A stretch of DNA of 64,000 bases from an uncultured Acidobacteriota bacterium. Its GTDB lineage: Bacteria > Acidobacteriota > Thermoanaerobaculia > Thermoanaerobaculales > Sulfomarinibacteraceae. The notes below the pieces were generated by a model. It did not search any database, had not been told where the DNA came from, and saw only the letters and a program-made list of their open reading frames with translations. Below are positions 1 through 64,000 of the stretch, piece by piece (position 1 is the first letter of the stretch; every line of letters starts with the position of its first letter). The stretch is taken from NCBI GenBank assembly GCA_963844845.1, contig CAWJPW010000011.1:384476-448475 (forward strand), in the 5' to 3' direction. The position numbers and the translations under genes were made by a program.

Positions 1-1301
1 TTGTAATGGCGATTTGCAATCCAGTAAACGAGAACTACGCTGTAAGCGAGCTGAACAAGAAACGCAACGCCAGCAGCCTCGATGTGTAACCAAGGCAATA
101 GAAAGAGTACAGAAGCCACGAACAACGCGTCTCCGGTTGCGTTGATCGTCAGGTACAGTCTTCCGCTACCGTGAGCCAGAATGATAAACCCAATGGCCCA
201 GGAGGGAACCTTCAGGACGTCACCCAGGATTTGCCACCGCATTATGACAGCTGCGGTTTGAAACTCGTTCGTGTAAAGCATCGAGAGGATCCATGGAAGT
301 AGCGCAAGTACGCCCAAGAGAATTGGCGCTATCAAGAGAAGGGCTACCTCGAGCTGGTCGTTCACGATATTATTGAATTCGAAGCGACTATCGATAGCGC
401 TCGAGAGACGAGGATAGTAGTCGGCCGCCATAGCACCCAATACGATGCCGAGATAATTCCCAGAGATCGCGGTTGCAGCTTGAAAGTACCCAGCTGCATC
501 CAAGCCCAGGCGTCGAGTGAGTATCGCCTTGACGGCAAGAACTGCAACGCCTCCGATAACGGTGGAGACCATAATGAAGAGGCCAAGTGTCGTCATTTGG
601 CGCCACTGGGCCCAAACCGCCGCCGGCTGAGTATTTCCCCTGCTAACCTTGGGAAGAAGACGCACGTACCAAGACGACCCTACGACTGTGAATACGGGTG
701 TGGCTATCACGAAGAAGGGAATTCCGGCAGCACCCAGGCGCCAGACGAAGAGTAGGCCAACAGCAGCACCTATGATCGCGCCGACAATACCCGCCTTCAC
801 CATGTCGCCGATCTTCCTCATACCCTGGAGGAGAGCCGTCTGCGAAGCGGCAATCAACGTGGCAAGGACCCCAACGCCTAGCCAGGCGACATCATTGGAC
901 CGGGCGACATCCCCAAAGACCAAACTGGCTATCTGCGCTCGAAACAGCCACAGCCCTCCCAGCCCGACGAGCCCAAGGGCCAGATTCGAGCGCCACAGCG
1001 CCTTCCGGACGCAACTCAACCTGCCGAGGTCGGAACCCGCAGCCGCTATCTGGCGGACACCGCTGCTGCCCAGGCCCAGACCAAACACGGTCGCCGCGGT
1101 ACCCATCACACCTTGAAGGACGCCCATCACGCCGATTCCTGAAGGGCCCAACAGAATCGCAAGCACTTTCGAACGAATGAGCTTGACAAGGATGCCAAGT
1201 GCCTTTCCGCCTCCCACAACCGATGTGGCCCTCAGAATCTCGCTATAGGACCTCCTCCTCCGGAGTGGCTCACTCTCCATGACGCTCTCTGGCACGTTCA
1301 T
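1..1301 (-). CDS. Wzx-like polysaccharide/O-antigen flippase (MOP superfamily); C-terminus cut by window edge
   Basis: Missing from the ORF track because it runs off the left edge. Manual minus-strand translation from the ATG at 1301-1299 is open down to position 3: MNVPESVMESEPLRRRRSYSEILRATSVVGGGKALGILVKLIRSKVLAILLGPSGIGVMGVLQGVMG... It continues as a run of hydrophobic helices. The N-terminal pattern is typical of 'polysaccharide biosynthesis protein' flippases. The start lies 5 nt after the stop of the upstream aminotransferase gene. Confidence 0.75.
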   Translation of the reverse strand, partial: MNVPESVMESEPLRRRRSYSEILRATSVVGGGKALGILVKLIRSKVLAILLGPSGIGVMGVLQGVMGTAATVFGLGLGSSGVRQIAAAGSDLGRLSCVRKALWRSNLALGLVGLGGLWLFRAQIASLVFGDVARSNDVAWLGVGVLATLIAASQTALLQGMRKIGDMVKAGIVGAIIGAAVGLLFVWRLGAAGIPFFVIATPVFTVVGSSWYVRLLPKVSRGNTQPAAVWAQWRQMTTLGLFIMVSTVIGGVAVLAVKAILTRRLGLDAAGYFQAATAISGNYLGIVLGAMAADYYPRLSSAIDSRFEFNNIVNDQLEVALLLIAPILLGVLALLPWILSMLYTNEFQTAAVIMRWQILGDVLKVPSWAIGFIILAHGSGRLYLTINATGDALFVASVLFLLPWLHIEAAGVAFLVQLAYSVVLVYWIANRHY

Positions 1302-1305
1302 AGCC

Positions 1306-2430
1306 TCAGGTTCTCTCACACGCCTCTCCCGAGAGCACGCGAATGAGGTACTCAACTGCTTCGGGGCTATGGTGGGGCCCAATCGGTAGGCTAAGAACCT
1401 CGCGGTGCATCTGTTCAGCTACCGGGAGACCTTCTTGAGGGAGCGTAAGATTCGAATACGCTGCCTGGAGATGTGGCGGAATCGGGTAATGAACCAGAGT
1501 GTGAATTCCGGCTGAAGATAGCTGGCGTTGGAGTTCGCCGCGCTGTGGATGCCTGACAACAAACACATGCCAGCAGGGGTCGGCCCACTCGGGAACCACA
1601 GGCAGCGTTAGTCCATCTATCGCCGTAAGGCCCCCCAAGTAACGGCACGCTATCTTCCTTCGCCGATCGTTCCACTCGTCCAGCCTTGCAAGCTTTACGT
1701 GCAAGAAGGCCGCCTGCAGAGGATCGAGCCGAGAGTTGAAGCCTATGAACTCGTTCTCGTACTTCACCCGGGAGCCGTAGTTGCGCAGTACTCTGACGTT
1801 GTCCGCGAGGCGGTCGTCGTCTGTTGTAACCGCACCGGCATCGCCGAAGGCCCCGAGGTTCTTCCCCGGGTAGAAACTCCAACCGGCGGCGTGCCCAAGC
1901 CCACCCACAGGCCGGCCCTTGTACCGCGCGCCGTGAGCCTGAGCGGCGTCCTCGAACACCGCTAGCCTGTGCTTCTTCGCAACCGCGTTGATCGGATCCA
2001 TGTCCGCGGGTTGGCCGTAGAGGTGGACCGGCAATATCGCCCTGGTCCGGGGTGTGATCGCTGCTTCGACCCTCGAGGGATCGATGTTGAAGGTGGCGGG
2101 ATTCGGCTCTACGGGCACGGGCTTGGCACCCGCATGCGAGACCGCTAGCCACGTGGCGATGTAGGTGTTAGAGGGGACGATGACCTCGTCTCCTGGACCG
2201 ATGCCGGCCGCCCGGAGGATCAGATGAAGGGCGTCGAGCCCGCTGGCTACGCCGATGCAGTGGCGGACGCCGCAGTAGTCCGCCCAATCCCGTTCGAACG
2301 CCTCCACCTCCTCACCAAGGATGTACGAACCCGACTCCATGACACGCCGGTAGGCCTTATCGAGCTCGCCCTTGAGTTCGCGGTACGCGGCACCGACGTC
2401 GAGAAATGGGATTGTCTGGTGCTGTTTCAT
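1306..2430 (-). CDS. DegT/DnrJ/EryC1/StrS-family PLP sugar aminotransferase (FdtB/WecE-like)
   Basis: 374-aa ORF. N-terminus is [48 protein letters not shown]. Also carries [13 protein letters not shown] and [13 protein letters not shown], all characteristic of this family. Adjacent to the FdtC/FdtA-like gene. Confidence 0.9.
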
Positions 2431-2438
2431 GCTTGAGC

Positions 2439-3515
2439 CTACTGGCGTTGTTCTCGGACCAGCGATAGGAAGTCGTCGTAGTCGCGGACGTAGTCCTCGG
2501 GCTCATAGCCGCGGTCTGCCAAGACTAGGAGAACAGCGTCTCTTGAATATTTGTATTGGACACTCCAAACCATGGGCTGAATGTGGACACCCACGGAAGG
2601 GGCGACGAGTTGTATCTCAGCCCGAGAGGAACCGTCGTCCACGATAAGACTGCATTCTCCCGCGACGCACACGAGAAACTCGTGCAGCTTGCGGTGCGCG
2701 TGCTCACCCCGCACGTTTCTGCTGGGGACGTTGAACACCGTGAAGAAACGGTGCGGCTCAAACGGGAGGTCGTTAGGTCTCTCGCCGACCATCAAACTCC
2801 CCCTGAGATCGGCAAACAGAGGGAGACTGTGCACCGTGACACCTCTGACTGAGACTCCTGCTGGGCCGCCGCCGGGCTCAGCTGACTGGGAGGCTGCCGG
2901 AGCCAACTCCGCGTCGACGTAACCCTTGATGTATGCCGGGTTGCCGACGACGATCGTTCTCGGCGGCACATCGGCGACCACCACCGCCCCGGCCCCCACC
3001 ATTGCGCCACGGCCAATGGTGACGCCGGGAAGCAGTGTGGCGTTTGCTCCGACCGATGCGCCCTGACGGACCAGGGTTCGTGGGTACTTGTCAATATGAT
3101 TCTTGGAGCGGGGAAACCGGTCGTTCGTGAAGGTCGCGTTCGGGCCGACAAACACATCATCTCCCAGCGTGACGGCGTCCCAGACTTGGACCCCACACTT
3201 GATCGTGACCCTGTCACCGATGACCACATCATTCTCGATGAAGACGTGGTCACAAATGTTGCAATCGCTACCGATCCTGGCTCCTGGCAGCACATGCGCG
3301 AACGCCCAGATCCTCGTTCGGGATCCCACAGTTGCTCCCGCTTCGACGAGTGCATTTGGATGGATAAAGGCTTCAGGATGGATCAAACCGTCCATGGGAT
3401 CGCTCTCCCTCCAATCGTCGGCGCGCACTCGCCGCTCTGAGACCTTGGCCATGCACGCGCCAGGCAATCCTCGTTCTGGCTGAGCTGCGCCGCGGTAGAC
3501 CCATGCGCTGCTCAC
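2439..3515 (-). CDS. WxcM-like bifunctional protein: N-terminal left-handed beta-helix N-acetyltransferase (FdtC-like) plus C-terminal FdtA-like cupin isomerase
   Basis: The N-terminal half has hexapeptide repeats ([20 protein letters not shown]...[31 protein letters not shown]...[25 protein letters not shown]). The C-terminal half ([15 protein letters not shown]...[27 protein letters not shown]) matches the WxcM C-terminal/FdtA pattern. The true start may be internal (MAKV at 3452 or MDGL at 3395). Confidence 0.8.
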
Positions 3516-3551
3516 CCAAGGTAGACGCGAGCCATTTGGCAGGTGACCAGC

Positions 3552-5357
3552 TCACGGAAACCCGCCAGCCGGCACCTTCGCCATCGCGCGGAAGGTCTCG
3601 TTCCGCGCCACCAGCTCGGTGTAGGTACCCTCGTCGACGACGCGGCCGTCCTCGATCATGACGATGCGGTCGGCGGGCTGGACGGTGGTGAGGCGGTGGG
3701 CGATGAGGATGATCGTCTTCTGCCCGGCGAGCTCGCGGATCGCGTCCATGACGGCGGTCTCGGTGACGCCGTCGAGGGCGCTGGTCGCCTCGTCCATCAC
3801 CAGCACCTCGGGATCGTGGTAGAGCGCGCGGGCGATGCCCACCCGCTGACGCTGGCCGCCGCTCAGGCGGACCCCCCGCTCGCCGACGACGGTGCCGTAG
3901 CCGTCCGGGAGGGTGGCGACGAACTCGTGCAGGTGGGCGATGCGGGCGGCCCGCTCCACCCGACACTCGTCGATCTCGTCGTCGGGCACGCCGAAGGCGA
4001 TGTTGCGCGCCACCGTGTCGTCCGCGAGGAAGATGTGCTGCGGCACGTACCCCACCTGGCGCCGCCACCGCGGGATCGTCGTCCCGTCCAGCACGGCGCC
4101 GTCCACCGTCAGCCGGCCCTCGTCCGGCTCGTACAGCCCCAGCAGGAGGTCGACCAGGGTGGTCTTGCCCGATCCGGTGCTGCCGACGATGCCCACCGTC
4201 TGGTTGCGCTCGATGGTCAGCGAGACTCCGTGCAGCGCCTCAAACGCCGCGCCCGGGTACCGGAACGACACGCCGGAGAGCTCGATCGCGTCGGCGAACG
4301 GCAGCGGGAGACGGTCGCCCTCCGCCGCGGGCGCATCCTCCGCGAACCGCGCCAGGTCCTCACAGAGCTCGTCCAGCGAGGCCCGGTTGAAGCGGATGCT
4401 GACCAGGGCGGCGAAGAGCGATTGCACCGCCGGCATCAGCCGGTAGCCGGCGAAGACGTAGAGGCCGGCGAGCGGGAGCACGGCGGTGAGCCCGCGGCCG
4501 GTGTTGAGCGCCACCACGACGACGAGGACGACCCCGCCGAACGCGAGGGTCTCGAGGAAGTAGCGCGGCAGCTGGCCGATCGTGGCGTTGGCGGCGAGCG
4601 CCTTCGTGAAACGTCGCGACGGCTCGGCGAACTGGGCGACGAAGGCCTCCTCGCGCTGCAGCACCTTCACGTCCTTGATCCCGCCGAAGGCCTCGCTGGT
4701 GACCTTGTAGCGCAGCCGGTTCGCCTCCACCCACTCGCGCCCGAGGCTCGACTGGCGCCGCCGCACCGCCAGGTAGACGAGCCCGTACAAGCTGCCGATC
4801 ACGGTCACCGCCGCCGCCGCCAGCCCGGGGCTCACCGCCACCAGCATCCCGGTGATGGCGACGACCACGAGGATCTGTGCCACGAAGGTGATCACCGGCC
4901 GGACCACGCCGGCCAGAGCCGCCCGCACCTCGCTGAGGATGTTCTTGTTCAGGGACGCCGAGTTGCGCTCGACGAAGAAGCCGTAGGGCTGCGCGAGGTA
5001 GCCGCGCAGCAGGCGCATGGCGAGCTCGTGGTTGGCGTCCCAGACGAAGCGCTGCATCGTCCAGGTGAACAGGGCGCTGAGCCCGTTGCTCAGCACCAGC
5101 AGCGCCAGCACGACCACCCCGGCGGCCACGAGGAACCCCGAGTCGGTGGTGAAGCCGCCGCGGCCGTAGAGCCACTGCAGGTACCCCCGGCTGTGGATCG
5201 CGCCGGGGTTGGCGGCGAGCTCGAGGAACGGCGCCACGCTGGCGACACCGAGGAGCTCCACTCCCGCCCGGACGATCAGAGCCGCGAGCAGGAGCGCCGC
5301 CTGGACCCGCTGGCGGCGGGTCAGGAGGCTGATGAGCTGGCGGATCAGTTTCGGCAT
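3552..5357 (-). CDS. ABC exporter, fused permease/ATPase (MsbA-like type I exporter)
   Basis: 601 aa with an N-terminal 6-TM-like region. Walker A is GSTGSGKTT, signature is LSGGQRQR, Walker B is VLVMDEATSALD. Confidence 0.9.
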   Translation of the reverse strand: MPKLIRQLISLLTRRQRVQAALLLAALIVRAGVELLGVASVAPFLELAANPGAIHSRGYLQWLYGRGGFTTDSGFLVAAGVVVLALLVLSNGLSALFTWTMQRFVWDANHELAMRLLRGYLAQPYGFFVERNSASLNKNILSEVRAALAGVVRPVITFVAQILVVVAITGMLVAVSPGLAAAAVTVIGSLYGLVYLAVRRRQSSLGREWVEANRLRYKVTSEAFGGIKDVKVLQREEAFVAQFAEPSRRFTKALAANATIGQLPRYFLETLAFGGVVLVVVVALNTGRGLTAVLPLAGLYVFAGYRLMPAVQSLFAALVSIRFNRASLDELCEDLARFAEDAPAAEGDRLPLPFADAIELSGVSFRYPGAAFEALHGVSLTIERNQTVGIVGSTGSGKTTLVDLLLGLYEPDEGRLTVDGAVLDGTTIPRWRRQVGYVPQHIFLADDTVARNIAFGVPDDEIDECRVERAARIAHLHEFVATLPDGYGTVVGERGVRLSGGQRQRVGIARALYHDPEVLVMDEATSALDGVTETAVMDAIRELAGQKTIILIAHRLTTVQPADRIVMIEDGRVVDEGTYTELVARNETFRAMAKVPAGGFP

Positions 5358-5458
5358 CTCGAGGGGGCTTCAGCCGCTCGCGCTCGGAAGCGGCATCGCA
5401 TGGAGGTCACGGCGTCGAAATCGGCGCGATGAGTGGACAGGAAATACAGCTTCCGCTC

Positions 5459-5480
5459 TATGATTGCACATGCAATCATA
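5459..5480. promoter_or_regulatory. Perfect 10-bp inverted repeat (TATGATTGCA-CA-TGCAATCATA); candidate operator
   Basis: Read directly at 5459-5480, inside a locally AT-richer patch about 100 bp upstream of the ABC exporter start (5357, minus strand). No cognate regulator gene was identified in the window. Confidence 0.35.
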
Positions 5481-5899
5481 TGAAATCAATGGTCTTAACG
5501 GAGTATACGAGGGATCGCTGTGGATGGCAATCCCGGATTGGCCGAGACCGGGCGAAGCCCCGGTATCGCCGCCGCCGGCACGGCCACACCGCCAGGCGCT
5601 CGTGTCGCGTCCCGGCTGCTCTCAGGCTGACTCTGCATCCACCCCCCAGTGCGGCGCCCATTGCCGATTGTGTGGCTTCCGCCCGGGGGAGTCAAGGGAT
5701 GATGTTGTCAGGCAGGGAGATAGGGCGGGGGAGAGGGGTGGCGGTGCGGTCGGTCACAGGGCCGGCGCGGGGACGTCGCCGGGGCCGCGGCGGCGGTTCT
5801 GCGGGGAGGCCCCCCGGCTCCGGCCCCGCGGGCCTCCGCTTCCGGTGACATGGGGCACGAGCTCGGCCGCCGCGGCGGCCCGGGCCCGGCGAACGCTGT

Positions 5900-5929
5900 G
5901 GTGGCGCGCTTGAGATGCGCGCCTACACC
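5900..5929 (-). repeat. Solitary REP-like hairpin of the same family as the 9.4-12.1 kb array
   Basis: GGTGGCGCGCTTGAGATGCGCGCCTACACC. It has a GC stem (GGCGCGC/GCGCGCC) followed by CCTACACC, which is the reverse complement of the GGTGTAGG head. Confidence 0.6.
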
Positions 5930-6295
5930 ACCATCCCCCCACCCCGCTCCGCCGAACGCCGCCACCGCAGCTAGGCGGGCGGGGGCGTGGGTGCTGCGGT
6001 GGGATCCTTCGACTCCGGCGCTGCGGGCCTTCGCTCAGGATGACAGGTTGGGGTGGCGGCGCGGTCGGAGCGGCCGTCCAACACCGCGTCGCGGAACGGA
6101 TCGCGGACAAACTCGATCGCGAGAAGCCCTGCCAACGCCCCGAAGGCGACAGTAGGCGGAATCCTCGAGCCACCGATCTTCATGACCGTTCTTGCCCCTG
6201 GGTTCACGCCCTCCAGCGGGCGCTTCAATCCTCGGATGCCGAAATGAAACTGTCGTTCCCCTGTCACCGTATCGAGACGTGGAGGAAGAGCGACA

Positions 6296-6520
6296 ATGCT
6301 CAAGACGCTGCGCGCCGTCCGCTTCCTGTTCATCGGCCCGATGATCCTGGCGATGCTTTTCGTCATCAACTGGATGACATCACCAGGCGACTGGTGGGTC
6401 CAGTGGGCGGCTCTCGGCATCGGCATCGCCTGGATGATCTCGCTGATGCGCGTACTCTTCGCCCTCGTCGTCGCGGGAGGCATCGCCGCCGTGGTCGCGG
6501 CCCTGCGGCGTCCCGGCTAG
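6296..6520 (+). CDS. Small integral membrane protein (two predicted TM helices)
   Basis: 74-aa [77 protein letters not shown]. Strong GC3 codon bias. GGAGGA lies about 9 nt upstream of the ATG. Two hydrophobic segments are separated by a W-rich turn. The stop overlaps the fcl stop (convergent). Confidence 0.6.
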
Positions 6521-7494
6521 CGAAACGCTACCGGCGGCCGCACTCCGCGGGCGCTCCCGGCATGCTCGAGGTACCAGCGGTAGGTGGCGGCGATGCCCTC
6601 GCGGAGCGCGATGGAGTGGCGCCAACCCAGGGCGTTCAGGCGCGACACGTCGAGCAGCTTCTGCGGCGCGCCGTCGGGCTTCGAGGGATCGAAGCGCAGC
6701 TCGGCCTCCGGGTGGACCTCGGCACGCACCAGCTCGGCGAGCTCGCGGATGGTGAGGTCCGAGCCGGTGCCGACGTTGACGTGCTCGGGCTCCTCGTAGT
6801 GCCGCATGAGGAAGAGGCAGGCGTCGGCGAGGTCGTCGACGTGCAGGAACTCGCGGCGCGGCGAGCCGGTGCCCCACAGCGTGACCTCGCCGCGGCCCGC
6901 CACGCGAGCCTCGTGGATGCGGCGGATGAGCGCCGGCAGGACGTGGCCGCTCTCGAGGTCGAAGTTGTCGTTGGGGCCGTACAGGTTGGTGGGCATCGCC
7001 GAGATGAAGTTGCAGCCGTACTGGCGGTGGTAGGCCTGGCACAGCTTGATGCCGGCGATCTTGGCCACGGCATAGGGCTCGTTGGTGGGCTCCAGGGGGC
7101 CGGTGAGGAGGGCCTCCTCGGCCATCGGCTGGGGCGCCTCCCGCGGGTAGATGCACGAGGAGCCCAGGTAGAGCAGCTTGGCGGCGCCGAACTGATGGGC
7201 GGCGTGCACCACGGTGGAGTGGATCATCATGTTGTCGTAGATGAACTCCGCCGGCCGGGTGGAGTTGGCGAGGATGCCGCCCACCGTGCCGGCGACCAGG
7301 AAGACGTACTCGGGGCGGTTGGCCCGGAACCAGTAGTTGACGGCGGCCTGGTCGCGGAGGTCGAGCTGCTCACGGGTGGCGGTGACGACGTTGGCAAACC
7401 CCTCGCGCTCGAGGCGGCGCAGGACCGCCGAGCCCACCAGGCCGCGGTGGCCGGCGACGAAGATGCGCGCGTCGGGCCGGAGCTGCTCGCTCAC
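6517..7494 (-). CDS. fcl: GDP-L-fucose synthase (GDP-4-keto-6-deoxy-D-mannose 3,5-epimerase/4-reductase)
   Basis: From the GTG at 7494: [29 protein letters not shown]...[53 protein letters not shown]...[12 protein letters not shown]. Near-colinear with E. coli Fcl/WcaG as recalled. The 534-aa track ORF (to 8121) is an upstream over-extension across the neighbouring gene. The GTGA overlap with the TauE stop supports the 7494 start. Confidence 0.9.
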
Positions 7495-8282
7495 GGGCCG
7501 AGCATACCCCAGCCGGTGACGAAGAGCAGGATGATGAGCGCCACCCGCAGCCAGGTGCGCGGCAGGCGGAGGCTGAGGCGCGAGCCGAGCAGGGCGCCCG
7601 GCACCGACCCCACCAGGAGCCACAGCACGAGGTGGAGGTCGATGGTGCCGAGGCGGGCGTGGAGGGCGGCGGTGACCGCGGTGAGGAGCACCGCGTGGGC
7701 GATGTCGGTGCCCACCAGCACCGCCGGTCTGCGGTTGAAGAAGAGCAGCAGGAGCATCATCACGACGATGCCGGAGCCCACCGAGGTGATCCCCACCAGG
7801 AAGCCGCCGAGGACGCCGGTGACGACGGCGCCCGAGGTGCGCCCCACCCAGCGCGGCACCAGGGGTCGCAGCAGCGGCAGGTCGCGGCCGCGGCCGATGA
7901 GGCTCTCGGCGGCGATGAGGACCGGGATGACGATGAGGACCACGGCGATGACCCGCTCGAGGATGGTGTTGACGCCGGCGCCGTAGATCGTCTGAAGGTG
8001 GGCGAGCAGCGCGACGCCGGCGAAGGCGGCGGGCACGCTGCCGAAGGCGAGGCGGCGCACCAGCGCCCAGTCGACGGTGCGCTGGCGGGCGTGGACGGCG
8101 GCGGCGCCGAGCTTGGTGCACGACGAGAAGAGCGCGCCGGAGCCCACCGCGGTGAGCGGGGTGACGCCGAGACCGAGGATGAGCAGCGGCAGCAGCACCA
8201 CGCCGCCGCCGACCCCGGTGAGACCCACCAGGACGCCCACCACGGCGCCGATGCCGACGGTCATCAACGCGGCCGTGGGCAT
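7491..8282 (-). CDS. TauE/SafE (TSUP, DUF81) family anion permease
   Basis: 263 aa, polytopic. The N-terminal motif [29 protein letters not shown] is typical of this family. Confidence 0.8.
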
Positions 8283-8451
8283 GTCAGCCCCGCCGCCCCG
8301 GCGGTGTCGGCATGGTCGTCATGGTGTCCCCCTGTCCCACTCACTCCACATCTGGACGATATTGTAGGAGATCTGGCTGCTCGAAGAACCGATTCAGAGA
8401 TCGGGGGACTGGAAGATCCGGAACCTCGAATCCGGGTTGGGCGGGCGCGGC

Positions 8452-9321
8452 CTACTTCTGCTCGAGGACGTCGAGGAGGTATCTCCCGTAGCCGTTCTTG
8501 CACAGCGGCTCGGCGAGGCGAGCGAGCTGCTCGTCGTCGATGTAACCCATGTACCAGGCGATCTCCTCGGGGCATGCGATCTTGAGGCCCTGGCGCTCCT
8601 CCACCACCTGGATGAAGTTGGCGGCCTGGAGCAGCGACTCGTGGGTGCCGGTGTCGAGCCAGGCGAAGCCGCGGCCCATGATCTCCACGCGGAGGTCGCC
8701 CCACTCCAGGTAGCGGCGGTTGACGTCGGTGATCTCGAGCTCGCCGCGGGGGGAACGCTCGAGGCTGCGGGCCACCTCCACCACGCGGTTGTCGTAGAAG
8801 TAGAGGCCGGTGACGGCAAGGTTGGAGCGTGGCGCGGTCGGCTTCTCCTCGAGGGTGAGCACGCGGCCGTCGTCGTCGAACTCGACCACACCGTAGCGCT
8901 CGGGGTCGCGCACCCAGTAACCGAACACGGTGGCGCCGCGCTCGCGCTGTGCCGCGGTGTCGAGCATGTCGGGGAGGCCGTGTCCGTAGAAGATGTTGTC
9001 GCCGAGGATGAGGCAGACGTCGCCGCTGCCGATGAAGTCGGCGCCGATGAGGAATGCCTCGGCGAGCCCACCGGGGGTGGGCTGCTGAGCGTAGCTGAGG
9101 TCGAGGCCCCAGCGGTGGCCGTCGCCCAGCAGGCGCTGGAAGGCGGCCTGATCCTCGGGGGTGGTGATGATGAGGATGTCGCGAATCCCCGCCAGCATGA
9201 GGGTGGTGAGGGGGTAGTAGATCATCGGCTTGTCGTACACCGGCATGAGCTGCTTGCTCACGGCGATGGTCAACGGGTGCAGGCGGGTGCCGGCACCGCC
9301 GGCGAGAATGATCCCCTTCAT
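8452..9321 (-). CDS. rmlA: Glucose-1-phosphate thymidylyltransferase
   Basis: From the ATG at 9321: [55 protein letters not shown]...[10 protein letters not shown]...EEKP. This is the classic RmlA sequence. The track ORF (to 9735) over-extends into the repeat array. Confidence 0.95.
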
Positions 9322-9420
9322 CACAGACCTCCGAGCAGACGCCAGACACTGTACGAAAGACGGGGCGATGAGGGAAGGGGGCGCGTGGGAGCCGTGGCCC
9401 TGGCAACGCTGCTCCATGGG

Positions 9421-10046
9421 CAGGCGGGGGGTGTAGGCGCGGAGCTTCTCCGCGCCACCAGGGCGCCCACCGGGCGTGCTCCGCTTGCCTGGCCCGGCCG
9501 ATCGCCGTGGGTCGCCGGAACCCCCGCCCCCGCGCCAACGCCAAGGGTGGCGCGCGAAAGTCGCGCGCCTACACCGGCGGAGCGTCGGCTGCTTCGACGA
9601 GGCGTCATGGGCGGGCGGGGGGTGTAGGCGCGGAGCTTCTCCGCGCCACCAGGGCGCCCACCGGGCGTGCTGCGCTTGCCTGGCCCGGCCGATCGCCGTG
9701 GGTCGCCGGAACCCCCGCTCCCGCGCCAGCGCCAAGGGTGGCGCGCGAAAGTCGCGCGCCTACATGGGCATGGAATTCACAGCCCCGGCCCGCGCCAAGG
9801 GCGACCCATCGACCGCGTCGGCCTCCCGAGGGCGGGCGGGGGGTGTAGGCGCGGAGCTTCTCCGCGCCACCAGGGCGCCCACCGGGCGTGCTGCGCTTGC
9901 CTGGCCCGGCCGATCGCCGCGGGTCGCCGGAACCCCCGCCCCCGCGCCAACGCCAAGGGTGGCGCGCGAAAGTCGCGCGCCTACACCGGCGCGGGATCGG
10001 CTGCAACGCGGGCGATCGACCCCGACGCCTGGGGCGCGCCTACACC
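9421..10046. repeat. Left block of REP-doublet units (3 units plus a half-REP)
   Basis: Each unit runs GGTGTAGGCGCGGAGCTTCTCCGCGCCACC ...~95 nt... GGTGGCGCGCGAAAGTCGCGCGCCTACACC, that is two GC hairpins in inverted orientation. Unit spacing is 191 then 221 bp. A half-REP GGGGCGCGCCTACACC at 10031-10046 contains the RAYT stop codon. Confidence 0.9.
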
Positions 10047-10567
10047 TTGGGTTCCAGAGCCTGATGCCACAGGATGTCTTCGGGGCTCCTGGAGGCATCG
10101 AGGAGATCGCCCAGGTTCGGCCACATCAGCGAACCCGACGCTCCCCAATCGGCCCAGTGCTCCACCAGGCCCTTGCGCACCGGATTCTCGATGATGTACC
10201 ACACCGTCGCTGCGATCCCGTCCAGCCGGCGGATTACCCGGTCGTGGTACCCGCGCTGCCACACGGGGCCCTCAGCACGCTCATGCCGCAGATTGCGAGC
10301 TACTACCGCTTTGAATGCCTGGGCGAACGCTCGCGGCGACCTCAGCGGAGTCACCACCAGGACATGAACGTGGTCAGGCATCACGCAGTACGCCAGGGTG
10401 CGCCATCCCACCTCATGGAGGTTGCCCAGAACAGCCAGTGCAACCTCGGAAACGCCGGCCCGGCTGAGCAGGGGCTGCCGATTCGCGGTGCACATCGTCA
10501 GCAGAACGAGCCGACGCTTCTCTGCAAATACACAATCGTCGAGATGGTGGAGCTTGCGACGCAGCAC
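10040..10567 (-). CDS. REP-associated tyrosine transposase (RAYT; IS200/IS605-like Y1 HUH transposase)
   Basis: 175 aa. Has the HUH motif PDHVHVLVV, an N-terminal LLTMCTANRQPLL, and a C-terminal WYIIENPVRKGLV (the Y..NPVRxGLV helix typical of RAYTs). Flanked on both sides by inverted REP hairpins. GTG start. Confidence 0.8.
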   Translation of the reverse strand: MLRRKLHHLDDCVFAEKRRLVLLTMCTANRQPLLSRAGVSEVALAVLGNLHEVGWRTLAYCVMPDHVHVLVVTPLRSPRAFAQAFKAVVARNLRHERAEGPVWQRGYHDRVIRRLDGIAATVWYIIENPVRKGLVEHWADWGASGSLMWPNLGDLLDASRSPEDILWHQALEPKV

Positions 10568-10619
10568 CTATCGATGATAGCCGCGCCGCCCTCTTGCCCG
10601 CACCGCACGCCAACGGGCA

Positions 10620-12102
10620 GGGCGGGCGGGGGGTGTAGGCGCGGAGCTTCTCCGCGCCACCAGGGCGCCCACCGGGCGTGCTGCGCTTGCCTGGCCCGGC
10701 CGATCGCCGTGGGTCGGGGGAACCCCCGCCCCCGCGCCAACGCCAAGGGTGGCGCGCGAAAGTCGCGCGCCTACACCGGCATGGAATCCACAGCCCCGGC
10801 CCGCGCCAAGGGCGACCCATCGACCGCGTCGGCCTCCCGAGGGCGGGCGGGGGGTGTAGGCGCGGAGCTTCTCCGCGCCACCAGGGCGCCCACCGGGCGT
10901 GCTCCGCTTGCCTGGCCCGGCCGATCGCCGCGGGTCGCCGGAACCCCCGCCCCCGCGCCAACGCCAAGGGTGGCGCGCGAAAGTCGCGCGCCTACATGGG
11001 CATGGAATTCACAGCCCCGGCCCGCGCCAAGGGCGACCCATCGACCGCGTCGGCCTCCCGAGGGCGGGCGGGGGGTGTAGGCGCGGAGCTTCTCCGCGCC
11101 ACCAGGGCGCCCGCCGGGCGTGCTCCGCTTGCCTGGCCCGGCCGATCGCCGCGGGTCGCCGGAACCCCCGCCCCCGCGCCAACGCCAAGGGTGGCGCGCG
11201 AAAGTCGCGCGCCTACACCGGCATGGAATTCACAGCCCCGGCCCGCGCCAAGGGCGACCCATCGACCGCGTCGGCCTCCCGAGGGCGGGCGGGGGGTGTA
11301 GGCGCGGAGCTTCTCCGCGCCACCAGGGCGCCCACCGGGCGTGCTGCGCTTGCCTGGCCCGGCCGATCGCCGTGGGTCGCCGGAACCCCCGCCCCCGCGC
11401 CAACGCCAAGGGTGGCGCGCGAAAGTCGCGCGCCTACACCGGCATGGAATTCACAGCCCCGGCCCGCGCCAAGGGCGACCCATCGACCGCGTCGGCCTCC
11501 CGAGGGCGGGCGGGGGGTGTAGGCGCGGAGCTTCTCCGCGCCACCAGGGCGCCCGCCGGGCGCGCTGCGCTTGCCTGGCCCGGCCGATCGCCGTGGGTCG
11601 CCGGAACCCCCACCACGGCGCCAGCGCCAAGGGTGGCGCGCGAAAGTCGCGCGCCTACACCGGCATGGAATTCACAGCCCCGGCCCGCGCCAAGGGCGAC
11701 CCATCGACCGCGTCGGCCTCCCGAGGGCGGGCGGGGGGTGTAGGCGCGGAGCTTCTCCGCGCCACCAGGGCGCCCACCGGGCGTGCTCCGCTTGCCTGGC
11801 CCGGCCGATCGCCGCGGGTCGCCGGAACCCCCGCCCCCGCGCCAACGCCAAGGGTGGCGCGCGAAAGTCGCGCGCCTACACCGGCATGGAATTCACAGCC
11901 CCGGCCCGCGCCAAGGGCGACCCATCGACCGCGTCGGCCTCCCGAGGGCGGGCGGGGGGTGTAGGCGCGGAGCTTCTCCGCGCCACCAGGGCGCCCGCCG
12001 GGCGTGCTGCGCTTGCCTGGCCCGGCCGATCGCCGCGGGTCGCCGGAACCCCCACCACGGCGCCAGCGCCAAGGGTGGCGCGCGAAAGTCGCGCGCCTAC
12101 AC
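10620..12102. repeat. Right block: 7 near-identical tandem 221-bp REP-doublet units with a 442-bp higher-order pattern
   Basis: Exact 221-bp phasing of GGTGTAGG heads. Units 5 and 7 share the variant CACCACGGCGCCAGCGCC in place of CGCCCCCGCGCCAACGCC. The 65-nt linker contains an AT-richer core, CATGGAATTCACAG. Confidence 0.9.
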
Positions 12103-12164
12103 TGGCGGGGGGTCGGCTGCTTCGAGGCGTCATGGGCGATCGGGTGAGCGCCCCCCGGTCTCCC

Positions 12165-13388
12165 CTACCCCACCGCCAGGCTGCGGTAGTACTCCGCCGC
12201 GCGCTCCAACCCCTCGCCCAACCCCACCTCGGCGGCGAAGCCGAGGGCGTCACGAGCGCGCGTGGCATCGGCCATGGAGTGGCGCACGTCGCCGGGGCGG
12301 GGCTCGCCGTGGATAGGCTCGGGGCCGCCACCGGCTGCCGCCCGCACCAACCGAGCCAGCTCGTTCACCGTGGTGCGGCTGCCCGGGGCGACGTTGTACG
12401 CCCGCCCACACGCCTCCGCCGAGGCGCCGGCGGCGTGGAGATTGGCGGCCACGGCGTCGGCGACGAAGGTGAAGTCGCGGCTCTGCTCGCCGTCGCCGTG
12501 GATGAGCGGCGGCTCGCCGGCCAGGCTGGCGGCGAAGAAGCGCGGGATCACCGCGGCGTAGGCCCCGGCGGGATCCTGGCGCGGGCCGTAGATGTTGAAG
12601 TAGCGCAGGCCCACCAGCTCCATGGCGTAGCAGGCGGCGAACAGCTGCGCCAGCTCCTCGTTCATGACCTTGGAAAGAGCGTACGGCGACAGCGGCATCC
12701 CCTCCTCGCCCTCACGCTTGGGCAGGGTGTCGGAGTCGCCGTACACGCTGGAGGAGGAAGCGTAGACCAGCCGGCGGACGCCGGCGTCGCGGGCCGCCGC
12801 GAAGACGTTGGCGGTGCCGGCGACGTTCACCGCAATGCTGGTGGCGGGATCGGCCATGGAGCGCGGCACCGAGCCCAGGGCGGCCTGGTGGAAGACGTAG
12901 ACGGGAGAGGGAAGACGGGAGACGGGAGACGCTTTCCCCCACCCACCCGGGGCCTCCGCGGTACCGGCGCCTGAGACCCCATCCGTCGGTACCGGCGCAG
13001 CCGGCTCGGTGGGGTCGGCGTCGGGGTCGGTGCGGCCGGTCATCGCCGAGGTCACCAGCGCACCGCGGCCACCGAGGCCGGCGCGCCCGTCGAGGGGCTC
13101 GAGCCCCATGGCGAGGCGGCAGTCGCCCGCGTTGCGGATATCGCCCAGAACCACGGTGACGGGCGCCACCGACGAGGCGACGACGGTGGGCAGCGGCGCC
13201 GCGGCGAGGGCCTCACGCTCGGCCGGCGCGAGCAGGTGGGCGAGGTTCTCGACCCTTCCTGTGGCGAGGTTGTCGAGCACGGTGACCCGTGCACCCCGCT
13301 CGAGCAGCGCATCCACGAGGTGGGAGCCGATGAAGCCGGCGCCGCCTGTTACAGCCACCGGCACGTCACGAAGCATCGGAATGGTCAT
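12165..13388 (-). CDS. NAD-dependent UDP-sugar 4-epimerase (WbpP/TviC-like extended SDR) carrying a 67-aa in-frame insertion
   Basis: Rossmann motif VTGGAGFIGSHLV, HQAALGSVPRS, catalytic SPYALSK, and GLRYFNIYGPRQDPAGAYAAVIPRF. The protein is 407 aa versus about 340 typical. The extra segment between GDIRNAGDCRLAMG and VYVFHQAALG corresponds to 12903-13103. Confidence 0.85.
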   Translation of the reverse strand: MTIPMLRDVPVAVTGGAGFIGSHLVDALLERGARVTVLDNLATGRVENLAHLLAPAEREALAAAPLPTVVASSVAPVTVVLGDIRNAGDCRLAMGLEPLDGRAGLGGRGALVTSAMTGRTDPDADPTEPAAPVPTDGVSGAGTAEAPGGWGKASPVSRLPSPVYVFHQAALGSVPRSMADPATSIAVNVAGTANVFAAARDAGVRRLVYASSSSVYGDSDTLPKREGEEGMPLSPYALSKVMNEELAQLFAACYAMELVGLRYFNIYGPRQDPAGAYAAVIPRFFAASLAGEPPLIHGDGEQSRDFTFVADAVAANLHAAGASAEACGRAYNVAPGSRTTVNELARLVRAAAGGGPEPIHGEPRPGDVRHSMADATRARDALGFAAEVGLGEGLERAAEYYRSLAVG

Positions 13389-13394
13389 GTCGCT

Positions 13395-13823
13395 TCAATC
13401 CTCCTGGTCGATTGGCGGCGCCGGCTGGGGAGACGAAAGACGGGAGACGGAAGACGCTCTGGTCCCACAATCCCGCAACGTGGTCACCAGGCCGGAGAGC
13501 AACGCGAAGACGCGCTCGAGGGACCTGGCGGCCGGGGCTCCGCGTCCAACAGGGAGAAAGCCGAGCTGATGAGCGATCCTCAGCTGAGTGTCAAGCTCGA
13601 CGAGCGAGCCTCGGGCCATCATCAAGAACCGAAGGAAGTCCTTGTCGGTACCGCGCGCCGCTCCCTCAGCGATGTTGCAGGGCACGGAGACGGCTGCGCG
13701 CCTCATCTGGGACGTGAGCCCGAAGACCTCCTCGCGCGGGAAGTCTGACGTCGCGCGGTACACGTGGGAAACGAGCTCGATCGCCTCCTGCCAAACCTCG
13801 AGATCGTGATGTCGCAGCCTCAT
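13395..13823 (-). CDS. Four-helix-bundle protein ('23S rRNA intervening-sequence protein' family, Avd-like)
   Basis: HHDLEVWQEAIELVSHVYRATSDFPREEVFGLTSQMRRAAVSVPCNIAEGAARGTDKDFLRFLMMARGSLVELDTQLRIAHQLGFL is a textbook match to this family. The last ~20 aa (TRASSVSRLSSPQPAPP...) are read-through into the flanking repeat arm. Confidence 0.9.
   Translation of the reverse strand: MRLRHHDLEVWQEAIELVSHVYRATSDFPREEVFGLTSQMRRAAVSVPCNIAEGAARGTDKDFLRFLMMARGSLVELDTQLRIAHQLGFLPVGRGAPAARSLERVFALLSGLVTTLRDCGTRASSVSRLSSPQPAPPIDQED
13427..13466 (+). repeat. Purine-rich arm (type A) of the inverted pair flanking the four-helix-bundle gene
   Basis: GGGGAGACGAAAGACGGGAGACGGAAGACGC (13427-13457) matches the reverse complement of 14045-14075 at about 26/31 positions. 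Confidence 0.8.
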
Positions 13824-14024
13824 GGACTCACTCCAGCCAGGCGATTCACGAGATCATGCCCCAACCCTTGAGCAAATGCACCCGACCGAGCAAGCTCGAT
13901 CATTGCCATTCACCCGAACAACTCGGCGTGGCCCAGAGGTTATCTCCGAGTTCGCAGGGAGGTTGCACCCTCGATTCTGTTCGGCGCGGACGAGCGGAAG
14001 GCCCCGACCGCTCGCCGGCCCGGA

Positions 14025-14078
14025 CCCCGGGCGGGCGGGGGAAAGCCTCTCCCGTCTCCCCTTTTCCTTCTCCCCTAC
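14025..14078 (+). repeat. Pyrimidine-rich arm (type B) with G-rich head
   Basis: CCCCGGGCGGGCGGGGGAAAGCCTCTCCCGTCTCCCCTTTTCCTTCTCCCC. Its reverse complement is GGGGAGAAGGAAAAGGGGAGACGGGAGAGGC.... It ends 3 nt before the dehydrogenase stop codon (14081-14083). Confidence 0.8.
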
Positions 14079-14080
14079 TC

Positions 14081-15403
14081 TCACGCCTTCACGACATTGG
14101 GACGCACTTCCCGGTACACCCCCCTCGTGTCGACGATGAGCGGTACGTGCCTGGCGATGTGCTCGTAGTCCACGCTGCTGTGGTCGGTGACCAGGACCGC
14201 CGCGTCGAGGTGGCGGAGGTAGCCGTCGCTGAGCGGCTGGGAGGCCATCACCGGCAGCTCGGGCCAGGAGCGCATGGCGGGCGCCACCGGAATGTGCGGG
14301 TCGTGGTAGCTGACGTCCGCCCCCAGGCGCAGGAGGCGGTCGAGGATCTCGAAGGCCGGGCTCTCGCGCGGGTCGTCGATATCCTTCTTGTAGGCGAGGC
14401 CGAGCACCAGGACCTTGGCCCCCTTCACCGCCTTGCCGTGCTCGTTGAGGGCCAGCTGGAGCTTACCCACAACGTACTCCGGCATCTCCACGTTGATCTC
14501 GCCGGCGAGCTCGATGAACTTGGGAGCGACGCCGTACTCGCGGGCCTTCCACGAGAGGTAGAAGGGATCCAGCGGGATGCAGTGGCCGCCCCACCCCGGG
14601 CCGGGGTTGAAGCGCATGAAGCCGAAGGGCTTGGTGGCGGCGGCGTCGAGCACCTCCCAGACGTCCACGCCCATGCGGTCGTAGACGACCTTGAGCTCGT
14701 TGACGAGGGCGATGTTGACGGCGCGAAAGATGTTCTCCACCAGCTTGGTGGCCTCGGCGGCGCGGGCCGAGGAGACGCGCACGGTGCGGGCGATGACCTG
14801 GGCGTAGAGGGCCTCGGCGAGGTCGCCGGAGACGGCGTCGACGCCGCCCACCACCTTGGGGATGGTGGTGGTGCCGTAGTCGGGGTTGCCGGGGTCCTCA
14901 CGCTCGGGTGAGAAGGCGAGGAAGAACTCCTCGCCACAGCGCAGCCCCGTGCCCTCGAGCACGCCGCAGAGGAGCTCGTCGGTGGTGCCGGGGTAGGTGG
15001 TGGACTCGAGCACGACCAGCTGGCCCGGGCGCAAGCACGGCTTGATCTGGTGCGCGGTGTTCACGACGTAGGACATGTCCGGCTCGCGCTGGGGGGTGAG
15101 CGGCGTGGGCACGCAGATGAGCAGTGCGTCGGGCTCGCCGAGGCGGAGGAAGTCGACGGTGGCGGTGAGACGCCCGTCGGCGACCACGGTCTTCAGCCGA
15201 TCGCCGTCGAGGTGCTTGATGTAGCACTCGCCGCGGCCGAGGGCCTCGATCTTGGCCGGGTCGACGTCGAAGCCGATGACCTGGAAGCCCTTCTCGGCGA
15301 AGGCGAGGGCGAGCGGCAGACCCACGTAGCCGAGCCCGATGATGCCAACCGTGGCCTCGTGGCTTTCGATGGCCGTTCTCAGGCCGCTCGCGTGCTGACT
15401 CAT
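14081..15403 (-). CDS. Nucleotide-sugar dehydrogenase (UDP-GlcNAc/UDP-ManNAc 6-dehydrogenase, TviB/WbpA/WecC-like)
   Basis: From the ATG at 15403: MSQHASG...VGIIGLGYVGLPLALAFAEKGFQVIGFD...ICVPTPL...GFMRFNPGPGWGGHCIPLDPFYL...LGLAYKKDIDDPRESPA. The track ORF (to 15613) over-extends upstream. Confidence 0.9.
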   Translation of the reverse strand: MSQHASGLRTAIESHEATVGIIGLGYVGLPLALAFAEKGFQVIGFDVDPAKIEALGRGECYIKHLDGDRLKTVVADGRLTATVDFLRLGEPDALLICVPTPLTPQREPDMSYVVNTAHQIKPCLRPGQLVVLESTTYPGTTDELLCGVLEGTGLRCGEEFFLAFSPEREDPGNPDYGTTTIPKVVGGVDAVSGDLAEALYAQVIARTVRVSSARAAEATKLVENIFRAVNIALVNELKVVYDRMGVDVWEVLDAAATKPFGFMRFNPGPGWGGHCIPLDPFYLSWKAREYGVAPKFIELAGEINVEMPEYVVGKLQLALNEHGKAVKGAKVLVLGLAYKKDIDDPRESPAFEILDRLLRLGADVSYHDPHIPVAPAMRSWPELPVMASQPLSDGYLRHLDAAVLVTDHSSVDYEHIARHVPLIVDTRGVYREVRPNVVKA

Positions 15404-15458
15404 GACAGCTCTCCCTTCGCAGAGGCGCCGCGCGGAGGACCGGCGGGCGGGCGCCCGT

Positions 15459-17660
15459 CTACGTCTTCTCCGTGGATACCGGCTGCTTCTCGTAGCCGTA
15501 GTGGTAGTAGGAGTAGTGGTACGAGTAGGCGTGGTCGCGGCGGATGTTGACCTTGTTGAGCACCGCGCCAGCCACCCGGGCGCCGGCCCGGTTGAGCTGG
15601 CGCACGGTGTCACGCACCAGCTGACGGCGCACTCCGCCGTACTCCACGACCAGCAGCACCATGTCGACCAGGCGCGAGCACATCACCGCGTCGGTCACCG
15701 ACATCACCGGCGGGGTGTCGACGACGACCCAGTCGTAGCCCGAGCGGGCGCCGTCGATGAGCCTGAGGAACGCCTCGTTGCTGAAGAGCTCGGGCGGGTT
15801 GGGCGGCAGCGGCCCCGAGGTGACGACGTCGAGCCCCACCACCGACGGCGCGCGGTGGACGACGTCGGCGAGCTCGCTCTCGGCCAGCACCACCGAGGTG
15901 AGGCCGTGGTCATTGCCGCTCTCGAGGATCCGGTGCAGACGCGGCCGCCGCAGATCGGCGTCCAGCAGCAGCACCCGCGACCCCGCCATGGCAAGGGTCT
16001 CGGCGAGGCTGTAGGCGACCGTGGTCTTGCCCTCCTGGGGCGTCGCCGAGGTGACCATGAGGACGTGGGAGCCTTGGCCGTGCGCAGCCAGCATCACCGC
16101 GGTGCGCAGCGACTGGTAGGCCTCACGCACCGAGCCGCCGGTGCTTCCTTCGTGCTCGGGGAAGATCGCCAGGACATCGAGGCCGGTACAGCGCTCGACG
16201 TCCTCGGGGGTGCGCAGGCTCTGGTCGACGTAGTCGAGCAGGAAGACCATGCCGACGCCGAGGAAGAGGCCGAGAGCGAGCGACATCGAGATGCTGCGTC
16301 GGAGGTTGGGAGTGTAGGGTGCCTTGGGCGGCCGCGCCGGGTCGATGACCCTCACGTTGTTGAGGTCGGCGGAGGAGGAGATGTCCACCTCCTTGGAGCG
16401 CGACATCATCTCCTCGAGGAACGACTTGTTCTGGTCGTAGTCGCGCCTGAGCTTCTCGAACTCCATGGTCTGCTTGGAGAGGTCGATGGACTGGTTCTTG
16501 AGCTGCTGGATGTTGGCGTAGAGCGACTGCTCGCGGAGCTTCTTGATCTCGTAGTCGGCCTCGAGAGAGGTCAGGATCGTCTTGATCTGGGCGGCAATGC
16601 GGGCGTCGATCCCGTTGAGGCGCGAGCGCAGCTCCTTGATGACCGGGTGGCCCTCCTTGTAGGTGCGCAGCTTATCGTTGAGGTCCACCTCAACCGCGTT
16701 CTTCTGCTGCTGCAGCGACTGGATGGTGGGGTCGTTGAGCACTTCGGGGAAGCTCGTCTCGGCGATCTTCTCGGCGCGCAGCTGGCGCAGGGCGGCGATC
16801 TTGGTCTCCAGCTGGATGCGGTCGGCCTTGGCCTTGGCGTACTCGGTGGTGAGGGTGTTGACCTGCTCGGTAATGACGTTCTTGTCCTCGTCGGCGAAGA
16901 GCAGGGAGTCCTTGCGCTCGCGGAACTTGGTGAGTCTTTCTTCCGACTGCTCGACCTGCTCGCGCAGGGGCTCGAGCTTGGACTGGATCACCGAGTACAC
17001 CTGGCGGGTGCGCTCGAGGCTGTCGTCGATGTTGGCGGCGATGTACTCCTGGATGTACACGTTGAGCCACTCGGAGATGCGCTCGGCATCGGATCCGGTC
17101 ATGGAGATGATGAGAATGTCGGTGTCCTTGATGCGGCTCACGTCGATGGCGCCGAGCAGCCGGTTGGCCGCCGCCTCCTCGGCCGCAGGGTCGGAGGTGG
17201 GTGCGAGCCCCAGGCGCTCCACCACCCGCAGGGCCAACCGCTCGGTCCTGAGAACCTCGATTTGAGCGAGGACGTAGCGCTCCATCTTCCACCAGTCGAG
17301 GCCCACCGAGACATCGGACTTGACCAGGCGCGGCGAGGCCTCGAAGACGATCTTGGCGCTGGTGCGGTAGCGCTTGGGCCGGGTCCAGGCCCACGCCGCG
17401 CCGGCCAGCGTGACCACCAGGGCGACGGCCACCACCATCTTCCAGTGGGTGAGCAGGAGCCGGACATAGGCCATGACGTCGACGTCGTCGCCGGCCTCGC
17501 CGCCCCCGGGCGGCGGCGGCCACCCCGGGAACGGGCCGACGGCCCCCGGCGGCGGTGGGTAACCGGTGAACATGGGATCGTGGGAGTTCATCGGGTCGCG
17601 GTCGATGGCGTGCGCCCTCCTTTGGGCTCCAAGTGTAGAGGATTCTGTGGCCTGCGTCAC
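15459..17660 (-). CDS. Polysaccharide co-polymerase / tyrosine autokinase (Wzc/GumC-like)
   Basis: 733 aa with a chain-length-determinant region and long coiled coil. P-loop is VTSATPQEGKTTVA, DxD is LLLDADLRRP, and the C-terminal Tyr cluster is YSYHYSYYHYGY. GTG start; the exact start is uncertain. Confidence 0.9.
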   Translation of the reverse strand: MTQATESSTLGAQRRAHAIDRDPMNSHDPMFTGYPPPPGAVGPFPGWPPPPGGGEAGDDVDVMAYVRLLLTHWKMVVAVALVVTLAGAAWAWTRPKRYRTSAKIVFEASPRLVKSDVSVGLDWWKMERYVLAQIEVLRTERLALRVVERLGLAPTSDPAAEEAAANRLLGAIDVSRIKDTDILIISMTGSDAERISEWLNVYIQEYIAANIDDSLERTRQVYSVIQSKLEPLREQVEQSEERLTKFRERKDSLLFADEDKNVITEQVNTLTTEYAKAKADRIQLETKIAALRQLRAEKIAETSFPEVLNDPTIQSLQQQKNAVEVDLNDKLRTYKEGHPVIKELRSRLNGIDARIAAQIKTILTSLEADYEIKKLREQSLYANIQQLKNQSIDLSKQTMEFEKLRRDYDQNKSFLEEMMSRSKEVDISSSADLNNVRVIDPARPPKAPYTPNLRRSISMSLALGLFLGVGMVFLLDYVDQSLRTPEDVERCTGLDVLAIFPEHEGSTGGSVREAYQSLRTAVMLAAHGQGSHVLMVTSATPQEGKTTVAYSLAETLAMAGSRVLLLDADLRRPRLHRILESGNDHGLTSVVLAESELADVVHRAPSVVGLDVVTSGPLPPNPPELFSNEAFLRLIDGARSGYDWVVVDTPPVMSVTDAVMCSRLVDMVLLVVEYGGVRRQLVRDTVRQLNRAGARVAGAVLNKVNIRRDHAYSYHYSYYHYGYEKQPVSTEKT

Positions 17661-17685
17661 ACGCAGGCCGGGCGCCGAGGGCCGA

Positions 17686-18315
17686 TCAGGCGCTCAGTGC
17701 CTTGAGCGCGTTGGCGTCCACCTCGATGCGGTGTCTGGCCCGCAGCATCTCCATGAGCACCCGCGCGCGCTGGCCGCCCCGCATGTAGCCGTGGAAGATG
17801 CCCTCGTAGCCCCGCAGCGGGCCGGCCATCACCCGGACCCTCTGGCCCTTGGTGAGCTTGTCGAGGAAGGTCTCGGGCACGATGTAACCGTGCTCGGCCT
17901 CCTTCTCGCGCAGGTAGTCGATGAGGCTCTGATCAACCGTGGCCAGCTCCCCCGCGAACACAACCGGGTGGAGAACGCCCGGGCAGAAGCGCACGGCGTT
18001 GAGCTCCTCGGGCAGCCGGCAGCTGACGAAGATGTAGCTGGAGAAGAGCGGCATCGGGCCACGTGGGGCCCGCGTGTGCCACGGCGGCTCGAGGAACATG
18101 GGGCAGTACGGCTCCACCCCCCGCTGGACAAGATGGCGCATGGCGATCCGCTCCTGGCGGGGCTTGGTCCGCATCACCAGCCAGTGCAGACTGCAGTCGA
18201 GCGCTACAGTATCGACGCGACCCTCCCTTTCTCGATCCTCGCCCGAATTATGTGAACCTCGCGCCCGCCGTGTCAAGGTGAGCCGGAGGAGGGGCAAGCA
18301 GTCTCGTGCCGCCAA
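17686..18315 (-). CDS. NusG-family specialised transcription antiterminator paralogue (RfaH/UpxY/LoaP/TaA-like)
   Basis: NGN-like HWLVMRTKPRQERIAMRHLVQRGVEPYCPMF...PLFSSYIFV. KOW-like GQRVRVMAGPLRGYEGIF. It is the first gene of the co-directional polysaccharide string. The start is uncertain: the track uses TTG at 18315, and the internal GTG/ATG at 18177/18174 would truncate the NGN strand. Confidence 0.75.
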   Translation of the reverse strand: MAARDCLPLLRLTLTRRARGSHNSGEDREREGRVDTVALDCSLHWLVMRTKPRQERIAMRHLVQRGVEPYCPMFLEPPWHTRAPRGPMPLFSSYIFVSCRLPEELNAVRFCPGVLHPVVFAGELATVDQSLIDYLREKEAEHGYIVPETFLDKLTKGQRVRVMAGPLRGYEGIFHGYMRGGQRARVLMEMLRARHRIEVDANALKALSA

Positions 18316-18423
18316 TCCAACCCCAGCAGCTGCAACGAGCTCGGGCGCTCAGGATCCTCGAGTCCACAGAGAGTGTCACGCCGGACACGGCCCACCACCA
18401 ACGGGCTCGAGTATGATCCAGGC

Positions 18424-19566
18424 ATGGCGCTGGACCTCAAGCGATGGTTGGCGGAGTTTCCGGTACGGGAGCACTTTCTCTACCTGGATCACGCCGCGGT
18501 GTGCCCCCTCCCCCGCCCGGTGGCGGAGGCGATGCGGCGGCGCATCGCGGGTCAGGAGGAGAACGGCTACGCCAAGGCCGACGAGTGGCGCCAGCAGATT
18601 CTCAGCTGCCGGCACCTGGGCAGCCAGCTGCTGGGCTGCGGCCCCGAGGACGTCTCGGTGGTGCGCAGCACCTCGGAGGGGCTCAGCCTGGTGGCGCAGG
18701 GGCTCGACTGGCACGAGGGCGACGAGGTCCTCGTGGGCGAGGAGGAGTTCGCGGCCAACGTCGCGCCCTGGCTCGCCCTCGCAACGCGCGGCGTGCGGGT
18801 GGTGCGCTTTCCGGAGCCCGACGGCCGGGTGGACCCCGCTGTGGTGGCCGAGCACCTCACCCCCCGCACCCGGGTGCTGGCGATCTCCTGGGTGGCCTTC
18901 CACACCGGCTGGATCGCACCGCTGGCCCAGCTCGGGGCGCGCTGCCACGACAACGGCACCCTGATGGTAGTCGACGCCATCCAGGGGCTCGGCGTGCTGC
19001 CCATGGACATGCGCGCCCTCGGCGCCGACGCGGTGGTGGCGGACGGCCACAAGTGGCTGCTGGGCCCGGAAGGAGCGGGGCTGCTGGGCACCACCCCCGA
19101 GCTGCGGGCGCGGCTGCAGCCGGTGCTCGGGGGGTGGCGCAACGTCACCCTGGCGCGCGGCGACTTCTTCCTGCGCACGCTGGAGTGGCTGGAGGACGGC
19201 CGGCGCTTCGAACCCGGCGCCGCCAACGAGGTGGGGATCGCCGGCCTGGCCGCCGCCCTCGACCTCGTCTCCGAGGTGGATCGGGAGGTGATCCAGGCGC
19301 GGGTGGAGAACCTGGCGCGGCTGCTCACCCGCATCCTCCTGGCACACGGCTGGGACGTGCTCTCGCCGGGCTCGGGTCACCCCATCGCCGGCATCGTCGC
19401 GGCGCGCCACCCCAACATCCCGGCCCGTGAGGCCCGCCGGCGGCTGGCCGAGCGCCGGGTGGTGTGCTCGGCGCGCCAGGGCTACCTCCGCCTCTCGCCA
19501 CACTTCTACATCACCAAGGGGGAGCTGGAAGCCTTCGACCGGATCCTCGAGAAGGCGGGGATGTAG
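18424..19566 (+). CDS. Class-V aminotransferase (cysteine desulfurase/selenocysteine lyase-like)
   Basis: From the ATG at 18424: MALDLKRWLAEFPVREHFLYLDHAAVCPLP.... PLP-lysine context is ADGHKWLLGPEGAGLL. C-terminus is GYLRLSPHFY. Confidence 0.8.
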   Translation: MALDLKRWLAEFPVREHFLYLDHAAVCPLPRPVAEAMRRRIAGQEENGYAKADEWRQQILSCRHLGSQLLGCGPEDVSVVRSTSEGLSLVAQGLDWHEGDEVLVGEEEFAANVAPWLALATRGVRVVRFPEPDGRVDPAVVAEHLTPRTRVLAISWVAFHTGWIAPLAQLGARCHDNGTLMVVDAIQGLGVLPMDMRALGADAVVADGHKWLLGPEGAGLLGTTPELRARLQPVLGGWRNVTLARGDFFLRTLEWLEDGRRFEPGAANEVGIAGLAAALDLVSEVDREVIQARVENLARLLTRILLAHGWDVLSPGSGHPIAGIVAARHPNIPAREARRRLAERRVVCSARQGYLRLSPHFYITKGELEAFDRILEKAGM

Positions 19567-19576
19567 GGCCGGGCAC

Positions 19577-20160
19577 GGGAGACGGAAGTCGGTAGAAGGA
19601 AAACGCTTCCCCCGCCCGCCCCCGTGGCCGGGTGACCGGGGCAGGGACCGCGGCAGGGGCAGCGTCAGGGTCAGGGGCAGGGACAGGGGCAGGGTCCGGC
19701 GACCGGCGACCGGCGGCCGGGGCCGTGGACCGGGGCCGGGGCCGTTGGCAGGGGCCGGGACCGCGTGCGTGTGCGCGTCCGGGATCGTGGGTCGAGTCCG
19801 TCCCGGAGCACCTGCCCTCCGGCGGACGTGCCACCTCCGACACTTTTCCTTCGAGCGCCTCCTCGCGTTGAAGCGCGCTCGGGGAAACAGTGTCGGGGGT
19901 GGCAATCACGGCCCTTGGCGTTCGCAGAAGTGGCCCCGAACCACGAGGCAGGCGACTCGGCGCTGGGACCCGGGGGCGGCCTCGTTGCCGTCTGTCAGCT
20001 CGTGTCGTCGCCGCCCCCGGGGCCGCGTCGACGGGCGGCACAGCCGCCCGGGAGCCGGTCTCCGCAGCTGCGGTGACCGCGACCCTCGCGGAGGACCGCC
20101 GCACCCCGCAGCTGGGTGGGCGGGGGAAGCTTCTTCCTTCTCCCCCTCTTCCTTCTCCCG
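19577..20160. repeat. ORF-less composite cassette bounded by a type A/type B inverted arm pair
   Basis: Arm A (19577-19623) is GGGAGACGGAAGTCGGTAGAAGGAAAACGCTTCCCCCGCCCGCCCCC. The reverse complement of arm B (20115-20160) is CGGGAGAAGGAAGAGGGGGAGAAGGAAGAAGCTTCCCCCGCCCACCC. The interior holds a GGGNCA-type hexamer tract (19626-19770) and copy 1 of the ~250-nt structured repeat (19819-20068). Confidence 0.8.
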
Positions 20161-20207
20161 TGATCGGGCGCCGACACAGCCCTCCGTCCTTGCTATGATG
20201 AAGAGCT

Positions 20208-22916
<2,709 letters not shown>

Positions 22917-23042
22917 ACAGCGGGCGGCCCCGACCGGAAGGCGATCTCACGTTTGCCGGTGCGCGGGCTCGATCTGCGCACGACGCCCCGGCGGCCCCGG
23001 CCTTGTGGTAGCGTGATCTCGTACCAACACCGAGGAGGCGAC

Positions 23043-23228
23043 ATGGCGTCCCCCGACTACCTGATCTGCCTGGAGTGCGAGAGCCCCGTCTACATTTTCG
23101 AGTGGCATGACGACAAGGTCACCGAGGCGATCTGCACGGCCTGTGGGGCGGACGACCCCGCCGGCTTCGCCTCCCCCGAGGAGTACGAGGCGCTGGCGAT
23201 GGACGACCGCTTCAGCGACAAGGATTGA
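23043..23228 (+). CDS. Small zinc-ribbon-like protein (61 aa)
   Basis: MASPDYLICLECESPVYIFEWHDDKVTEAICTACGADDP... has two CxxC pairs. GAGGAGG lies 5-6 nt upstream of the ATG at 23043. The acidic C-terminal tail is unassigned. Confidence 0.5.
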   Translation: MASPDYLICLECESPVYIFEWHDDKVTEAICTACGADDPAGFASPEEYEALAMDDRFSDKD

Positions 23229-23336
23229 CCGTCGACCGCCGGCGCCGCGGCGGACGACAGAATCCGGCGGCCGCGGGCGGTGTTTGAGGTGGGAGAGTGG
23301 GGAGCGGGTCGCGTCCGCGACGCCGCGTGAGGGGAC

Positions 23337-25364
23337 ATGGCGACCATTACTTTTCTCTGGCATCTGCACCAGCCGTGCTATCGCACTGCTGACAACGTCG
23401 CCCACGCGCCCTGGGCCATCGTCCACGCGGGCGGCTCGTACGCCACCCTGGCCGGCGCCATCACCGAGACGGGCGCCCGCGGGCAGGTGGTGAACCTGGT
23501 GCCCACTCTCGTGGAGCAGGTCGAGGCCTACCACGGCGGCCGGGTACACGACCCGCTGGTGCGGGCCCTCACCCATCGCGCCGCGGAGCTCTCCGGCGAC
23601 GAGCGCGAGCGTCTCCTGGACTGGGGCTTTCACGTACCCGGCCGGCAGCTGGAACGCTATCCGCGGCTTCGCGAGCTGGCCGCGCGCCGCGGCAGCGGCG
23701 ACGATCCTGCCCGCCTGGCGGCGCGCTTCGGAACCGCCGACCTGCGCGACCTCCAGGTGCTGTTCATTCTCGCCCAGGCGGGCGAGCAGGCGTGGCGCGA
23801 CGAGCGCCTCGAGGAGCTGCACGGGACCCGCCGCGGCTTCGGTGAGGACGACCACGCCCGGGCCGCGGCGTGGCTCGAGGCGCAGCCGGGGGAGCTGCTG
23901 GAGCGCTGGCAGCGACTCGACGCCCAGGACGGCGTCGAGATCGCCACCAGCCCCTATGCCCACCCCATCATGCCGCTGCTGTGCGACACCGGCATCGTGA
24001 GCGAAAGCTGGGCGCCGGAGCCGGCCCCGCCTGCCCCGCCCTTCCAGCACCCGGAGGACGCCCGCGCTCAGCTCGCCGCCGGCCTCGGCTTCATGGCCGA
24101 ACGCGGCTTCACGGTGAGCGGCTGCTGGCCCCCCGAAGGCTCGGTGTCCGCCGCCGCGGTGCAGATCTACGCCGACGCCGGCGTGCGCTGGCTGGTTACC
24201 GACGAGGGCATCCTCGCCCGCAGCCTCGGGCGTGACCTGCGGCCCGGCGGCGCCACCATTCCCGAGCTCTACCGGCCGTGGCGCCCCACCACGCCGAGCC
24301 CGATGATCTTCTTCCGCGACCGCTGGCTGTCGGACACGATCGGCTTCGTGTACGGCCACTGGGAGGACGAGGGGCGCGCCGCCGCCGACCTCGTCCGCCA
24401 CCTCACGGTCCTCGCTCAGCGGCTGCCGGCGGACGCCGCCGTGGTCATCGCCATGGACGGCGAGAACGCCTGGCTGCATTACCCAGACGCCGGTGGACGG
24501 TTCCTGCGCGAGCTGTTCGGCCGCCTCAACGACGCCGGGCCCGACCTGGAGCCCGCCACCTTCGCCGAGCTCTCCGCCCGCCTCGAACCGGCCACCCTCC
24601 CCCGTCTGCACCCCGGCTCGTGGATCGGCGGGACCTTCGCCACCTGGATCGGCCATCCTGAGAAGAGCCGCGGCTGGGAGATCCTCGGCGCCGTGCGCGA
24701 GGCGGTGGCGGCGGCTCCCAACCCACGACCCGAGTCGCTGCTGGTGGCCGAGGCTTCGGACTGGTTCTGGTGGCTGGGAGACGACAACCCCACCGAGCTG
24801 GCGCCGCTTTATGACGAGATCTTCCGCCGCCACCTCGGCGACGTGTGCCGGCAGGCGGGCATCGAGCCGCCGGTGGACCTGGACCAGCCTCTCAAGTCGG
24901 CCACGCTCCCGGTGCGGGTCCCGGTGTCGCGGCAGTGGCCCGCGCCGGTGCTCGACGGCGCCAAGACGACCTACTTCGAGTGGTCGCTTGCGGCGTGGGT
25001 GGAAGCTGAGAGCCCGCAACCCTTGCGCCGCCTCGCCTTGTGGAGCAGCGGCGAGACCCTCTTCTTGCTGGTGGAGACCGAGGGCGCGGCGCGCGAGCTG
25101 GTGGACGGCGGCCGCCTGGTCGTGCGTCTGACCGCGTCCGACGGCTCGGAGGTGGTGGCCACCGCCACCGCCGACGGCTGCGAGCCGCCCGCGGTACGCT
25201 GCGCCATCGGCCGGGTGGCGGAGCTGGCGATCCCCTGGGACGGCCGCCCGGGGCATCGGCTCGAGGTGCGCGTCGGGCCCCACCGCCTACCCGAGGAGGC
25301 CATCCTGCTGCTCGAGCCGACACCCGTCGACGAAGAGCTCACCCCATCTCAACCAGAGGAGTGA
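23337..25364 (+). CDS. Glycoside hydrolase family 57 protein (alpha-glucan-active)
   Basis: N-terminus MATITFLWHLHQPCYR (GH57 'HQP' start), then SPYAHPIMPLL, then MDGENAW. 675 aa. Confidence 0.75.
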   Translation: MATITFLWHLHQPCYRTADNVAHAPWAIVHAGGSYATLAGAITETGARGQVVNLVPTLVEQVEAYHGGRVHDPLVRALTHRAAELSGDERERLLDWGFHVPGRQLERYPRLRELAARRGSGDDPARLAARFGTADLRDLQVLFILAQAGEQAWRDERLEELHGTRRGFGEDDHARAAAWLEAQPGELLERWQRLDAQDGVEIATSPYAHPIMPLLCDTGIVSESWAPEPAPPAPPFQHPEDARAQLAAGLGFMAERGFTVSGCWPPEGSVSAAAVQIYADAGVRWLVTDEGILARSLGRDLRPGGATIPELYRPWRPTTPSPMIFFRDRWLSDTIGFVYGHWEDEGRAAADLVRHLTVLAQRLPADAAVVIAMDGENAWLHYPDAGGRFLRELFGRLNDAGPDLEPATFAELSARLEPATLPRLHPGSWIGGTFATWIGHPEKSRGWEILGAVREAVAAAPNPRPESLLVAEASDWFWWLGDDNPTELAPLYDEIFRRHLGDVCRQAGIEPPVDLDQPLKSATLPVRVPVSRQWPAPVLDGAKTTYFEWSLAAWVEAESPQPLRRLALWSSGETLFLLVETEGAARELVDGGRLVVRLTASDGSEVVATATADGCEPPAVRCAIGRVAELAIPWDGRPGHRLEVRVGPHRLPEEAILLLEPTPVDEELTPSQPEE

Positions 25365-25366
25365 TC

Positions 25367-26422
25367 GTGTCCGAGCTACGCTTCGACCCCTTCAAGCTGC
25401 GCTGGACGATCATCGCCCCCGAGCGCAAGACGAGGCCGCACGAGTTCGCGGTGCCCCGCCCCCCGCATGCGCCCCCGGCCGATCCCGGCGACTGCCCCTT
25501 CGAGCAGGGCCAGGAGCACCGCACGCCACACGAGATCCTGGTGATCCCGCGCGAGGAGCGCTCCGGCAGCGGCCCCGACTGGCAGGTGCGCGTGGTTCCC
25601 AACAAGTTCCCGGTTCTGCGGGTCGAGGGCGCCGTCGAGCGCGAGGGGGTGGGGCTGTGGGACCGGGTCAACGGCATCGGGGCGCACGAGGTGATCGTCG
25701 AGAACCCCGACCACCACCGCGAGATGGTCGACCTCTCGGTGCGCGAGCTCGAGATGGTGCTGCAGGCCTACCGGGCGCGGCTCAACGACCTCCGACGCGA
25801 CCTCCGCCTGCGCTATATCCTGCTCTTCAAGAATAGGGGGCGCGAGGCCGGCGCCTCCCTCGCCCATCCCCACTCGCAACTCATCGCGACACCCATCATT
25901 CCGACCTTTGTGGTGCAGGAGCTGCGCACCGCGCGCGAGCACTTCCACCACAAGGAGCGCTGTCTCCTGTGCGACGTGGTCCGGGAGGAGCAGCGCCTGG
26001 GCGAGCGCGTGGCCCTGGAGACCGAGCGCTTCATCGCCCTGGAGCCCTTCGCGGCCGGCTTCCCGTTCGAGACCTGGATCATGCCGACCCGGCACAGCCA
26101 CGACTTTGCCGCGGCCACCGACGACGACCTCCACCATCTCGCGGTGATCGTGCGCGACTTCCTCCGCCGCATGCGGGTGCTGCTCAACGACCCGCCCTAC
26201 AACATGGTGCTGCACACTGCCCCGAGCCCGCACCCGCGGCCCGGTCAGCCCGCCTACTGGTCGACCATCGAGCAGGACTACCACTGGCACCTGGAGGTGA
26301 TCCCCCGCATCACCCGCATCGCCGGCTTCGAATGGGGTTCGGGCTTCACCATCAACCCGACTCCCCCCGAGGAGGCGGCACGGTATCTCCAGGACGCCGA
26401 TCCCGAGGGCTGGGGAGAGTAG
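25367..26422 (+). CDS. Galactose-1-phosphate uridylyltransferase-family (GalT-like, HIT superfamily) nucleotidyltransferase
   Basis: From the GTG at 25367 (AGGAG 6 nt upstream): VSELRFDPFKLRWTIIAPERKTRPHEF...VVPNKFPVL...FKNRGREAGASLAHPHSQLIATP. The track ORF from 25040 overlaps the GH57 gene and is over-extended. Confidence 0.75.
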   Translation: MSELRFDPFKLRWTIIAPERKTRPHEFAVPRPPHAPPADPGDCPFEQGQEHRTPHEILVIPREERSGSGPDWQVRVVPNKFPVLRVEGAVEREGVGLWDRVNGIGAHEVIVENPDHHREMVDLSVRELEMVLQAYRARLNDLRRDLRLRYILLFKNRGREAGASLAHPHSQLIATPIIPTFVVQELRTAREHFHHKERCLLCDVVREEQRLGERVALETERFIALEPFAAGFPFETWIMPTRHSHDFAAATDDDLHHLAVIVRDFLRRMRVLLNDPPYNMVLHTAPSPHPRPGQPAYWSTIEQDYHWHLEVIPRITRIAGFEWGSGFTINPTPPEEAARYLQDADPEGWGE

Positions 26423-26470
26423 CGCGTCCGTCGCTCCAGTGTCGATGCGGCGCCTGCAGACGCGCCCGCC

Positions 26471-29400
26471 ATGGCAGTAGACCCTCCGAAAGATGGCCAG
26501 ATGGACGGCACACCGGGTTACGATGGTCTCCCGGCCTTGAAAGCCGAGCGGAACGCGCGCCACACTCGCAGCGGTCCTCTCGCGACCGGGGCAGGCGGGA
26601 GCTCCGCAATGGCCGTGACCAAGAAGATCCGGGGAGGACTGGGGCCGAGGTGGTTCAGCCGCCTTGCTGCCGGGCTCCTGTTACCTCCTCTCGACGGCGG
26701 GCTCGCCGCCCCCGCCGAGCGACTCTCCGGCGCCGCCTGGTGGTCACCCCTCATCAGCCTCGCCGCCATCACCGCCGCCGTCGTCTTCCTGCTGGTGGCT
26801 CTGCACGAGCGGCGGCGCGCCGTGACCGAGCGCAAGCTCGGCGATGCCCGTAACCGTGTGCTCCGAACGGTTCACGCCGTCCACCAGCTCGTCGAGCGTG
26901 AGCGGGATCCCCAGCGCCTGCTCGAGAGAGTCTGCGCCATCCTGGCGGAGCACGGCGGCTTCGTCATGGCCTGGGTGGGCGTGGCCTCGCCGGATGGCCG
27001 CGTGGTTCCGCGCGCAGCGGCGGGTCGTGACACCGACTACCTCGAGACGGTGGAGATCCGCTACGACAACAGCCCGATGGGACGGGGACCCACCGGAACG
27101 GCGCTGCGCGAGAAGCGCACCATCATCGCCCAGGACTGGCGGGCCGACGACACGATGCGCCCGTGGCTCGAGCAGGGCGCTCTCCGGGGCTACCGCTCGA
27201 GCCTCGCGACCCCGATCCGGACCGGCGAGACCGAGGTCGCCGTGCTGTCGGTCTACCACGGCCAACCGGACGCGTTCGACGGCGAGACGCTCGCCCTCCT
27301 CGAAGAGCTCGCAGGCGACCTCGGGCTCGCGCTCCAGGCAATCGCCCAGGAGGCGGCTCATCGGGAAGCGGATGCGGCCCTGCGCGAGAGTCACCGAGCG
27401 CTCCTGGAATCGCAGCGGGTCGCCCGCGTCGGCTCGTATCGCCTCGACGTGCGTACCGGGAGGTGGGAGAGCTCGGCGGTCCTCGACGAGCTCTTCGGCA
27501 TCGTCACCGACGACCACGTCAAGGACGTCGGAGGCTGGCTGGCAATCGTCCACCCCGACGACCGCGACGAGATGGAATCCTACCTGCAGCACGAGGTCCT
27601 GAGAGGCGGCCGTCCCTTCGACCGCGAGTACCGCATCAGGCGGCTGAGCGACGGGGGCGAACGCTGGGTGTGGGGACGGGGCCGGCTGGTTCGCGGCGCC
27701 GACGGCCGAGCAGCGGAGATGCTCGGCACCATCCTGGACGTCACCGAGCACCGACGAACCGAGGAGCGGCTGCGTGAGAGCATCGGCGGCCTCGAGGATG
27801 CCAACGAGAAGCTCCGCCTGCTGGTCGAGGGCTCATCCCACTACTTCTTCTACCTCCAGGACCTCGAAGGCGACATCACGTTCGTGTCGCCCTCGGTGGC
27901 GGGCATCACCGGGCGTCCGGTCGAGGCCTGGCTGGGCCAGAGCCACTGGTGGACAACCGACAACCCGCTCAACGACACGGCCCGCGCAGTCACCGCCCGC
28001 CACCTGGCCGGGGAGCTCGACGGCGAGCCGGTAGCCGTCGAGATCCGTCATGCCGACGGCCGCCCCATCCTGCTCGAGATCTTCGAGTCCGGCCGCTTCC
28101 GCGGGGGCCGGCTGATCGGCCTCCAGGGTGTCGCCCACGACATCACCGAGCGCCGGCGCACCGACGAGGCGCTGCGTCGGAGCGAGGAGCGCTACCGCCG
28201 CTTCTTCGAGCGCGACCTCACCGCCAACTTCATCACCCACCGCGACGGCACCATCGTCGAATGCAACCCCACATTCGTGCGCATCTTCGGCTTCGCCGAC
28301 CGGGCCGAGGCACTGGCCGCCAACGCGGTCGACCTCTTCCCCGCGCCCGACGACCGTGAGGAGTTCCTCGCACTCCTGACGACGCAACCGAACCTTGAGT
28401 ACCACGAGGTGGAGCTGCGCCGTCGCGACGGTGCTCCGCTCCACGTCATCGCCAACCTGGTCGCCGAGCTCGACGGCCGCGGTGAGGTTGTCAGCATCAC
28501 CGGCTACCTGATGGACGTCACCCAGCGCCGGAACCTCGAGGACCAGCTGCGCCAGGCGCAGAAGATGGAGGCGGTCGGTCGGCTCGCCGGAGGTGTCGCC
28601 CACGACTTCAACAACCTGCTCCAGGCCATGCTCAGCCAGATCCAGCTCGTCCAGAGCACCGCCTTCGATCCTGCCCGGCTTATCGCGGTGACCGCCGAGC
28701 TCGAGCAGCAGGTCCACCGCGGCGCGGCCCTGACGCGGCAGCTCCTGCTCTTCTCGCGGCGTGAGACCACCCGGCGCCTGCGGCTCGACCTCAACGAGGT
28801 GGTGGAGGGTCAGGCGGCCATGCTGCGCCGGCTGGTGCGCGAGAACATCGCGGTGCGGCTCGAGCTCGCCACCGAACCTCTGCCGGTGGTCGCGGACCAC
28901 GGCCAGCTCGAGCAGGTTCTCATGAACCTCACCGTCAACGCCTCCGACGCCCTCGCCCAGGGGGGCGAGCTGGCGATTCGCACCGGCTCCGGCGCAGACG
29001 GAACCGTCTGGCTGTGCGTCGAAGACGATGGTCCCGGCATTCCCCTGGAGATCCGCGACATGGTCTTCGAGCCGTTCTTTACCACCAAGGCGGCCGGAGA
29101 GGGGACGGGGCTGGGGCTTTCCGTGGTGCTCGGCATCGTCACCCAGCATCGCGGCCGGGTAGCTCTCTCCGGGCGTGAGGGCGGGGGCACGGCCGTACGG
29201 GTGTTTCTGCCGCGGGCTCGTGAGCCTGACGAGCCCGCCACCGACACCGGCGTAATGCCCCGCGCCACCTCCCCCCACGGCTCCGGCGAGCGCGTCCTCC
29301 TGGTGGAGGACGAGCCCATGGCGCGGGCGGGCCTCGCCGAGCTGCTCGGCGTGCTGCGCTACGAGGCCGTGGCGGTGGGCAGTGCCGAGGAGGCGATGGA

Positions 29401-29668
29401 GCTGCCGCCGGACCCCCCATTTGAGGTACTGCTCACCGATTTCATGCTGCCGGGCAGAAACGGCGCCGAGCTGGCCGGCGACCTCCGCGCCCGCTGGCCG
29501 GGGCTCCAGGTCATTCTCATGTCCGGCTACGCCGCCGACGAGTCGGTGCGCCGCGCCATCGGCAGCGGCACCATGCGCTTCGTCCAGAAGCCCTTCGACA
29601 TGAGGATCCTCGCGGAGGAGCTGCGGGAATGCCTCGACGCCCGGGCGGCCGCGCCGCCCCGGCAGTAG
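26471..29668 (+). CDS. Hybrid sensor histidine kinase (TM, GAF, multiple PAS, HisKA, HATPase, C-terminal receiver)
   Basis: H-box GVAHDFNNLLQAM. G-boxes DDGPGIP and GTGLGLSVV. Receiver is RVLLVEDEP...LLTDFMLPGRNG...KPF. PAS-like repeats contain EYRIRR/EVELRRRDG. An alternative start is the ATG at 26609. Confidence 0.9.
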   Translation: MAVDPPKDGQMDGTPGYDGLPALKAERNARHTRSGPLATGAGGSSAMAVTKKIRGGLGPRWFSRLAAGLLLPPLDGGLAAPAERLSGAAWWSPLISLAAITAAVVFLLVALHERRRAVTERKLGDARNRVLRTVHAVHQLVERERDPQRLLERVCAILAEHGGFVMAWVGVASPDGRVVPRAAAGRDTDYLETVEIRYDNSPMGRGPTGTALREKRTIIAQDWRADDTMRPWLEQGALRGYRSSLATPIRTGETEVAVLSVYHGQPDAFDGETLALLEELAGDLGLALQAIAQEAAHREADAALRESHRALLESQRVARVGSYRLDVRTGRWESSAVLDELFGIVTDDHVKDVGGWLAIVHPDDRDEMESYLQHEVLRGGRPFDREYRIRRLSDGGERWVWGRGRLVRGADGRAAEMLGTILDVTEHRRTEERLRESIGGLEDANEKLRLLVEGSSHYFFYLQDLEGDITFVSPSVAGITGRPVEAWLGQSHWWTTDNPLNDTARAVTARHLAGELDGEPVAVEIRHADGRPILLEIFESGRFRGGRLIGLQGVAHDITERRRTDEALRRSEERYRRFFERDLTANFITHRDGTIVECNPTFVRIFGFADRAEALAANAVDLFPAPDDREEFLALLTTQPNLEYHEVELRRRDGAPLHVIANLVAELDGRGEVVSITGYLMDVTQRRNLEDQLRQAQKMEAVGRLAGGVAHDFNNLLQAMLSQIQLVQSTAFDPARLIAVTAELEQQVHRGAALTRQLLLFSRRETTRRLRLDLNEVVEGQAAMLRRLVRENIAVRLELATEPLPVVADHGQLEQVLMNLTVNASDALAQGGELAIRTGSGADGTVWLCVEDDGPGIPLEIRDMVFEPFFTTKAAGEGTGLGLSVVLGIVTQHRGRVALSGREGGGTAVRVFLPRAREPDEPATDTGVMPRATSPHGSGERVLLVEDEPMARAGLAELLGVLRYEAVAVGSAEEAMELPPDPPFEVLLTDFMLPGRNGAELAGDLRARWPGLQVILMSGYAADESVRRAIGSGTMRFVQKPFDMRILAEELRECLDARAAAPPRQ

Positions 29669-29808
29669 AGAGTGAAGAGTAGAGAGTTCACTCACCCACC
29701 CTCGCAGCAGCCGGATGCTCCGCAAGCCGCCTGGAGTGGAGGCAATTCGCGGAGCCGAGAGCCCGGACACATGGAGCGCGCCCACTCTTCACTCTTCACC
29801 TCCTACCA
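29667..29808. repeat. Inverted repeat spanning the gap between convergent genes
   Basis: The left arm is AGAGAGTGAAGAGTAGAGAG (29667-29686). The reverse complement of the right arm CTCTTCACTCTTCACCTC (29785-29802) is GAGGTGAAGAGTGAAGAG. The core GTGAAGAGT/ACTCTTCAC pairs perfectly. The right arm overlaps the last codons of the EamA gene. Confidence 0.6.
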
Positions 29809-30739
29809 CCGACGCAACGGCCGCCGCCCGCCCCAGGCTCACGAACTCCACCGCCAGGGAGCCGAGGACCAGGGCGCCGCCCACGAGCAGGTACCCGGTG
29901 GGCGCCTCGGCCAGGAACACCCACGCCCATACCGAGGCGAGCACCGGCTCCATGAGCACCGCCAGGTTGACCCGGTACACGGTGGTGTGACGCAGCGACC
30001 AGTTGAGCAGGCTGTGGCCCACCAACGACGGTCCCAGTGCCAGCAGCAGGAGCCACACCCAGGTGATGCGCTGCTCGGGTAGGAACGACGGCGCAAGGGC
30101 GGCAGTGAGCAGCGCCAGGGTGAGGGCCGCCGTGCCGTACACCACCAGGAGGTAGCGCACCAGCTCGACCCGACCGGTCTGCCGCTTGCCCACCAGCAGG
30201 TAGGCCGCCGCCGCCACCGCGCCGCCGAGAGCCAGCAGGTCGCCCGCCAGCGCACTGGGGTCGACGCGGAAGTCGCCCCACCCCAGCACCGCGCAGCCGA
30301 TGAGGGCGAGGGCGAAGGAGGCAACGTTGCGACGGGTGGTGGCCACCCCCAGGAGGCGGGGCGACACCAGCAGCACGAAGAGGGGCTGGGTGGCCACCAG
30401 CAGCACCGAGGAGCCCACCGACGTGAGCCAGAGGCTGGGGATCCACAGAGCGAAGTGGATTCCGAGGAAGACCCCGGCGGCCACGGCCGGCCACGGCACC
30501 GGACCGCGCGGGCCCCGACGCCAGGCCGCCCACGCCCACGGCACCAGGATCAGGGCGGCAAACGCATTGCGCCAGAACGCCACCGCCAGGGGATGCAGCG
30601 AGCCCACGCACAGCCGTGCCAGCACCGCCGCGAAGGACACCGCCAGCACCGCGATGGCCACCCCGACCACCGGGCGCCAGCCCTGCCCGCCGGTCGCCGT
30701 CTCCCCGTTCACCCGCTCATTGTAGGGGGACGCCCGCAT
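29789..30739 (-). CDS. EamA/DMT-family transporter
   Basis: 316 aa with about 10 hydrophobic helices in two halves. Typical EamA-like composition (AVSFAAVLARL..., LLALGPSLVGHSLLNWSLRH). Confidence 0.8.
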   Translation of the reverse strand: MRASPYNERVNGETATGGQGWRPVVGVAIAVLAVSFAAVLARLCVGSLHPLAVAFWRNAFAALILVPWAWAAWRRGPRGPVPWPAVAAGVFLGIHFALWIPSLWLTSVGSSVLLVATQPLFVLLVSPRLLGVATTRRNVASFALALIGCAVLGWGDFRVDPSALAGDLLALGGAVAAAAYLLVGKRQTGRVELVRYLLVVYGTAALTLALLTAALAPSFLPEQRITWVWLLLLALGPSLVGHSLLNWSLRHTTVYRVNLAVLMEPVLASVWAWVFLAEAPTGYLLVGGALVLGSLAVEFVSLGRAAAVASVVGGEE

Positions 30740-31039
30740 TCCTCACCGCTGCCAGGCGAAGCACGAAGCCTCGGCGGCTGACGGCGACCGGGCCATCCTG
30801 ATCACTGGACGAGATCACGACCGCCATTCTACGGGAAGCAGCCCGACGCGGCCGCTGTTGACGACGGGGATCGCGACTCTGCCGCAGTGCGGCCGGAAAC
30901 ATCAGCGGTACGCCTTGCACACAGGCCCTAGAGATGTCAGATTGGAAGTGTAAGCTGCGAGATTTCCGCTGAAAACCGTCACGGAAGTCGAAACGAATCA
31001 TCCCGCCGCAGCGCGGCGACCAGGCCCACCGGAGGGTCC

Positions 31040-32317
31040 ATGAAACCCCCCTCGACCCTGATCGGAGCGCTCCTCGTCGCCCTCGCCGCCACCCCGGCCG
31101 GCGCCACCCCCACTGCCCTGGAGCGGCTCCACGCCGCCGTGCAGAGCGCCTGGCAGAACGCCCCCGGCCTCGCGGCCCGGCGAGCGGAGCTGGCGGCCGC
31201 AGCCGCCGGCCACCGCGCCGACGCCGCCGCCGGAACGCCGACTCTGGAGTGGCAGCGCGAAGGGATCGGCCCCTCGTTCAGCCACCGCGATAACGCCCAG
31301 ACCTCGGTCCGCCTCGCGGCGCCCTTCGTCCCGCCGTGGGAGTGGCGGGAGGTGCACGCCCTCACAGGCGACGCCGGCGCCCTCACCGAGTCCGGCATCC
31401 GCGCGGCCCGGCAGGATCTCGCCGCCCGGGTGGCGGGCGACTGGCTCCAACTCGCCGCCACCCTCGACGAGCTCGAGGTGGCGCGCGGTCGGCTGGAGCG
31501 ACTCGAGCAGGCGGTGACCCTGCAGAGCCATCGCCGCGATCTCGGCGAGGTGGCGGGAATCGAGGTGGTCCAGCTGGACCTCGAGCGCCTCCGCGAGGCG
31601 GGCCGCGTCCACCAGCTCGAGAGCGGCGCCGACGCCGCCCGCGCCCGGCTCGCCGAGCTCGCCGGGCCCGACGCGCCGGAGCCGGTCGCCGGCGACCTCG
31701 TGACGCTGGCCGGGCTGCCGGCGACTCTGCCGTCCGAGGCCGAGCTCGCGGCCCGGGTGGCCGACGGCCCCCTCGCCGGCGCCGCCACGGCCCAGGCCCG
31801 GGTGCTGGAGTCGCGCGCCGCGCTCCTCGCCGAGGCCGCCTGGGGCCGCCCCGAGGCCGAAGCCGAGTGGGAGCGCTTTCCGCCTCTGGGCGGCCTGCCC
31901 GCCTACGATGCCGTGGGTATGCGGATCCGCTGGCCCCTGCCCCTGGGCAGCGCCGGCCGCGCGCGCAGCGCCGCCGCCCGAGCCGACGCCGCCGCCGCCC
32001 GAGCCGACGCCGCCGCCACCCTTCGCGAGCTGGAGCGCCGGGCCCGCACTGCCGAGGCCGCCGCCGTCAACTCCGCCCGCGTACTCGCCGAGGCGGAACC
32101 GGTGATGGAGAGCCTCGGCCGAGCCGAGCGCTCGCTGGCGGAGCAGTTCCGCCTCGGCGCAGTGTCCTACCTGGTGTACATCGACGGTCTCTCGCGTCTC
32201 GACGACGTGCGCACCCAGCTGATCGGCGCGCGCCTCGACCTGCTGACCGCCCGGGTGGACCTCGCCCGGGTGCTCGGCGCCCAGAGCGTCTTCCCCCTTT
32301 CGGAGGTCTCGCCATGA
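31040..32317 (+). CDS. Outer-membrane efflux protein (CzcC/CusC, TolC family)
   Basis: Signal peptide MKPPSTLIGALLVALAATPAGA. Ala/Arg/Leu-rich coiled repeats. First gene of a CBA operon; its stop overlaps the next start (ATGA). Confidence 0.8.
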   Translation: MKPPSTLIGALLVALAATPAGATPTALERLHAAVQSAWQNAPGLAARRAELAAAAAGHRADAAAGTPTLEWQREGIGPSFSHRDNAQTSVRLAAPFVPPWEWREVHALTGDAGALTESGIRAARQDLAARVAGDWLQLAATLDELEVARGRLERLEQAVTLQSHRRDLGEVAGIEVVQLDLERLREAGRVHQLESGADAARARLAELAGPDAPEPVAGDLVTLAGLPATLPSEAELAARVADGPLAGAATAQARVLESRAALLAEAAWGRPEAEAEWERFPPLGGLPAYDAVGMRIRWPLPLGSAGRARSAAARADAAAARADAAATLRELERRARTAEAAAVNSARVLAEAEPVMESLGRAERSLAEQFRLGAVSYLVYIDGLSRLDDVRTQLIGARLDLLTARVDLARVLGAQSVFPLSEVSP

Positions 32318-33432
32318 AGCACGCCCTGACCGTCCTGACCGTTCTCGCACTGCCCCTCGGCGCCGCGGCCGCGGAGCCCGCCACGGTACGCCTCAACGCC
32401 GCCGAGCAGGCGCGTGCGGGCGTCGCGGTGTCCCCGGTCGCCACGCGCGCCTTCTCCGACCAGGTTCGGGTGGTGGGGCAGGTCGTCGGCGCACCCGGCA
32501 GCACGGTGTCGGTGAAGTCCATCGTCGCCGGACGCGTGGAGGAGATCCTGGTGAGCCCCGGTGACCACGTCCGATCCGGGCAGCCGCTCATCACCCTGCA
32601 CTCCCACGCGGTGCTCTCCCTGCACGGCGAGCTCCTGCGCACCCACCGCGAGCTGCAGCTGGCCCAGAGCCGTCTCGACGCCGGCCGCCAGCTCTACGAG
32701 CTCGAGGGGATCAGCCGGATGGAGCTGGAACGGCGCTCGCAGGATTCGCTGGGCGCCCGGCTCGCCTACGAGCAGGCCCGTGCCGAGCTCCTCGACCTCG
32801 GCTACACCGAGGAGGGGGTCGACCGTGACCTCGAGGAGCAGGAGACCGAGCCCCACCTCACGGTGCGCGCACCCGCCTCGGGCGTGGTCCTCGACCTGCC
32901 GGTGCAGCAGTACGAGTGGATCGAAGCGTACGCACCGCTGATGGTCCTGGGCGACCCCGAGCAGGTGGAGCTGCAGCTGCAGCTCCCCCCCGACGAGGCC
33001 CACAGCGTGACCCGGGGCGACCGCATCAGCTTCGGCCTGGTGGGCCGCGCGGTAGCGGCGGGGCACGCCGAGGTGACAACCCGGGTCCCCCGGGTCGATC
33101 CCCGGACCCGCACGGTGATGGTGCGTGCGCACATCCTCGACGCCCCCGGCAACCTCTTCCCCGGCGTTTTCGTCGAGGGCACGCTGCAGCGCGGCGACAC
33201 CCGCACTGCGCCGTCGGTGCCTGACACGGCGGTAACCCGGATCGGCGAGCACGACGCGGTGTTCGTGCGCCTCGACCCCGAGACCTTCGCGGTGCGCCCG
33301 GTCTCGCTCGGACGGCGCGGCGAGGCCGCATACGAGGTGCTCGAGGGGCTGAAGCCCGGCGAGGAGATCGCCACGACCGGGGTCTTCTTCCTCAAGTCGG
33401 CGCTCCTCAGAGGGCCCGGCGGGGAGAGCTGA
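32314..33432 (+). CDS. RND efflux periplasmic adaptor (CzcB/CusB, HlyD family)
   Basis: From the ATG at 32314: MKHALTVLTVLALPLGAAAAEP...; lipoyl-like GRVEEILVSPGDHVRSGQPLITL; C-terminal beta-barrel. The track ORF from 31336 is an over-extension. Confidence 0.85.
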   Translation: MKHALTVLTVLALPLGAAAAEPATVRLNAAEQARAGVAVSPVATRAFSDQVRVVGQVVGAPGSTVSVKSIVAGRVEEILVSPGDHVRSGQPLITLHSHAVLSLHGELLRTHRELQLAQSRLDAGRQLYELEGISRMELERRSQDSLGARLAYEQARAELLDLGYTEEGVDRDLEEQETEPHLTVRAPASGVVLDLPVQQYEWIEAYAPLMVLGDPEQVELQLQLPPDEAHSVTRGDRISFGLVGRAVAAGHAEVTTRVPRVDPRTRTVMVRAHILDAPGNLFPGVFVEGTLQRGDTRTAPSVPDTAVTRIGEHDAVFVRLDPETFAVRPVSLGRRGEAAYEVLEGLKPGEEIATTGVFFLKSALLRGPGGES

Positions 33433-33433
33433 C

Positions 33434-36400
33434 ATGACCCGCCTGGTGGAGCTCTCCCTCGCCCACCGGCTAGTGGTGATCCTGCTGGCCCTGATGCTGG
33501 TGGGGGCCGGCGTCACCGCCCTGCGCCAGCTGCCCATCGACGCCTTTCCCGACGTCACCAACATCCAGGTGACCGTGATCTCGCAGGCGGCCACCCTCTC
33601 GCCCATGGAGGTGGAGCAGCTGGTCACCTACCCCATCGAGCAGGCATGCGCCGGGCTGCCGCACTCCACCCAGGTGCGCTCGCTCTCCAAGTTCGGCCTC
33701 TCCATGGTGACGGTGGTGTTCGCCGACGGCACCGACATCTACTTCGCCCGCCAGATGGTGATGGAGCGCCTGTTCTCCGTGACGGGGGAGCTCCCGGCGG
33801 GAGTCCAGAGCGGCCTCGGCCCCATCTCCACCGGCCTCGGCGAGGTCTACCAGTACACCCTCGAGAGCGACACCCACAGCCTCATGGAGCTGCGCACCCT
33901 CCAGGATTGGGTGCTGCGGCCGATCCTGCGCACGGTCCCGGGGGTCGCCGGAGTGGACTCCTTCGGCGGCGAGGTGCGCCAGTTCCACGTCATCGCGGAC
34001 CCCACCGCGCTACGCCGGTACGGTCTCGCCCTCGAGGAGCTCGCCGCCGCAGTGGCGGCCAACAACGGCGTGGCCGGGGGTTCCTTCGTAGAGCGGGGCG
34101 GCGAGCAGTACGTGGTGCGCGGCGACGGCTGGGTGCGTGGCGTGGAGGACCTCAAGAACACGGTGATCTCCTACCGTGACGGCGTCCCGGTGCTGCTCGG
34201 CCAGGTGGCCAGCGTCGAGACCGGGCCGCAGATCCGCCAGGGCGCCATCACCCGCGACGGTGAGGGCGAGAGCGTCGCCGGCATCGTCCTGATGCTGCGC
34301 GGGGGATCCGGCCGCGACGTTGTGGAGGGCACCCGCGAGAAGCTCGAGCTGGCCCGCCGCTCGCTGCCCCCCGACGTGGACATCGTGCCCTTCTACGACC
34401 GCTCGGAGCTGGTCCACACCGCCCTCGGGACGGTGCAGAGCGCCCTCTTCCAAGGCGCCGTGCTGGTGGTCCTGGTGCTGCTCTTCTTCATGGGCCACCT
34501 GCGCTCGGCCCTGCTGGTGGCGCTGCAGCTGCCGGTGGCGGCACTGGCCACCTTCCTGGTCATGGACCTGGTGGGCCTGTCGGCCAACCTCATGACCCTG
34601 TCGGGCCTCGCCATCGCCATCGGCATGCTCGGCGACGGCGCCATCGTCCTGGTGGAGAACGCGGTGCGCCTACTTGGCGAGGCGCGGTCCGAGGGCGTCA
34701 ACCGCTGCGCCCTGATCCGCCAGGCCGCGGTGGAGGTCGTCCGGCCCATCGTCTTCGGGGTCGCGGTGATCATCGTCGTCTTCCTGCCCATCGCCTCGCT
34801 GCAGGGCATGGAGGGCAAGATGTTCGCGCCGCTTGCCTACACCATCACGATCGCGTTGGGCTGCGCACTGGTCCTCAACCTGACTCTCATCCCCGCCCTC
34901 GCCTCGCTGATTCTCAAGCCGGCGCCGGTGTTCGGGGGCGGGCGCATCCCCCACCCCGCCGACCTCGTCCGCCGCCTCTATCGGCCCCAGCTGCGCTGGG
35001 CCCTGGACCACGGCCTGATCGTGGTGGGCGTGGCCCTGGGGCTCCTGGTCGTGGCGGCGCTGGTGGCGCCCACCCTGGGCACCGAGTTCCTCCCCACCAT
35101 GGACGAGGGATCGGTGGTGGTGCAGCCCTTCCAGATCCCCTCGGTGTCGCTCCCCCAGGCGCTGGACACCGTGCAGCGCATCGAGCGCACCATCATGGAG
35201 CTCCCCGAGGTGAGCCACGTGGTGAGCCGCACGGGCCGCTCGGAGATCTCGGCCGATCCCATGGGAGTGGGTGAGAGTGACATGTACGTGCTCCTCAAGC
35301 CGCGCTCCGAGTGGACGACGGCCGGCACCAAGGCGGGCCTGGTGGCGGCGCTGCGCGACAAGTTGGCGACGATCCCCGGCGTCGAGTTCGGGTTCACCCA
35401 GCCGATCCAGATGCGGGTGGACGAGCTCCTCTCGGGAGTGAAGTCGCAGATCGCGGTGAAGGTGTTCGGCGACGACCTCAGCGAGCTCACCCGCCTCGGT
35501 GACGAGATGGCGGCGGTTCTCGCGGGGGTCGCCGGCGCCGCCGACGTCAAGACCGAGGCGGTCGAAGGCCTCGGCTACCTGGAGATCACCATGCGGCGTC
35601 CGCGCATGGCCCGCCTCGGCATCAGCGTCGCCCAAGTACGTTCCCTCATCGAGACTGCCATCGGCGGCCAGGTGGTGACCACTGTGCCCGAGGGTGACCG
35701 TCGCACCGACGTGGTCGTTCGCCTGCCGCGCGCGTTCACCGCCAACGTCGACAACCTCCGCGAGCTCCCCCTGGCCACGCCGGCCGGCGAGCGGGTGCTG
35801 CTGCGGGAGGTTGCCGACATCGACCTCGTGGGGGGGCCGGCGCAGATCTCGCGCGAGGACGGCAAGCGCCGCCTAGTGGTGGAGCTCAACGTGGTGGGCC
35901 GTGACATCGGCGGCTTCGTGGCCGAGGCGCAGCAGCGGCTCGCCGACAGCGTCCCCCTGCCCACCGGCTACTACGTCACCTGGGGCGGCCAGTTCGAGCA
36001 GCAGCAGCGGGCCATGGCCCGCCTCCGCGTCATGGTGCCGGTGGCTCTGCTGCTGATCTTCATCCTCCTCTACCTCAACTTCCGCGAGACCCGCCCGGTG
36101 TTTCTCATCCTCGCCAACATCCCGCTCGCCCTGGTGGGCGGGGTGCTGGGCCTCAAGCTGTCGGGGCTCTACCTCTCGGTGTCGGCCTCGGTGGGCTTCA
36201 TCGCGCTGTTCGGCATCGCCATCCTCAACGGCCTGGTGATGGTGGAGTTCTTCCGCAACCTCGAGGCCGAGGGGATACCGCGGCGGGACGCCATCCTCCA
36301 GGGCGCCGAGCTGCGCCTGCGCCCGGTGCTCATGACCGCGGCGACCACCGCCCTGGGCCTCATTCCCATGGTGTGGGCGAGCGGCGTGGGCTCCGAGGTC

Positions 36401-36565
36401 CAGCGCCCGCTGGCTGTGGTGGTGGTCTCCGGGGTGGTGACCTCCACCCTTCTCACCCTGCTGGTGCTGCCGGTGCTGTACCTGCGCTTCGGCAGCGCTC
36501 CCCAGACGGAGTCGGAGTGCGCGCCCACGGACGACGGACCACAGCCCGCCGGAGTGCCGGGCTGA
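33434..36565 (+). CDS. Heavy-metal efflux RND pump (CusA/CzcA family)
   Basis: 1043 aa. N-terminus is LPIDAFPDVTNIQVTV; also has AIGMLGDGAIVLVEN. The 12-TM RND architecture is read from the sequence. Confidence 0.95.
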   Translation: MTRLVELSLAHRLVVILLALMLVGAGVTALRQLPIDAFPDVTNIQVTVISQAATLSPMEVEQLVTYPIEQACAGLPHSTQVRSLSKFGLSMVTVVFADGTDIYFARQMVMERLFSVTGELPAGVQSGLGPISTGLGEVYQYTLESDTHSLMELRTLQDWVLRPILRTVPGVAGVDSFGGEVRQFHVIADPTALRRYGLALEELAAAVAANNGVAGGSFVERGGEQYVVRGDGWVRGVEDLKNTVISYRDGVPVLLGQVASVETGPQIRQGAITRDGEGESVAGIVLMLRGGSGRDVVEGTREKLELARRSLPPDVDIVPFYDRSELVHTALGTVQSALFQGAVLVVLVLLFFMGHLRSALLVALQLPVAALATFLVMDLVGLSANLMTLSGLAIAIGMLGDGAIVLVENAVRLLGEARSEGVNRCALIRQAAVEVVRPIVFGVAVIIVVFLPIASLQGMEGKMFAPLAYTITIALGCALVLNLTLIPALASLILKPAPVFGGGRIPHPADLVRRLYRPQLRWALDHGLIVVGVALGLLVVAALVAPTLGTEFLPTMDEGSVVVQPFQIPSVSLPQALDTVQRIERTIMELPEVSHVVSRTGRSEISADPMGVGESDMYVLLKPRSEWTTAGTKAGLVAALRDKLATIPGVEFGFTQPIQMRVDELLSGVKSQIAVKVFGDDLSELTRLGDEMAAVLAGVAGAADVKTEAVEGLGYLEITMRRPRMARLGISVAQVRSLIETAIGGQVVTTVPEGDRRTDVVVRLPRAFTANVDNLRELPLATPAGERVLLREVADIDLVGGPAQISREDGKRRLVVELNVVGRDIGGFVAEAQQRLADSVPLPTGYYVTWGGQFEQQQRAMARLRVMVPVALLLIFILLYLNFRETRPVFLILANIPLALVGGVLGLKLSGLYLSVSASVGFIALFGIAILNGLVMVEFFRNLEAEGIPRRDAILQGAELRLRPVLMTAATTALGLIPMVWASGVGSEVQRPLAVVVVSGVVTSTLLTLLVLPVLYLRFGSAPQTESECAPTDDGPQPAGVPG

Positions 36566-36571
36566 CGGGCG

Positions 36572-37312
36572 TCAGCCCCGGGGAAGCGGCAGCAGCGCGC
36601 CGCCCGAGACCGGGAGGTCGACTCCGGTGAGGTGGCGGGCTCGTTGGTCGTCAGCGAGAAACAGCACCGCTTGGGCGACGTCCTCGGCATCGGCGATGCG
36701 CCCGAGCGGCACCGTGGCACGGACCTGCTCGGCACGCCCCGCAACTCCGAGGGCCGGCGCGGCCATGGGCGTCAGCACCCAGCCGGGCGACACCTGGTTG
36801 ACCCGGATGGCCGGCGCCAGCTCCTGGGCCAGGGACTGCACCAGGCCCCACAGCGCCGCCTTGGAGCCGGCGTAGTGGGAGTGTCCCGGCTCGCCGCGCT
36901 GGCCGGCCGTGGAGCCCACGAAGACGATGCTGCCCCGGGTCATCATCCGCGCCGCCTCCCGCGCCAGGAAGAAGGCCGAGAAGGTGTTGGTGCGGAACAT
37001 CTCCTCCAGGCGCCCGGCGTCGAGCTCGCGGATCGGGCCATGGTTCCAGATCCCCGCCGAGTGCACCACAGTATCGAGACCGTGGGCGGCGGCCACAGCG
37101 GCGACGCAGCCCGCCTCGGTGGCGAGGTCGGCCTGCACCGGCACCACCCGGTCGGGGTACTCCCGGGCGAGGAGCTGGACTGGCGGCTCCTGCGAGCGGT
37201 ACTGGGCCACCACCCGGTCGCCCCGGGCGAGGAAAGCTCGGGCGCAGGCGAGGCCGATCCCCGACGAGGCGCCGGTGACGAGGATGGTTCGGGGTGTGGA
37301 GTGCTCTGACAT
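36572..37312 (-). CDS. Short-chain dehydrogenase/reductase (FabG-like)
   Basis: From the ATG at 37312: MSEHSTPRTILVTGASSGIGLA...; catalytic YAGSKAALWG; C-terminal TGVDLPVSGG. The track ORF (to 37561) over-extends into repeats. Confidence 0.9.
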   Translation of the reverse strand: MSEHSTPRTILVTGASSGIGLACARAFLARGDRVVAQYRSQEPPVQLLAREYPDRVVPVQADLATEAGCVAAVAAAHGLDTVVHSAGIWNHGPIRELDAGRLEEMFRTNTFSAFFLAREAARMMTRGSIVFVGSTAGQRGEPGHSHYAGSKAALWGLVQSLAQELAPAIRVNQVSPGWVLTPMAAPALGVAGRAEQVRATVPLGRIADAEDVAQAVLFLADDQRARHLTGVDLPVSGGALLPLPRG

Positions 37313-37482
37313 GGGGACCTCCCGAGGGCGTACGGTACACGGGCGGGACGGGAGATGGAAGAAGCTCCCCCTCCAACCGCTCAAGGACCCGGCAGGGACC
37401 GCGGTGCCGGTCCCGGTCCCTGCCCCTGCCCCGGCCCCGGACGCGGCCCGGTCTCCGATCCCCGTCCCGGTCCGGACCCGAT

Positions 37483-37730
37483 GCTCCGGACACCGGCTCC
37501 CGGGCGGCTCCACCGCCCGTCGGCGCGGTCCCGGGGGCGGCAGCGGCGTGCGCTGCCGCACGGCAACCAGGCCGCCCTCGGGCCCTCAGCGCCGAGTCGC
37601 CTGCCTGGTTGTTCGAGGCCACTGCTGCGAAGGGTGTACCCGTGGATTGCCACCCATGGCGTTTCCCCCAAGCGCGCTCCAAGTGAGGAGGAGCTCCCGG
37701 GAAGACGCCATAAGTGGCACGTCCCACCGG
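37483..37730 (-). repeat. Copy 2 of the ~250-nt structured dispersed repeat (orientation label arbitrary)
   Basis: Shares the near-identical module CACCGGCTCCCGGGCGGCTCCACCGCCCGTCGGCGCGGTCCCGGGGGCGGCAGCGGCGTGCGCTGCCGCACGGCAACCAGGCCGCCCTCGGGCCCTCAGCGCCGAGTCGCCTGCCTGGTTGTT with copies at 39201 and 39510. The distal hairpin arms are CCATGGCGTTTCCC (37654-37667) and GGGAAGACGCCAT (37699-37711). Confidence 0.85.
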
Positions 37731-37918
37731 AGAAACCCTGCTCCGTCACGGTCTCGGTCGCCGCCCCGGACGCGGCCCCGGGCCCGATGGACCGACGATC
37801 TCGGGTTGTCGTCGCGAATGCGAGGGCCTCCTATTCTAAAGAATCTCGAGAGAGCAGCGAGGCTGCTACACTGATTCCCTAGTCTGTCAGGGAGAATCTC
37901 GGCAGCAGGGGGTGATCC

Positions 37919-39199
37919 ATGAAGGTCCCGAGGATCCTCGCCGCAGTGCTCTTCGGCTGTGTGTTGTGCGCCGGTGCCACGGAGTTCACCGTGAACTCGA
38001 CTCTCGACGAGATCGACGCCGTACCCGGCGACAGCAGCTGCTTCTCCACACCGAGCGGCGTGTGCACGCTCCGCGCCGCCATCATGGAGGCGAATGCGTT
38101 GAGCGGCCACGACGACATCACCGTGCCGGCCGGGCACTATGTCCTGTCCCTCACAGGCCTCGAGGAGAACGGCTCGGCAACCGGAGACCTCGACGTCGTG
38201 GAGCCCCTGTTCATCACCGGTGCCGGGATCGGCGCCACCGTCATCGACGCCAACCACATCGACAGGGTCTTCCAGGTCCTCATGGGCGACCTCTCTCTCG
38301 AAGATCTCACCATCCAGAACGGATCCGCCGTAACCTCGGGCTCCGCGAGCGGTGGCGGCATCTACCACGGGGGCAACAACCTCTGGCTCACCCGAGTACG
38401 GCTCACCGGCAACCAGGCCAACGCCGGCGGCGGCCTCCAGGTCGCCCACGAATCGTGGGCGGTTATCCAGGCCAGTACATTCGACCACAACTCCACCGTC
38501 GACCTGGACGTCACCAACCAGTGGGGAGCGGCGGTGCTCAGCAGTGGCACCCTCAGCCTCTCCTCCACCACTGTGACCGCCAACAGCAACGCCGTGGGCG
38601 ACACCGAGGTGGTCTTCCTGGAAAGCTGCAACACCGAGTTCTCGAACATCTTGGACTCGACCATCGCGTTCAACAGCGGCGGCGGCGTGTACGCCTACAA
38701 CTGCAGCCTGACCGTGAGTAACTCGACCATCTACGCCAACTCCGGCTACGGGATCGAGTTCGGCATCTACACCGGGCTGGACTACACCCTGACCGGGAAG
38801 AATTCGATCATTGCCGGCAACAGCCCGTCGGACTGCATCCTGTGGTCCGGAACCATCGCCTTTTCACACAACCTGGACAGTGACAACACCTGCGGGCTCG
38901 AGCTCGCTGCGGGCGACCTGCCGGCCACCGATCCGGTGCTCCTTCCCCTGCGCAACTGGGGCGGGTCCAACCAGAGCCTGTACCCCAAGCCCGGGGCCAG
39001 CCCGGTGATCGACGCCGGCGGGACGAGCTGCACACCCTTCGATCAGCGCCACGTCGCCCGTCCCGTCGACGGCGACGGCAACGGCTCCGCCGTCTGTGAC
39101 ATGGGCGCCATCGAGGCGGGCGACCTCATCCTCTGGGCCGGCCACGAGGCCGGCAACAGCGACGAGTGGTCGTCCACGGCAGGCCTCGCAACGCCCTGA
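37919..39199 (+). CDS. Secreted right-handed parallel beta-helix protein ('choice-of-anchor Q'/Pmp-like repeats)
   Basis: Signal peptide MKVPRILAAVLFGCVLCAGA. CTLRAAIMEANALSGHDDITVPAGHYVLSLTG...GDLDV. Repeated G-rich beta-helix turns (GGGIYHGGNN, NAGGGLQV, SGGGVYAYN). C-terminal CDMGAIE. Confidence 0.7.
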   Translation: MKVPRILAAVLFGCVLCAGATEFTVNSTLDEIDAVPGDSSCFSTPSGVCTLRAAIMEANALSGHDDITVPAGHYVLSLTGLEENGSATGDLDVVEPLFITGAGIGATVIDANHIDRVFQVLMGDLSLEDLTIQNGSAVTSGSASGGGIYHGGNNLWLTRVRLTGNQANAGGGLQVAHESWAVIQASTFDHNSTVDLDVTNQWGAAVLSSGTLSLSSTTVTANSNAVGDTEVVFLESCNTEFSNILDSTIAFNSGGGVYAYNCSLTVSNSTIYANSGYGIEFGIYTGLDYTLTGKNSIIAGNSPSDCILWSGTIAFSHNLDSDNTCGLELAAGDLPATDPVLLPLRNWGGSNQSLYPKPGASPVIDAGGTSCTPFDQRHVARPVDGDGNGSAVCDMGAIEAGDLILWAGHEAGNSDEWSSTAGLATP

Positions 39200-39200
39200 A

Positions 39201-39446
39201 GCGGGCACCGGCTCCCGGGCGGCTCCACCGCCCGTCGGCGCGGTCCCGGGGGCGGCAGCGGCGTGCGCTGCCGCACGGCAACCAGGCCGCCCTCGGGCCC
39301 TCAGCGCCGAGTCGCCTGCCTGGTTGTTTGGGGCGGGTACTCCGGGCGCTTCGGGCCGTCAGTGCCCCCCCGAACACTGTTTCCGCGATCGGGCTGCAAA
39401 TGAGGAAGCGCTCCAGGAAAAGTGTTCGGGACGGCACGTCGTGCGG
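39201..39446 (-). repeat. Copy 3 of the structured dispersed repeat
   Basis: Starts 2 nt after the beta-helix gene stop. Distal hairpin arms are CCCGAACACTGTTTCC (39369-39384) and GGAAAAGTGTTCGGG (39416-39430). Confidence 0.85.
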
Positions 39447-39509
39447 AGGGCCTGTGCTCCGGGACGGGGGGGGCTTCGATGAGCGCCATGGGATTGCTGG
39501 CAGGGGGTT

Positions 39510-39762
39510 CTGCGGGCACCGGCTCCCGGGCGGCGGCTGGCCCGCCGCCCGTCGGCGCGGACCCGAGGGCGGCAACGGCGTGCGCTGCCGCACGGCAACC
39601 AGGCCGCCCTCGGGCCCTCAGCGCCGAGTCGCCTGCCTGGTTGTTTGGGGCCACTGCTCCGGTCGCCAAGGGCCGTGGGAGCCCCCCTTGACGTTTCCCG
39701 CCAACGCACCGCAAGGGAGAGCGCGCTTGAGGGAAGACGTCAAGGACGGCACGCCCGCCGGA
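39510..39762 (-). repeat. Copy 4 of the structured dispersed repeat (direct tandem with copy 3, ~64-nt gap)
   Basis: Distal hairpin arms are CCTTGACGTTTCCC (39686-39699) and GGGAAGACGTCAAGG (39731-39745). Confidence 0.85.
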
Positions 39763-39847
39763 AGGCCTGTGCTTTGGGGCAGTGTTCAGCCTCCTCCGCT
39801 GATTGGGGGCGATTCAGTTGTACGAGGTACTCCGCAGCAACGCGAAG

Positions 39848-39876
39848 GGTGGCGCGCGAAAGTCGCGCGCCTACAC
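39848..39876 (-). repeat. Solitary REP hairpin identical to the array's right-hand REP
   Basis: GGTGGCGCGCGAAAGTCGCGCGCCTACAC, read directly. Confidence 0.8.
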
Positions 39877-40044
39877 AGCATCACACCGCTCCCAACGCGC
39901 TGAGGCTGTACGGGCACGCCGCCCTGGCGCAGCCACGGCCGGACGCGAGGGAGGTGCCGTGCACACGCTCGCGTGTGCAGCGGCGCCGACCGAGTGGCCG
40001 TAGGCCGCGAAGCGGCCGGCGTGCCCCGGCGGCTGCACCGCGCC

Positions 40045-40710
40045 TCAGAGAATCAGCGGCTTCACGAGCGCGCGGACCGGGCTCGCCTCGACGCCCACCA
40101 GGGGCAGAGGCAGGGCGATGAGCAGGTAGAGGCCGTCGTCGACGCCTTCGAGGAGGAGATTCTCGATCCAGGTAAGCCCCGCGGTCGCCAGCGCACGGTG
40201 TGCCGGCAGCTCCTCCGAGTCGAACGGATCCACCGAGGGTGTGTCGACACCCACGAGCTCGACGCCCCGCTCCGCCAGCCACGGCACTAGCTCCGGTGCC
40301 AGCGCGGTGTAGCCGTCCGCCGCACCGGCGCCCGGGGGGCAGCTGCCACTGCGCAGGAGCAGCCGCGGCGCCCGCGGCTGCCAGCCCGCCGGGAGATCCG
40401 CAGGTCCCACGAGCGGTTTGCCACTCCCAACCCCCACAACCTCGGCCCGCCCCAGGAACCGCTCCAGCGAAACCGCCTCCAGCGGAGCCGCCGCGGGATC
40501 CAGGTGCATGGGCGCGTCCACGTGGGTACCCGCATGACACGTCGTCTCGATCCAGGACAGCACTCCCCATCGGGCCCGCTCGGTGTGCAGCCGCACCGGG
40601 TGGTCACCCGGCCACACCGGCGTACCGTCGTGAAGCGGTCGGCTGACATCGCGCCAGCCCCCCTCGAGCAGCGCAGCAAGCGCCCCCACACTCCCGCGAT
40701 CAACAGTCAT
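40045..40710 (-). CDS. Cyclase-family metal hydrolase (kynurenine formamidase-like)
   Basis: From the ATG at 40710: MTVDRGS...LHDGTPVWPGDHPVRL...CHAGTHVDAPMHL...GVELVGVDTPSVDP. The HxGTHxDxPxH motif marks this family. Confidence 0.8.
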   Translation of the reverse strand: MTVDRGSVGALAALLEGGWRDVSRPLHDGTPVWPGDHPVRLHTERARWGVLSWIETTCHAGTHVDAPMHLDPAAAPLEAVSLERFLGRAEVVGVGSGKPLVGPADLPAGWQPRAPRLLLRSGSCPPGAGAADGYTALAPELVPWLAERGVELVGVDTPSVDPFDSEELPAHRALATAGLTWIENLLLEGVDDGLYLLIALPLPLVGVEASPVRALVKPLIL

Positions 40711-40769
40711 TCTCGATCTCCTTGGCCCGCCGGGCGCAAAGCCACCCGTGGCGCATGATATAGTCACCC

Positions 40770-42506
40770 GTGGTCCACATGGGTCCGTTTGCGCGTTTCC
40801 GCTCGAGTCTTACCTATCCCATCGCAGCCACTCTGGTCTTGGTGACGGTGGTACCTGTGGTGGTGGTGGGCCTCCTGCTGGCGCAACAAAACCGCGACTA
40901 CCTCCGCACTCTCGAGAAGCAATACCTGGCTCGTCAGGCCGCCGGCCTCGCCAGCGAGATCTCCCTGTTCTTCGCAGCCCACCGCACCCAGCTGGAGAGC
41001 ACCGCCCGCGCCCTCGAGGCCGGTCCGCCGGTTGACCAGGACTCCGCCGAGGCGCTGCTCCAGGCGATCGCCCGCCGCGACCCGACATTCCTGCACCTGC
41101 AAATCGTCAACCGCAATGGCGCCGGCGCCTACGTGCGCACCCGCGTCCTCTCTGCCGACGCCGAGAGCGCCATCCAAACGGTGATTGACGCGGTCGACAA
41201 GCAGGTCATGGAGGGCGGCACCCCCACCTCGGAACTGCACGTCCGGGTGCCGAGCCTGCGCTCGGGTGTGGCCGTGCTCGCCTACCCGCTGCGCTCATCC
41301 AGCGGCGAGCAGTGGGGCGTGCTGGACGGTGTCGTGGACCTGGGCGCCCTGGAGTCGCGGCTCACCGACTACGCCCTCGGCGGCCTCCTGGTGAGCATCA
41401 TCGACGGAGACGGCGATACCGTCGTCTCGTCGCGGACCGACTTTGTGGGGCGCAGCCTCGCCGCCTCCCCGTTGGTGCACGACTTCCTGCGCAAGCCTCT
41501 GCGCCTGACCCAGGTCTACCCACATCCGCTGGACAACGTCGTCGGCGAGGTGCTCGGCTCAGTGAGCCCCATCGCGTGGCCCGCTTGGGGCGTCGTGGTG
41601 GAGCGCCCCCTGGCCCAGGCCTTCGCGACGGTGCGGGCGATGCAGACCCGCACTCTGGTGGTGACCCTGATCGCGGCGCTGCTCGCCCTCGGCATCGGCC
41701 TCGCGCTGGGTCGCCGACTCCTTCGTCCGATCCAGACGCTGGCCGGCGTCACAACCCAGGTGGCCGAGGGCAATCTCGCGGTCCGCGCCGACGTCCGCGG
41801 CCGCGACGAAATCGCGCGGCTGGCGGGCAACTTCAACCACATGGCCGGAAACGTCGAGGCGTTGGTGCGGCGTCTCAAGCATGCACTGCGGCAGAACCAG
41901 GAGCTCTTCCTCGAGACGATCCGCACCCTGGCCGCAGCCATCGACGCCAAGGATCCCTACACCCGCGGCCACTCGGAGAGGGTGAGCTCGTACTCCATGG
42001 CCGTCGCGCGTCACCTCGGGATGAGCCAGGACGAGGTCTTCACCATCCGCATCGCTGCCATTCTCCACGACGTGGGCAAGCTCGGTATCAAGGACAAGAT
42101 CCTGAACAAGCCCGGCGGGCTCACCGACCAGGAGTACGAGACCATGAAGCAACACCCCGCCATCGGGGCGCAGATCATGGCGCAGATCAGCATGCTGAAG
42201 GACATCATCCCGGGCATCCGCAACCATCACGAGACCTGGGACGGCACGGGCTATCCCGACGCCCTCGCCGGTGAGCAGATTCCCATGGTGGCGCGCATCG
42301 TGTGCGTGGCCGACACCTTCGACGCCATGACCACCACCCGGCCCTACCAGAGGGCGATGCCCGCCGAGCACGTCATGGCCAAGATGCGGGCCATGGCTGG
42401 CACGCGCTTCGACCCCGAGGTCGTCGATGCGTTCTCGGCGGCGGTACGCACCGGCGACATCACCCCGCCGGTGCCGAGGGACCTCCCGGTCCAGGAGGCT
42501 CAATGA
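40770..42506 (+). CDS. HD-GYP domain signalling protein with periplasmic sensor and HAMP domains
   Basis: Two TM segments flank a ~250-aa sensor region. HAMP is PIQTLAGVTTQVAEGNLAVRADVRGRDEIARLAGNFNHM. HD-GYP motifs are HSERVSSYS...LHDVGKLGI...HHETWDGTGYPD. An alternative start is the ATG at 40779. Confidence 0.9.
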   Translation: MVHMGPFARFRSSLTYPIAATLVLVTVVPVVVVGLLLAQQNRDYLRTLEKQYLARQAAGLASEISLFFAAHRTQLESTARALEAGPPVDQDSAEALLQAIARRDPTFLHLQIVNRNGAGAYVRTRVLSADAESAIQTVIDAVDKQVMEGGTPTSELHVRVPSLRSGVAVLAYPLRSSSGEQWGVLDGVVDLGALESRLTDYALGGLLVSIIDGDGDTVVSSRTDFVGRSLAASPLVHDFLRKPLRLTQVYPHPLDNVVGEVLGSVSPIAWPAWGVVVERPLAQAFATVRAMQTRTLVVTLIAALLALGIGLALGRRLLRPIQTLAGVTTQVAEGNLAVRADVRGRDEIARLAGNFNHMAGNVEALVRRLKHALRQNQELFLETIRTLAAAIDAKDPYTRGHSERVSSYSMAVARHLGMSQDEVFTIRIAAILHDVGKLGIKDKILNKPGGLTDQEYETMKQHPAIGAQIMAQISMLKDIIPGIRNHHETWDGTGYPDALAGEQIPMVARIVCVADTFDAMTTTRPYQRAMPAEHVMAKMRAMAGTRFDPEVVDAFSAAVRTGDITPPVPRDLPVQEAQ

Positions 42507-43294
42507 ATCGACCCATAGCACTCCTCCTCACCCTCGCACTCGGTCTCGCCCTCGGCCTCACCGGGTGCGCCTCCGGTGGCGGCCAAACGGGCACGACGGA
42601 GGCCGCCGGCAGGTCCACCGTAGACTCGCTCTATCCCTTCACTCTCATGCGCCAGGGCTCGGCCATGCTGCAGCAGGCACGCTATCCGGATGCCCTCGCC
42701 AAGTTCCAGGAAGCCTCCAGGCTGCAGCCCGGCAACGCCACCACCCACAACATGATCGGCCTGTGCTACCTCAAGATGGAGCAGTACGACAAGGCGGTCG
42801 CGGCGTTCAGCCAGGCTCTCGACCTGGTACCGTCGTTCACCGACGCGCGCAACAACCGGGGCGCGGCCTACCTCGCCCTCCAACAGTACCGCATGGCCGA
42901 GCTGGACTTCATGGCGGTGCTCTCCGACACCACTTACCCCCACCGGTGGGAGGTCTTTTACAACCTCGGGATGACCTACATGCAGCGCGGCGACCTGCTC
43001 GCCGCCGAGGAGAACTTCCGCCGCGCCGCGGACTCGCCCAGCCCGGTCTACCAGGCATTTCTGCGGCTCGCCGATATCGCCGAGCAGCAGGGCCACCCCG
43101 ATGCCGCCATCTCACGCATGGAGCAGGCCCACTTCGCGTTCCCCGACAAGCTCGAGGCGACGCTGCGCCTGGGCCGCCTGCTGATGCAGAACGGGCGCAC
43201 CGAGGAGGCCCGCCCCTACCTCGAGCAGGTCATCTCCGCAGACCCCGGCTCAAGCGCCGCCGACGAGGCCCAGCAGCTGCTCACAGGGAAATGA
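42503..43294 (+). CDS. TPR-repeat lipoprotein
   Basis: From the ATG at 42503 (ATGA overlap with the HD-GYP stop): MNRPIALLLTLALGLALGLTGC (lipobox LTGC), then several TPR units (ALAKFQEASRLQPGNATTHNMIGLCYLKMEQYDKAVAAFSQALDLVPSF...). Confidence 0.8.
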   Translation: MNRPIALLLTLALGLALGLTGCASGGGQTGTTEAAGRSTVDSLYPFTLMRQGSAMLQQARYPDALAKFQEASRLQPGNATTHNMIGLCYLKMEQYDKAVAAFSQALDLVPSFTDARNNRGAAYLALQQYRMAELDFMAVLSDTTYPHRWEVFYNLGMTYMQRGDLLAAEENFRRAADSPSPVYQAFLRLADIAEQQGHPDAAISRMEQAHFAFPDKLEATLRLGRLLMQNGRTEEARPYLEQVISADPGSSAADEAQQLLTGK

Positions 43295-43656
43295 TGCCGT
43301 TCAATTACCTGCTGACGAATCTGCTGGTGGACGTCCCCGCGGCGGTCGGCGCCATCTTTCTCGACGAGGAGGGCGAGACCGTGGACTTCGTGACCCGCTT
43401 CGACGACACCTACGGTCTCAAGGTCGAAGGGGCGTACCACAGCATCTTCAAACGCCTCGTGGAGGAGGCCCTCGCGGCCCTGCCGTTCGGAACCCTGAAG
43501 TCGTACACGGTTGTCAACGAGCAGCTGATCGCGTTGACGCACCTCCTTCCCGGCGGATACTATGTTGTGCTCGTGCTGGAACGCACCGGCTCCCAGGCGC
43601 AGGCGCTCTACCACCTGGGGCGGACGGCCTCGATTCTCGCCCGCGAGCTGGCCTGA
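43291..43656 (+). CDS. Roadblock/LC7 (MglB-like) domain protein
   Basis: 121 aa from the ATG at 43291 (ATGA overlap with the TPR stop): MMPFNYLLTNLLVDVPAAVGAIFLDEEGETVDFV...YYVVLVLE. The size and the 'flD.eGe.vd' pattern fit Roadblock/LC7. Confidence 0.6.
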   Translation: MMPFNYLLTNLLVDVPAAVGAIFLDEEGETVDFVTRFDDTYGLKVEGAYHSIFKRLVEEALAALPFGTLKSYTVVNEQLIALTHLLPGGYYVVLVLERTGSQAQALYHLGRTASILARELA

Positions 43657-43688
43657 CCGGACGCGCTCCAGCCGCTCCTGCCGGGGGT

Positions 43689-44621
43689 GTGATGGCACGG
43701 ATTCTGGACAAGCTCAAGCGCGGTCTGTTCATGACCCACACCGAGTTCCTCGAGAAGGTGGGCGAAGCTTTCCGTCACGAGGGCCCTGTGTCCGACGAGC
43801 AGCTCGATCGGGTGGAGGAGGCGCTCATGGCCGCCGACACCGGGGTCGAGCTGGCGCTGCGGCTCATGGACGAGCTGCGCGGCGCGGTGCGCGCCGGTCG
43901 CATCACCGACGCCGGCGAGCTGCGGCCGGCGTTACGGGCACGCCTGGTGGAGCTGCTGTCTGCCGCCGAGGCCGCGCACCCTGCCATCGCCAACGCGGCG
44001 CCGCCCCGCGTCACCCTGCTGGTGGGCGTCAACGGCACCGGAAAGACCACCACCGCCGCCAAGCTCGCCAAGAGGCGCCGCGAGGCCGGCCAGGAGGTGG
44101 TGCTCGCCGCCGCCGACACCTTCCGGGCGGCTGCGGTGGAGCAGCTCAAGGTGTGGGGCGAGCGGGTGGGCGCCCCGGTCATCCACCAGCGCGAGGGCGC
44201 CGATCCCGCCGCGGTCGTCTTCGACGCCATCGCCACCGCCCGCGCCCGAGGGGCGGCCGAGGTCCTGGTAGACACCGCCGGGCGTCTCCACACCCGCACC
44301 AACCTGATGAACGAGCTGGAGAAGGTGCGTCGCGTGGTGGCCCGGGAAGTGGCCGACGCCCCACACGAGGTCCTGCTCGTGCTGGATGCCACCACCGGCT
44401 CCAACGGCATCGAGCAGGCGCAGCGTTTCGGCGCCACCGCCGGGGTGACCGGCGTGGTGCTCACCAAGCTCGACGGCACCGCCAAGGGCGGTGTGATCCT
44501 GGCCATCGCCGACCAACTCAACCTGCCCGTACGGTGGGTCGGCGTGGGCGAGGGGGTGGACGACCTCCTCCCCTTCCACTCCGAGGAGTTCGTAGATGCC
44601 CTTCTCGACCTCGAGCGTTGA
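43689..44621 (+). CDS. ftsY: Signal recognition particle receptor
   Basis: GVNGTGKTTTAAKLA, AADTFRAAAVEQL, DTAGRLH, LTKLDGTAKGG. Confidence 0.95.
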   Translation: MMARILDKLKRGLFMTHTEFLEKVGEAFRHEGPVSDEQLDRVEEALMAADTGVELALRLMDELRGAVRAGRITDAGELRPALRARLVELLSAAEAAHPAIANAAPPRVTLLVGVNGTGKTTTAAKLAKRRREAGQEVVLAAADTFRAAAVEQLKVWGERVGAPVIHQREGADPAAVVFDAIATARARGAAEVLVDTAGRLHTRTNLMNELEKVRRVVAREVADAPHEVLLVLDATTGSNGIEQAQRFGATAGVTGVVLTKLDGTAKGGVILAIADQLNLPVRWVGVGEGVDDLLPFHSEEFVDALLDLER

Positions 44622-44662
44622 GCCAGACCTGCCGGCCACGCCGCCGTCGACGGAATCTGCCG

Positions 44663-45787
44663 GTGTCTGAGCCCGACGCCGCCTGGATGGCTCGGGCAGT
44701 GGAGCTCGCTGAGCTCGGCCGCTGCGGCGCGTCACCCAACCCGATGGTGGGCGCGGTGGTGCTGGATCGCCATGGCGAGCTCGTCGGCGAAGGCTACCAC
44801 GCCCGTTTCGGCGGCCCCCACGCCGAGGTGACGGCCCTGGCGCATGCGGGCGAACGGGCGGAGGGGGGCACCCTCGTCGTGACCCTCGAGCCCTGCGCCC
44901 ACCACGGCAAGACCCCTCCCTGTGTGGAGGCGGTCCTCGCAGCCGGAATCAGCCGTGTGGTCGTGGCGGTGCGTGATCCCCACCACAAGGCCGCCGGCGG
45001 CATCGAGCGCCTCGAATCCGCGGGCGTGGAGGTGACGGTGGGTCTCGATGCGGCGAACGCACGCCGCGTCAACCGCCGCTGGCTGCGGTGGGCGGAGCGG
45101 GGGAGACCGTGGATCACCCTCAAGGCGGCGGTGTCACTGGACGGGCGCATCGCCACCCGCACCGGCGAGTCACAGTGGATCACCGGTGAGCCCGCCCGGC
45201 AGCGCGGTCTCGAGCTGCGCGAGGAGCACGACGCCATCCTGGTGGGGGTCGGGACCGTCCTCGCCGACGACCCGCGCCTCACCCGCCGTCTCGGCCGCAA
45301 CCCGTCGTCACGCTGGTTGCGGGTGGTGCTGGACTCGCGGCTGCGCACTCCTCCAACTGCGCGGGTGGTGCGCGAGCATCCGGCGGCGACGCTGGTGGTG
45401 CACACCGCCGCCGCCCCCGCGGCGGCGCGCACCGCGCTCGCAGGAACCGGCGTGCGCCTGCTCGAGCTGGCCGCCGACGCCGATGGCCGGGTCGCCGTCA
45501 CCCCCCTGGTCGAGGCGCTGGCGCGCGAGCCGGTGGCGGCGCTGCTGGTGGAGGGCGGCGGCCGCGTACACGGCACGTTCGTCGATCACGACCTGGTGGA
45601 CGAGACGGTGCTCTTCGTGGCGCCCATGCTGCTCGGCGGCACTACGGCCCCGGCAGCGGTGGCCGGCACCGGCGTGGCCGCCCTGGCCGACGCCAGACGC
45701 TTGAGCTTTGAAGCCGCCGTGCGCCACGGCGAGGACCTGGAGCTGCGCGCGGTGGTGCGCGAGGAGGCGGCATGTTCACCGGCCTGA
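44663..45787 (+). CDS. ribD: Bifunctional riboflavin-biosynthesis deaminase/reductase
   Basis: From the GTG at 44663 (or the ATG at 44687): MARAVELAELGRCGASPNPMVGAVV...GGPHAEVTAL...TLEPCAHHGKTPPC...KAAVSLDGRIA. The track ORF from 43562 is over-extended. Confidence 0.9.
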   Translation: MSEPDAAWMARAVELAELGRCGASPNPMVGAVVLDRHGELVGEGYHARFGGPHAEVTALAHAGERAEGGTLVVTLEPCAHHGKTPPCVEAVLAAGISRVVVAVRDPHHKAAGGIERLESAGVEVTVGLDAANARRVNRRWLRWAERGRPWITLKAAVSLDGRIATRTGESQWITGEPARQRGLELREEHDAILVGVGTVLADDPRLTRRLGRNPSSRWLRVVLDSRLRTPPTARVVREHPAATLVVHTAAAPAAARTALAGTGVRLLELAADADGRVAVTPLVEALAREPVAALLVEGGGRVHGTFVDHDLVDETVLFVAPMLLGGTTAPAAVAGTGVAALADARRLSFEAAVRHGEDLELRAVVREEAACSPA

Positions 45788-46413
45788 TCGAGAGCGTCGG
45801 AAGGGTCCGCCGCCTGGTCCGGGCGAGCGGCGGGGCGCGTCTGGAAGTAGCTGCAACCTGGCCCGATGCCGAGGCGCCGCGCCATGGTGACAGCGTGGCG
45901 GTGAACGGCGCCTGCCTCACCGTGCTCGAGCCGAGCGCCGACGGCTTCGTCGCCGACGTCTCGCCGGAGACCCTCGCGCGCACTCTGCTGGGCGACGTAC
46001 GTCCGGGTGACGGGCTCAACCTCGAGCGAGCCCTGCGGCTGAGCCAGCGCCTCGGCGGACATCTGGTGCAAGGGCACGTGGACGCCGTGGTCCGCGTCCT
46101 GGAGATCCGAACCGAGGGCGCGTTCTCACGCTGGCGGGTGACGCTGCCGGCCGAGCATGCCCGCGAGGTGGCGCCCAAGGGCAGCGTGGCCCTGCACGGG
46201 GTCTCCCTCACCGTGGCCGAGCTCGGCCGTGACTGGTTCGAGGTGGCGCTCATCCCGGAGACGCTGCGCGCCACGGTGCTGGACGGCCTGCGGCCCGGCG
46301 CCAAACTGCACCTCGAGACCGATATGCTGGCCAAGTACGTGCTGCGGGCAGTGGGGCCGGAGCGTGCTTCCGCGCTGTGGGAAGCATTCGGCGGGGAGAG
46401 CCCCGGTGCGTAG
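45772..46413 (+). CDS. ribE: Riboflavin synthase
   Basis: MFTGLIESVGRV...GDSVAVNGACLTV...GGHLVQGHVD...GSVALHGVSLTV. The internal duplication typical of riboflavin synthase is visible. Confidence 0.9.
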   Translation: MFTGLIESVGRVRRLVRASGGARLEVAATWPDAEAPRHGDSVAVNGACLTVLEPSADGFVADVSPETLARTLLGDVRPGDGLNLERALRLSQRLGGHLVQGHVDAVVRVLEIRTEGAFSRWRVTLPAEHAREVAPKGSVALHGVSLTVAELGRDWFEVALIPETLRATVLDGLRPGAKLHLETDMLAKYVLRAVGPERASALWEAFGGESPGA

Positions 46414-47389
46414 GATCGAGCCCGCCTTCCTCGACCTCTTCCCGGTGACCCACGTGCTGCGCCCGGGCTACCTACCCGGCCCCAAGGTCTCCCTCGACCC
46501 GCTGCGCATGGGCATCGCCTGGGAGGACGCTCCGCTGCGCGTGCTGCCGTCGCACGACTCACTGCCTCGCCAGCCGGTACGGGCGCTCGCCTTCGCTCGG
46601 GTGGCGGCCGCGCGTCGTCAGGCAGTGACAGCGTTCCTCGAGACCGGCGGGGCGATGCTCGTGGTGATCGACGACCCCTCCCTGACACCGGCCGACGTGG
46701 GAGTCCCAGACGACGACGGTAACCGCGTTACGGGGCTCCTGCCGGTGCTGCCCTCGCCCCTGGCCGACCAGGTCAGGCTCCCCGACGCCTGGAGCGGGAA
46801 GCAGTGGGGCGCGGTGCTGGGTCTCTTTCCCTTTCCCGGCGCCGCCGCCGAGGCCGAGCAGCGGATCACGGCGCTGCAGCGTGCCGGCGCCACGTTTGCG
46901 GTGGCGGCGCCGCTGCTGCTCACCCCCAAGGACCGCCACCGCATCCTCGACGGCTGCGAGGGCGCCGGCCTCGAGGACCGCCTGGAGAACTCCCTTTTCC
47001 ATGCCGACGTGAGCCGCGGCCTGCACGCCCTCGAGCGTCGCGTGGGGGTCACCCTGCACACCCTCGGCATGGAGGCGGTCATCCCGTCGCTGGTGCCGCG
47101 CGGCTTCAACGCCGGGGCGATACGCACGTCCGCCCGCCTGCGCCTGTGGGCGCGGCGCCTCGACCAGTGCTACGAGGAGAGTTCCTGGGGCTGGCGCCTG
47201 CGCCGGGCGGCGGCCGCGCTGGAACCGGTGGCCACCGATCCCCACGTTCTCGCTGAGGAGGACAACCTGCGGGTGATCCCCGGCTTCGACCCGTGGGTGG
47301 AGAGCTTCACACGCTCGCTGTGGGACCACGGCGAACCATGGGCCTCGGCCTGGCTGCGCTGGTCGGCGCTGGACGGCCAGCCCCGGTGA
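46406..47389 (+). CDS. Hypothetical protein (no recognisable motif)
   Basis: 327 aa from the GTG at 46406, overlapping the ribE stop. Its stop overlaps the next start (GTGA at 47386). GC3-biased. No motif could be assigned by eye. Confidence 0.55.
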   Translation: MRRIEPAFLDLFPVTHVLRPGYLPGPKVSLDPLRMGIAWEDAPLRVLPSHDSLPRQPVRALAFARVAAARRQAVTAFLETGGAMLVVIDDPSLTPADVGVPDDDGNRVTGLLPVLPSPLADQVRLPDAWSGKQWGAVLGLFPFPGAAAEAEQRITALQRAGATFAVAAPLLLTPKDRHRILDGCEGAGLEDRLENSLFHADVSRGLHALERRVGVTLHTLGMEAVIPSLVPRGFNAGAIRTSARLRLWARRLDQCYEESSWGWRLRRAAAALEPVATDPHVLAEEDNLRVIPGFDPWVESFTRSLWDHGEPWASAWLRWSALDGQPR

Positions 47390-48195
47390 CCGGTCCGGCC
47401 TGGCGGCTGCTCGTCGACCCCGCCCTCCCGGGCTCCCGAAACATGGCCCGCGACGTGGCGCTGCTGGAGGCGGCGGTGGCCACGGCGTCCCCTCCCACGC
47501 TGCGGCTGTACGCCTGGGAGCCGGCCTGCCTCTCCCTGGGCCGCCACCAACCGGAGAGTGCCGCAGATCTCGCTTTCTGCGGCGCCCGGGGGCTCGACGT
47601 CGTGCGCCGTCCCACCGGCGGCCGCACCGTGCTCCACCACCTCGAGCTCACCTACTCGGTGGTGGCGCCGCTGGGGCGACCGCCGCTGCCACGGGCGGTA
47701 CAGGAGGCGTACCGGGCGGTGTGCGCAGCCTTGGTTCGCGCCACCCGCTCCTTCGGCGTCGACGCCGAGCTCACCCCCGGCGAAGTCAACCTGGTGCTGC
47801 CCGGCCCCCGCACCGCGGTGCCTTGCTTCGAGGCGCCGGCAGGGGGCGAGGTGGTGGTACGCGGGCGCAAGCTGGCGGGCTCGGCCGTGCGGGTGCACGG
47901 CAACCATATCCTCCAGCACGGCGCGATCCTCCTGGACTGGAACGGTCCACTCCAGGCCGGCGCCATGGGCCTGGCCGACGACCGCCTCCTCCGCCCGCAC
48001 GTCACCACCTTCACCGCCGAGCTGGGCCGACCAGTGGACCGCGGTGAGCTCGAGTCCGCTCTGGTGCCGGCGTTCGAGGACGAGCTCGGCGTCCGGCTCG
48101 CGGGCGGCGAGCTCACGGCCGGGGAGCGCCAGCGCGAAACCGAGCTCGAGCCGGAGTACGCGATCGCGACCGCCGAACCCGCCGCGGAGCGTTAG
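47386..48195 (+). CDS. Biotin/lipoate A/B protein ligase family protein (LplA/LipM-like)
   Basis: From the GTG at 47386: RNMARDVALLEA...PTLRLYAWEPACLSLGRHQ...VVRRPTGGRTVLHHLELTYS...GRKLAGSAVR (conserved Lys context). Confidence 0.7.
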   Translation: MTGPAWRLLVDPALPGSRNMARDVALLEAAVATASPPTLRLYAWEPACLSLGRHQPESAADLAFCGARGLDVVRRPTGGRTVLHHLELTYSVVAPLGRPPLPRAVQEAYRAVCAALVRATRSFGVDAELTPGEVNLVLPGPRTAVPCFEAPAGGEVVVRGRKLAGSAVRVHGNHILQHGAILLDWNGPLQAGAMGLADDRLLRPHVTTFTAELGRPVDRGELESALVPAFEDELGVRLAGGELTAGERQRETELEPEYAIATAEPAAER

Positions 48196-48363
48196 CCGGG
48201 GCCGGGGACCGGTACCGCGTCCGGCACCGGGTCCGGTACCGCGACCGGATCCGGAGACCGCGACCGAGGCCGGGACTCGGACCGGGGGCGGGGGCCCTCA
48301 TCACCTCATTACTTCATCACCTCATCACCGGGCGGTCGGGCGGGTACGTGTAGGATACCGGTC

Positions 48364-49833
48364 ATGCCCGAGCCTTCCCGCCCGCGTCCCTGGCCGTGGT
48401 GGGTCATGACCACCTACTTCGCCGAGGGCTTTCCCTACTCCCTTGTACGCCAGCTCTCCACCGTCTACTTCAAGGACGCCGGTGCGAGCCTCGAGGCCAT
48501 CGGGCTGACCTCACTCTACGGCCTACCGTGGACGCTGAAGTTCCTGTGGGCCCCGCTGGTGGACACCGTCGCCACCAAGCGACGCTGGTTGCTGGCGGCC
48601 GAGGCGGTGCTCACCGGGTTGGTGCTGCTCCTGGCCGTGGGCTCGGGCCTGCCCTCCGCCCTACCGGTGGTGGCGGTGCTGTTTCTCGTCATCGCTCTTG
48701 CCTCAGCCACCCACGACATCGCCGTGGACGGCTACTACCTCGAGGCCCTCGACCGCACCGAGCAGGCCCGCTGGGTTGGCTTCCAGGCCGGCTTCTACCG
48801 CTTCGCCATGGTCGCCGGCGGCGGCGGCATCGTCTTCCTCTCGGGGGTAACCTCGTTCCCAGTGGCCTTCGCGTTGGCCGGCGCCGCGCTGGGTACCCTG
48901 CTGCTGGTGCACGGACTGCGCCTGCCGCGCCAGGAGGAGCCCAAGGCGCCGGCCTCGGTGCTCGTGCGGCCCCTGCTGCAGCCCGACCGGGCGGCTCTGG
49001 TGGCGGTCGCTGCGGCGGGGCTGGTGGCGGGGCTCGTGCTGCTGCAGCGACCCGAGGCGACGGGATTCCGAGAGGAGCTGGCACGGCAGCTCCCGCGCTG
49101 GATCGTGGTGGCGCTGCTGGCGGTGCTGGCGGTTCTCGCCACCCAGGCGCGCAAGCTCCGGGAGCGTCTCTACGCGTCGGAGTCCACCTACGCCCTCGCC
49201 TTCGTCGACTACCTCGACCAGCCGCGCGTGGGAGTAATTCTCCTGTTCGTCGCTTCGTACCGCTCCGGAGAGTCCTTCCTCCTCAACATGGCGTACCCCT
49301 TCCTGCGCGACATCGGCGTGTCGCGAGCGGCCTACGGCATCGCCTACGGCACCTTCGGCATCCTCGCCTCCATCGCCGGCGGCCTGCTGGGCGGCTTTCT
49401 CATCGCCCGCGGCGGTCTCAAGCGTTGGATTTGGCCCTTCGTCCTGGCCCAAAACCTCCTGAACCTGCTCTACATGGTCATGGCCTGGTGGTACCGCGGC
49501 ATCTTCCAGCACCCGGAGCTGGGCCACGCCGACCTGCGCCTGGTGGGTGGGCTCATCGTGGTGGAGGCCTTCGGCGCCGGTCTCGGTACCGCCGCCTTCA
49601 TGGTTTTCGTCATGCGCACCACGCGGCCGCGCTTCAAGGCGGCCCACTTCGCCATCGCCACCGGCATCGCCACCGTCTCGGCCACCTTCGCCGGAGTCCT
49701 CTCCGGCTTCGTCGCCGACGCGGTGGGCTTCACCGCCTACTTCGGCTTCACCTTCATAGCCACCTGGCCGGCGATGGCGACGATCCCCTTCCTCCCGTAC
49801 CTCGATGCGCCGAGGGAGCCCGCAGTGGAGTGA
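48364..49833 (+). CDS. MFS transporter, AmpG-like (muropeptide permease family)
   Basis: N-terminus YFAEGFPYSLVRQLSTVYFKDAGASLEAIGLTSLYGLPWTLKFLWAPLVD is typical of AmpG. About 12-14 TM segments. Confidence 0.7.
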   Translation: MPEPSRPRPWPWWVMTTYFAEGFPYSLVRQLSTVYFKDAGASLEAIGLTSLYGLPWTLKFLWAPLVDTVATKRRWLLAAEAVLTGLVLLLAVGSGLPSALPVVAVLFLVIALASATHDIAVDGYYLEALDRTEQARWVGFQAGFYRFAMVAGGGGIVFLSGVTSFPVAFALAGAALGTLLLVHGLRLPRQEEPKAPASVLVRPLLQPDRAALVAVAAAGLVAGLVLLQRPEATGFREELARQLPRWIVVALLAVLAVLATQARKLRERLYASESTYALAFVDYLDQPRVGVILLFVASYRSGESFLLNMAYPFLRDIGVSRAAYGIAYGTFGILASIAGGLLGGFLIARGGLKRWIWPFVLAQNLLNLLYMVMAWWYRGIFQHPELGHADLRLVGGLIVVEAFGAGLGTAAFMVFVMRTTRPRFKAAHFAIATGIATVSATFAGVLSGFVADAVGFTAYFGFTFIATWPAMATIPFLPYLDAPREPAVE

Positions 49834-50042
49834 GGCTCGCGCGACGCCGAAGAACCTCAAGAGTGACGAGTGACGCACAGCGCGCACGGACCGCCGCCCC
49901 CGCCCCCGCCCCCGCCCAGGACGATCGCCCGCACTGAGGCCGCAGCCGTGGCGGCCCGTGACGGCCCCCCTGTCAACCGAGCGCCCCCGCCCTCCTCCTC
50001 GCGGCTCCTCACCGTTGACCGGGTTGGTCGGCGGGAGCCCGT

Positions 50043-52676
50043 TTGCCCCTTCAACCACTGATCCCACATAATGCCGCCGTGCAGCACCGGAAGTTTCCCG
50101 CAGCGGCGACGGGGCTCGCCCTCTTCGCCGTGGTCGTGGTGTTCTTCCCCACCCTCTTCTTCGGCCGGGTGGTGTCACCCCTCGACGTCGTCCTCAACGA
50201 CCCGCCGTGGCGGGCCGTCCACCCCCCGGTGGAGGTGACGAACCCCGAGCTGGAGGAGCCGGCGACAGCCTACCTTCCGCTCATGGTGGAAGCCCAACGG
50301 GACGGCTTCGCCACCGCGGTATGGAGCCCCTACCTGGCCGGCGGAGTTCCGGGCACCCTGATGTGGAACACCGGGCTGCTCTCGCCGTTCGTGCTGCCGT
50401 TTCTGCCTTGGCTCCCCCCGACACTGTTCGGCAACCTGCTAGTACTGGGCAAGCTGCTGGCCGCCTTCATCGGCACCTTTCTCCTGCTGCGACGGCGCGG
50501 CGCCTCCGAGCTGGGCGCCGCGGTGGGTGCCACCGCCTACGCCCTCGCCGCCAGCGTGGCGACCCGGTGGCTGTGGCCGTCCTCCGGCGCCACCGCGCTG
50601 CTGCCCCTGTTGCTGTGGGCGGTGGACCGAGCTCTCGACGCTCCTGTTCCGCGGCGTCACGGGGCGACCGCCGCCCTGGTATGGCTGGCTCTCCTCGCCG
50701 CTGGCGCCCCGGCGCCCACCGTGGTGGCGTGCTACGCAGCGCTTGGCTGGGCGCTCTACCGACTCGCCGGCGCCACTCCGGCCCGGCGTCGGGCGATGCT
50801 GCACGGACTCGCAGTGACTGCCGTGGCTTTCGTGGTGGCGGTGGCGGTGCTGGCACCATCTCTGGGACTCTTCACCCGTTTCCTCGGCCCTTCCGGCGCG
50901 CTCGACCGCGTCCCCCGCCACGGCGGCTGGGGGTCCGCCACGCTGCACCTGCTGGTGGATCCCTACGCTTTCGGAGACCCCCGCCGCGACACCTGGGCGC
51001 CGCCCGAGGCGCTGGGCACGACGACCTTCCACCAGGCGACCCTTGCGGTGGGCTGGGTGGCACTGGCTCTAGCCGCGATGGGAGTGGCCTCCCGACGCCG
51101 TGACACTGGATTGTGGCTGCTCACCGGAGTCGGGGTGGGATTGGCCCTCGCCCTTCGCCCTCTGGGCTCGCTCCTCGCCCACCTCCCGCTGATGGCGCCG
51201 GTGCCCACCTGGCGGCTCTCGCCGCTGCTGGCATTGGCAGTGGCGGCTCTCGCGGCCGCCGGGGCCGACGCCCTCGCGCGCCTACCCCGCCCTGCGTCAG
51301 CCCGTTTCCTCCTTCTCGCGGTGGGCGTCGCGGTAGCGCTGGAGCAGGGGATGGTGGCCGGGCATCTGCTGCCCTACCTGCGCCCAAACGACGCCCGGCT
51401 GGCTCCGACCGAGGGCATCCGCTTCGTCCAGGCTCACACCGCCGAGGTCCCGTGGCGGGTGGCACCCCTGCAGGACACCCTGTGGCCGGATACCGCCACC
51501 GCGTTCGGCATCGAGGACCTGCGCTCGCAGTTCGCCTCCACCACCAGCTACCGGCGCTGGCTGCAGGCGGTGGACCCGCAGGTGTGGGGGCACTTCGGCC
51601 GCCTCCTGCGCCTCAACGCGGCGACCGTCGACTACACCCATCCTTACCTGGACGCCCTGGGCGCTCGCTATGTCCTCGAGCCGCCCGGCCTCCGCCTGGT
51701 GGAGTACGCACTGGGCCAGCACACCATCGAGGTGGAGCCCCGCACCGGGCTGCTGAGACCGCTGCGGCCGGGCGACACCGTGGTGCAGGGGTTGGAGCTG
51801 CCGGCCGGGTGCTCACGCATCGGCGTGACGGCGGCGGTGCCCGGTACGGGCCCCGCCGAGGGCATTCTGCGGGCCACCCTGGTGGACGAGGTGGCCGACG
51901 CCCAGGCGGGCCAGTGGAATCTGATCGTAGGTGACCTCGCCGATGACGGCATCGCCTGGCTCGACCTGCCGGCCGGGCTGCCCGAGGGGCGCCGCTACCG
52001 CCTCACCCTGCGCCCCCTCGGACCCGGCACGCCCGTGTCGCTCCGCACCACCCCGACGGCGGGCAGCCTGGCCGGGCGCCTCCTCTTCCGCGGCCGCGTG
52101 GTCTCCGCGGACCTCGGCCTCTCGTTCGACACGTCGGGCTACGTACTCGCCGCCGAGCACGCGGACCTGCGCATCTGGGAGAACCGGCGCGCGACGCCAC
52201 GCTTCCATCCGGTTCGCAGACTGGTGCCCGGCAACCTCGACACCCTGCTCAACGCCGATCCCCCCCTCGACCTCAACCGGCAGGCCGTGGTGGCTCCCGA
52301 GGATGCCGCCCGTCTCGGCCCCGCCCTGACGGCGCCACCCGCCGGCGCCCGCGAGCGGGTGCTGCTGGCCGGGTGGTCGCCCACCGACTACCGTCTCGAG
52401 GTCGATCTGGCGGCGCCGGCAGTTCTGGTGAGCTCGCTCCAGGTCACGGCCCGCCTCTGGCGCATCACCGTCGACGGGCGCCGATGCCGGCCGGTGCTGG
52501 TCAATGGCCTCTTCGTGGGGCTGCCTCTCGACACCGGCCGCCATGAGGTACGGCTGACGGCGCGCCTGCCGGCGGTCTGGTACGCTACCAGCCTGCTCGG
52601 GGTTCTCGGCCTGATCACCCTGGGGGCGGCGGCGATACGTCGAAGCCGCGGGCGGCCGGGAGGGGTGACGGAATGA
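50043..52676 (+). CDS. Large polytopic membrane protein, YfhO-like (putative GT-C-type glycosyltransferase)
   Basis: 877 aa. The first ~430 aa hold many TM helices, followed by a ~400-aa soluble region and one C-terminal TM (LLGVLGLITLGAAAI). This architecture matches YfhO-family proteins. The track uses a TTG start; the GTG at 50079 is an alternative. Confidence 0.5.
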   Translation: MPLQPLIPHNAAVQHRKFPAAATGLALFAVVVVFFPTLFFGRVVSPLDVVLNDPPWRAVHPPVEVTNPELEEPATAYLPLMVEAQRDGFATAVWSPYLAGGVPGTLMWNTGLLSPFVLPFLPWLPPTLFGNLLVLGKLLAAFIGTFLLLRRRGASELGAAVGATAYALAASVATRWLWPSSGATALLPLLLWAVDRALDAPVPRRHGATAALVWLALLAAGAPAPTVVACYAALGWALYRLAGATPARRRAMLHGLAVTAVAFVVAVAVLAPSLGLFTRFLGPSGALDRVPRHGGWGSATLHLLVDPYAFGDPRRDTWAPPEALGTTTFHQATLAVGWVALALAAMGVASRRRDTGLWLLTGVGVGLALALRPLGSLLAHLPLMAPVPTWRLSPLLALAVAALAAAGADALARLPRPASARFLLLAVGVAVALEQGMVAGHLLPYLRPNDARLAPTEGIRFVQAHTAEVPWRVAPLQDTLWPDTATAFGIEDLRSQFASTTSYRRWLQAVDPQVWGHFGRLLRLNAATVDYTHPYLDALGARYVLEPPGLRLVEYALGQHTIEVEPRTGLLRPLRPGDTVVQGLELPAGCSRIGVTAAVPGTGPAEGILRATLVDEVADAQAGQWNLIVGDLADDGIAWLDLPAGLPEGRRYRLTLRPLGPGTPVSLRTTPTAGSLAGRLLFRGRVVSADLGLSFDTSGYVLAAEHADLRIWENRRATPRFHPVRRLVPGNLDTLLNADPPLDLNRQAVVAPEDAARLGPALTAPPAGARERVLLAGWSPTDYRLEVDLAAPAVLVSSLQVTARLWRITVDGRRCRPVLVNGLFVGLPLDTGRHEVRLTARLPAVWYATSLLGVLGLITLGAAAIRRSRGRPGGVTE

Positions 52677-53623
52677 AGCTGGTGATCCAGATCCCGGCCT
52701 GGGACGAGGAGGCACACCTCGGCGTGGCGCTGGAATCGTTGCCGCGCCAGGTCCCGGGCTGCGACGAGGTCGAGGTCCTGGTCGTGGACGACGGCTCCAC
52801 CGACCGCACCGCTGAAGTGGCCCGCGCGCATGGCGCCCGCGTCGTGCCGCTCCACACCCACCGCGGCCTGGCGGTAGCCTTTGCCACGGGCCTGCGCGCC
52901 GCGCTCGAGCTCGGCGCCGACGTCATCGTCAACACCGATGCGGACAGTCAGTACGACCACCGCGACATCCCTGCCCTGGTGGCCCCCATCGTCGCCGGCG
53001 AGGCCCAGATGGTCATCGGTGACCGCCAGGTGGAGACCCTCCCGCACTTCTCGTTCATCAAGCGGATCCTGCAGCGTCTGGGCTCGGCGGTGGTGCGGCG
53101 CCTGTCGCGCACCGAGGTACGCGACGCCACCTCCGGGTTCCGCGCCCTCTCGCGGGCCGCCGCACTCAAGCTGCAGGTTTTCACCCGCTTCACCTACACG
53201 CTGGAGACCATCCTCCAGGCCGGCGAGGCGGGGCTGCGGGTGGTCTCGGTGCCGGTCCGCGTCAACCCGGAGGTTCGGCGGCCCTCGCGCCTCTTCCGAT
53301 CCAACCTCGGCTACGTGCTGCACTCGCTGGAGAGCATCGCGCGTATCGTGGTGCTGTACAACCCGCTGCGGATCTTCCTCCGGCTCGGGTGGCTGCCGGT
53401 GCTGGCCGGCATGATCCTGCTCGTGCGCTTCCTCTACTACTACGTGGTCGGCCACAATCCGGCCGGCCACGTACAGTCACTGTTGCTGGCGGTGATCCTG
53501 GTGGTGGTCGGGGTGCAGATCTGGGTCGTTGGCCTGGTGGCCGACCTCATCGCGGTGAACCGCCGTCTCCTCGAGGAGGTGGTGGAGCGCCAGCGCGGCG
53601 GCCCGCCTAATGGCGGCATCTGA
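52673..53623 (+). CDS. GT2 polyprenyl-phosphate glycosyltransferase (GtrB/CsbB/DPM1-like) with C-terminal TM helices
   Basis: IQIPAWDEEAHLG...VLVVDDGSTDRT...NTDADSQYD...SGFRA; two C-terminal TM helices. ATGA overlap with the upstream stop. Confidence 0.85.
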   Translation: MKLVIQIPAWDEEAHLGVALESLPRQVPGCDEVEVLVVDDGSTDRTAEVARAHGARVVPLHTHRGLAVAFATGLRAALELGADVIVNTDADSQYDHRDIPALVAPIVAGEAQMVIGDRQVETLPHFSFIKRILQRLGSAVVRRLSRTEVRDATSGFRALSRAAALKLQVFTRFTYTLETILQAGEAGLRVVSVPVRVNPEVRRPSRLFRSNLGYVLHSLESIARIVVLYNPLRIFLRLGWLPVLAGMILLVRFLYYYVVGHNPAGHVQSLLLAVILVVVGVQIWVVGLVADLIAVNRRLLEEVVERQRGGPPNGGI

Positions 53624-54599
53624 GCAGCCGCCGGCCGGACGCTGGCTGCGCCCGGCCGGCGCCCTCGTCGCCCTCGTCCTGGTCCTTGGGGTTCTGGCCT
53701 TGGCCGGCCCCACGCTGGTCGCCCGACGGCTGGCCGAGACCGATCTCGCCTGGGTGGCCCTTGCTGCAGCCGTCTTCCTCGCCACCGTCACGGTGCGCGG
53801 CGTCCGTCTCAGCATCCTCGCCAGGCGGCCCGGTCCCCTGGCGGCCATCGCAGTGGCTGCCGCCGCCCAGGCTGCCGCCCAGCTGGTGCCGGCGCGGGCG
53901 GGTGAGCTCGCCCTGCCCCTGCTGCTCCGCCGCCACGGCGGACTCGACCTGAGCCGCGGCGCTGGCGTACTGCTGGCGGCCCGCGCCCTCGACCTCGCCG
54001 CTCTGGGTGCATGGGCCGCCGCCGCCCTCCTCACCGTGTCGGGGCTCGGCCATCCGGCCGCCCTGGCCGGTGCAGCGCTCCTGCTGCTCCCGGCACTCCT
54101 GCTGCCCGCCCTGCTGGCGGCTGCCGACCGCTTCGCCAGCCGCCTGCTGGCACCCCGCGGCGCCCGCTGGCGGCGCCAGGTCCGACGTCTGCGTCGTCTC
54201 CGCCGCAGCCTCGACGAGCTGCGGCGGGCTCCGGCCCGGCTCGCTGCGGCGGTGGTCGCCTCGCTGCTCATGTGGGCCGGTGTCTGGGTCTACACCTGGC
54301 TACTGCTCATCGCGCTCGGTTACCGGTGGGCGCTGCCCACCGTGACGGCGGGATCGGCGGCCGCTGCCGTGACCAATCTCGTACCCATCAACCTGGTGGG
54401 CAACCTGGGCACCCTCGAAGCCGGCTGGACCGCCGCGTTCACGGCCCTGGGCATCCCCCTGGCGGACGCCGCAGCGTCCGGCCTCGCCGCCCACCTTTGG
54501 GCACTGCTTTTCACGGCGACCACTGGCGGCCTCGCCGGCGCGGTGCTCGCCCTGCGCCGGAAGCCGACGAACCCCGAGAGCGGCGAGCACACGACCTGA
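53610..54599 (+). CDS. Membrane protein of the lysylphosphatidylglycerol-synthase TM-region (UPF0104, 'flippase-like') family
   Basis: 329 aa with about 8 TM segments. Ala/Leu-rich with a conserved-looking RGVRLSIL near TM2. Overlaps the GT2 gene by 14 nt. Confidence 0.55.
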   Translation: MAASEQPPAGRWLRPAGALVALVLVLGVLALAGPTLVARRLAETDLAWVALAAAVFLATVTVRGVRLSILARRPGPLAAIAVAAAAQAAAQLVPARAGELALPLLLRRHGGLDLSRGAGVLLAARALDLAALGAWAAAALLTVSGLGHPAALAGAALLLLPALLLPALLAAADRFASRLLAPRGARWRRQVRRLRRLRRSLDELRRAPARLAAAVVASLLMWAGVWVYTWLLLIALGYRWALPTVTAGSAAAAVTNLVPINLVGNLGTLEAGWTAAFTALGIPLADAAASGLAAHLWALLFTATTGGLAGAVLALRRKPTNPESGEHTT

Positions 54600-54704
54600 C
54601 GAAGGCCAGGGGTGCCGCCGGGGTCCGGCCGTGGCTCCGCCACGGCGGCGTGCCCTCACGCGCTCCGCAGAATCGACCCGAGGCCGCCTCGGAGCAGGGA
54701 TCCT

Positions 54705-54956
54705 CCGGCGGACGTGCCGTCCCGAACACTTTTCCTGAGGCGCCTCCTCGTTCGTAGCGCGATCGCGGAAACAGTGTCCGGGGGGGCACTCACGGCCCGT
54801 GCCATTCGGAGCAGTTGCCCCAAACGACCAGGCAGGCGACTCGGCGTGTTCGCGAAGGGGGCTATGTTGCCGTCAGGCAGCCACTGCCGTCGCCCCCTTC
54901 GCGAACGCGCCGACGGGCGGCGGCTCAGCCGTCGCCCGGGAGCCGGTATCCGCAGC
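54705..54956 (+). repeat. Copy 5 of the structured dispersed repeat
   Basis: CCGGCGGACGTGCCGTCCCGAACACTTTTCCTGAGGCGCCTCCTCG...GGAAACAGTGTCCGGG...CAGGCAGGCGACTCGGCG...CGACGGGCGGCGGCTCAGCCGTCGCCCGGGAGCCGGTATCCGCAGC is colinear with copy 1 (19819-20068). Confidence 0.8.
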
Positions 54957-55027
54957 ATCCACAACCACCATCCCCCGCTCCTCCCAACCCCACTCACCTC
55001 CCGGAGCACAGATCCGCCGACGCCGTC

Positions 55028-55552
55028 TCAGCCCGCGTCACCGGTTCCCCGCCCGCCGTCACTCTGCGGATGTTCGGTATCACCGGCCAGCATGCAGAGG
55101 GCGTGAGGCAGCACCTCGAGGATCGCCTCGAGGTTCTCCACCGCTGCCTTGTGGCTGCCCGGAAGGTTGACGATGAGAGTGCTCCCGGCGATGCCGCACA
55201 CCCCGCGCTGCAGCCAGGCGTGCGGCGTGATCCTGGCCGACGCCGCCCGCATCGCCTCGGCAAGCCCGGGGACCTCGCGCTCGAGCACCACCCGGGTGGC
55301 CTCCGGCGTGATGTCGCGGGGGGCGCACCCGGTACCGCCGGCGGTCACCACCAGAGCGTGACCCTCCGCCACCAGGCGCCGCAACGTGCCGGCGACGGCG
55401 TCGACCTCGTCCGGTACCACACCGGCCCACACCACCGTCAGGCCGAGGCGCTCGCCGAGCAGCGCCGACACCGCCGGGCCGGCGGTGTCGCGGGCGAGAC
55501 CCGCGGCGCAGCGGTCGGACACCGTGAGCACCGCGGCACGGCGCTCAGTCAT
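55028..55552 (-). CDS. moaB: MoaB/MogA-family molybdenum cofactor biosynthesis protein
   Basis: From the ATG at 55552: MTERRAAVLTVSDRCA...VVTAGGTGCAPRDITPEAT...GSTLIVNLPGS. Confidence 0.85.
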   Translation of the reverse strand: MTERRAAVLTVSDRCAAGLARDTAGPAVSALLGERLGLTVVWAGVVPDEVDAVAGTLRRLVAEGHALVVTAGGTGCAPRDITPEATRVVLEREVPGLAEAMRAASARITPHAWLQRGVCGIAGSTLIVNLPGSHKAAVENLEAILEVLPHALCMLAGDTEHPQSDGGRGTGDAG

Positions 55553-56024
55553 CGCCCTCCGCCTTCCACTCGCCCGAGCGCCCGCCGCTCTTTTCCAGCA
55601 GGCGGACGCGCTCCAGTACCATCCCCCGACCCAACGCCTTGAGCATGTCGTACAGGGTGAGCCCCGCCACGGCGGCGGCGGTGAGCGCCTCCATCTCGAC
55701 TCCGGTCGCGGCGTGGGTGGCGGCGCTGGCCACCACCCGGATGCGGTCGGGACCGGGCTCGAAGTCCACCCGCACCACGTCCAGCGGCAGCGCATGGCAG
55801 AGGGGGATCAGCTCGGAGGTCCGTTTGGCGGCGAGAATCCCAGCCAGGCGCGCCGTCTCGTACACATTGCCCTTCGGGGTGCGGCCCTTGTGCACCGCTT
55901 GCATCACCTCGACGCCGGTGACCAACACCGCCTCGGCGGTGGCGCGACGGCGTGTCGCGGGCTTGTCACCCACGTCCACCATGCGCACCCGACCCTCGTC
56001 GTCGAGGTGACTCAGCTCGTCCAT
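55545..56024 (-). CDS. moaC: Cyclic pyranopterin monophosphate synthase
   Basis: From the ATG at 56024: MDELSHLDDEGRVRMVDVGDKPATRRRATA...KGNVYETARLAGILAAKRTSELIPLCHALPL...GVEMEALTAAAVAGLTLYDM. Confidence 0.95.
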   Translation of the reverse strand: MDELSHLDDEGRVRMVDVGDKPATRRRATAEAVLVTGVEVMQAVHKGRTPKGNVYETARLAGILAAKRTSELIPLCHALPLDVVRVDFEPGPDRIRVVASAATHAATGVEMEALTAAAVAGLTLYDMLKALGRGMVLERVRLLEKSGGRSGEWKAEGDD

Positions 56025-56034
56025 ACGTCCCCCC

Positions 56035-57231
56035 TCACGGCGGCGCCGGCAGGACGTAGCAGCGCACCCGCTCGCCGGCAGCGCGCCGCTCTCCCGGCTC
56101 GAGCCGCACCAGCGCGTCGGCGGCGGCGCCGGCGGTGAGGTCGTGCGAGCCGCGCCACGGCAACACCGTGACCCGTGCGGCCCAGACCTCCCGCTCGAGC
56201 CGCGCCGGACGAAGCACCGTGCGCTCGCCATCGTTGGCAACGGCACTGGTGAGCTCGGCGCTGAAGAAGTCGTCGGTAAAGGCGGCAGGGTCACCGGCCA
56301 GCGCGCGCACCAGAGGCAGACCCAGCATGCACCACCCCGCCAGCACCGCCAGTGGGTTGCCGGGCAACCCCAGCAGCCAGGCAGCGCCCAGCCGCGCCGC
56401 CAGCACCGGCTTGCCTGGCTTCACCCGTACCCGGTGGAAGACGATTTCGCCGCCCAACGCTGCCACTGCCCCCGGCACCAGGTCGTAGTCGCCCACGGAG
56501 ACGCCCCCCGAGGTCACCACCAGGTCGGCAACGGCGGCAGCCTCGGCGAGCGCGCGCTGCAGCACCTCCGGTTCATCGGGGGCGATGACCTGCGGCGGCG
56601 CGACGAGGCCGGCCGAACGCGCCAGGGCGTCCATCATGGGGCCATTGGCGTTACGGATCTGGCCGGGACCGGGGCTGACGCCCGCCTCGACCAGCTCGCT
56701 ACCGTTCATCACCACAGCCAGGCGGGGCCGCGGCACCACTCGCACGGTACTGCCGCCGGCGGCCGCCATCAGGCCCAGCCGCTGGGCCGTGACGAGATCG
56801 CCGATAGCGGCCAGGGGCGCGCCAGCGGCGACGACCTCGCCACGGTGCCGGACCCAGCAGCCCGGGGATGCTGCCGGCAGGCAGACCCTGTCGTCGGCGT
56901 CCACCTCGGCATCCTCCTGCGCCACGACCGCGTCCGCCCCGCGCGGCAACGGCGCACCGGTGAAGATCCGCGCCGCCTGGCCCGAAGGCAGGGGGGGCGG
57001 CGCCTCGCCGGCGGGCACCGTGAACGCCACCGGTAGGGGTGACCCTCCGAGGTCGGCGGCCCGGGCCGCCCAGCCGTCCATCTCGGCCACATCGGCGGGG
57101 GGAAGATCGAGTTCGGCCCGCGGCGCGGCCGCTAGCCGACAGCCCAGGGCCGCCGCCAGCGGCACCTCCACGGGGGGGAGCAGCCGCACCACAGCGGCCA
57201 GCCGGGCACGAGCCTCGTCGAGGGAGATCAT
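56035..57231 (-). CDS. moeA: Molybdopterin molybdenumtransferase
   Basis: From the ATG at 57231: MISLDEARARL...DVAEMDGWA...IFTGAPLPRGADAVV...VTSGGVSVGDYD...KPGKP...GLPGNP. Confidence 0.9.
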   Translation of the reverse strand: MISLDEARARLAAVVRLLPPVEVPLAAALGCRLAAAPRAELDLPPADVAEMDGWAARAADLGGSPLPVAFTVPAGEAPPPLPSGQAARIFTGAPLPRGADAVVAQEDAEVDADDRVCLPAASPGCWVRHRGEVVAAGAPLAAIGDLVTAQRLGLMAAAGGSTVRVVPRPRLAVVMNGSELVEAGVSPGPGQIRNANGPMMDALARSAGLVAPPQVIAPDEPEVLQRALAEAAAVADLVVTSGGVSVGDYDLVPGAVAALGGEIVFHRVRVKPGKPVLAARLGAAWLLGLPGNPLAVLAGWCMLGLPLVRALAGDPAAFTDDFFSAELTSAVANDGERTVLRPARLEREVWAARVTVLPWRGSHDLTAGAAADALVRLEPGERRAAGERVRCYVLPAPP

Positions 57232-57362
57232 GGCGTCCAGTGTAGCCCCCCACCCTCCACCCTCGCTCAGCACCAACAGCCTCGACGACCACTGACAACT
57301 TTTCCCCAGGACGTGACAGGGGGAACCCTTCTCTCTTGGCCTGGAGCGCTCCCGAGCGACCC

Positions 57363-58838
57363 CTACCGTTCCACTCTGTAGTTCGGCGCTTCCTTGGTGA
57401 TGACCACGTCGTGGGCGTGCGACTCACGCACGCCGGAGGGGGTGACGCGGACGAACTGCGCCTTGTCGTGCAGCTCGGCGATGCTGGCACAGCCGGAAAG
57501 GCCCATGCCGGCGCACAGGCCGCCCACGAGCTGTACGACCTGGTTGGCCAGGGGACCCTTGTAGGGCACCATCCCCTCGATCCCCTCGGGCACCAGCTTG
57601 GTCTCCTCGCCGGTGGTCTCCTGGAAGTAGCGGTCCGACGAACCGTGCGCCGACTTCATCGCCCCCAGCGAGCCCATCCCGCGGTAGGCCTTGAAGGTGC
57701 GGCCCTGGTAGAGGATCTGCTCGCCCGGCGACTCCTCCACACCTGCGAAGAGGGAGCCGATCATGACCACGTCGGCCCCCGCGGCCAGCGCCTTGGTGAT
57801 GTCCCCCGAGTAGCGGATGCCGCCGTCGGCGATGAGCGGCACGCCGAGCTCCCGGGCTACGACGACGCAGTCCTGGACGGCGCTGACCTGCGGCATACCG
57901 GCGCCGGTGACCACGCGGGTCGTGCAGATGGAGCCCGGCCCGATCCCCACCTTCACGCAGTCCGCGCCCAGCGCGACCAGGTCGCGGACCGCCGCTCCGG
58001 TGGCGACGTTGCCGATGATGAGGGGCACGCCGGGGAAGCGCTCGCGGACCTTTTCGGCCGCCCGCATCACACCGCGGGAGTGGGCGTGGGAGCTGTCGAG
58101 GCAGAGCACGTCCACCTTGCGATCCACCAGCGCCTGGCAGCGTTCGAGGAAGTCGCCGCTGGCGCCGATCGCCGCCGCGGCACGCAGCCGTCCGAGGTCG
58201 TCCTTGCAGGCGTTGGGGTACTCCTGCGCCTTCTTGATGTCCTTGACCGTGATGAGACCCTTGAGGCCACCCTCGGAGTCCACCACCAGGAGCTTCTCGA
58301 TGCGGTGCTGGTGGAGCAGCTGCTTGGCCTCGTCCAGGGTGGTGCCCACCGAGGCGGTGACCAGGCTCTCCTTGGTCATGAAGTCCGAGATGGGGCGGTC
58401 GAACTCGGTGCAAAAGCGCAGGTCACGGTTGGTTAGGATGCCCTTGAGCTGGCCGTGGCGGTCCACCACCGGCAGGCCCGAGATCCGGTAGCGCGCCATC
58501 ACCTCGAGGGCGTCGCGCACCAGCTGGTCGGGCTGAATGGTCACCGGATCGACGATCATTCCCGACTCCGAGCGCTTGACCTTGTCCACCTCGTCGGCCT
58601 GGCGCTCGATGGTCATGTTCTTGTGGATAATGCCGATTCCGCCGTGCTGGGCCATGGCGATGGCCATCGGGGCCTCGGTGACCGTGTCCATGGCGGCCGA
58701 CACGATGGGGAGGTTGAGACCGATCCCGCCACGGGTGAGCCGGGTGCGCACGTCCACGCTGTTGGGGTGCACCTCGGAGCGCGAGGGCACCAGCAGGACG
58801 TCGTCGAAGGTCAAGGCCACCGGGATGTCATGTGCCAT
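57363..58838 (-). CDS. guaB: IMP dehydrogenase
   Basis: From the ATG at 58838: [21 protein letters not shown]...[12 protein letters not shown]...two CBS domains...[11 protein letters not shown]...GGIRYSGD. Confidence 0.95.
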
Positions 58839-58843
58839 GGTGC

Positions 58844-61630
58844 TCAGCTCCGAGCCTTCGTGGCGGCTCCGCAACAGTGCTTGTACTTCTTGCCCGAGCC
58901 GCACGGGCAGGGGTCGTTCCGTCCCACCTTGGGCTGGGTCCGGCGGACGGTGGTGGGTGCCGCGGGCGCTCCCACCGGGTTGTTGGCCACCCGTTCCTGC
59001 TGCTCCCGGGACGCCCCCAGCCCCTGCGCCTCGGGATGGGACAGGGTAGCAGGTACGCCGCGCCTGCGGAACTGAAGGTCCTGAACCGGCTCGGCGTGGA
59101 ACAGGAACACGAGGACCTGGTCCTCGACGCGCTCCCACATCCCCTCGAAGAGGTCATAGGACTCGCGCTTGTACTCGACCAACGGGTCACGTTGTCCGTA
59201 GGCGCGGAGGCCGATGCCCTCGCGCAGGTGGTCGAGGCCCAGGAGGTGGTCCTTCCACTGGCGATCCACGGTCTCGAGCAGGATGAACTTCTCGAGCCGG
59301 GCGAACTCGGCATCACCGAACCGTTCCACCCGGGACTCGTAGTGCTCGCGGGCGGTGGCGGTGAGCCGCTCCTCCAGCTCCACACGGCTGACGATCTCCC
59401 AGTCGATGCCAACGCTCGCGGTTGTGAGCCCGAAGTACTTGCCGTACTCCACGTCGAGACCGGCCACGTTCCAGTCGGCCGGATCGAGGTCCTCGCCGCA
59501 GTAGCGTTCCAACAGCATGACGACCACGTCCTCGACCACGCGCAGGATGTAGCCGCGTCCCTCGCTCCCGTCGAGGATGGAGCGGCGCAGGCGGTACACC
59601 GCCTCGCGCTGCTTGTTCATGACGTCGTCGTACTCCAACAGGTGCTTTCTGATCTCGAAGTTGCGCGCCTCCACCTGCTTCTGCGCCCTGGCGATGGACT
59701 TGGTCACGAGATTGGACTCGATGGGAACGCCCTCCTCCATGCCGAGACGGTCCATCATCTTGCGCACCCAGTCGGAGGCGAAGATGCGCATGAGGTCGTC
59801 CTCGAGGGAGAGATAGAACCGCGAAACACCGGGGTCGCCCTGTCGGCCTGAACGGCCGCGCAGCTGGTTGTCGATGCGCCGCGCCTCGTGGCGCTCGGTA
59901 CCGAGGATGTAGAAGCCGCCGGCCTCCAGGACTTTCTGCTTCTCCTCCGCGCACGTCTTCGTGTACCGCGCGAGGGCCGCGGTGAAGGCCTCGGGGTCCG
60001 TAGACGGACTTGCCTCGGTGTGGGCGAGGCCCTCGGGGTTGCCGCCGAGGACGATGTCGGTGCCGCGGCCGGCCATATTCGTGGCGATGGTCACCGCCCC
60101 CAGCCGCCCGGCCTGGGCCACGATCTCGGCCTCGCGCTCGTGGTACTTGGCGTTCAGAACCACGTGCTTGATCCGCCTCCGCTGCAGCATCTTGGCCAGG
60201 TGCTCGGACTTCTCGATGGAGACGGTGCCCACTAGGACCGGCTGGCCGCGACGATTGCAGTCGGCGATCTCCTCGATCACGGCGTCGAACTTCTCGCGCT
60301 CGGTCTTGTAGACCATGTCCGAGCGGTCGTCGCGCACCATCGGCCGGTTGGTGGGAATGACCACCACGTCGAGGCCGTAGATCTTGGCGAACTCCTCCGA
60401 CTCGGTCTCCGCCGTACCGGTCATGCCGGCGAGCTTCTCGTACATCCGGAAGTAGTTCTGCAGGGTGATGGTGGCCAGCGTCTGGTTCTCCGACTGGATC
60501 TTGACGTGCTCCTTGGCCTCCACCGCCTGGTGCAGGCCATCGGACCAACGCCGGCCGGGCATGAGGCGGCCGGTGAACTCGTCGACGATGATCACCTCGC
60601 CGTCCTTGAGGATGTACTCCTTGTCGCGGCGGAAGAGGGCGTGCGCTCGCAGTGCCTGGTTACACGCGTGCAAGGTGTCGATGTTGGTCGGGTCGTAGAG
60701 GTTCTCCGTCCCCAGCAGCTTCTCCGCCCGCGCCACGCCCTGCTCGGTGAGCACCGCGGTCTGCGCCTTCTCGTCGACCAGGAAATCGCCGGTCACGGTC
60801 TTGTTGCCGTGCTTGTCCTCGATCTCCTCGCCGCGCTGCAGCTTGGGGATGATCGCGTCGACCCGGTAGTAGAGATCCACCGACATCTCCGAGGGTCCGG
60901 AGATGATGAGCGGCGTCCGCGCCTCATCCACCAGGATCGAGTCCACCTCGTCGACGATGGCGTAGACGTGGTCCCGCTGGACCATGCGCTCGATCTCGAA
61001 CTTCATGTTGTCGCGCAGGTAGTCGAACCCGAACTCGTTGTTGGTTCCGTAGGTGATATCGGCGCCGTAGGCCTCGACTCGCTCGGCGTCGGTCATCTGG
61101 TTTTGGATGCAGCCGATGGTGAAGCCGAGGAAGCCGTACACCTGCCCCATCCAGTCGGCGTCGCGGCGGGCAAGGTAGTCGTTCACGGTCACCACGTGCA
61201 CGCCTCGTCCGGTGAGAGCGTTGAGCACCACCGGCAGGGTCGCCACCAGAGTCTTGCCCTCGCCCGTCTTCATCTCGGCGATCTTGCCCTCGTGCAGGAT
61301 GATGCCGCCGATGAGCTGGACGTCGAAGTGGCGCATGTGGAGGCTGCGCCACGCCGCCTCGCGCACGATGGCGAAGACCTCCACGAGCTCGGCATCCAGC
61401 ACCTCGGTGACGTAGCGGCGCCGCGCCACCGGCTCATCCGGAAGCTCGGCCGTGGCGCCCCGCACCCGCTCCCGGATGGTGCCGAAGCGCGCCTTGAGCT
61501 CGTCGTCCCCGAGCTGCTCGAACTCCGGGGCCAGGGCGTTGATGGCGGCGATGCGCGAGCGCATCTTCTTGATGTCGCGCTCGTGCTTGGTGCCGAAGAC
61601 GGTGTCAATGGCCTTCTCGACAATGTTCAT
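58844..61630 (-). CDS. secA: Preprotein translocase ATPase
   Basis: 928 aa. [43 protein letters not shown], and the C-terminal zinc motif [14 protein letters not shown]. Confidence 0.97.
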
Positions 61631-61697
61631 AGACGTACCTCTGTTGGGCGGGAGCGGCGCGGCCGGCGGGACGTGCGGGCGGCGAAGGGCGGAGGAC

Positions 61698-62588
61698 TCA
61701 GAAGGCGTTCAGGATGTAGTAGAGCGGGTTGACGGACCTGCCGTCCTCGTGCACCTCGTAGTGCAGATGCGGCCCGGTTGAGCGTCCGGTGCTGCCCAGC
61801 AAGCCGATGGTGTCGCCTCGCCGCACCTCGTCGCCAGGCTTCACCGACACCTTGCTCAGATGGCCGAAAACCGTTGTGTACCCGAAGCCGTGCGCGAGCC
61901 GCACCATCTTGCCGAAGCCACCGTCGTACCCCGAGAACACAACCACGCCGTCGGCGGGCGCCTCCACCGGGGTGCCGGTCCGTGCCGCAATGTCCAGGCC
62001 CCTGTGGTTGGCCCAACGGCCGGTGAAGGGATCGCGCCGCTTGCCGAAGCCGTCGGTGATCACACCCATCACTGGCGCGATGGTCGGCATCGCCGCCAGC
62101 TCCTGCGAGGTGCTGGTCATGTGCTCTTCCACGAGGTCGAGCTTGTGCGCGATCCATTCTCCCTGTGACCTCAACTGCTCCGGCGTTTCGGGTAGACGAT
62201 CGTACGGGCCGCCGCTGCCCGCCCGCTCAGACCTGCCGTCCGCCTCGGGGAACACCGTCGGCTCGTTCTCCAATCCTGCCGCCAGCGCCAGCCGGGCCGT
62301 ACGCTCCTCAAACTCGTCGAGGCGCGCCTGGACCTCGGCAACGGTACCTTCGAGCTGGCGGTTGACCTCTTGCAGCTGGCGGTTCTCGTCGTTCAGGCGC
62401 TTGAGCTCGGCGCGGCGGTGAACCGCCCCGCCGGTGTAGACGATCGCCACCACGGAGAGGACCAGGGCCGCCAACAGACAGGAGGTCGCGATGACCAACG
62501 CCCTGGTGGAGAACGTGAACTTGAAGAAGCGGGCCTTGCTGTGGGGAACGACAATGACGGTATTGACACGTCTCGGCATTTTCCCCAC
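61698..62588 (-). CDS. M23-family peptidoglycan metalloendopeptidase
   Basis: N-terminal TM segment and coiled coil. [20 protein letters not shown]...[15 protein letters not shown]. Confidence 0.9.
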
Positions 62589-62756
62589 GACTCCTCCTCG
62601 ACGAGATGAAACTCGAAACGCCCCAACCAGAGCTACGCGATTTTGCCATCGTGAGCAGGCGGTGTCAAACGGCCATTCGAATCACCCCCGACGAGGTGAT
62701 GTCGGTCACCTTCGCGAGATTGACCAGAAACGCATCTCCTCTCGGATGCCGCAGGT

Positions 62757-62785
62757 TGACACCGGGGACCCGAACCGGGAGAATG
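62757..62785 (+). promoter_or_regulatory. Candidate sigma-70-type promoter
   Basis: TTGACA at 62757-62762, a 17-nt spacer, then GAGAAT at 62780-62785. It lies about 43 nt upstream of the ATG at 62828, which is preceded by AAGGAGGAGGAG. Confidence 0.4.
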
Positions 62786-62827
62786 CCCCTGGTCCCAGCG
62801 ACCACATCATGAAGGAGGAGGAGCACG

Positions 62828-63058
62828 ATGAGAACTCGTAATCTGACTGTCATTGCTCTCGTGGCCCTGCTGGCCCTCGGCCTGAGCCTGACGATGGCCT
62901 GCAAGGCACAGCAGCCCGCCCAAGAGCAGCCTGCCGTCGAGCAGCCCGCCGCCGAGGCCACCCCGGCCGACGAGGGCATGCAGGAGGCCCCTGAGGCCGG
63001 TGCCGAGGAGACTCCCGCGGCTGGCGCCGAGGAGACTCCCGCCGCGGCCAACCAGTAG
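62828..63058 (+). CDS. Small Ala/Glu/Pro-rich lipoprotein
   Basis: MRTRNLTVIALVALLALGLSLTMAC (signal peptide plus a lipobox-like LTMAC). It continues with a low-complexity acidic tail carrying the direct repeat AGAEETPAAGAEETPAA. Strong SD. Confidence 0.65.
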   Translation: MRTRNLTVIALVALLALGLSLTMACKAQQPAQEQPAVEQPAAEATPADEGMQEAPEAGAEETPAAGAEETPAAANQ

Positions 63059-63076
63059 GCTGACACGAACCGTTTG

Positions 63077-63109
63077 CGATGACGCCCCGGGACGCCCGGG
63101 GCGTCATCG
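63077..63109. terminator. Perfect 14-bp GC hairpin between convergent genes (candidate bidirectional terminator)
   Basis: CGATGACGCCCCGG (63077-63090), loop GACGC, CCGGGGCGTCATCG (63096-63109). There is no clear U-tract on either side. Confidence 0.55.
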
Positions 63110-63120
63110 TCTCTGTGTCG

Positions 63121-64000
63121 TCAGACGCCCGACGGATCCTCGGCCACGATCTCGAGCGCCCCTCGCGCCTGGCGTTGCAGCCGGTTTAGCTCCTCGAGCC
63201 TGTGGTGACAGCGATCGTACACGGAGCCCGGCGTCCAGCTTCCGTCGTCACTGCGCTCACCAGCCGGAATGCCGGCGAGCAGCTCGATACCGTCTTCCAC
63301 GGTGTCCACCGCCCAGACGTGGAAGCTCCCCGCCGCCACCGCCTCCGTCACCTCCGCAGCGAGCTGGAGGTCGGCGACGTTGGCGGTGGGCACCATCACC
63401 CCCTGCGCACCGTCGAGACCGAGTTCCTGGCACACCCGAAAGAACCCCTCCACCTTCTCGTTGACGCCGCCAATGGGCTGGATGTTCCCGTATTGGTCGA
63501 CGGAACCGGTGACGGCGACGCCCTGAAGCAGGGGCAGCTCGGCCAGCGCCGAAAGGATGGCGTACACCTCGGTGGACGACGCCGAGTCGCCGTCGATGCC
63601 ACCGTAGGACTGTTCGAAGGTGATGGAGCAGGTCATCGCTAGGGGCGTCCGGTCGAAGGTGCCCCTCAGGAACCCGGTGAGGATGCTCACGCCCTTGTCG
63701 TGGGTAGGCCCGGAGAGGCCGGAGCGTCGCTCGACGTCGACCACCCCGGCACGGCCCACCCCGACGCGGGCGGTGATGCGGCTGGGCTTGCCGAATCTGG
63801 TATGACCGAGATCGTAGACCGCGAGACCGTTCACCTGCCCCACCGCCGTGCCCGAGATGGCAATGCGGACGACCCCATCGGTGATGAGCTGGTGGGTGCG
63901 ATCCTCCCACAGGCCGTGCCGCCGGCGGTGGGCGGCCACCGCCGCCGCGACGTACTCGCGCCCGACGATGGCGCTGCCGTCCGACTCGGTCCAGTGCGAG
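63121..64000 (-). CDS. Lon-family (S16) protease, C-terminal proteolytic domain; N-terminus beyond the window edge
   Basis: GQVNGLAVYDLG...GPTHDKGVSILTGFL...YGGIDGDSASSTEVYAILSALAELPLLQGVAVTGSVDQYGNIQPIGGVNEKVEGFF (catalytic Ser and downstream Lys context). The frame stays open upstream of the track's M at 63939 to the window end. Confidence 0.75.
   Translation of the reverse strand, partial: SHWTESDGSAIVGREYVAAAVAAHRRRHGLWEDRTHQLITDGVVRIAISGTAVGQVNGLAVYDLGHTRFGKPSRITARVGVGRAGVVDVERRSGLSGPTHDKGVSILTGFLRGTFDRTPLAMTCSITFEQSYGGIDGDSASSTEVYAILSALAELPLLQGVAVTGSVDQYGNIQPIGGVNEKVEGFFRVCQELGLDGAQGVMVPTANVADLQLAAEVTEAVAAGSFHVWAVDTVEDGIELLAGIPAGERSDDGSWTPGSVYDRCHHRLEELNRLQRQARGALEIVAEDPSGV

Follow-up and report, generated by a model that had tools for sequence, protein, structure and literature searches.

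The 64-kb stretch of DNA analysed here (the window) contains a short open reading frame (ORF) on the minus strand (10040–10567) surrounded by a tandem array of REP hairpins, and both lie within a string of polysaccharide genes. Downstream of the array, on the same strand, is rmlA (8452–9321, minus strand), with its start 94 nt past the array end; TIGR01207 matches its product with 502 bits against a cutoff of 361. Upstream, also on the same strand and with its stop codon about 20 nt from the array flank, is a TviC-like gene of the NAD-dependent epimerase/dehydratase family (12165–13388, minus strand). Its product scores 188 bits with Pfam Epimerase and 231 bits with the TviC model, far under the 760-bit cutoff of the latter. 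The gene string comprises a kinase, a dehydrogenase and this epimerase upstream of the array and rmlA, TauE and fcl downstream, and the ORF within the array has the same orientation. At the head of the string is a NusG paralog that scores 78.8 bits with RfaH and 64.4 bits with UpxY, both under the cutoffs. The sequence-only reading, made before any database search, had already named rmlA and the TviC-like epimerase as the flanking genes, in agreement with these profiles. It also took the array to have broken up a gene string that was already there, which is overstated; the closest available relatives have the dehydrogenase–epimerase pair alone in common with this locus, with no rmlA downstream.

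The array is composed of ten REPINs (20 REPs, about 2.2 kb), of which units 1–3 precede the ORF in plus-strand coordinates and units 4–10 come after it, the division into three and seven that was first counted. On the plus strand, it begins with a boundary segment (9415–9429, CATGGGCAGGCGGGG) that consists of a microhomology plus a G-rich extension. REPIN 1 (9430–9575) is formed by REP-a (9430–9459), an 86-nt spacer and an inverted REP-b (9546–9575). The 45-nt linker A (9576–9620) forms the junction of units 1 and 2 and leads into REPIN 2 (9621–9766). REPIN 2 is followed by the first of seven copies of linker B (9767–9841), which is 75 nt long and ends, 5' of the next REP-a, in the G-rich extension GGGCGGGCGGGG. 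REPIN 3 (9842–9987) ends with a REP-b (9958–9987) whose GTAG is on the minus strand, and a unique linker (9988–10046) with a half-REP at its end then reaches the 3' end of the ORF. On the other side, REPINs 4–10 (10632–12103) follow one another with a period of 221 bp. They occupy 10632–10777, 10853–10998, 11074–11219, 11295–11440, 11516–11661, 11737–11882 and 11958–12103, and are separated by the other six copies of linker B (10778–10852, 10999–11073, 11220–11294, 11441–11515, 11662–11736 and 11883–11957). The array is closed by a right outer flank (12104–12144) that is homologous to linker A. Tandem Repeats Finder reports a period of 221 with 6.7 copies and a 97% match at 10619–12106, and a period of 191 with 1.8 copies at 9415–9764, the first unit being shorter because its linker is different and has only 45 nt.

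REP-a (GGTGTAGGCGCGGAGCTTCTCCGCGCCACC) occurs in 10 exact copies, all on the plus strand and all within 9430–11987, while shuffled sequences give none. REP-b (GGTGGCGCGCGAAAGTCGCGCGCCTACACC) has 10 copies in the array, with 0–2 mismatches, and again shuffles contain none. In both, GTAG leads directly into a perfect G+C stem of 9 bp that is closed by a 3-nt loop, and they differ solely in a compensated stem top, GAG/CTC in the former and CGA/TCG in the latter. Folding them gives free energies of −12.6 and −13.9 kcal/mol (z = −5.4 and −4.7). All 20 array hairpins are preceded by GTAG, each on its own strand, so that the paired REPs are tail-outward, with GTAG at both outer ends of each heterodimeric doublet. 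When the doublet is folded, its outer 6 bp are paired and each REP forms a hairpin of its own (z = −4.2). The doublet measures 146 nt in 10 of 10 units, including the 86-nt spacer; the sequence-only reading had put these lengths at about 155 and 95 nt, and its period of 221 bp stands, apart from the 191 bp of the first unit.

The REPs also occur outside the array, as a check of their dispersal within the 64-kb window revealed. A solitary REP-b with one mismatch (39848–39877, plus strand) lies between genes, has the 9-bp stem and 3-nt loop of the array copies and keeps about 16 nt of spacer-side sequence. A third variant, REP-c (GGTGGCGCGCTTGAGATGCGCGCCTACACC; 5900–5929, plus strand), is also solitary; it has the GTAG foot and lower stem of the array REPs, with a 7-bp stem and a 7-nt loop (−10.6 kcal/mol, z = −3.8). 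Every REP copy in the window is intergenic. The REP pattern had no match in 185,579 species-representative genomes or in 241 million metagenome records, neither of which includes the source genome.

The ORF encodes a protein of 175 aa from a GTG start. In a profile search it matched the NCBIfam model NF047646 (REP_Tyr_transpos) with 89.2 bits, above the cutoff of 80, and Pfam Y1_Tnp with 35.7 bits, thus bearing out the similarity to HUH Y1 enzymes that had been proposed from motifs; the IS200 equivalog model gave 33.8 bits, under its 55-bit cutoff. The HUH motif is H66-V-H68, part of HVHVLV, and the catalytic tyrosine is Y124, within YIIENPVRKGLV; both motifs, like the GTAG before 20 of 20 hairpins, had been read correctly from the sequence. 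In an alignment of 40 sequences including RAYT homologs, all of which match NF047646, H66, Y124 and P129 are invariant, and H68, W103, Q104, D109 and R113 are conserved at 90% or more. W103-Q104, D109, R110 and R113 correspond to the GTAG-contacting residues W94, Q95, E100 (D), H101 (R) and R104 of E. coli and of subclasses 2.5/2.7. The AlphaFold2 model (pLDDT 91.4, pTM 0.88) has 4er8_A as its best PDB match in Foldseek (E = 5.6e-7, TM-score 0.58/0.61), which is E. coli TnpAREP in complex with a REP hairpin. When aligned with 4ER8, the HUH, WQ and Y124 positions fall on its HMH, WQ and Y-I-x-x-NPV motifs. The protein is at most 45% identical to any other protein, and its signature, DHVH/WQ/YIIENP, is an exact fit to no published subclass. 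Since homologs align from residue 3 and the first strand of the model spans residues 20–27, the 151-aa call of the source annotation (P0001, start M25) is probably truncated. Taken together, these results identify the ORF product as a REP-associated tyrosine transposase (RAYT), a domesticated type of single-strand DNA transposase, and its gene is present in one copy within the window.

The RAYT gene occupies the linker between two REPINs and is flanked by its cognate REPs in inverted orientation, with the REP-a at 10632 (plus strand) on one side and the half-REP (10033–10046) and the REP-b at 9958–9987 on the other. The half-REP and the nearest flanking REPs all point their GTAG ends toward the gene. 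The 64 nt between the GTG start and the REP-a of unit 4 (10568–10631, minus strand) end in the G-rich extension that precedes every REP-a, and neither a Shine-Dalgarno sequence nor a sigma-70 consensus was detected in them. At the 3' end, the CTA of the half-REP GGCGCGCCTACACC is the complement of the RAYT stop codon; that is, the TAG stop (10042–10040) is the TAG of GGTGTAGGCGCGCC. The stop codon had been described as lying inside a half-REP, which holds, but the half-REP itself has no detectable second arm (fold with the next 41 nt, z = 0.07).

We compared the locus with 83 homologous RAYT loci. GT[AG]G hairpins flank the gene in most of them, and short tandem modules lie beside it in about 12 of the 83. 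The orientation of GTAG toward the gene reverses what is seen in the simplest layout among the homologs (L081, L082) and matches a second common layout, "+- gene +-", which is also found in L094, L111, L120, L128 and L142 and, in an extended, multi-REP form, in L104. In L081 and L084, as here, a REP overlaps the 3' end of the RAYT ORF. The profile match, the motifs, the predicted fold, the REP anatomy and these homologous loci agree with the original proposal of a RAYT/REP system whose doublet was amplified around the gene. The locus is very probably a REPtron, in which one RAYT/TnpAREP gene, encoding an HUH Y1 single-strand DNA nuclease-ligase, lies among its cognate repeats. By analogy with the E. 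coli, S. maltophilia and Marinomonas enzymes, RAYT would bind the folded single-stranded REP through the GTAG foot, stem and loop, and would cleave and rejoin DNA nearby. REPs and REPINs would thereby spread through the genome, while the RAYT gene would stay single-copy and immobile. A CRISPR array was rejected, since successive repeats have opposite orientations and neither kind of inter-repeat segment is unique, both recurring at 97–99% identity.

The REPtron concept and a concentration of REPs near tnpAREP have been described (PMC8266576), and a direct association with BIMEs was found for one third of the RAYT genes first surveyed (PMC2817692). REPIN clusters have been seen to accompany each RAYT, and tandem clusters that take in flanking sequence occur as well (PMC3116915); tandem modules of REPs with inter-REP and flanking segments are likewise known (PMC3116915, PMC3733652, PMC2817692). 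The array, with its head-to-tail modules of inverted REPs plus inter-REP and flanking segments, fits the sequence description of a BIME-2 or tandem REPIN cluster. It resembles the E. coli K-12 REPtron (tnpAREP/yafM with BIME-2 of Y and Z2 REPs) in its tandem heterodimeric inverted REP modules on both sides of the gene, in the GTAG foot, in the HUH and Tyr residues and in the structural best match, 4ER8. On the other hand, the palindromes of the E. coli REPs are long, imperfect and bulged, whereas those found here are perfect and short, with a 9-bp stem and a 3-nt loop. Three REPINs make up the E. coli REPtron as compared to ten here, where the module is much longer (221 bp). The two proteins share only about 21–25% identity, and the signature of subclass 2.2 is DHLH/WE/YIHYNP.

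A short perfect palindrome directly after GTAG is a feature of Group 3/subclass 2.5 (P. fluorescens SBW25, S. maltophilia REPtron Sm). The REPSm palindrome has 16 nt interrupted by 3 nt, as compared to 18 nt interrupted by 3 nt here, and the foot plus stem of about 12 nt is inside the published range of 10–13 nt. As in subclass 2.5, D and R take the place of E. coli E100 and H101. Inverted doublets, conserved spacers and tandem clusters with flanking sequence beside the RAYT gene are likewise shared with the Pseudomonas and Stenotrophomonas systems. In SBW25, doublets are spaced at 71 and 110 bp, as compared to the 86-nt spacer here, and the largest ordered cluster has four REPINs in just over 700 bp, as opposed to ten in about 2.2 kb. 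However, the Group 3/subclass 2.5 systems are gammaproteobacterial, while the host here is probably an acidobacterium (Thermoanaerobaculia-like), a placement drawn from two neighbouring polysaccharide genes, which belong to a class that is readily transferred.

The units of the array retain traces of how it grew. The seven copies of linker B, which is not REP sequence, vary at 1 of 75 nt, as compared to 11 of 86 nt in the spacer (p = 0.006). The right outer flank is identical to linker A at 38 of 41 positions, and linker A in turn shares CATGGGC(A/G)GGCGGGG with the left outer flank; CATGGGC is present at the left end, at the unit 1–2 junction and at the right end of the array. Among the array units, 11 of 66 site pairs fail the four-gamete test. 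The near-identical non-REP linker in seven copies and the repetition of the outer flank at a CATGGGC junction favour duplication or unequal recombination over repeated transposition. We therefore consider it probable, on this sequence evidence, that the array was built by tandem duplication together with unequal recombination or replication slippage, and not by ten transposition events, with gene conversion following. In this process the duplicated module would carry non-REP linker DNA, the right outer flank (12104–12144) is read as the trace left by a tandem duplication into which flanking DNA was drawn, and gene conversion among the units would come after array growth. The doublet amplification of the sequence-only reading is thus upheld as to the tandem array, which is more likely to stem from duplication including the non-REP linker than from RAYT transposition.

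The position of the array in the gene string raises the question of its effect on transcription. REPs and BIMEs between co-transcribed genes are classical, REP325 being an example, so that the location is not unusual, contrary to what was first thought. According to the sequence-only reading, a read-through transcript would have about 20 strong hairpins to cross. These lack U-tracts and are predicted not to be intrinsic terminators; that candidate was rejected, since a scan of both strands from 9000 to 13000 gave no terminator-like site. REP325, which belongs to the E. coli yjdMN operon, is a partly Rho-dependent attenuator and an mRNA stabiliser (bioRxiv 10.64898/2026.03.23.713779). The present array resembles REP325 and other intra-operon REP clusters in placing hairpins without U-tracts between two same-strand genes, but it is larger and holds the RAYT gene itself, oriented with the operon. 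By analogy with the E. coli REPs, the roughly 20 hairpins on the minus-strand transcript may protect the upstream mRNA from 3' exonucleases and may attenuate read-through into rmlA, TauE and fcl, partly via Rho, an attenuation that the RfaH/UpxY-like NusG paralog could counteract.

It is conceivable, though we hold it only tentatively, that selection keeps the array mainly as such a regulatory barrier, partly Rho-dependent, uncoupling the kinase, dehydrogenase and epimerase genes from rmlA, TauE and fcl. Repeat copy number could set its strength, and the NusG paralog could override it. The position on the same strand as both neighbouring genes and close to them (about 20 nt separate it from the epimerase stop codon and 94 nt from the start of rmlA), the NusG paralog at the head of the string and the intra-operon precedent of REP325 are all consistent with this idea. 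So is the invariance of the REP hairpins over 20 copies beside a variable spacer, but this invariance is equally expected from RAYT recognition or recent amplification. Moreover, a separate promoter for rmlA may lie within the 94-nt gap, and the rmlA–epimerase junction is absent from the available relatives. A regulatory device of this kind would be compatible with tandem duplication as the origin of the array.

The products to be expected of tandem duplication and of RAYT-driven rolling-circle amplification are much alike. According to the BIME-formation model (Nunvar et al. 2010), the RAYT itself would have built the array by amplifying the basic module: it would cleave at two same-orientation REPs, and the 221-nt module would be circularised, copied and re-integrated as a concatemer beside the RAYT gene. 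The model was published for exactly such structures (PMC2817692), and HUH enzymes are capable of the chemistry. The modules follow one another head-to-tail, their REPs alternate in orientation and their linkers are identical, and the array surrounds the RAYT gene, as Marinomonas REPs are concentrated near tnpAREP. However, the CATGGGC duplication footprint at the unit 1–2 junction and the outer flanks is away from any REP foot, two or three linker types stand side by side in the array, and variants common to non-adjacent units, together with the four-gamete failures, are what ordinary recombination leaves. Rolling-circle amplification is therefore unlikely to have been the source. A combination of the two ideas, which we regard as distinctly doubtful, would have the array arise in cis as a RAYT-catalysed rolling-circle product that later varied in length, and its copy number would heritably adjust how far transcription of the upstream polysaccharide genes continues into rmlA, TauE and fcl under the RfaH/UpxY-like antiterminator. 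If true, this would be evidence from nature for how BIMEs form, by a mechanism as yet unproven, and for a REPtron function at the level of the host.

The long array is very improbably an assembly artefact, in which a short repeat was over-expanded or mis-joined. Tandem repeats that are 97–99% identical are difficult to assemble, and homologous loci from short-read metagenomes have only 2–5 modules, but 13 distinguishing variant sites form a structured mosaic across the units, the array has three linker types and unique outer flanks, and the source contig spans 968 kb. With the IS200/IS605 family (IS608, ISDra2) the protein shares the HUH Y1 fold and, by analogy, would share recognition of single-stranded DNA hairpins with a 5' tetranucleotide at the guide-sequence position. 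In IS608 and ISDra2, however, the hairpins are direct, on one strand, and bound a multi-copy mobile unit, often with tnpB, whereas the REPs here are inverted. That the locus represents one or more autonomous insertion sequences of this type, landed in the operon with the hairpins as transposon ends, is scarcely credible: the Pfam Y1_Tnp match and structural matches to the ISDra2 and IS608 transposases that nearly equal 4ER8 agree with it, but the IS200 equivalog score is below its cutoff while the RAYT model is above its own, the mutually inverted flanking hairpins have the REP-typical GTAG foot, the Y-x3-NPV-x-GLV and WQ motifs are RAYT signatures, tnpB is absent from the window and the gene occurs there once.

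Among domesticated transposases that sustain a population of non-autonomous repeats, the RAYT–REPIN systems are the best known, and the spread of REPs and the formation of tandem BIME or REPIN clusters are questions of the field. RAYT genes flanked by tandem REP modules are already published (REPtrons, BIME-2 and REPIN clusters of E. coli, Pseudomonas and Stenotrophomonas), and the locus reveals no new kind of system. It stands out by its 20 REPs in about 2.2 kb, its probable Thermoanaerobaculia-like host, its divergent RAYT and a REP sequence not present in the collections searched. It offers a clean, large case outside the Proteobacteria, with a simple perfect-palindrome REP, and the linkers, flanks and variant mosaic of its ten near-identical modules constitute a record of array growth. 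Finally, with about 20 hairpins and a RAYT gene placed in a same-strand polysaccharide gene string that has a specialised NusG paralog at its head, the locus would serve as a natural test bed for attenuation versus antitermination.

Ten copies of one unit fill positions 9415–12144 and are interrupted by a single ORF (10040–10567, minus strand; 175 aa), which parts three units from seven. Each unit is a REPIN, a doublet of two inverted REPs (GTAG plus a hairpin) around a spacer, and the ORF encodes the REP-associated tyrosine transposase (RAYT, TnpAREP). One REP type, the 30-mer GGTGTAGGCGCGGAGCTTCTCCGCGCCACC (REP-a), has ten exact occurrences in the array and none in shuffled sequences, while the array has ten copies of its 30-nt partner, GGTGGCGCGCGAAAGTCGCGCGCCTACACC (REP-b), at 0–2 mismatches, and an eleventh lies at 39848. 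In both, GTAG is directly followed by a perfect 9-bp stem with a 3-nt loop, and the hairpins fold as DNA with energies of -12.6 and -13.9 kcal/mol (z = -5.4 and -4.7). REP-a differs from the reverse complement of REP-b solely at the top of the stem, where GAG/CTC becomes CGA/TCG, a fully compensated change. The REPs are inverted inside each unit and GTAG lies at both outer ends, the arrangement termed 'HH' heterodimer (PMC3733652). A G-rich extension of 12–13 nt (GGGCGGGCGGGG) stands 5′ of every REP-a, including the one next to the 5′ region of the RAYT gene.

To the right of the RAYT ORF, Tandem Repeats Finder reported a period of 221 bp (6.7 copies, 97% match), and to the left a period of 191 bp. 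In total, the repeat comprises 20 REPs and one half-REP in about 2.2 kb. The sequence-only reading had described ten units parted by the ORF and a RAYT stop codon lying inside a half-REP, and both points are correct: the TAG stop codon is the TAG of the half-REP GGTGTAGGCGCGCC. Its unit sizes need revision, since the doublet is 146 nt and the spacer 86 nt rather than ~155 and ~95 nt. The half-REP and a CGCGCC 41 nt away were considered as one full REP with a large loop and rejected, as the fold is no better than those of shuffles (z = 0.07). Plus-strand ORFs of 207 aa across the array were also rejected as coding; they exist because the G+C-rich repeat lacks stop codons in that frame (221 bp is not divisible by three), and their translations merely run through the repeat in one frame after another. 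A search of the whole window against Rfam at gathering thresholds gave no family match, and the array at E ≤ 1 gave only two sub-threshold chance matches. A CRISPR array is an unlikely reading of the locus and was set aside.

The RAYT protein passes the NCBIfam model for REP-associated tyrosine transposases (NF047646; 89.2 bits, cutoff 80) and falls below the IS200/IS605 equivalog cutoff (33.8 bits versus 55); an autonomous IS200/IS605 element is unlikely, and this reading was rejected. An exhaustive HMMER search retrieved 6028 representative clusters at E ≤ 1e-3, of which 577 also passed E ≤ 1e-10; apart from the query itself, the nearest protein has only 45% identity. All 40 members of the best-hit alignment match NF047646. 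In this alignment, H66, Y124 and P129 are invariant, and H68, W103, Q104, D109, R113, N128, V130, R131 and G133 are at least 90% conserved. These positions make up the HUH motif, the catalytic tyrosine helix (YIIENPVRKGLV) and a WQ...R segment, which contacts GTAG in the E. coli enzyme. The AlphaFold2 model is confident (pLDDT 91.4), and the solved structure that it matches best is 4ER8, the E. coli TnpAREP in complex with a REP hairpin. The signature DHVH / WQ / YIIENP, with D109 and R110, is intermediate between subclasses 2.5 and 2.7 and exactly matches neither of these published subclasses.

The source's gene call for this protein (P0001, 151 aa, starting at M25) is probably too short, because the alignment of the homologs starts at residue 3 and the first strand of the model spans residues 20–27. 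A start at M25 would delete this first β-strand, and the homologs and the structure model favor the GTG start at 10567. The GTG has no obvious Shine-Dalgarno sequence and a TATCAT motif lies just upstream, so that the RAYT mRNA may be leaderless. The G+C content of the gene is 63.8% (GC3 0.76), as compared to 70% for the window and a GC3 of 0.87–0.98 for neighboring genes, which fits either weak codon adaptation or a foreign origin. A blastn search of plasmids with the RAYT gene and its flanks gave no match.

The NF047646 score, the 4ER8 match and the anatomy of the REPs uphold the core of the sequence-only reading, a RAYT/REP system with amplified doublets, and the locus is very probably a REPtron, that is, a RAYT gene with its cognate REPs. 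By analogy with other RAYTs, the protein would recognize folded single-stranded REPs through the GTAG foot, the stem and the loop, and would then cleave and rejoin DNA; such activity would spread REPINs, while the gene itself would stay put. Most of the 83 RAYT-homolog loci that we fetched have flanking GT[AG]G hairpins, in two layouts. Either a single doublet encloses the gene (loci L081, L082 and many others), or the gene stands between two tail-outward doublets (L094, L111, L120, L128, L142 and the multi-REP locus L104), as is the case here. The GTAG ends facing the RAYT gene seem anomalous when compared to L081 and L082, but this second common layout among the 83 loci is identical, and the anomaly was dismissed. 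About a dozen of the loci carry short tandem modules beside the gene (periods of 41–129 bp, 2–4.7 copies), a sample in which short-read assembly would under-represent longer arrays.

Published systems show the same organization. tnpAREP genes are present in about a quarter of bacterial species. RAYT genes have flanking inverted REPs, sometimes immediately after the stop codon; one third of them are directly associated with BIMEs, and BIME-2 flanks E. coli yafM on either side (PMC2817692). In Pseudomonas fluorescens SBW25, the commonest higher-order arrangement consists of tandem near-identical REPINs with flanking sequence, one REPIN cluster lies beside each RAYT, and the largest cluster has four REPINs in just over 700 bp (PMC3116915). 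Large REP clusters are dimers reiterated in tandem with flanking DNA (PMC3733652), and Marinomonas REPs are concentrated around tnpAREP (PMC8266576). Thus, the architecture of the array is already known from RAYT/REPIN loci. The array REPs are of the short perfect-palindrome type found in group 3 / subclass 2.5 systems, such as that of S. maltophilia, whereas the size of the array and the length of its module (doublet plus linker) are at or beyond the published upper end.

The array belongs to a polysaccharide gene string on the minus strand, at the head of which stands a specialized NusG paralog (17686–18315). This RfaH/UpxY-like protein scores 78.8 bits for RfaH and 64.4 bits for UpxY, both below the curated cutoffs. 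It is followed by a Wzc-type chain-length/tyrosine-kinase protein, a nucleotide-sugar dehydrogenase, a small four-helix-bundle '23S rRNA IVS' protein (13395–13823; PF05635, 118 bits), a TviC-like epimerase (12165–13388), the array with the RAYT gene, rmlA, a TauE-family protein and a GDP-fucose-synthase-like protein (497.5 bits versus a 500-bit cutoff). The best matches of the epimerase and dehydrogenase come from Thermoanaerobaculia and other Acidobacteriota MAGs (64–76% amino-acid identity); as these are polysaccharide genes, the placement in this lineage is tentative. Among 80 loci fetched with the epimerase, synteny is limited to the dehydrogenase–epimerase pair, and rmlA never follows the epimerase. 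The location of the array between rmlA and the epimerase had been called unusual from the sequence, a view that found no support.

The NusG paralog suggests processive antitermination in the polysaccharide locus. Searches of the array region for terminator-like or sigma-70-like sites found none, and the REP hairpins on RNA are not intrinsic terminators, a reading that was rejected. By analogy with E. coli, the hairpins could attenuate read-through, partly through Rho, and stabilize upstream mRNA, and the NusG paralog could oppose such attenuation. A selected regulatory role for the array, which would be compatible with the REPtron account, is possible, though rather unlikely.

The IVS-protein gene lies between inverted purine-rich/pyrimidine-rich arms (14075–14044 versus 13458–13427; 32 nt, 81% complementary), and the whole cassette stands between the sugar dehydrogenase and the epimerase, which are directly adjacent in about 20 Thermoanaerobaculia/Acidobacteriota relatives. 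Judged from sequence comparison, 13427–14075 looks like an inserted IVS-type cassette. Between CRLAMG and VYVFHQAA, the epimerase gene is about 201 nt longer than in all relatives, through an insertion that keeps the frame (67 aa; 12904–13104). The terminal 50-nt arm of this insertion (12952–12903) is 88% complementary to 14025–14074, and as RNA the two arms could pair over about 55 bp (-111 kcal/mol, z = -11.9), which would leave the IVS-protein gene, together with the 5′ third of the epimerase gene, in the intervening loop. A second inverted pair of the same arms (19577–19625 and 20107–20161), whose predicted RNA duplex has -86 kcal/mol (z = -9.5), brackets about 480 nt that appear to be non-coding and lie upstream of a gene for an SNF2-family helicase. 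Within these 480 nt, some 170 nt (19793–19962) recur without arms at 54679–54846 (78–85% identity); no Rfam family matches here. The 13-mer GGGCGGGCGGGGG, which lies 5′ of every REP-a (9417–9429 etc.), also occurs exactly at 14029–14041 and 19609–19621, in both cases as the inner end of an IVS-type arm. It could be a shared target or a structural motif (G-rich, possibly quadruplex-forming), or could recur by chance in a 70% G+C genome.

The linkers between the doublets record how the array grew. Seven are copies of a 75-nt linker (B), one, between units 1 and 2, is a 45-nt linker (A), and one contains the RAYT gene, which sits at a linker position between two doublets. Linker A duplicates the right outer flank of the array (38/41 positions), and CATGGGC recurs at three places, namely the left boundary, linker A and the right flank, which is the expected trace of tandem duplication between microhomologies that included flanking DNA. 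Across the ten REPINs, the 86-nt spacer has 11 variable sites, REP-a has none and REP-b has two, its outermost two bases, as compared to one variable site in 75 nt among the seven copies of linker B (spacer versus linker, Fisher p = 0.006). All four allele combinations occur in 11/66 site pairs, and haplotypes are common to non-adjacent units, with five variants common to units 8 and 10. We infer that the array grew by whole-module duplication and was later reshuffled by unequal exchange and gene conversion. Tandem duplication and recombination are thus the simplest explanation of the local array, and probably the right one. The main rival, that RAYT-driven rolling-circle amplification of the basic module built the array, follows the model of Nunvar et al. 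(PMC2817692) and is rather improbable here; that the array is an assembly artefact is unlikely. The far greater variability of the spacer (9460–9545 in the first unit) than of the linker, beside invariant REP hairpins, is unexpected under simple amplification of a 221-bp module. Speculatively, dispersed REPIN copies, which would have the spacer in common, but not the linker, may be the source of this excess through gene conversion.

Two further REPs occur elsewhere in the window, each in an unrelated intergenic region, showing that the REP is not confined to the array. These are the solitary REP-b at 39848 and a variant at 5900–5929 (REP-c), which keeps the foot and lower stem and has a 7-bp stem with a 7-nt loop. 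A separate repeat family of about 150–170 nt (86–88% identity) has copies at 37484–37655, 39199–39370 and 39510–39687; they surround an ORF (37919–39199), and the last ends about 160 nt upstream of the REP at 39848. The window holds 22 GTAG-plus-perfect-palindrome sites, and none of the 80 epimerase loci (1.24 Mb; Thermoanaerobaculia/Acidobacteriota and other, more distant taxa) has two or more. Neither the 185,579 species-representative genomes searched nor the JGI metagenome collection contains an exact match to the REP pattern GGTGTAGGCGCG-N9-CGCGCCACC, and on these searches the REP appears lineage-specific. What is new here is a large, well-preserved REPtron, whose RAYT is divergent and whose REP sequence is private, in a lineage without characterized REPtrons.

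Follow-up and report, generated by a model that had tools for sequence, protein, structure and literature searches.

To our knowledge, no role has been known since 1993 for the protein encoded in the intervening sequences (IVSs) of 23S rRNA, and the heptamer repeats of bacterial genomes (STRR and GGGAATC) are likewise unexplained. Correia-type MITEs are co-transcribed with their neighbours, and RNase III cuts them at the stem into which their terminal inverted repeats (TIRs) fold; these elements carry no ORF, their TIR sequence is fixed, and the duplicated target is TA. Avd, the DGR accessory protein, is a basic factor binding nucleic acid and RT. CDD puts Avd and the four-helix-bundle (4HB) family of the IVS protein in one group (PMC10053308), and the IVS-encoded protein of Coxiella is apparently not made in vivo (PMC4990558). 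Heptameric G-rich arrays have been described in Xanthomonas (GGGAATC) and Nostoc/Anabaena (GGGGAYT, STRR-type) (Rehm et al., 2015; PMC4692102). The Xanthomonas and Nostoc arrays are mostly intergenic and transcribed, occur in many copies per genome and often form convergent inverted-repeat pairs, and those of Xanthomonas showed 90% positional conservation between species (PMC4692102). Rehm et al. regarded the arrays as G-quadruplex-forming simple repeats with a role unknown and drew no link to a 4HB gene (PMC4692102). We found no description of heptamer arms around PF05635 genes outside rRNA in a literature search of incomplete coverage, and an earlier description is possible.

The window analyzed here (the whole stretch of DNA, 64 kb) contains an exopolysaccharide operon with the order of NusG-like, Wzc-like, dehydrogenase (DH), [cassette], epimerase and further genes. 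We conclude, with a probability of roughly 0.7, that 13427-14075 on the minus strand is a 649-bp hairpin-bounded 4HB cassette inserted at the DH-epimerase junction, and that it is one of a widespread class. The features of the locus and of the related elements in the window are as follows.

14081..15613, minus strand: upstream neighbour, nucleotide-sugar dehydrogenase (DH; UDP-ManNAc/GlcNAc DH type), likely true start near 15406
14044..14075, minus strand: 5' arm (operon transcript), purine-rich heptamers GGGGAGA AGGAAAA GGGGAGA CGGGAGA GGCU, beginning 5 nt past the DH stop
14010..14043, minus strand: inner extension of the 5' arm (GCTTTCCCCCGCCCGCCC...), common to other arm-bearing elements of the window
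13824..14009, minus strand: leader, from the 5' arm to the 4HB start codon, of lower GC (55-60%)
13395..13823, minus strand: 4HB ORF, 142 aa, PF05635 / TIGR02436, core ending near residue 120
13427..13458, minus strand: 3' arm A, pyrimidine-rich heptamers GTCTTCC GTCTCCC GTCTTTC GTCTCCC (transcript), within the ORF tail
12165..13388, minus strand: downstream neighbour, TviC/WbpP-like NAD-dependent epimerase
12921..13082, minus strand: 54-aa in-frame insertion of the epimerase (residues 103-156), missing from all aligned relatives and ending in an arm copy
12895..12969, minus strand: 3' arm B, best inverted copy of the 5' arm (12903-12969 vs 14010-14075: 82% over 67 nt)
19567..20163, plus strand: another arm-bounded element, with the heptamer family of the cassette but no 4HB ORF, between aminotransferase and SNF2 helicase genes
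37342..37365, minus strand: solo arm of the 3' type, with the heptamer family of the cassette, the start of an SDR gene lying about 40 nt further downstream

The inverted arms that the sequence-only reading had placed on either side of the 4HB ORF are real. The 32-nt stretches 13427-13458 and 14044-14075, separated by 585 nt, are 81% Watson-Crick complementary, and 28 of the 32 positions are paired when the minus-strand RNA is read with G-U allowed. The fold of 13380-14100 on the minus strand, a check proposed by that reading, paired the arms in both the MFE and centroid structures with a mean pairing probability of 0.86, and local alignment against 100 shuffles gave z = 7.0 for the arm pair. 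The left arm lies 38 nt from the epimerase ATG (13388), in agreement with the ~40 nt given before, but the distance between the right arm and the DH stop had to be corrected from 3 to 5 nt (14076-14080; the stop codon is 14081-14083). Both arms are composed of tandem heptamers, GRRAGAC (TRF period 7/14), and TRF periods of 7, 14, and 21 at 12890-12931 and 13428-13456 mark head-to-tail 7-nt units. The complementarity continues inward to about 13500 and 14010 (14010-14075 vs 13427-13500: 72% over 74 nt), and the motif GGGAGACGGAAGAC appears in 10 copies in the 64-kb window against 0.85 expected. No target-site duplication was found at the cassette edges, of which the flanks are GGCT and TACT. 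We rejected a MITE/Correia-like element for the cassette, as TIRs are present, yet there is no target-site duplication and the ORF is intact. An integron gene cassette was rejected as well, given the mutually complementary repeats on both sides of the ORF and no integrase among the scanned neighbours.

The 4HB ORF was assigned to PF05635 with an E value of 2e-34 (118 bits, cut-off 33.8; residues 7-109 on positions 2-104 of the 106-position profile) and to TIGR02436 with 111 bits (cut-off 24), and it matched XCC0516 (PDB 2GSC) with an E value of 8e-31. The ORF is intact and keeps all of the family-invariant residues. As the relatives are only about 120 aa long, the final ~20 codons of the 142-aa ORF are read-through into the 3' arm, just as had been suggested from the sequence, and the ORF ends 6 nt before the epimerase ATG. 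The leader (about 220 nt) is atypical for the family, in which the arm usually ends 0-30 nt before the start; neither a homologue in any of the 180 fetched loci nor an Rfam match was detected. In the 64-kb window, tblastn recovered no further 4HB copies, and a weak match at 35623-35781 was spurious, lying inside an RND pump gene. A defence-system reading was rejected, with no PADLOC match. We also weighed an orphan DGR remnant, namely an Avd gene left after the loss of RT and of the template/variable repeats (TR/VR). The weak similarity to Avd (NCBIfam DivGenRetAVD E 1.8e-4, below cut-off; PHROG Avd E 6e-9) is consistent with such an origin, but the TIGR02436/PF05635 scores are far above those for Avd, and no RT domain was found by Pfam in any of 13 neighbouring products (1306-25283 with gaps). 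In addition, 13300-14200 contains no direct repeats of the TR/VR type (self-BLAST of the cassette gives arm matches only), and the arm-ORF-arm layout recurs in dozens of loci without DGR parts. We thus regard the DGR remnant as highly improbable.

We then turn to the junction itself, which had been described as one of a normally adjacent gene pair. A DH-based scan yielded 80 loci with DH sequences of 54-77% identity, and in at least 11 of these related metagenomic loci the site is empty: the epimerase (65-78% identical) starts 0-70 nt past the DH stop or overlaps it. Since DH and epimerase abut or overlap in the relatives, the cassette is an insertion. A 4HB gene was present in only three of the 80 loci, directly after DH in two (L090 and L133) and 1.4 kb downstream in the third (L123). 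The cassettes of L090 and L133, right after the DH stop, are independent ones with other heptamers (GAGACGC and GGTTACG, respectively). In the epimerase-based synteny, the closest epimerases (P0130 and P0132) were found in other contexts.

The same loci bear on whether the cassette could instead be a long-resident, domesticated module of the operon, in which the 4HB protein and the stem serve the polysaccharide operon, for instance by dividing the long transcript into segments, by stabilising it, or by setting the DH:epimerase ratio. L082 has a same-heptamer cassette where DH ends, despite 64% identity of the 4HB protein and 69% identity of DH, and L083 carries another in the same operon, behind an ATPase gene; the intact ORF with its invariant residues and the placement of the ORF end 6 nt before the epimerase start agree with this possibility. 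On the other hand, the cassette is missing from most DH-epimerase loci, homologous cassettes reside in unrelated operons (dnaK-dnaJ, metK-ahcY, accB-accC, and cmr3-cmr2; PMC3936711), and there is no consistent functional partner. Domestication appears improbable to us. The sequence-only reading had proposed an IVS-like selfish cassette in an mRNA operon; the bounding stem, the IVS-family gene, the empty sites, and the layout of the homologues stand in its favour, and the word "selfish" is what we infer from the patchy presence and the positions between housekeeping gene pairs.

The survey of homologues for the arm pair, also suggested beforehand, showed that the layout extends to many phyla. 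Arms were scored by local alignment with G-U allowed against composition-matched shuffles. Convergent heptamer arrays flank the ORF in 56 of the 77 homologous loci at z>=3 (35 of 77 at z>=5), and control genes gave 2/59 and 0/59 at the respective thresholds. The best period was 7 or 14 in 46 of the 56 arm-bearing loci, with medians of 14.5 nt from the end of the 5' arm to the start codon and 6.5 nt from the stop to the beginning of the 3' arm. One could ascribe the arms to purine/pyrimidine tracts of low complexity that are complementary by chance in a GC-rich genome, as the arms are of low complexity and simple repeats abound in this genome of about 70% GC, but z = 7 against composition-matched shuffles and the excess of the motif argue otherwise, and the recurrence of the same architecture (56/77 vs 2/59) already refutes chance, to which we give practically no weight. 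About 45 heptamer classes exist among the 56 loci, always complementary across the ORF, and heptamer similarity is only weakly predicted by protein identity (Spearman -0.11). Nostoc punctiforme has two cassettes, with GGGTGTG and AGGAGTC, and a single genome-wide heptamer specificity was ruled out by these different heptamers in one strain.

In this cassette class, the space that separates two co-directional host genes is taken up by the heptamer arrays; a point against our reading is that both neighbours were co-directional in only 24 of 50 loci by crude ORF calling. Other adjacent pairs split by cassettes are dnaK/dnaJ and metK/ahcY, as well as accB(bccP)/XCC0516 in Xanthomonas. Most of the homologous cassettes are 415-720 nt in size. 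None of 20 homologous loci had the cassette inside rRNA (Rfam, gathering threshold); the same Rfam search detected a single tRNA and a single SAH riboswitch, both away from the cassettes. The window contains no rRNA and no Rfam family at the gathering threshold. From sample to sample, identical cassettes are found in the same surroundings, and positions are stable between close strains; this constancy and the 90% positional conservation of the Xanthomonas arrays give no sign of recent mobility. Only one relative locus was found in a viral collection of 2.9 million contigs, implying that phage carriage is unlikely; this count also weighs against the DGR remnant.

A rival view is that the arms are mainly DNA-level features, either terminal repeats or recombination/slippage sites for insertion, rearrangement, or maintenance, with the RNA stem as a by-product that has no part in processing; the 4HB protein or some host factor would bind such arrays, or they would adopt cruciform or G-quadruplex structures. 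Judged by their sequences, the arms have the character of inverted repeats at the DNA level, which would fold in RNA too. The sense-strand arm mismatches of 57 loci show no excess of G-U over A-C (125 vs 143, p = 0.30), and this symmetric transition spectrum fits the DNA-level alternative and gives no sign of selection on an RNA stem. The G-rich array comes first in 54 of the 56 loci, with the complementary C-rich array on the 3' side, and this polarity is a symmetric property of inverted repeats, independent of ORF orientation. L178 and L179 share one cassette, with 9 and 12 repeat units, respectively, but have different upstream genes, the junction falling precisely where the array ends on its outer side; a chimera formed at a repeat during metagenome assembly could also account for this difference. 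Repeat-number polymorphism was also seen between L175 and L170. GGGAATC arrays have been shown to be G4-competent and exist singly as well as in pairs (PMC4692102), but many heptamers have no G-tracts (e.g., GTGACAA and GAGTGAG) and most are not G4-competent. Against a purely DNA-level role, the arrays abut stop and start codons of co-directional genes without promoters or terminators, and would hence be transcribed anyway, and in homologous rRNA IVSs, RNase III cleaves the stems in vitro (PMC4990558). On balance, we regard the DNA-level alternative as rather unlikely.

Our preferred reading of an inserted cassette leads to the following scheme for the RNA. Neither a sigma-70 promoter nor an intrinsic terminator is recognisable within 13300-14200, and the cassette should thus be transcribed as part of the operon. 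In the transcript, the arms would form a duplex of at least 32 bp and loop out the insert, which would rejoin the stop codon that precedes it with the ribosome-binding site that follows; bringing the two together would explain how an insert is tolerated between tightly coupled genes. The predicted duplex is a plausible RNase III substrate. The 4HB frame, running through the 3' arm and ending 6 nt before the ATG, would couple translation of the epimerase. The simple one-stem picture is complicated by the third arm copy in the epimerase CDS (12895-12969; 82% inverted match to 14013-14074): when a longer transcript was folded, the 5' arm favoured this arm B (p 0.85) and arm A received p 0.0. The 4HB protein is most likely a putative nucleic-acid-binding factor for the heptamer arrays of its own cassette, acting in their propagation or maintenance, and ORF-less arrays may be the non-autonomous partners of 4HB cassettes; these two are the least supported steps of the scheme.

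Six arrays of the cassette's heptamer were found in the 64-kb window (0-1 for controls), one of them within the epimerase CDS. Two convergent array pairs are present, 13427/14075 and 19567/20163. In the latter, which has no 4HB ORF, the 5' arm (19567-19606) and 3' arm (20112-20163) pair with a probability of 0.78 and enclose a (CCGGGG)n tract and a structured repeat of ~280 nt. The solo arm at 37342-37365 follows a further copy of the 280-nt repeat, and the repeats gave no Rfam match at E<=1. As a side note, the element at 19567-20163 fits the MITE/Correia type better than the cassette does, though it is also without a duplication. ORF-less hairpins with the heptamer of the resident cassette were also detected in L008 (4781-4888) and L063 (5023-5165). 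In Xanthomonadales, the 4HB cassettes of L052 and L055 have GGGAATC/GGGAATG arms, and array #15 of PMC4692102 is located 6 nt away from bccP and extends over the start of XCC0516 (PF05635, PDB 2GSC). We tentatively propose, with the odds somewhat against us, that PF05635 4HB genes and heptamer-repeat hairpins are the halves of one unrecognised, phylum-spanning class of elements, of which ORF-less hairpins and solo arrays are derivatives. Each cassette lineage would have its own heptamer, with its protein acting on those arrays, and the derivatives would include the other arrays of the window, those of L008 and L063, the ~186 GGGAATC arrays of Xanthomonas, cyanobacterial STRRs, and ORF-less rRNA IVSs.

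The present locus, together with some 100 relatives, indicates that the 4HB gene is normally outside rRNA, mostly wrapped in complementary heptamer arrays, and located between genes in tight linkage, for example dnaK-dnaJ, accB-accC, metK-ahcY, and DH-epimerase. A phylum-spanning class, if true, would unify the IVS ORF, the IVS hairpins, and bacterial heptamer SSRs, and would give the IVS protein a function. Two questions are made concrete: whether the stem insulates or processes the operon mRNA, and whether the protein recognises its own heptamer. Cassettes and arrays also have practical consequences, as they cause ORF read-through artefacts in the form of tails at the N and C termini (e.g., RRETGEGRRE or SRVSRLTS), can insert in frame into real genes (e.g., the epimerase here), and are behind false "functional associations" in gene-neighbourhood studies (e.g., cas loci; PMC3936711).

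Among the described systems, Avd shares a homologous, distant four-helix-bundle fold with the 4HB protein (PHROG Avd E 6e-9), but the context of the cassette is heptamer arms instead of a retroelement, with no RT and no template/variable repeats. Correia-type MITEs resemble the cassette in being short, inverted-ended elements at intergenic spots of operons, and by analogy the cassette may likewise place a long hairpin in the mRNA that alters how the flanking genes are expressed or insulates their expression; the cassette differs from them in the presence of an ORF, in arms made of cassette-specific heptamer arrays, and in having no duplication. The Xanthomonas/Nostoc arrays and the cassette arms are both tandem heptamers in convergent pairs, whereas most cassette heptamers are not G4-competent, unlike the arrays of PMC4692102. 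The ORF-containing 23S rRNA IVSs (Leptospira; Coxiella burnetii, S23p; PMC4990558) have the protein family PF05635 in common with the cassette, are of a similar size (428-759 nt vs 649 nt; PMC4990558), and, like the cassette, are sporadic in presence/absence and have terminal inverted repeats forming a stem of about 28-32 bp around the ORF. The host transcript is rRNA for the IVSs and a protein-coding operon for the cassette, which also differs in its arms of tandem heptamer arrays, its 220-nt leader, and a second, competing 3' arm; RNase III cleavage has been shown for rRNA IVSs, against a predicted duplex for the cassette. Just as the IVSs are tolerated in rRNA helices, we propose that the cassettes may be tolerated between coupled genes.

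The window (GC of ~70%) carries an exopolysaccharide-type operon on the minus strand, in which a four-helix-bundle (4HB) protein gene is placed between those of a nucleotide-sugar dehydrogenase (DH) and an epimerase. The nearest homologues bear names that indicate Thermoanaerobaculia (Acidobacteriota).

Genes of the operon
17686-18315, minus: NusG-family gene, operon head
15459-17660, minus: Wzc-like chain-length/tyrosine-kinase gene
14081-15613, minus: DH gene
13395-13823, minus: 4HB ORF, 142 aa, between DH and epimerase
12165-13388, minus: TviC/WbpP-like epimerase gene
farther downstream, minus: ABC-transporter, FdtA/hexapeptide and DegT genes

The 4HB ORF matched PF05635 (E 2e-34), TIGR02436 and XCC0516 (PDB 2GSC; E 8e-31), and weak profile similarity suggests that its product is a distant homologue of Avd, the accessory protein of diversity-generating retroelements (DGRs). 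That the locus is a DGR remnant is nevertheless highly improbable. The ORF starts in the loop between two inverted arms and passes through the 3' arm, its stop lying 6 nt short of the ATG of the epimerase. Since the homologues are ~120 aa long, the tail RASSVSRLSSPQPAPPIDQED is arm read-through, as had been suspected for the last ~20 codons. A sequence scan found neither a promoter nor a terminator of the cassette's own. Separately, gene callers extended 4HB ORFs into the arms in protein hits P0008 and P0011; the artefact tails are recognisable (N-terminal MRRETGEGRRERGEGEE, C-terminal TSRVSRLTSREP), and these peptides are markers of GGGAGAC-type arrays in protein databases.

Using the DH protein to search metagenome contigs, we retrieved 80 loci (54-77% identity). 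In at least 11 of them (L092, L096, L098-L101, L108-L110, L117 and L127), an epimerase of 56-78% identity has its start 0-70 nt past the DH stop codon; the DH stop and the epimerase start overlap as ATGA in L100 and L117. The search for empty sites proposed in the sequence-only reading thus returned at least 11 of 80 related DH loci without an insert, in which DH leads straight to the epimerase, and the claim that the cassette occupies the junction of a normally adjacent gene pair was borne out. A 4HB gene was found in only three of the 80 loci, directly after DH in L090 and L133 and 1.4 kb downstream in L123; L090 (GAGACGC) and L133 (GGTTACG) possess perfect heptamer arms with a unit unlike that of the window. 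The GGGAGAC heptamer of the window recurs in L082, where it begins at the DH stop codon (identity of 64% for the 4HB protein and 69% for DH), and in the same operon of L083 (56% identical), in which the order is DH, ATPase, cassette and epimerase. Judging from this sequence comparison, the cassette is an insertion, and the occurrence of both occupied and empty relatives implies that the junction was occupied repeatedly or for long, being empty in most relatives. The DH of L083 (134-575) bears an unrelated in-frame insertion of ~146 aa made of duplicated short repeat elements (translated ...CHPEGAERPKDP... and ...SVIASERSERSNP...), another case of repeat elements tolerated in coding sequence in these lineages.

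The inverted arms around the 4HB ORF were recovered by a repeat search at 13427-13458 and 14044-14075 (32 nt each, 81% complementary). The former lies before the epimerase start as described, at 38 nt from the ATG instead of ~40 nt, while the latter is 5 nt, not 3 nt, from the DH stop codon. Folding of the minus-strand transcript, also proposed earlier, paired the arms in both the MFE and centroid structures, with 28 of the 32 positions paired and a mean pairing probability of 0.86. The arm pair scored 7 SD above composition-matched shuffles, and we regard chance complementarity as next to negligible. The arms are built of tandem GRRAGAC heptamers (TRF period 7/14), and the complementarity extends inward to about 13500 and 14010 via a common motif, GCTTTCCCCCGCCCGCCC, which is over-represented in the window (10 matches vs 0.85 expected). 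The 5' arm is matched best by a copy inside the epimerase coding sequence, arm B (12895-12969; 82% over 67 nt), and in the folded transcript of 12700-14300, the 5' arm paired with arm B (p 0.85) but not with the 3' arm of the cassette, arm A (p 0.0). Arm A is transcribed before arm B, and the latter lies within a translated region, so that either duplex may form in vivo. A perfect 13-nt GC-rich inverted repeat was also noted at 13334-13346 and 13414-13426 (AGCCGGCGCCGCC and GGCGGCGCCGGCT), of which one arm adjoins the cassette 3' arm and the other lies in the epimerase Rossmann-motif codons; as RNA, it would form a 67-nt loop that contains the start codon of the epimerase together with its ribosome-binding site.

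The survey of other 4HB-family genes covered eighty loci with homologues 41-64% identical from many phyla. For each ORF, we aligned the upstream 400 nt to the reverse-complemented downstream region, scored the alignment against 100 shuffles, and used DH genes without 4HB as the control (n=59). Among the 77 4HB loci scored, arms were detected at z>=3 in 56 (2 of 59 in the control) and at z>=5 in 35 (none of 59). The best internal period was 7 or 14 in 46 of the 56 loci with z>=3, and the 5' arm ended at a median of 14.5 nt before the start codon and the 3' arm began at a median of 6.5 nt after the stop codon. In 54 of the 56 loci G exceeded C in the 5' arm, a fixed 'convergent' polarity that is inherent in the inverted repeat. 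In ~25 of the 36 cases with a co-directional upstream neighbour, the array starts no more than ~12 nt from the stop codon of that gene. None of the 20 4HB loci checked was located in rRNA. About 45 different heptamer classes were found, and their similarity follows protein identity only weakly. As Nostoc punctiforme (GGGTGTG vs AGGAGTC) and Nostoc ATCC 53789 (GGGAAAA vs AGGAGTC) each carry two cassette heptamers, the heptamer belongs to the cassette and not to the genome.

Identical 4HB proteins were traced to contigs in which the gene lies between dnaK and dnaJ, with the arms filling both 33-nt gaps, or between metK and ahcY. In one metagenome contig, possibly an assembly chimera, the same metK/ahcY-type cassette instead adjoins an MFS transporter gene, and the junction coincides with the outer edge of its (GTCTGAA)n array (12 units vs 9). 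Repeat number differs between cassette copies, with 9 vs 12 GTCTGAA units in L178 vs L179/L180 (2380-2500) and a difference of one additional AAGTGAAG unit, located at the dnaK end, between L175 and L170; in L170-L175, the last dnaK codons and the stop codon are made of repeat units themselves. L008 (4781-4888) and L063 (5023-5165) each have an ORF-less hairpin of the resident heptamer close by. In L063, the AGTGATG-class heptamer punctuates one operon stretch (2920-5165) in the order of 5' array, 4HB gene, 3' array, two small ORFs (putatively toxin-antitoxin-like from their translations), second 3' array, membrane protein gene and ORF-less hairpin, so that several alternative partners are available for pairing, as is the case in the window.

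A tolerant scan detected six heptamer arrays in 64 kb, vs 0-1 in Markov controls.

Heptamer arrays and copies of a ~280-nt repeat in the window
12895-12937: array
13425-13460: array
14044-14076: array
19567-19601: array
20141-20163: array
37342-37365: array
19790-20075, plus: ~280-nt repeat
37475-37780, minus: ~280-nt repeat
39195-39480, minus: ~280-nt repeat
39505-39790, minus: ~280-nt repeat
54650-54965, plus: ~280-nt repeat

A second arm-bounded element (19567-20163; pairing probability 0.78) has no 4HB ORF and carries a (CCGGGG)n tract and a ~280-nt structured repeat as cargo. The epimerase has a 54-aa in-frame insertion ending in arm B (residues 103-156; 12921-13082), an insertion that is absent from all relatives in the epimerase alignment (A4) and weakly similar (63-65%) to the 3' part of this element (19977-20161), suggesting a truncated element fossilised in coding sequence. 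The ~280-nt intergenic repeats, five copies of about 75% identity, share a conserved multi-helix fold with 16 base pairs changed on both sides; no Rfam match was found even at E<=1, nor any match in the fetched loci, and the family could be a structured RNA of a new type or a MITE. A pyrimidine heptamer arm follows three of the copies, counting the epimerase-insert fragment. Inside both ORF-less elements with arms, hexamer-type low-complexity tracts (CCGGGG / CGGTCC; 19622-19763 and 37402-37473, 22 and 12 copies) separate the arm from the 280-nt repeat. Between the epimerase and the downstream genes, the polysaccharide operon also contains an IS200-like Y1 transposase (RAYT-like) ORF (10040-10567, minus) flanked on both sides by tandem arrays (9415-9764 and 10619-12106) of 191-bp and 221-bp units (97% identical; ~1.8 and 6.7 copies) that hold a REP-like hairpin (GGCGCGGAGCTTCTCCGCGCC).

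Altogether, the empty sites and the family-wide architecture support an IVS-type stem-bounded cassette in an mRNA operon, IVS being the intervening sequence of 23S rRNA; its 'selfish' label and the RNase III step are what we infer beyond this. The arms would form a long duplex in the operon transcript, looping out the insert, so that the stop codon upstream of it again comes close to the ribosome-binding site downstream. We propose that this restored proximity lets inserts survive between translationally coupled genes, like IVSs in rRNA helices. With its length of at least 32 bp, such a duplex could plausibly serve as a substrate of RNase III. The 4HB protein is probably nucleic-acid-binding, and its own heptamer arrays may be what it acts on. 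On the other hand, the arms of 57 loci show symmetric transition mismatches (125 sense-strand G-U vs 143 A-C, p 0.30), implying that the arms evolve like DNA inverted repeats, which counts against RNA-level constraint. It is thus possible, albeit not our preferred view, that the arrays work chiefly at the DNA level through recombination, slippage or protein binding, with the RNA stem as a by-product. We rank this main rival above a domesticated operon module, which is doubtful, as well as above the DGR remnant and chance complementarity.

The stem-bounded cassette resembles the Coxiella IVS, which is 428 nt long, has a terminal stem of 28 bp, is cut by RNase III in vitro and contains an ORF of the same protein family that seems untranslated in vivo (PMC4990558). 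A survey of cas genes noted that 23S_rRNA_IVP genes lie between cmr3 and cmr2, and interpreted their position as a functional association (PMC3936711). Rehm et al. (2015; PMC4692102) reported about 186 GGGAATC arrays per Xanthomonas genome, including about 70 convergent inverted pairs, with 90% positionally conserved between two species, and catalogued Anabaena GGGGAYT arrays too, leaving their role open. Array #15 in their supplementary table lies six nt from bccP (XCC0517) and overlaps the start of XCC0516, which is the PF05635 protein of structure 2GSC, and the PF05635 gene family is unmentioned in that work. A link between heptamer arms and non-rRNA PF05635 members was not found in the full texts searched, whose partial coverage makes this absence of evidence only. 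Cassette-specific convergent heptamer arrays around most 4HB genes, with ORF-less partners, appear undescribed, and this regularity makes the function of both the IVS protein and the bacterial heptamer repeats directly testable.

Follow-up and report, generated by a model that had tools for sequence, protein, structure and literature searches.

A family of non-coding, structure-constrained interspersed repeats in an uncultured acidobacterial genome

Between the genes of a 64-kb stretch of DNA from an uncultured Acidobacteriota (Thermoanaerobaculia-like), hereafter the window, a non-coding sequence recurs whose hairpins keep their pairing while their letters change. The question that this locus raises is whether the copies are mobile DNA, RNA genes, cis-acting parts of neighbouring transcripts or the product of a duplication. 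By combining nhmmer searches with a covariance model (CM), we found five full copies of a ~280-nt repeat and one 5′ fragment in the window:

19790-20072, + strand: c1, full copy; CM 262.6 bits, E 4e-64; also found by nhmmer
37480-37759, - strand: c2, full copy; CM 259.1 bits; hairpin fold z -6.8
39195-39475, - strand: c3, full copy; CM 258.7 bits
39476-39505, - strand: C-rich linker between c4 and c3, ~45 nt between nhmmer boundaries
39506-39790, - strand: c4, full copy in tandem with c3; CM 251.7 bits
54676-54960, + strand: c5, full copy, the most divergent one; CM 256.1 bits
54999-55035, + strand: sixth copy, truncated to its 5′ 38 nt (TCCCGGAGCACAGATCCGCCGACG...); moderate support from local alignment only

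The initial annotation had listed five copies with their orientations, and all of them were recovered by nhmmer (E 4e-76 to 2e-71) and by the CM (252-263 bits, E 1e-61 to 1e-64); the length of ~250 nt given there was too short and the bounds were extended accordingly. The full copies are 67-78% identical to one another. An invariant 17-mer, AGGCAGGCGACTCGGCG, has exactly 5 occurrences, and a gapped motif of the repeat has an expectation of 0 in shuffled sequence. Regarding the sixth copy, its alignment to the 5′ end of c3 scored 19 versus 13.9 ± 2.1 in shuffles, with an exact core of 13 nt, and it starts 46 nt after c5, as in the 45-nt spacing of the tandem pair c4/c3. In addition, the c4/c3 linker together with the start of the next copy aligned to the sequence after c5 with a score of 26, and a C-rich stretch is present after c5 too.

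Every unit presents four fixed hairpin domains in the order P1, P2, A/C-rich linker, P3 and P4. P1 is a short 5′ hairpin (CCGGAG/CTCCGG) and P4 a terminal GC hairpin (CGGGCGG/CCGCCCG), the two being unrelated to each other. P2 is a 75-nt hairpin whose arms differ among copies yet remain complementary, and P3 is a second long hairpin. The conserved A/C-rich linker between P2 and P3 holds the invariant 17-mer. The P2 hairpins fall into two types, located as follows in four of the copies:

about 19829-19904, + strand: P2 of c1, type A
about 37648-37720, - strand: P2 of c2, type B
39363-39436, - strand: P2 of c3, type A
39681-39750, - strand: P2 of c4, type B

The arm sequences reported at the outset for this hairpin were correct, and each P2 folds far more stably than its own shuffles (z -3.6 to -8.2). 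The claim that every version carries the same single-nucleotide bulge stood as regards position, since the irregularity always lies 5 bp below the inner loop, and failed as regards the arm: in CACTTTTCC-type hairpins (type A; c1, c3, c5 and a copy from the related genome L095 described below) the 3′ arm carries it as a bulged C, while in type B (c2 and c4) it lies on the 5′ arm and in c2 takes the form of a 1x1 mismatch. The apical loop of P2 contained CYTCYTC in 6/6 hairpins examined. A GUUGCC/GGCAGC hairpin with an invariant U·G pair has both arms unchanged in all copies. According to the alignment, the last hairpin has a 6-nt loop insertion in both c4 and c5.

We then evaluated whether the fold is maintained by selection. 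In the five copies 92.6% of cells were paired and 16 pairs had changed on both sides, compared with 7.1 ± 1.9 double-changed pairs in shuffles (0/500 reached 16) and 2-5 when partners were slid. With seven sequences, 93.4% of cells were paired and 15 pairs were double-changed, and pair 51:108 used four different Watson-Crick types. Both long hairpins, P2 and P3, retain their pairing through compensatory changes, c5 alone supplying five compensatory pairs in P3. These results agree with the proposal of the initial annotation that structure is conserved through compensatory change, and they show that the fold is maintained by selection; the covariation comes from seven sequences and few independent events, P2 offering two hairpin types and P3 a single divergent copy. 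An apparent assignment of the selected strand (G·U versus A·C, 24 versus 12), obtained with a structure predicted on that same strand, was lost once both strands were treated symmetrically (9 versus 7 common pairs, 40 versus 39 in the union). Since these counts favour neither strand, selection may act at the level of RNA or of single-stranded DNA.

The divergence among copies was mosaic. Between c2 and c3 the 3′ module is 99% identical and P2 58%; between c3 and c5, P2 is 89% identical and the 3′ module 70%. A module nearly identical in all three minus-strand copies had been described, which holds for c2 and c3 and not for c4, whose 3′ module is only 90-91% identical to theirs. Such mosaic copies suggest gene conversion. 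Overall, the copies differ from one another by 22-33%, an advanced age for a mobile family that is still active.

The family was observed in at least two genomes. At each end of its contig, a related MAG, L095 (NCBI GCA_975971185.1), contains a truncated copy (143 and 105 bits), the two standing on either side of the orthologue of the beta-helix gene that c2 and c3 flank in the window. Compared with their positional counterparts these elements show 70-81% identity, and compared with c1 up to 82-89%, so that they resemble c1 more than their positional partners. Identity between the window and L095 is 51.5% in the adjacent spacer outside the elements and 81.8% in the coding gene; the beta-helix stop codon overlaps the element in the window and lies 237 nt from it in L095. 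Assemblies break inside copies in both L095 and the Logan contig L089, two short contigs carrying the flanked gene. Because copies flank an orthologous gene elsewhere and break short-read assemblies, the family is not a segmental duplication local to these 64 kb.

Searches of wider collections returned no further members. A two-motif pattern had 0 matches in genome, metagenome and viral contig collections, where fragmented assemblies may hide copies, and a 22-base pattern had 0 matches in metagenomes. The 17-mer alone had at least 88 matches in genome contigs, and all of those fetched were chance matches by nhmmer; three further viral pattern scans gave 0 or chance matches only. Nothing was found by blastn (distant mode) against plasmids and phages, or when two copies, translated in six frames, served as the protein query for spurious ORF calls over other copies. 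The loci of the SNF2 orthologue in four relatives (~80 kb; 62-65% protein identity) and of five more distant beta-helix homologues (50-56% identity) contained no element by nhmmer --max and the CM. At 90% identity, each of ten window proteins was a singleton or absent from the clustered collection, so these clusters led to no closer relative. The disruption of short-read assemblies by the copies may help explain the empty pattern scans of public collections. HEARO, IS605-orfB and Acido-1 are families expected in Rfam 15. The repeat had not been recognised as a known family in the initial annotation, in agreement with Rfam 15, which had no match over the whole 64 kb at the gathering threshold, nor in the copies of 37400-39900 at E<=10. 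A literature search on acidobacterial MITEs or repeats retrieved nothing specific.

The genes next to the copies have different predicted functions (aminotransferase, SNF2, SDR, beta-helix, cyclase, LPG-synthase-type and MoCF-domain), and the surroundings were resolved as follows:

c1: between a class-V aminotransferase gene (18373-19566, + strand) and an SNF2 helicase gene (20208-22916, + strand), flanking genes assigned with Pfam
c2: in the divergent region between an SDR gene (36572-37312, - strand; start assigned from translation) and the beta-helix gene (37919-39199, + strand)
c3: 3′ end abutting or overlapping the stop codon of the beta-helix gene
c5: starting ~80 nt past the stop of an LPG-synthase-type gene (53610-54599, + strand), in a convergent region
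sixth-copy fragment: entering the 3′ end of a MoCF-domain gene (55028-55795, - strand)
37313-40044, no strand assigned: segment of 2.73 kb with a microsatellite, c2, the beta-helix gene, c3, c4, a GTAG-type REP and a hairpin repeat

The copies thus occupy unrelated intergenic contexts (one tandem, two convergent, one divergent, with one copy abutting a stop codon), as first described. Three of the five copies and the beta-helix gene occupy the 2.7-kb gap, and copies gather in tandem beside a gene-sized insertion. In the more distant relative L090 the two genes that this segment parts, SDR and cyclase, share a 4-nt overlap; L090 is the sole synteny contrast, with orthologues 53-73% identical (SDR 73%, cyclase 53%, HD-GYP 64%), and a deletion in L090 is possible. 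No close relative with an empty site was found. The window also carries a separate, genuine family of GTAG-type REPs. Within the 64 kb there was no gene for a transposase, RAYT, TnpA/TnpB, IscB, IS110 recombinase, integrase or reverse transcriptase. A retron msr-msd or another RT-associated ncRNA was rejected, no reverse transcriptase being among the flanking genes, and a tRNA/SINE-like origin was discarded as well, there being no tRNA genes in the window, the element included.

Is the unit a gene? No sigma-70-like promoter or intrinsic terminator was detected in or next to the copies in scans for the consensus types, and the 5′ flanks of the copies were not conserved. Copies differ by indels whose lengths are not multiples of three, and there is no common reading frame, which led us to reject coding potential. 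The lack of promoter and terminator, together with such indels, argues against the unit being a gene.

To place the repeat among known classes, we compared it with several bacterial intergenic elements. Like our unit, the BOX elements of Streptococcus pneumoniae are non-coding, lie between genes and are built of modules, of which the conserved end ones pair around a variable middle. They too measure roughly 100-300 nt, lack a classical signature of terminal inverted repeats (TIR) and target-site duplications (TSD), and exist as many diverged copies with very stable predicted folds. The two have no known sequence relationship and different host phyla; moreover, boxB modules are repeated in variable number, whereas our unit has four fixed domains, its variable part being one co-varying hairpin. 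In the Bacillus cereus group, the bcr1 repeats are ~150-300 nt long, are flanked by 5-bp direct repeats, have been shown to be transcribed and display compensatory changes among copies (PMC3184786). They resemble the unit in size, in being interspersed, in their compensated multi-stem fold and in a genomic distribution that is not conserved between relatives, but the flanking repeats of our unit were not significant. REPs are palindromes of 20-40 nt with a GTAG or CGTC tag, form inverted doublets and are mobilised by RAYT transposases, and compensatory changes occur in REPIN spacers (PMC3116915). The unit shares with REPs and REPINs the intergenic hairpins, the compensatory changes, the tandem or clustered arrangement, the lack of TIR and TSD and a proposed recognition as folded single-stranded DNA. 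In contrast, it is 280 nt long, is not a doublet of one palindrome, contains no short REP units and has no conserved tag (GTAG is present in a single copy, once, and CTAC in none), and the REPIN-like label given to it initially is not supported.

The MITE label fared no better. MITEs such as the Neisseria Correia/NEMIS elements are defined by TIR and TSD (PMC3184786). The unit is likewise small (~280 nt), non-coding and multicopy (five copies and a fragment), with long stem-loops in intergenic regions. However, it has neither defining feature: when the first 35 nt were compared with the last 40 nt, 77-384 of 500 shuffles scored as high in all five copies, and candidate TSDs of c1, c3, c4 and c5 were no better than shuffles or cross-copy pairs, the flanking repeats being not significant in 4/5 copies. 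The flanking direct repeat of c2 scored 17 versus 9.4 ± 2.1, in flanks that are microsatellite-like. A classical MITE was therefore rejected.

The properties that define interspersed repeats of the BOX/bcr1/ERIC class were all found: several copies, intergenic position, no coding capacity, a compensated fold and a variable distribution. We consider, with a probability of about one half, that the copies form a family, not described before, of non-coding interspersed repeats under structural constraint, in the BOX/bcr1/ERIC/REPIN class, and for it we propose spread at the DNA level. Copies would spread and homogenise as DNA, and a trans-acting enzyme may recognise the folded single strand, by analogy with the way in which HUH/Y1 enzymes act on REPINs and on the ends of IS200/IS605. 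Gene conversion among copies would then shuffle the modules, and read-through from neighbouring genes is predicted to yield very stable RNA stem-loops. A DDE cut-and-paste route is not favoured, and the lack of TIR and TSD, along with the lack of a G·U excess on either strand, fits recognition of a DNA hairpin better than it fits a DDE transposase or an RNA made from one strand. Against this reading weigh the lack of a mobilising enzyme gene in the 64 kb and of an empty site in a close relative, the divergence of the copies, and the unlike terminal hairpins P1 and P4, which differ in this from the LE and RE hairpins of IS608-type elements. The presence of copies in both orientations within 64 kb speaks against a strict lagging-strand bias. 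We regard the repeats as a candidate mobile family.

The alternative that survives best, possible though clearly less probable, is that the units are cis-acting RNA modules. Transcribed within neighbouring mRNAs, their stacked GC-rich hairpins would serve as a barrier to 3′ exonucleases, as pause or termination signals, or as sites for RNase III. Such RNA effects have been reported for REP/BIME, ERIC and Correia elements. Four of the five copies lie at most ~260 nt downstream of a gene end in the same orientation as the gene, their folds are very stable, the units carry no promoter of their own and the same locus keeps units in two species. However, in convergent and divergent regions either orientation is ‘sense’ to some gene, which deprives orientation of statistical weight; besides, there is no U-tract terminator, the presumed RNA strand has no G·U excess, and c2 is located upstream, not downstream, of its co-oriented gene. 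A cis-acting RNA role would also be compatible with an origin as repeats, through exaptation.

It is unlikely that the copies are dispersed genes for trans-acting small or medium ncRNAs, the P2 apical loop (CCUCCUC, anti-Shine-Dalgarno-like) and the A/C-rich linker being the interaction surfaces. Neither promoters nor terminators of the consensus types support the ncRNA gene family suggested at the outset, and the unconserved 5′ flanks, the strand-neutral G·U counts and the lack of an Rfam match point in the same direction. Furthermore, positional orthologues are less alike than non-orthologous copies and modules are shuffled, which is unexpected for genes with individual targets. What this explanation does account for is that stems co-vary and single-stranded segments are conserved in sequence, including the CYTCYTC loop and the invariant U·G of the GUUGCC/GGCAGC hairpin.

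A bolder reading, in our opinion improbable, is that the unit might be the nucleic-acid part of an unrecognised mobile or recombination system, in which the 17-mer linker, P3 and P4 would bind a dedicated enzyme encoded elsewhere, P2, whose extrahelical base switches arms, would determine specificity or the choice of strand, and the whole might carry genes. The beta-helix gene, flanked by elements and inserted between the cyclase and SDR genes, suggests such a gene-carrying ability.

Slightly less probable still is that the copies are recombination sites or portable homology bounding a cassette, the beta-helix gene having moved in as a unit in analogy with attC cassettes or repeat-mediated integration. 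Its order element-gene-element recurs in two genomes, the gene sits between directly oriented copies that share the 99% identical module, and L090 lacks the whole 2.7-kb block between its cyclase and SDR orthologues. attC sites measure 57-141 nt, have RYYYAAC/GTTRRRY cores and form arrays next to intI. The unit is like them in keeping structure over sequence, in having an extrahelical base at a fixed position, which recalls attC logic, and in that one copy directly follows a gene. In contrast, it is 280 nt long, no core sites (R′/R′′) were seen in it and no integrase or intI-linked array in the window, so an integron attC was rejected. Moreover, there is only one such ‘cassette’, c1 and c5 flanking no inserted gene; the distant beta-helix homologues (50-56% identity) have no nearby element, and the distance from stop codon to element differs between the two genomes.

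We give the same low weight to orphan guide or scaffold RNAs of an insertion sequence (TnpB/IscB omega-RNA, IS110 bridge RNA or IS200/IS605 ‘PATE’ ends), either left behind or acting in trans. In IS608-type elements the LE and RE hairpins resemble each other. The unit is similar to IS200/IS605 ends, PATEs and omega-RNAs in its lack of TIR and TSD, in its subterminal hairpins and in a size near that of LE plus RE, its length and multi-helix fold lie within the right range, and beyond the conserved 3′ module the flanking DNA varies. Nevertheless, P1 is unlike P4 and no target tetranucleotide marks a boundary, an ATCG motif being present upstream of all five copies at a variable distance from the conserved start; on these grounds a PATE was rejected. 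Against orphan RNAs in general, no Rfam model matched at E<=10, genes for TnpB, IscB, TnpA and IS110 recombinase are not in the window, adjacent to copies or otherwise, the variable part is a closed helix rather than an exposed loop or terminal guide, and both orientations occur. Finally, local segmental duplication or chance similarity in GC-rich DNA, suggested by three copies within 2.3 kb with a nearly identical module common to them, is refuted by copies 17 kb apart on both strands, by copies in a second genome, by the zero expectation of the motif in shuffles and by E values down to 1e-64.

Taken together, these findings indicate that the family is new to description and is, at the same time, a familiar kind of bacterial intergenic repeat and not a new kind of system; on present evidence it reveals no new mechanism. 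A poorly sampled acidobacterial lineage gains a well-supported and structurally defined repeat family, with the practical consequence that its units disrupt short-read assemblies. The family also offers a test case for two questions: whether pairing in dispersed repeats owes its maintenance to templated repair or to selection, acting on either RNA or single-stranded DNA, and whether such repeats promote the insertion of accessory genes at operon junctions.

The repeat described in the initial annotation is real: both nhmmer (E-values of 4e-76 to 2e-71) and R1, a covariance model built from these same copies and scoring 252-263 bits for each, recovered five copies. The invariant 17-mer occurred exactly five times, and zero occurrences of the two-motif pattern were expected in shuffles. 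The count of five held, while the unit proved to be ~280 nt long, that is, ~30 nt longer than originally given. The copies located by nhmmer and R1 were:

c1: 19790-20072, plus strand
c2: 37480-37759, minus strand
c3: 39195-39475, minus strand
c4: 39506-39790, minus strand
c5: 54676-54960, plus strand

A further fragment (38 nt, moderately supported) is similar to the unit's 5′ end and lies 46 nt past c5, a gap that matches the 45-nt C-rich spacing in the tandem pair c4-c3.

RNAalifold predicted a fold of ~90 pairs, with these parts in 5′ to 3′ order:

P1: short 5′ hairpin
P2: 75-nt hairpin
Linker: A/C-rich, with the invariant 17-mer, between P2 and P3
P3: long hairpin
P4: terminal hairpin, CGGGCGG/CCGCCCG

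In the five-copy alignment, 92.6% of the cells were pairing and 16 pairs were changed on both sides, compared with 7.1 ± 1.9 in column shuffles, none of 500 of which reached 16; sliding the partners by 1-3 columns reduced the number to 2-5. Adding two partial copies of a second genome gave 93.4% pairing and 15 double-changed pairs. Among the seven sequences, 7 of 20 pairs co-varied in P2, where the depth consists of two types of hairpin with minor variants, and 5 of 14 in P3, where it comes from one divergent copy; one P2 pair occurred as four different Watson-Crick types. P2 hairpins folded singly were far stabler than their own shuffles (z of -3.6 to -8.2). Selection on pairing in the unit is thus supported. 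The hairpin arms quoted earlier were correct, and the bulge said to be common to all versions does keep its position, always 5 bp below the inner loop, but not its arm, being in the 3′ arm of one hairpin type and the 5′ arm of the other. A further proposed stem, CAACCAGGC/GCCTGGTTG, has one compensatory version (CGAGGC/GCCTCG, in c1 and both partial copies) but competes with P3, so that the fold given for this region is tentative.

We then considered whether the structure is kept at the RNA or the DNA level. A first count on the aligned strand gave 24 G·U pairs and 12 A·C pairs, but this strand had also served for the structure prediction, which biases the count. When structures were predicted for both strands and counted alike, the preference disappeared (9 versus 7 in shared pairs, 40 versus 39 in their union). 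Alifold energies of the two strands were close (-132.4 and -130.8), and single-copy energies favoured neither strand consistently. No sigma-70-type promoter or intrinsic terminator was found in or at any of the five copies, nor any reading frame consistently open across them, and indels between copies were not multiples of three. Cis-acting RNA modules within read-through transcripts are an unlikely explanation, and a trans-acting sRNA family that would act through the conserved, C/U-rich P2 loop is less probable still.

No Rfam family matched the copies, even at E ≤ 10, in line with the initial failure to recognise a known family. In none of the copies did terminal inverted repeats score above shuffles, and flanking direct repeats reached significance at c2 alone, where the flanks are of low complexity; the unit thus does not qualify as a MITE. 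It carries no conserved GTAG tag, which argues against a REP/REPIN, and P1 is unlike P4, which argues against an IS200/IS605 end. Retrons were rejected because no reverse transcriptase is encoded within the 64 kb, and integron attC sites were rejected as well. The element has no tRNA-like part. Neither transposase nor integrase was found in the 64 kb, and orphan IS guide RNAs are a very improbable reading.

The window itself holds GTAG-type REPs: positions 9415-12244 are a tandem array of ten 221-nt units (97-98% identical; one spacing of 191 nt), each with an inverted pair of REP hairpins (GGGGGTGTAGGCGCGGAGCTTCTCCGCGCCACC ... GGTGGCGCGCGAAAGTCGCGCGCCTACAC). The array is a BIME/REPIN-like cluster and implies a RAYT-type system in the source genome. 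Single REPs lie at 5884-5928 and 39832-39876, the latter adjoining c4. Another family (GGGAGACGGGAGACG...CTTTCCCCCRCCCRCC) forms two inverted pairs, 12903-12952/14025-14074 and 19572-19625/20107-20162. Arm 12903-12952 lies in frame within a NAD-dependent epimerase gene (12165-13388, minus strand) that has ~70 extra residues between the conserved GDIRN...MG and VFHQAALGSVP motifs, resembling the in-frame insertions of Rickettsia palindromic elements; the second pair brackets a microsatellite and c1, directly 5′ of the SNF2 promoter-like site 20171-20199. Intergenic G/C-rich hexamer microsatellites (19622-19763 and 37402-37473; CCGGGG x22, CGGTCC x12) directly adjoin c1 on its 5′ side and c2 on its 3′ side; on the strand of the element they are rich in G and include runs like GGGGCAGGGGCAGGG. 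A G/C-rich intergenic repeat of 12-24 nt period occupies 48205-48286. A 46-nt hairpin-containing repeat (GTCCGGCCGTGGCTCCGCCACGGCGGCGTGCC...) at 54623-54668 (plus) and 39899-39944 (minus), 83% complementary, lies shortly past a gene end and upstream of c5 and c4, respectively; it may represent either a terminator-like module or a miniature version derived from the ~280-nt element.

Copies also occur outside the window. An orthologue of the beta-helix gene that lies between c2 and c3, 79% identical to it, is carried by a 1,945-nt contig of the related MAG GCA_975971185.1, and at both ends of this contig R1 detected truncated units in the same orientation (143 and 105 bits). DNA identity was 81.8% in this gene and 51.5%, essentially unalignable, in the non-element spacer upstream, while the element parts matched the copies in the corresponding positions at 70% and 81%; by this comparison the elements are much better conserved than adjoining non-coding DNA. 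Identity to c1 reached 82% and 89%, and since the closest pairs are not positional orthologues, a contribution from concerted evolution is probable. The junction of gene and element varies: 237 nt of GC-rich non-coding DNA (1589-1825 of that contig) lie between the beta-helix stop codon and the element downstream, whereas in the window the element overlaps the stop codon (39195-39199). The element was absent from 80 kb of loci sampled in relatives whose proteins are 62-65% identical, and from the more distant beta-helix loci examined. Pattern scans of public genome, metagenome and viral contig collections returned no copy, which may partly reflect short-read contigs ending in copies: one contig, 1,558 nt long and from a publicly available read set, matches the window at 99.8% and ends within c2 and c3.

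Identities among the copies are modular, c2 and c3 sharing 99% in the 3′ 119 columns and 58% in P2, and c3 and c5 89% in P2 and 70% in the 3′ module, which points to exchange of sequence between copies. A more distant relative has a 4-nt overlap between its cyclase and SDR genes, whereas their window orthologues (53% and 73% identical; neighbouring HD-GYP, 64%) are 2.73 kb apart, separated by a microsatellite, c2, the beta-helix gene on the opposite strand, copies c3 and c4, a GTAG-type REP and a hairpin repeat. At this operon junction the repeats would thus go with an insertion the size of a gene, if the direction of the event is read from this one relative. That they are recombination sites bounding a cassette seems hardly probable.

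The window is chromosomal DNA of 70% G+C with ordinary gene content, including SecA, IMPDH, MoeA, RibD, lipoate ligase, an AcrB efflux pump and polysaccharide-synthesis genes. A NusG-domain paralogue (17686-18315, minus strand) heads a polysaccharide-export/synthesis cluster (Wzz/tyrosine-kinase-like gene, UDP-glucose dehydrogenase, epimerase), which makes it a candidate RfaH/UpxY-type antiterminator specific to that operon. Because the best homologues of the SNF2 helicase are 65% identical and, where named, belong to Thermoanaerobaculales, Holophagae or Acidobacteria MAGs, we infer that the host is an uncultured Acidobacteriota lineage without a close sequenced relative.

Taken together, of the initial proposal of a mobile MITE/REPIN-like hairpin element or a dispersed ncRNA family, the structure kept by compensatory changes stands and the MITE and REPIN labels fall. 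The unit does fit the more loosely defined class of interspersed repeats under structural constraint, to which BOX, ERIC and bcr1 belong, a reading to which we give a probability of about one half; earlier work has described compensatory changes between copies of bcr1 (PMC3184786) and in REPIN hairpins (PMC3116915). As a family it is new, but the kind of repeat is known. Its lack of terminal inverted repeats and target-site duplications, pairing that favours neither strand, an extrahelical base at a fixed position and tandem insertion suggest that it would most likely spread through a trans-acting enzyme that recognises folded single-stranded DNA.
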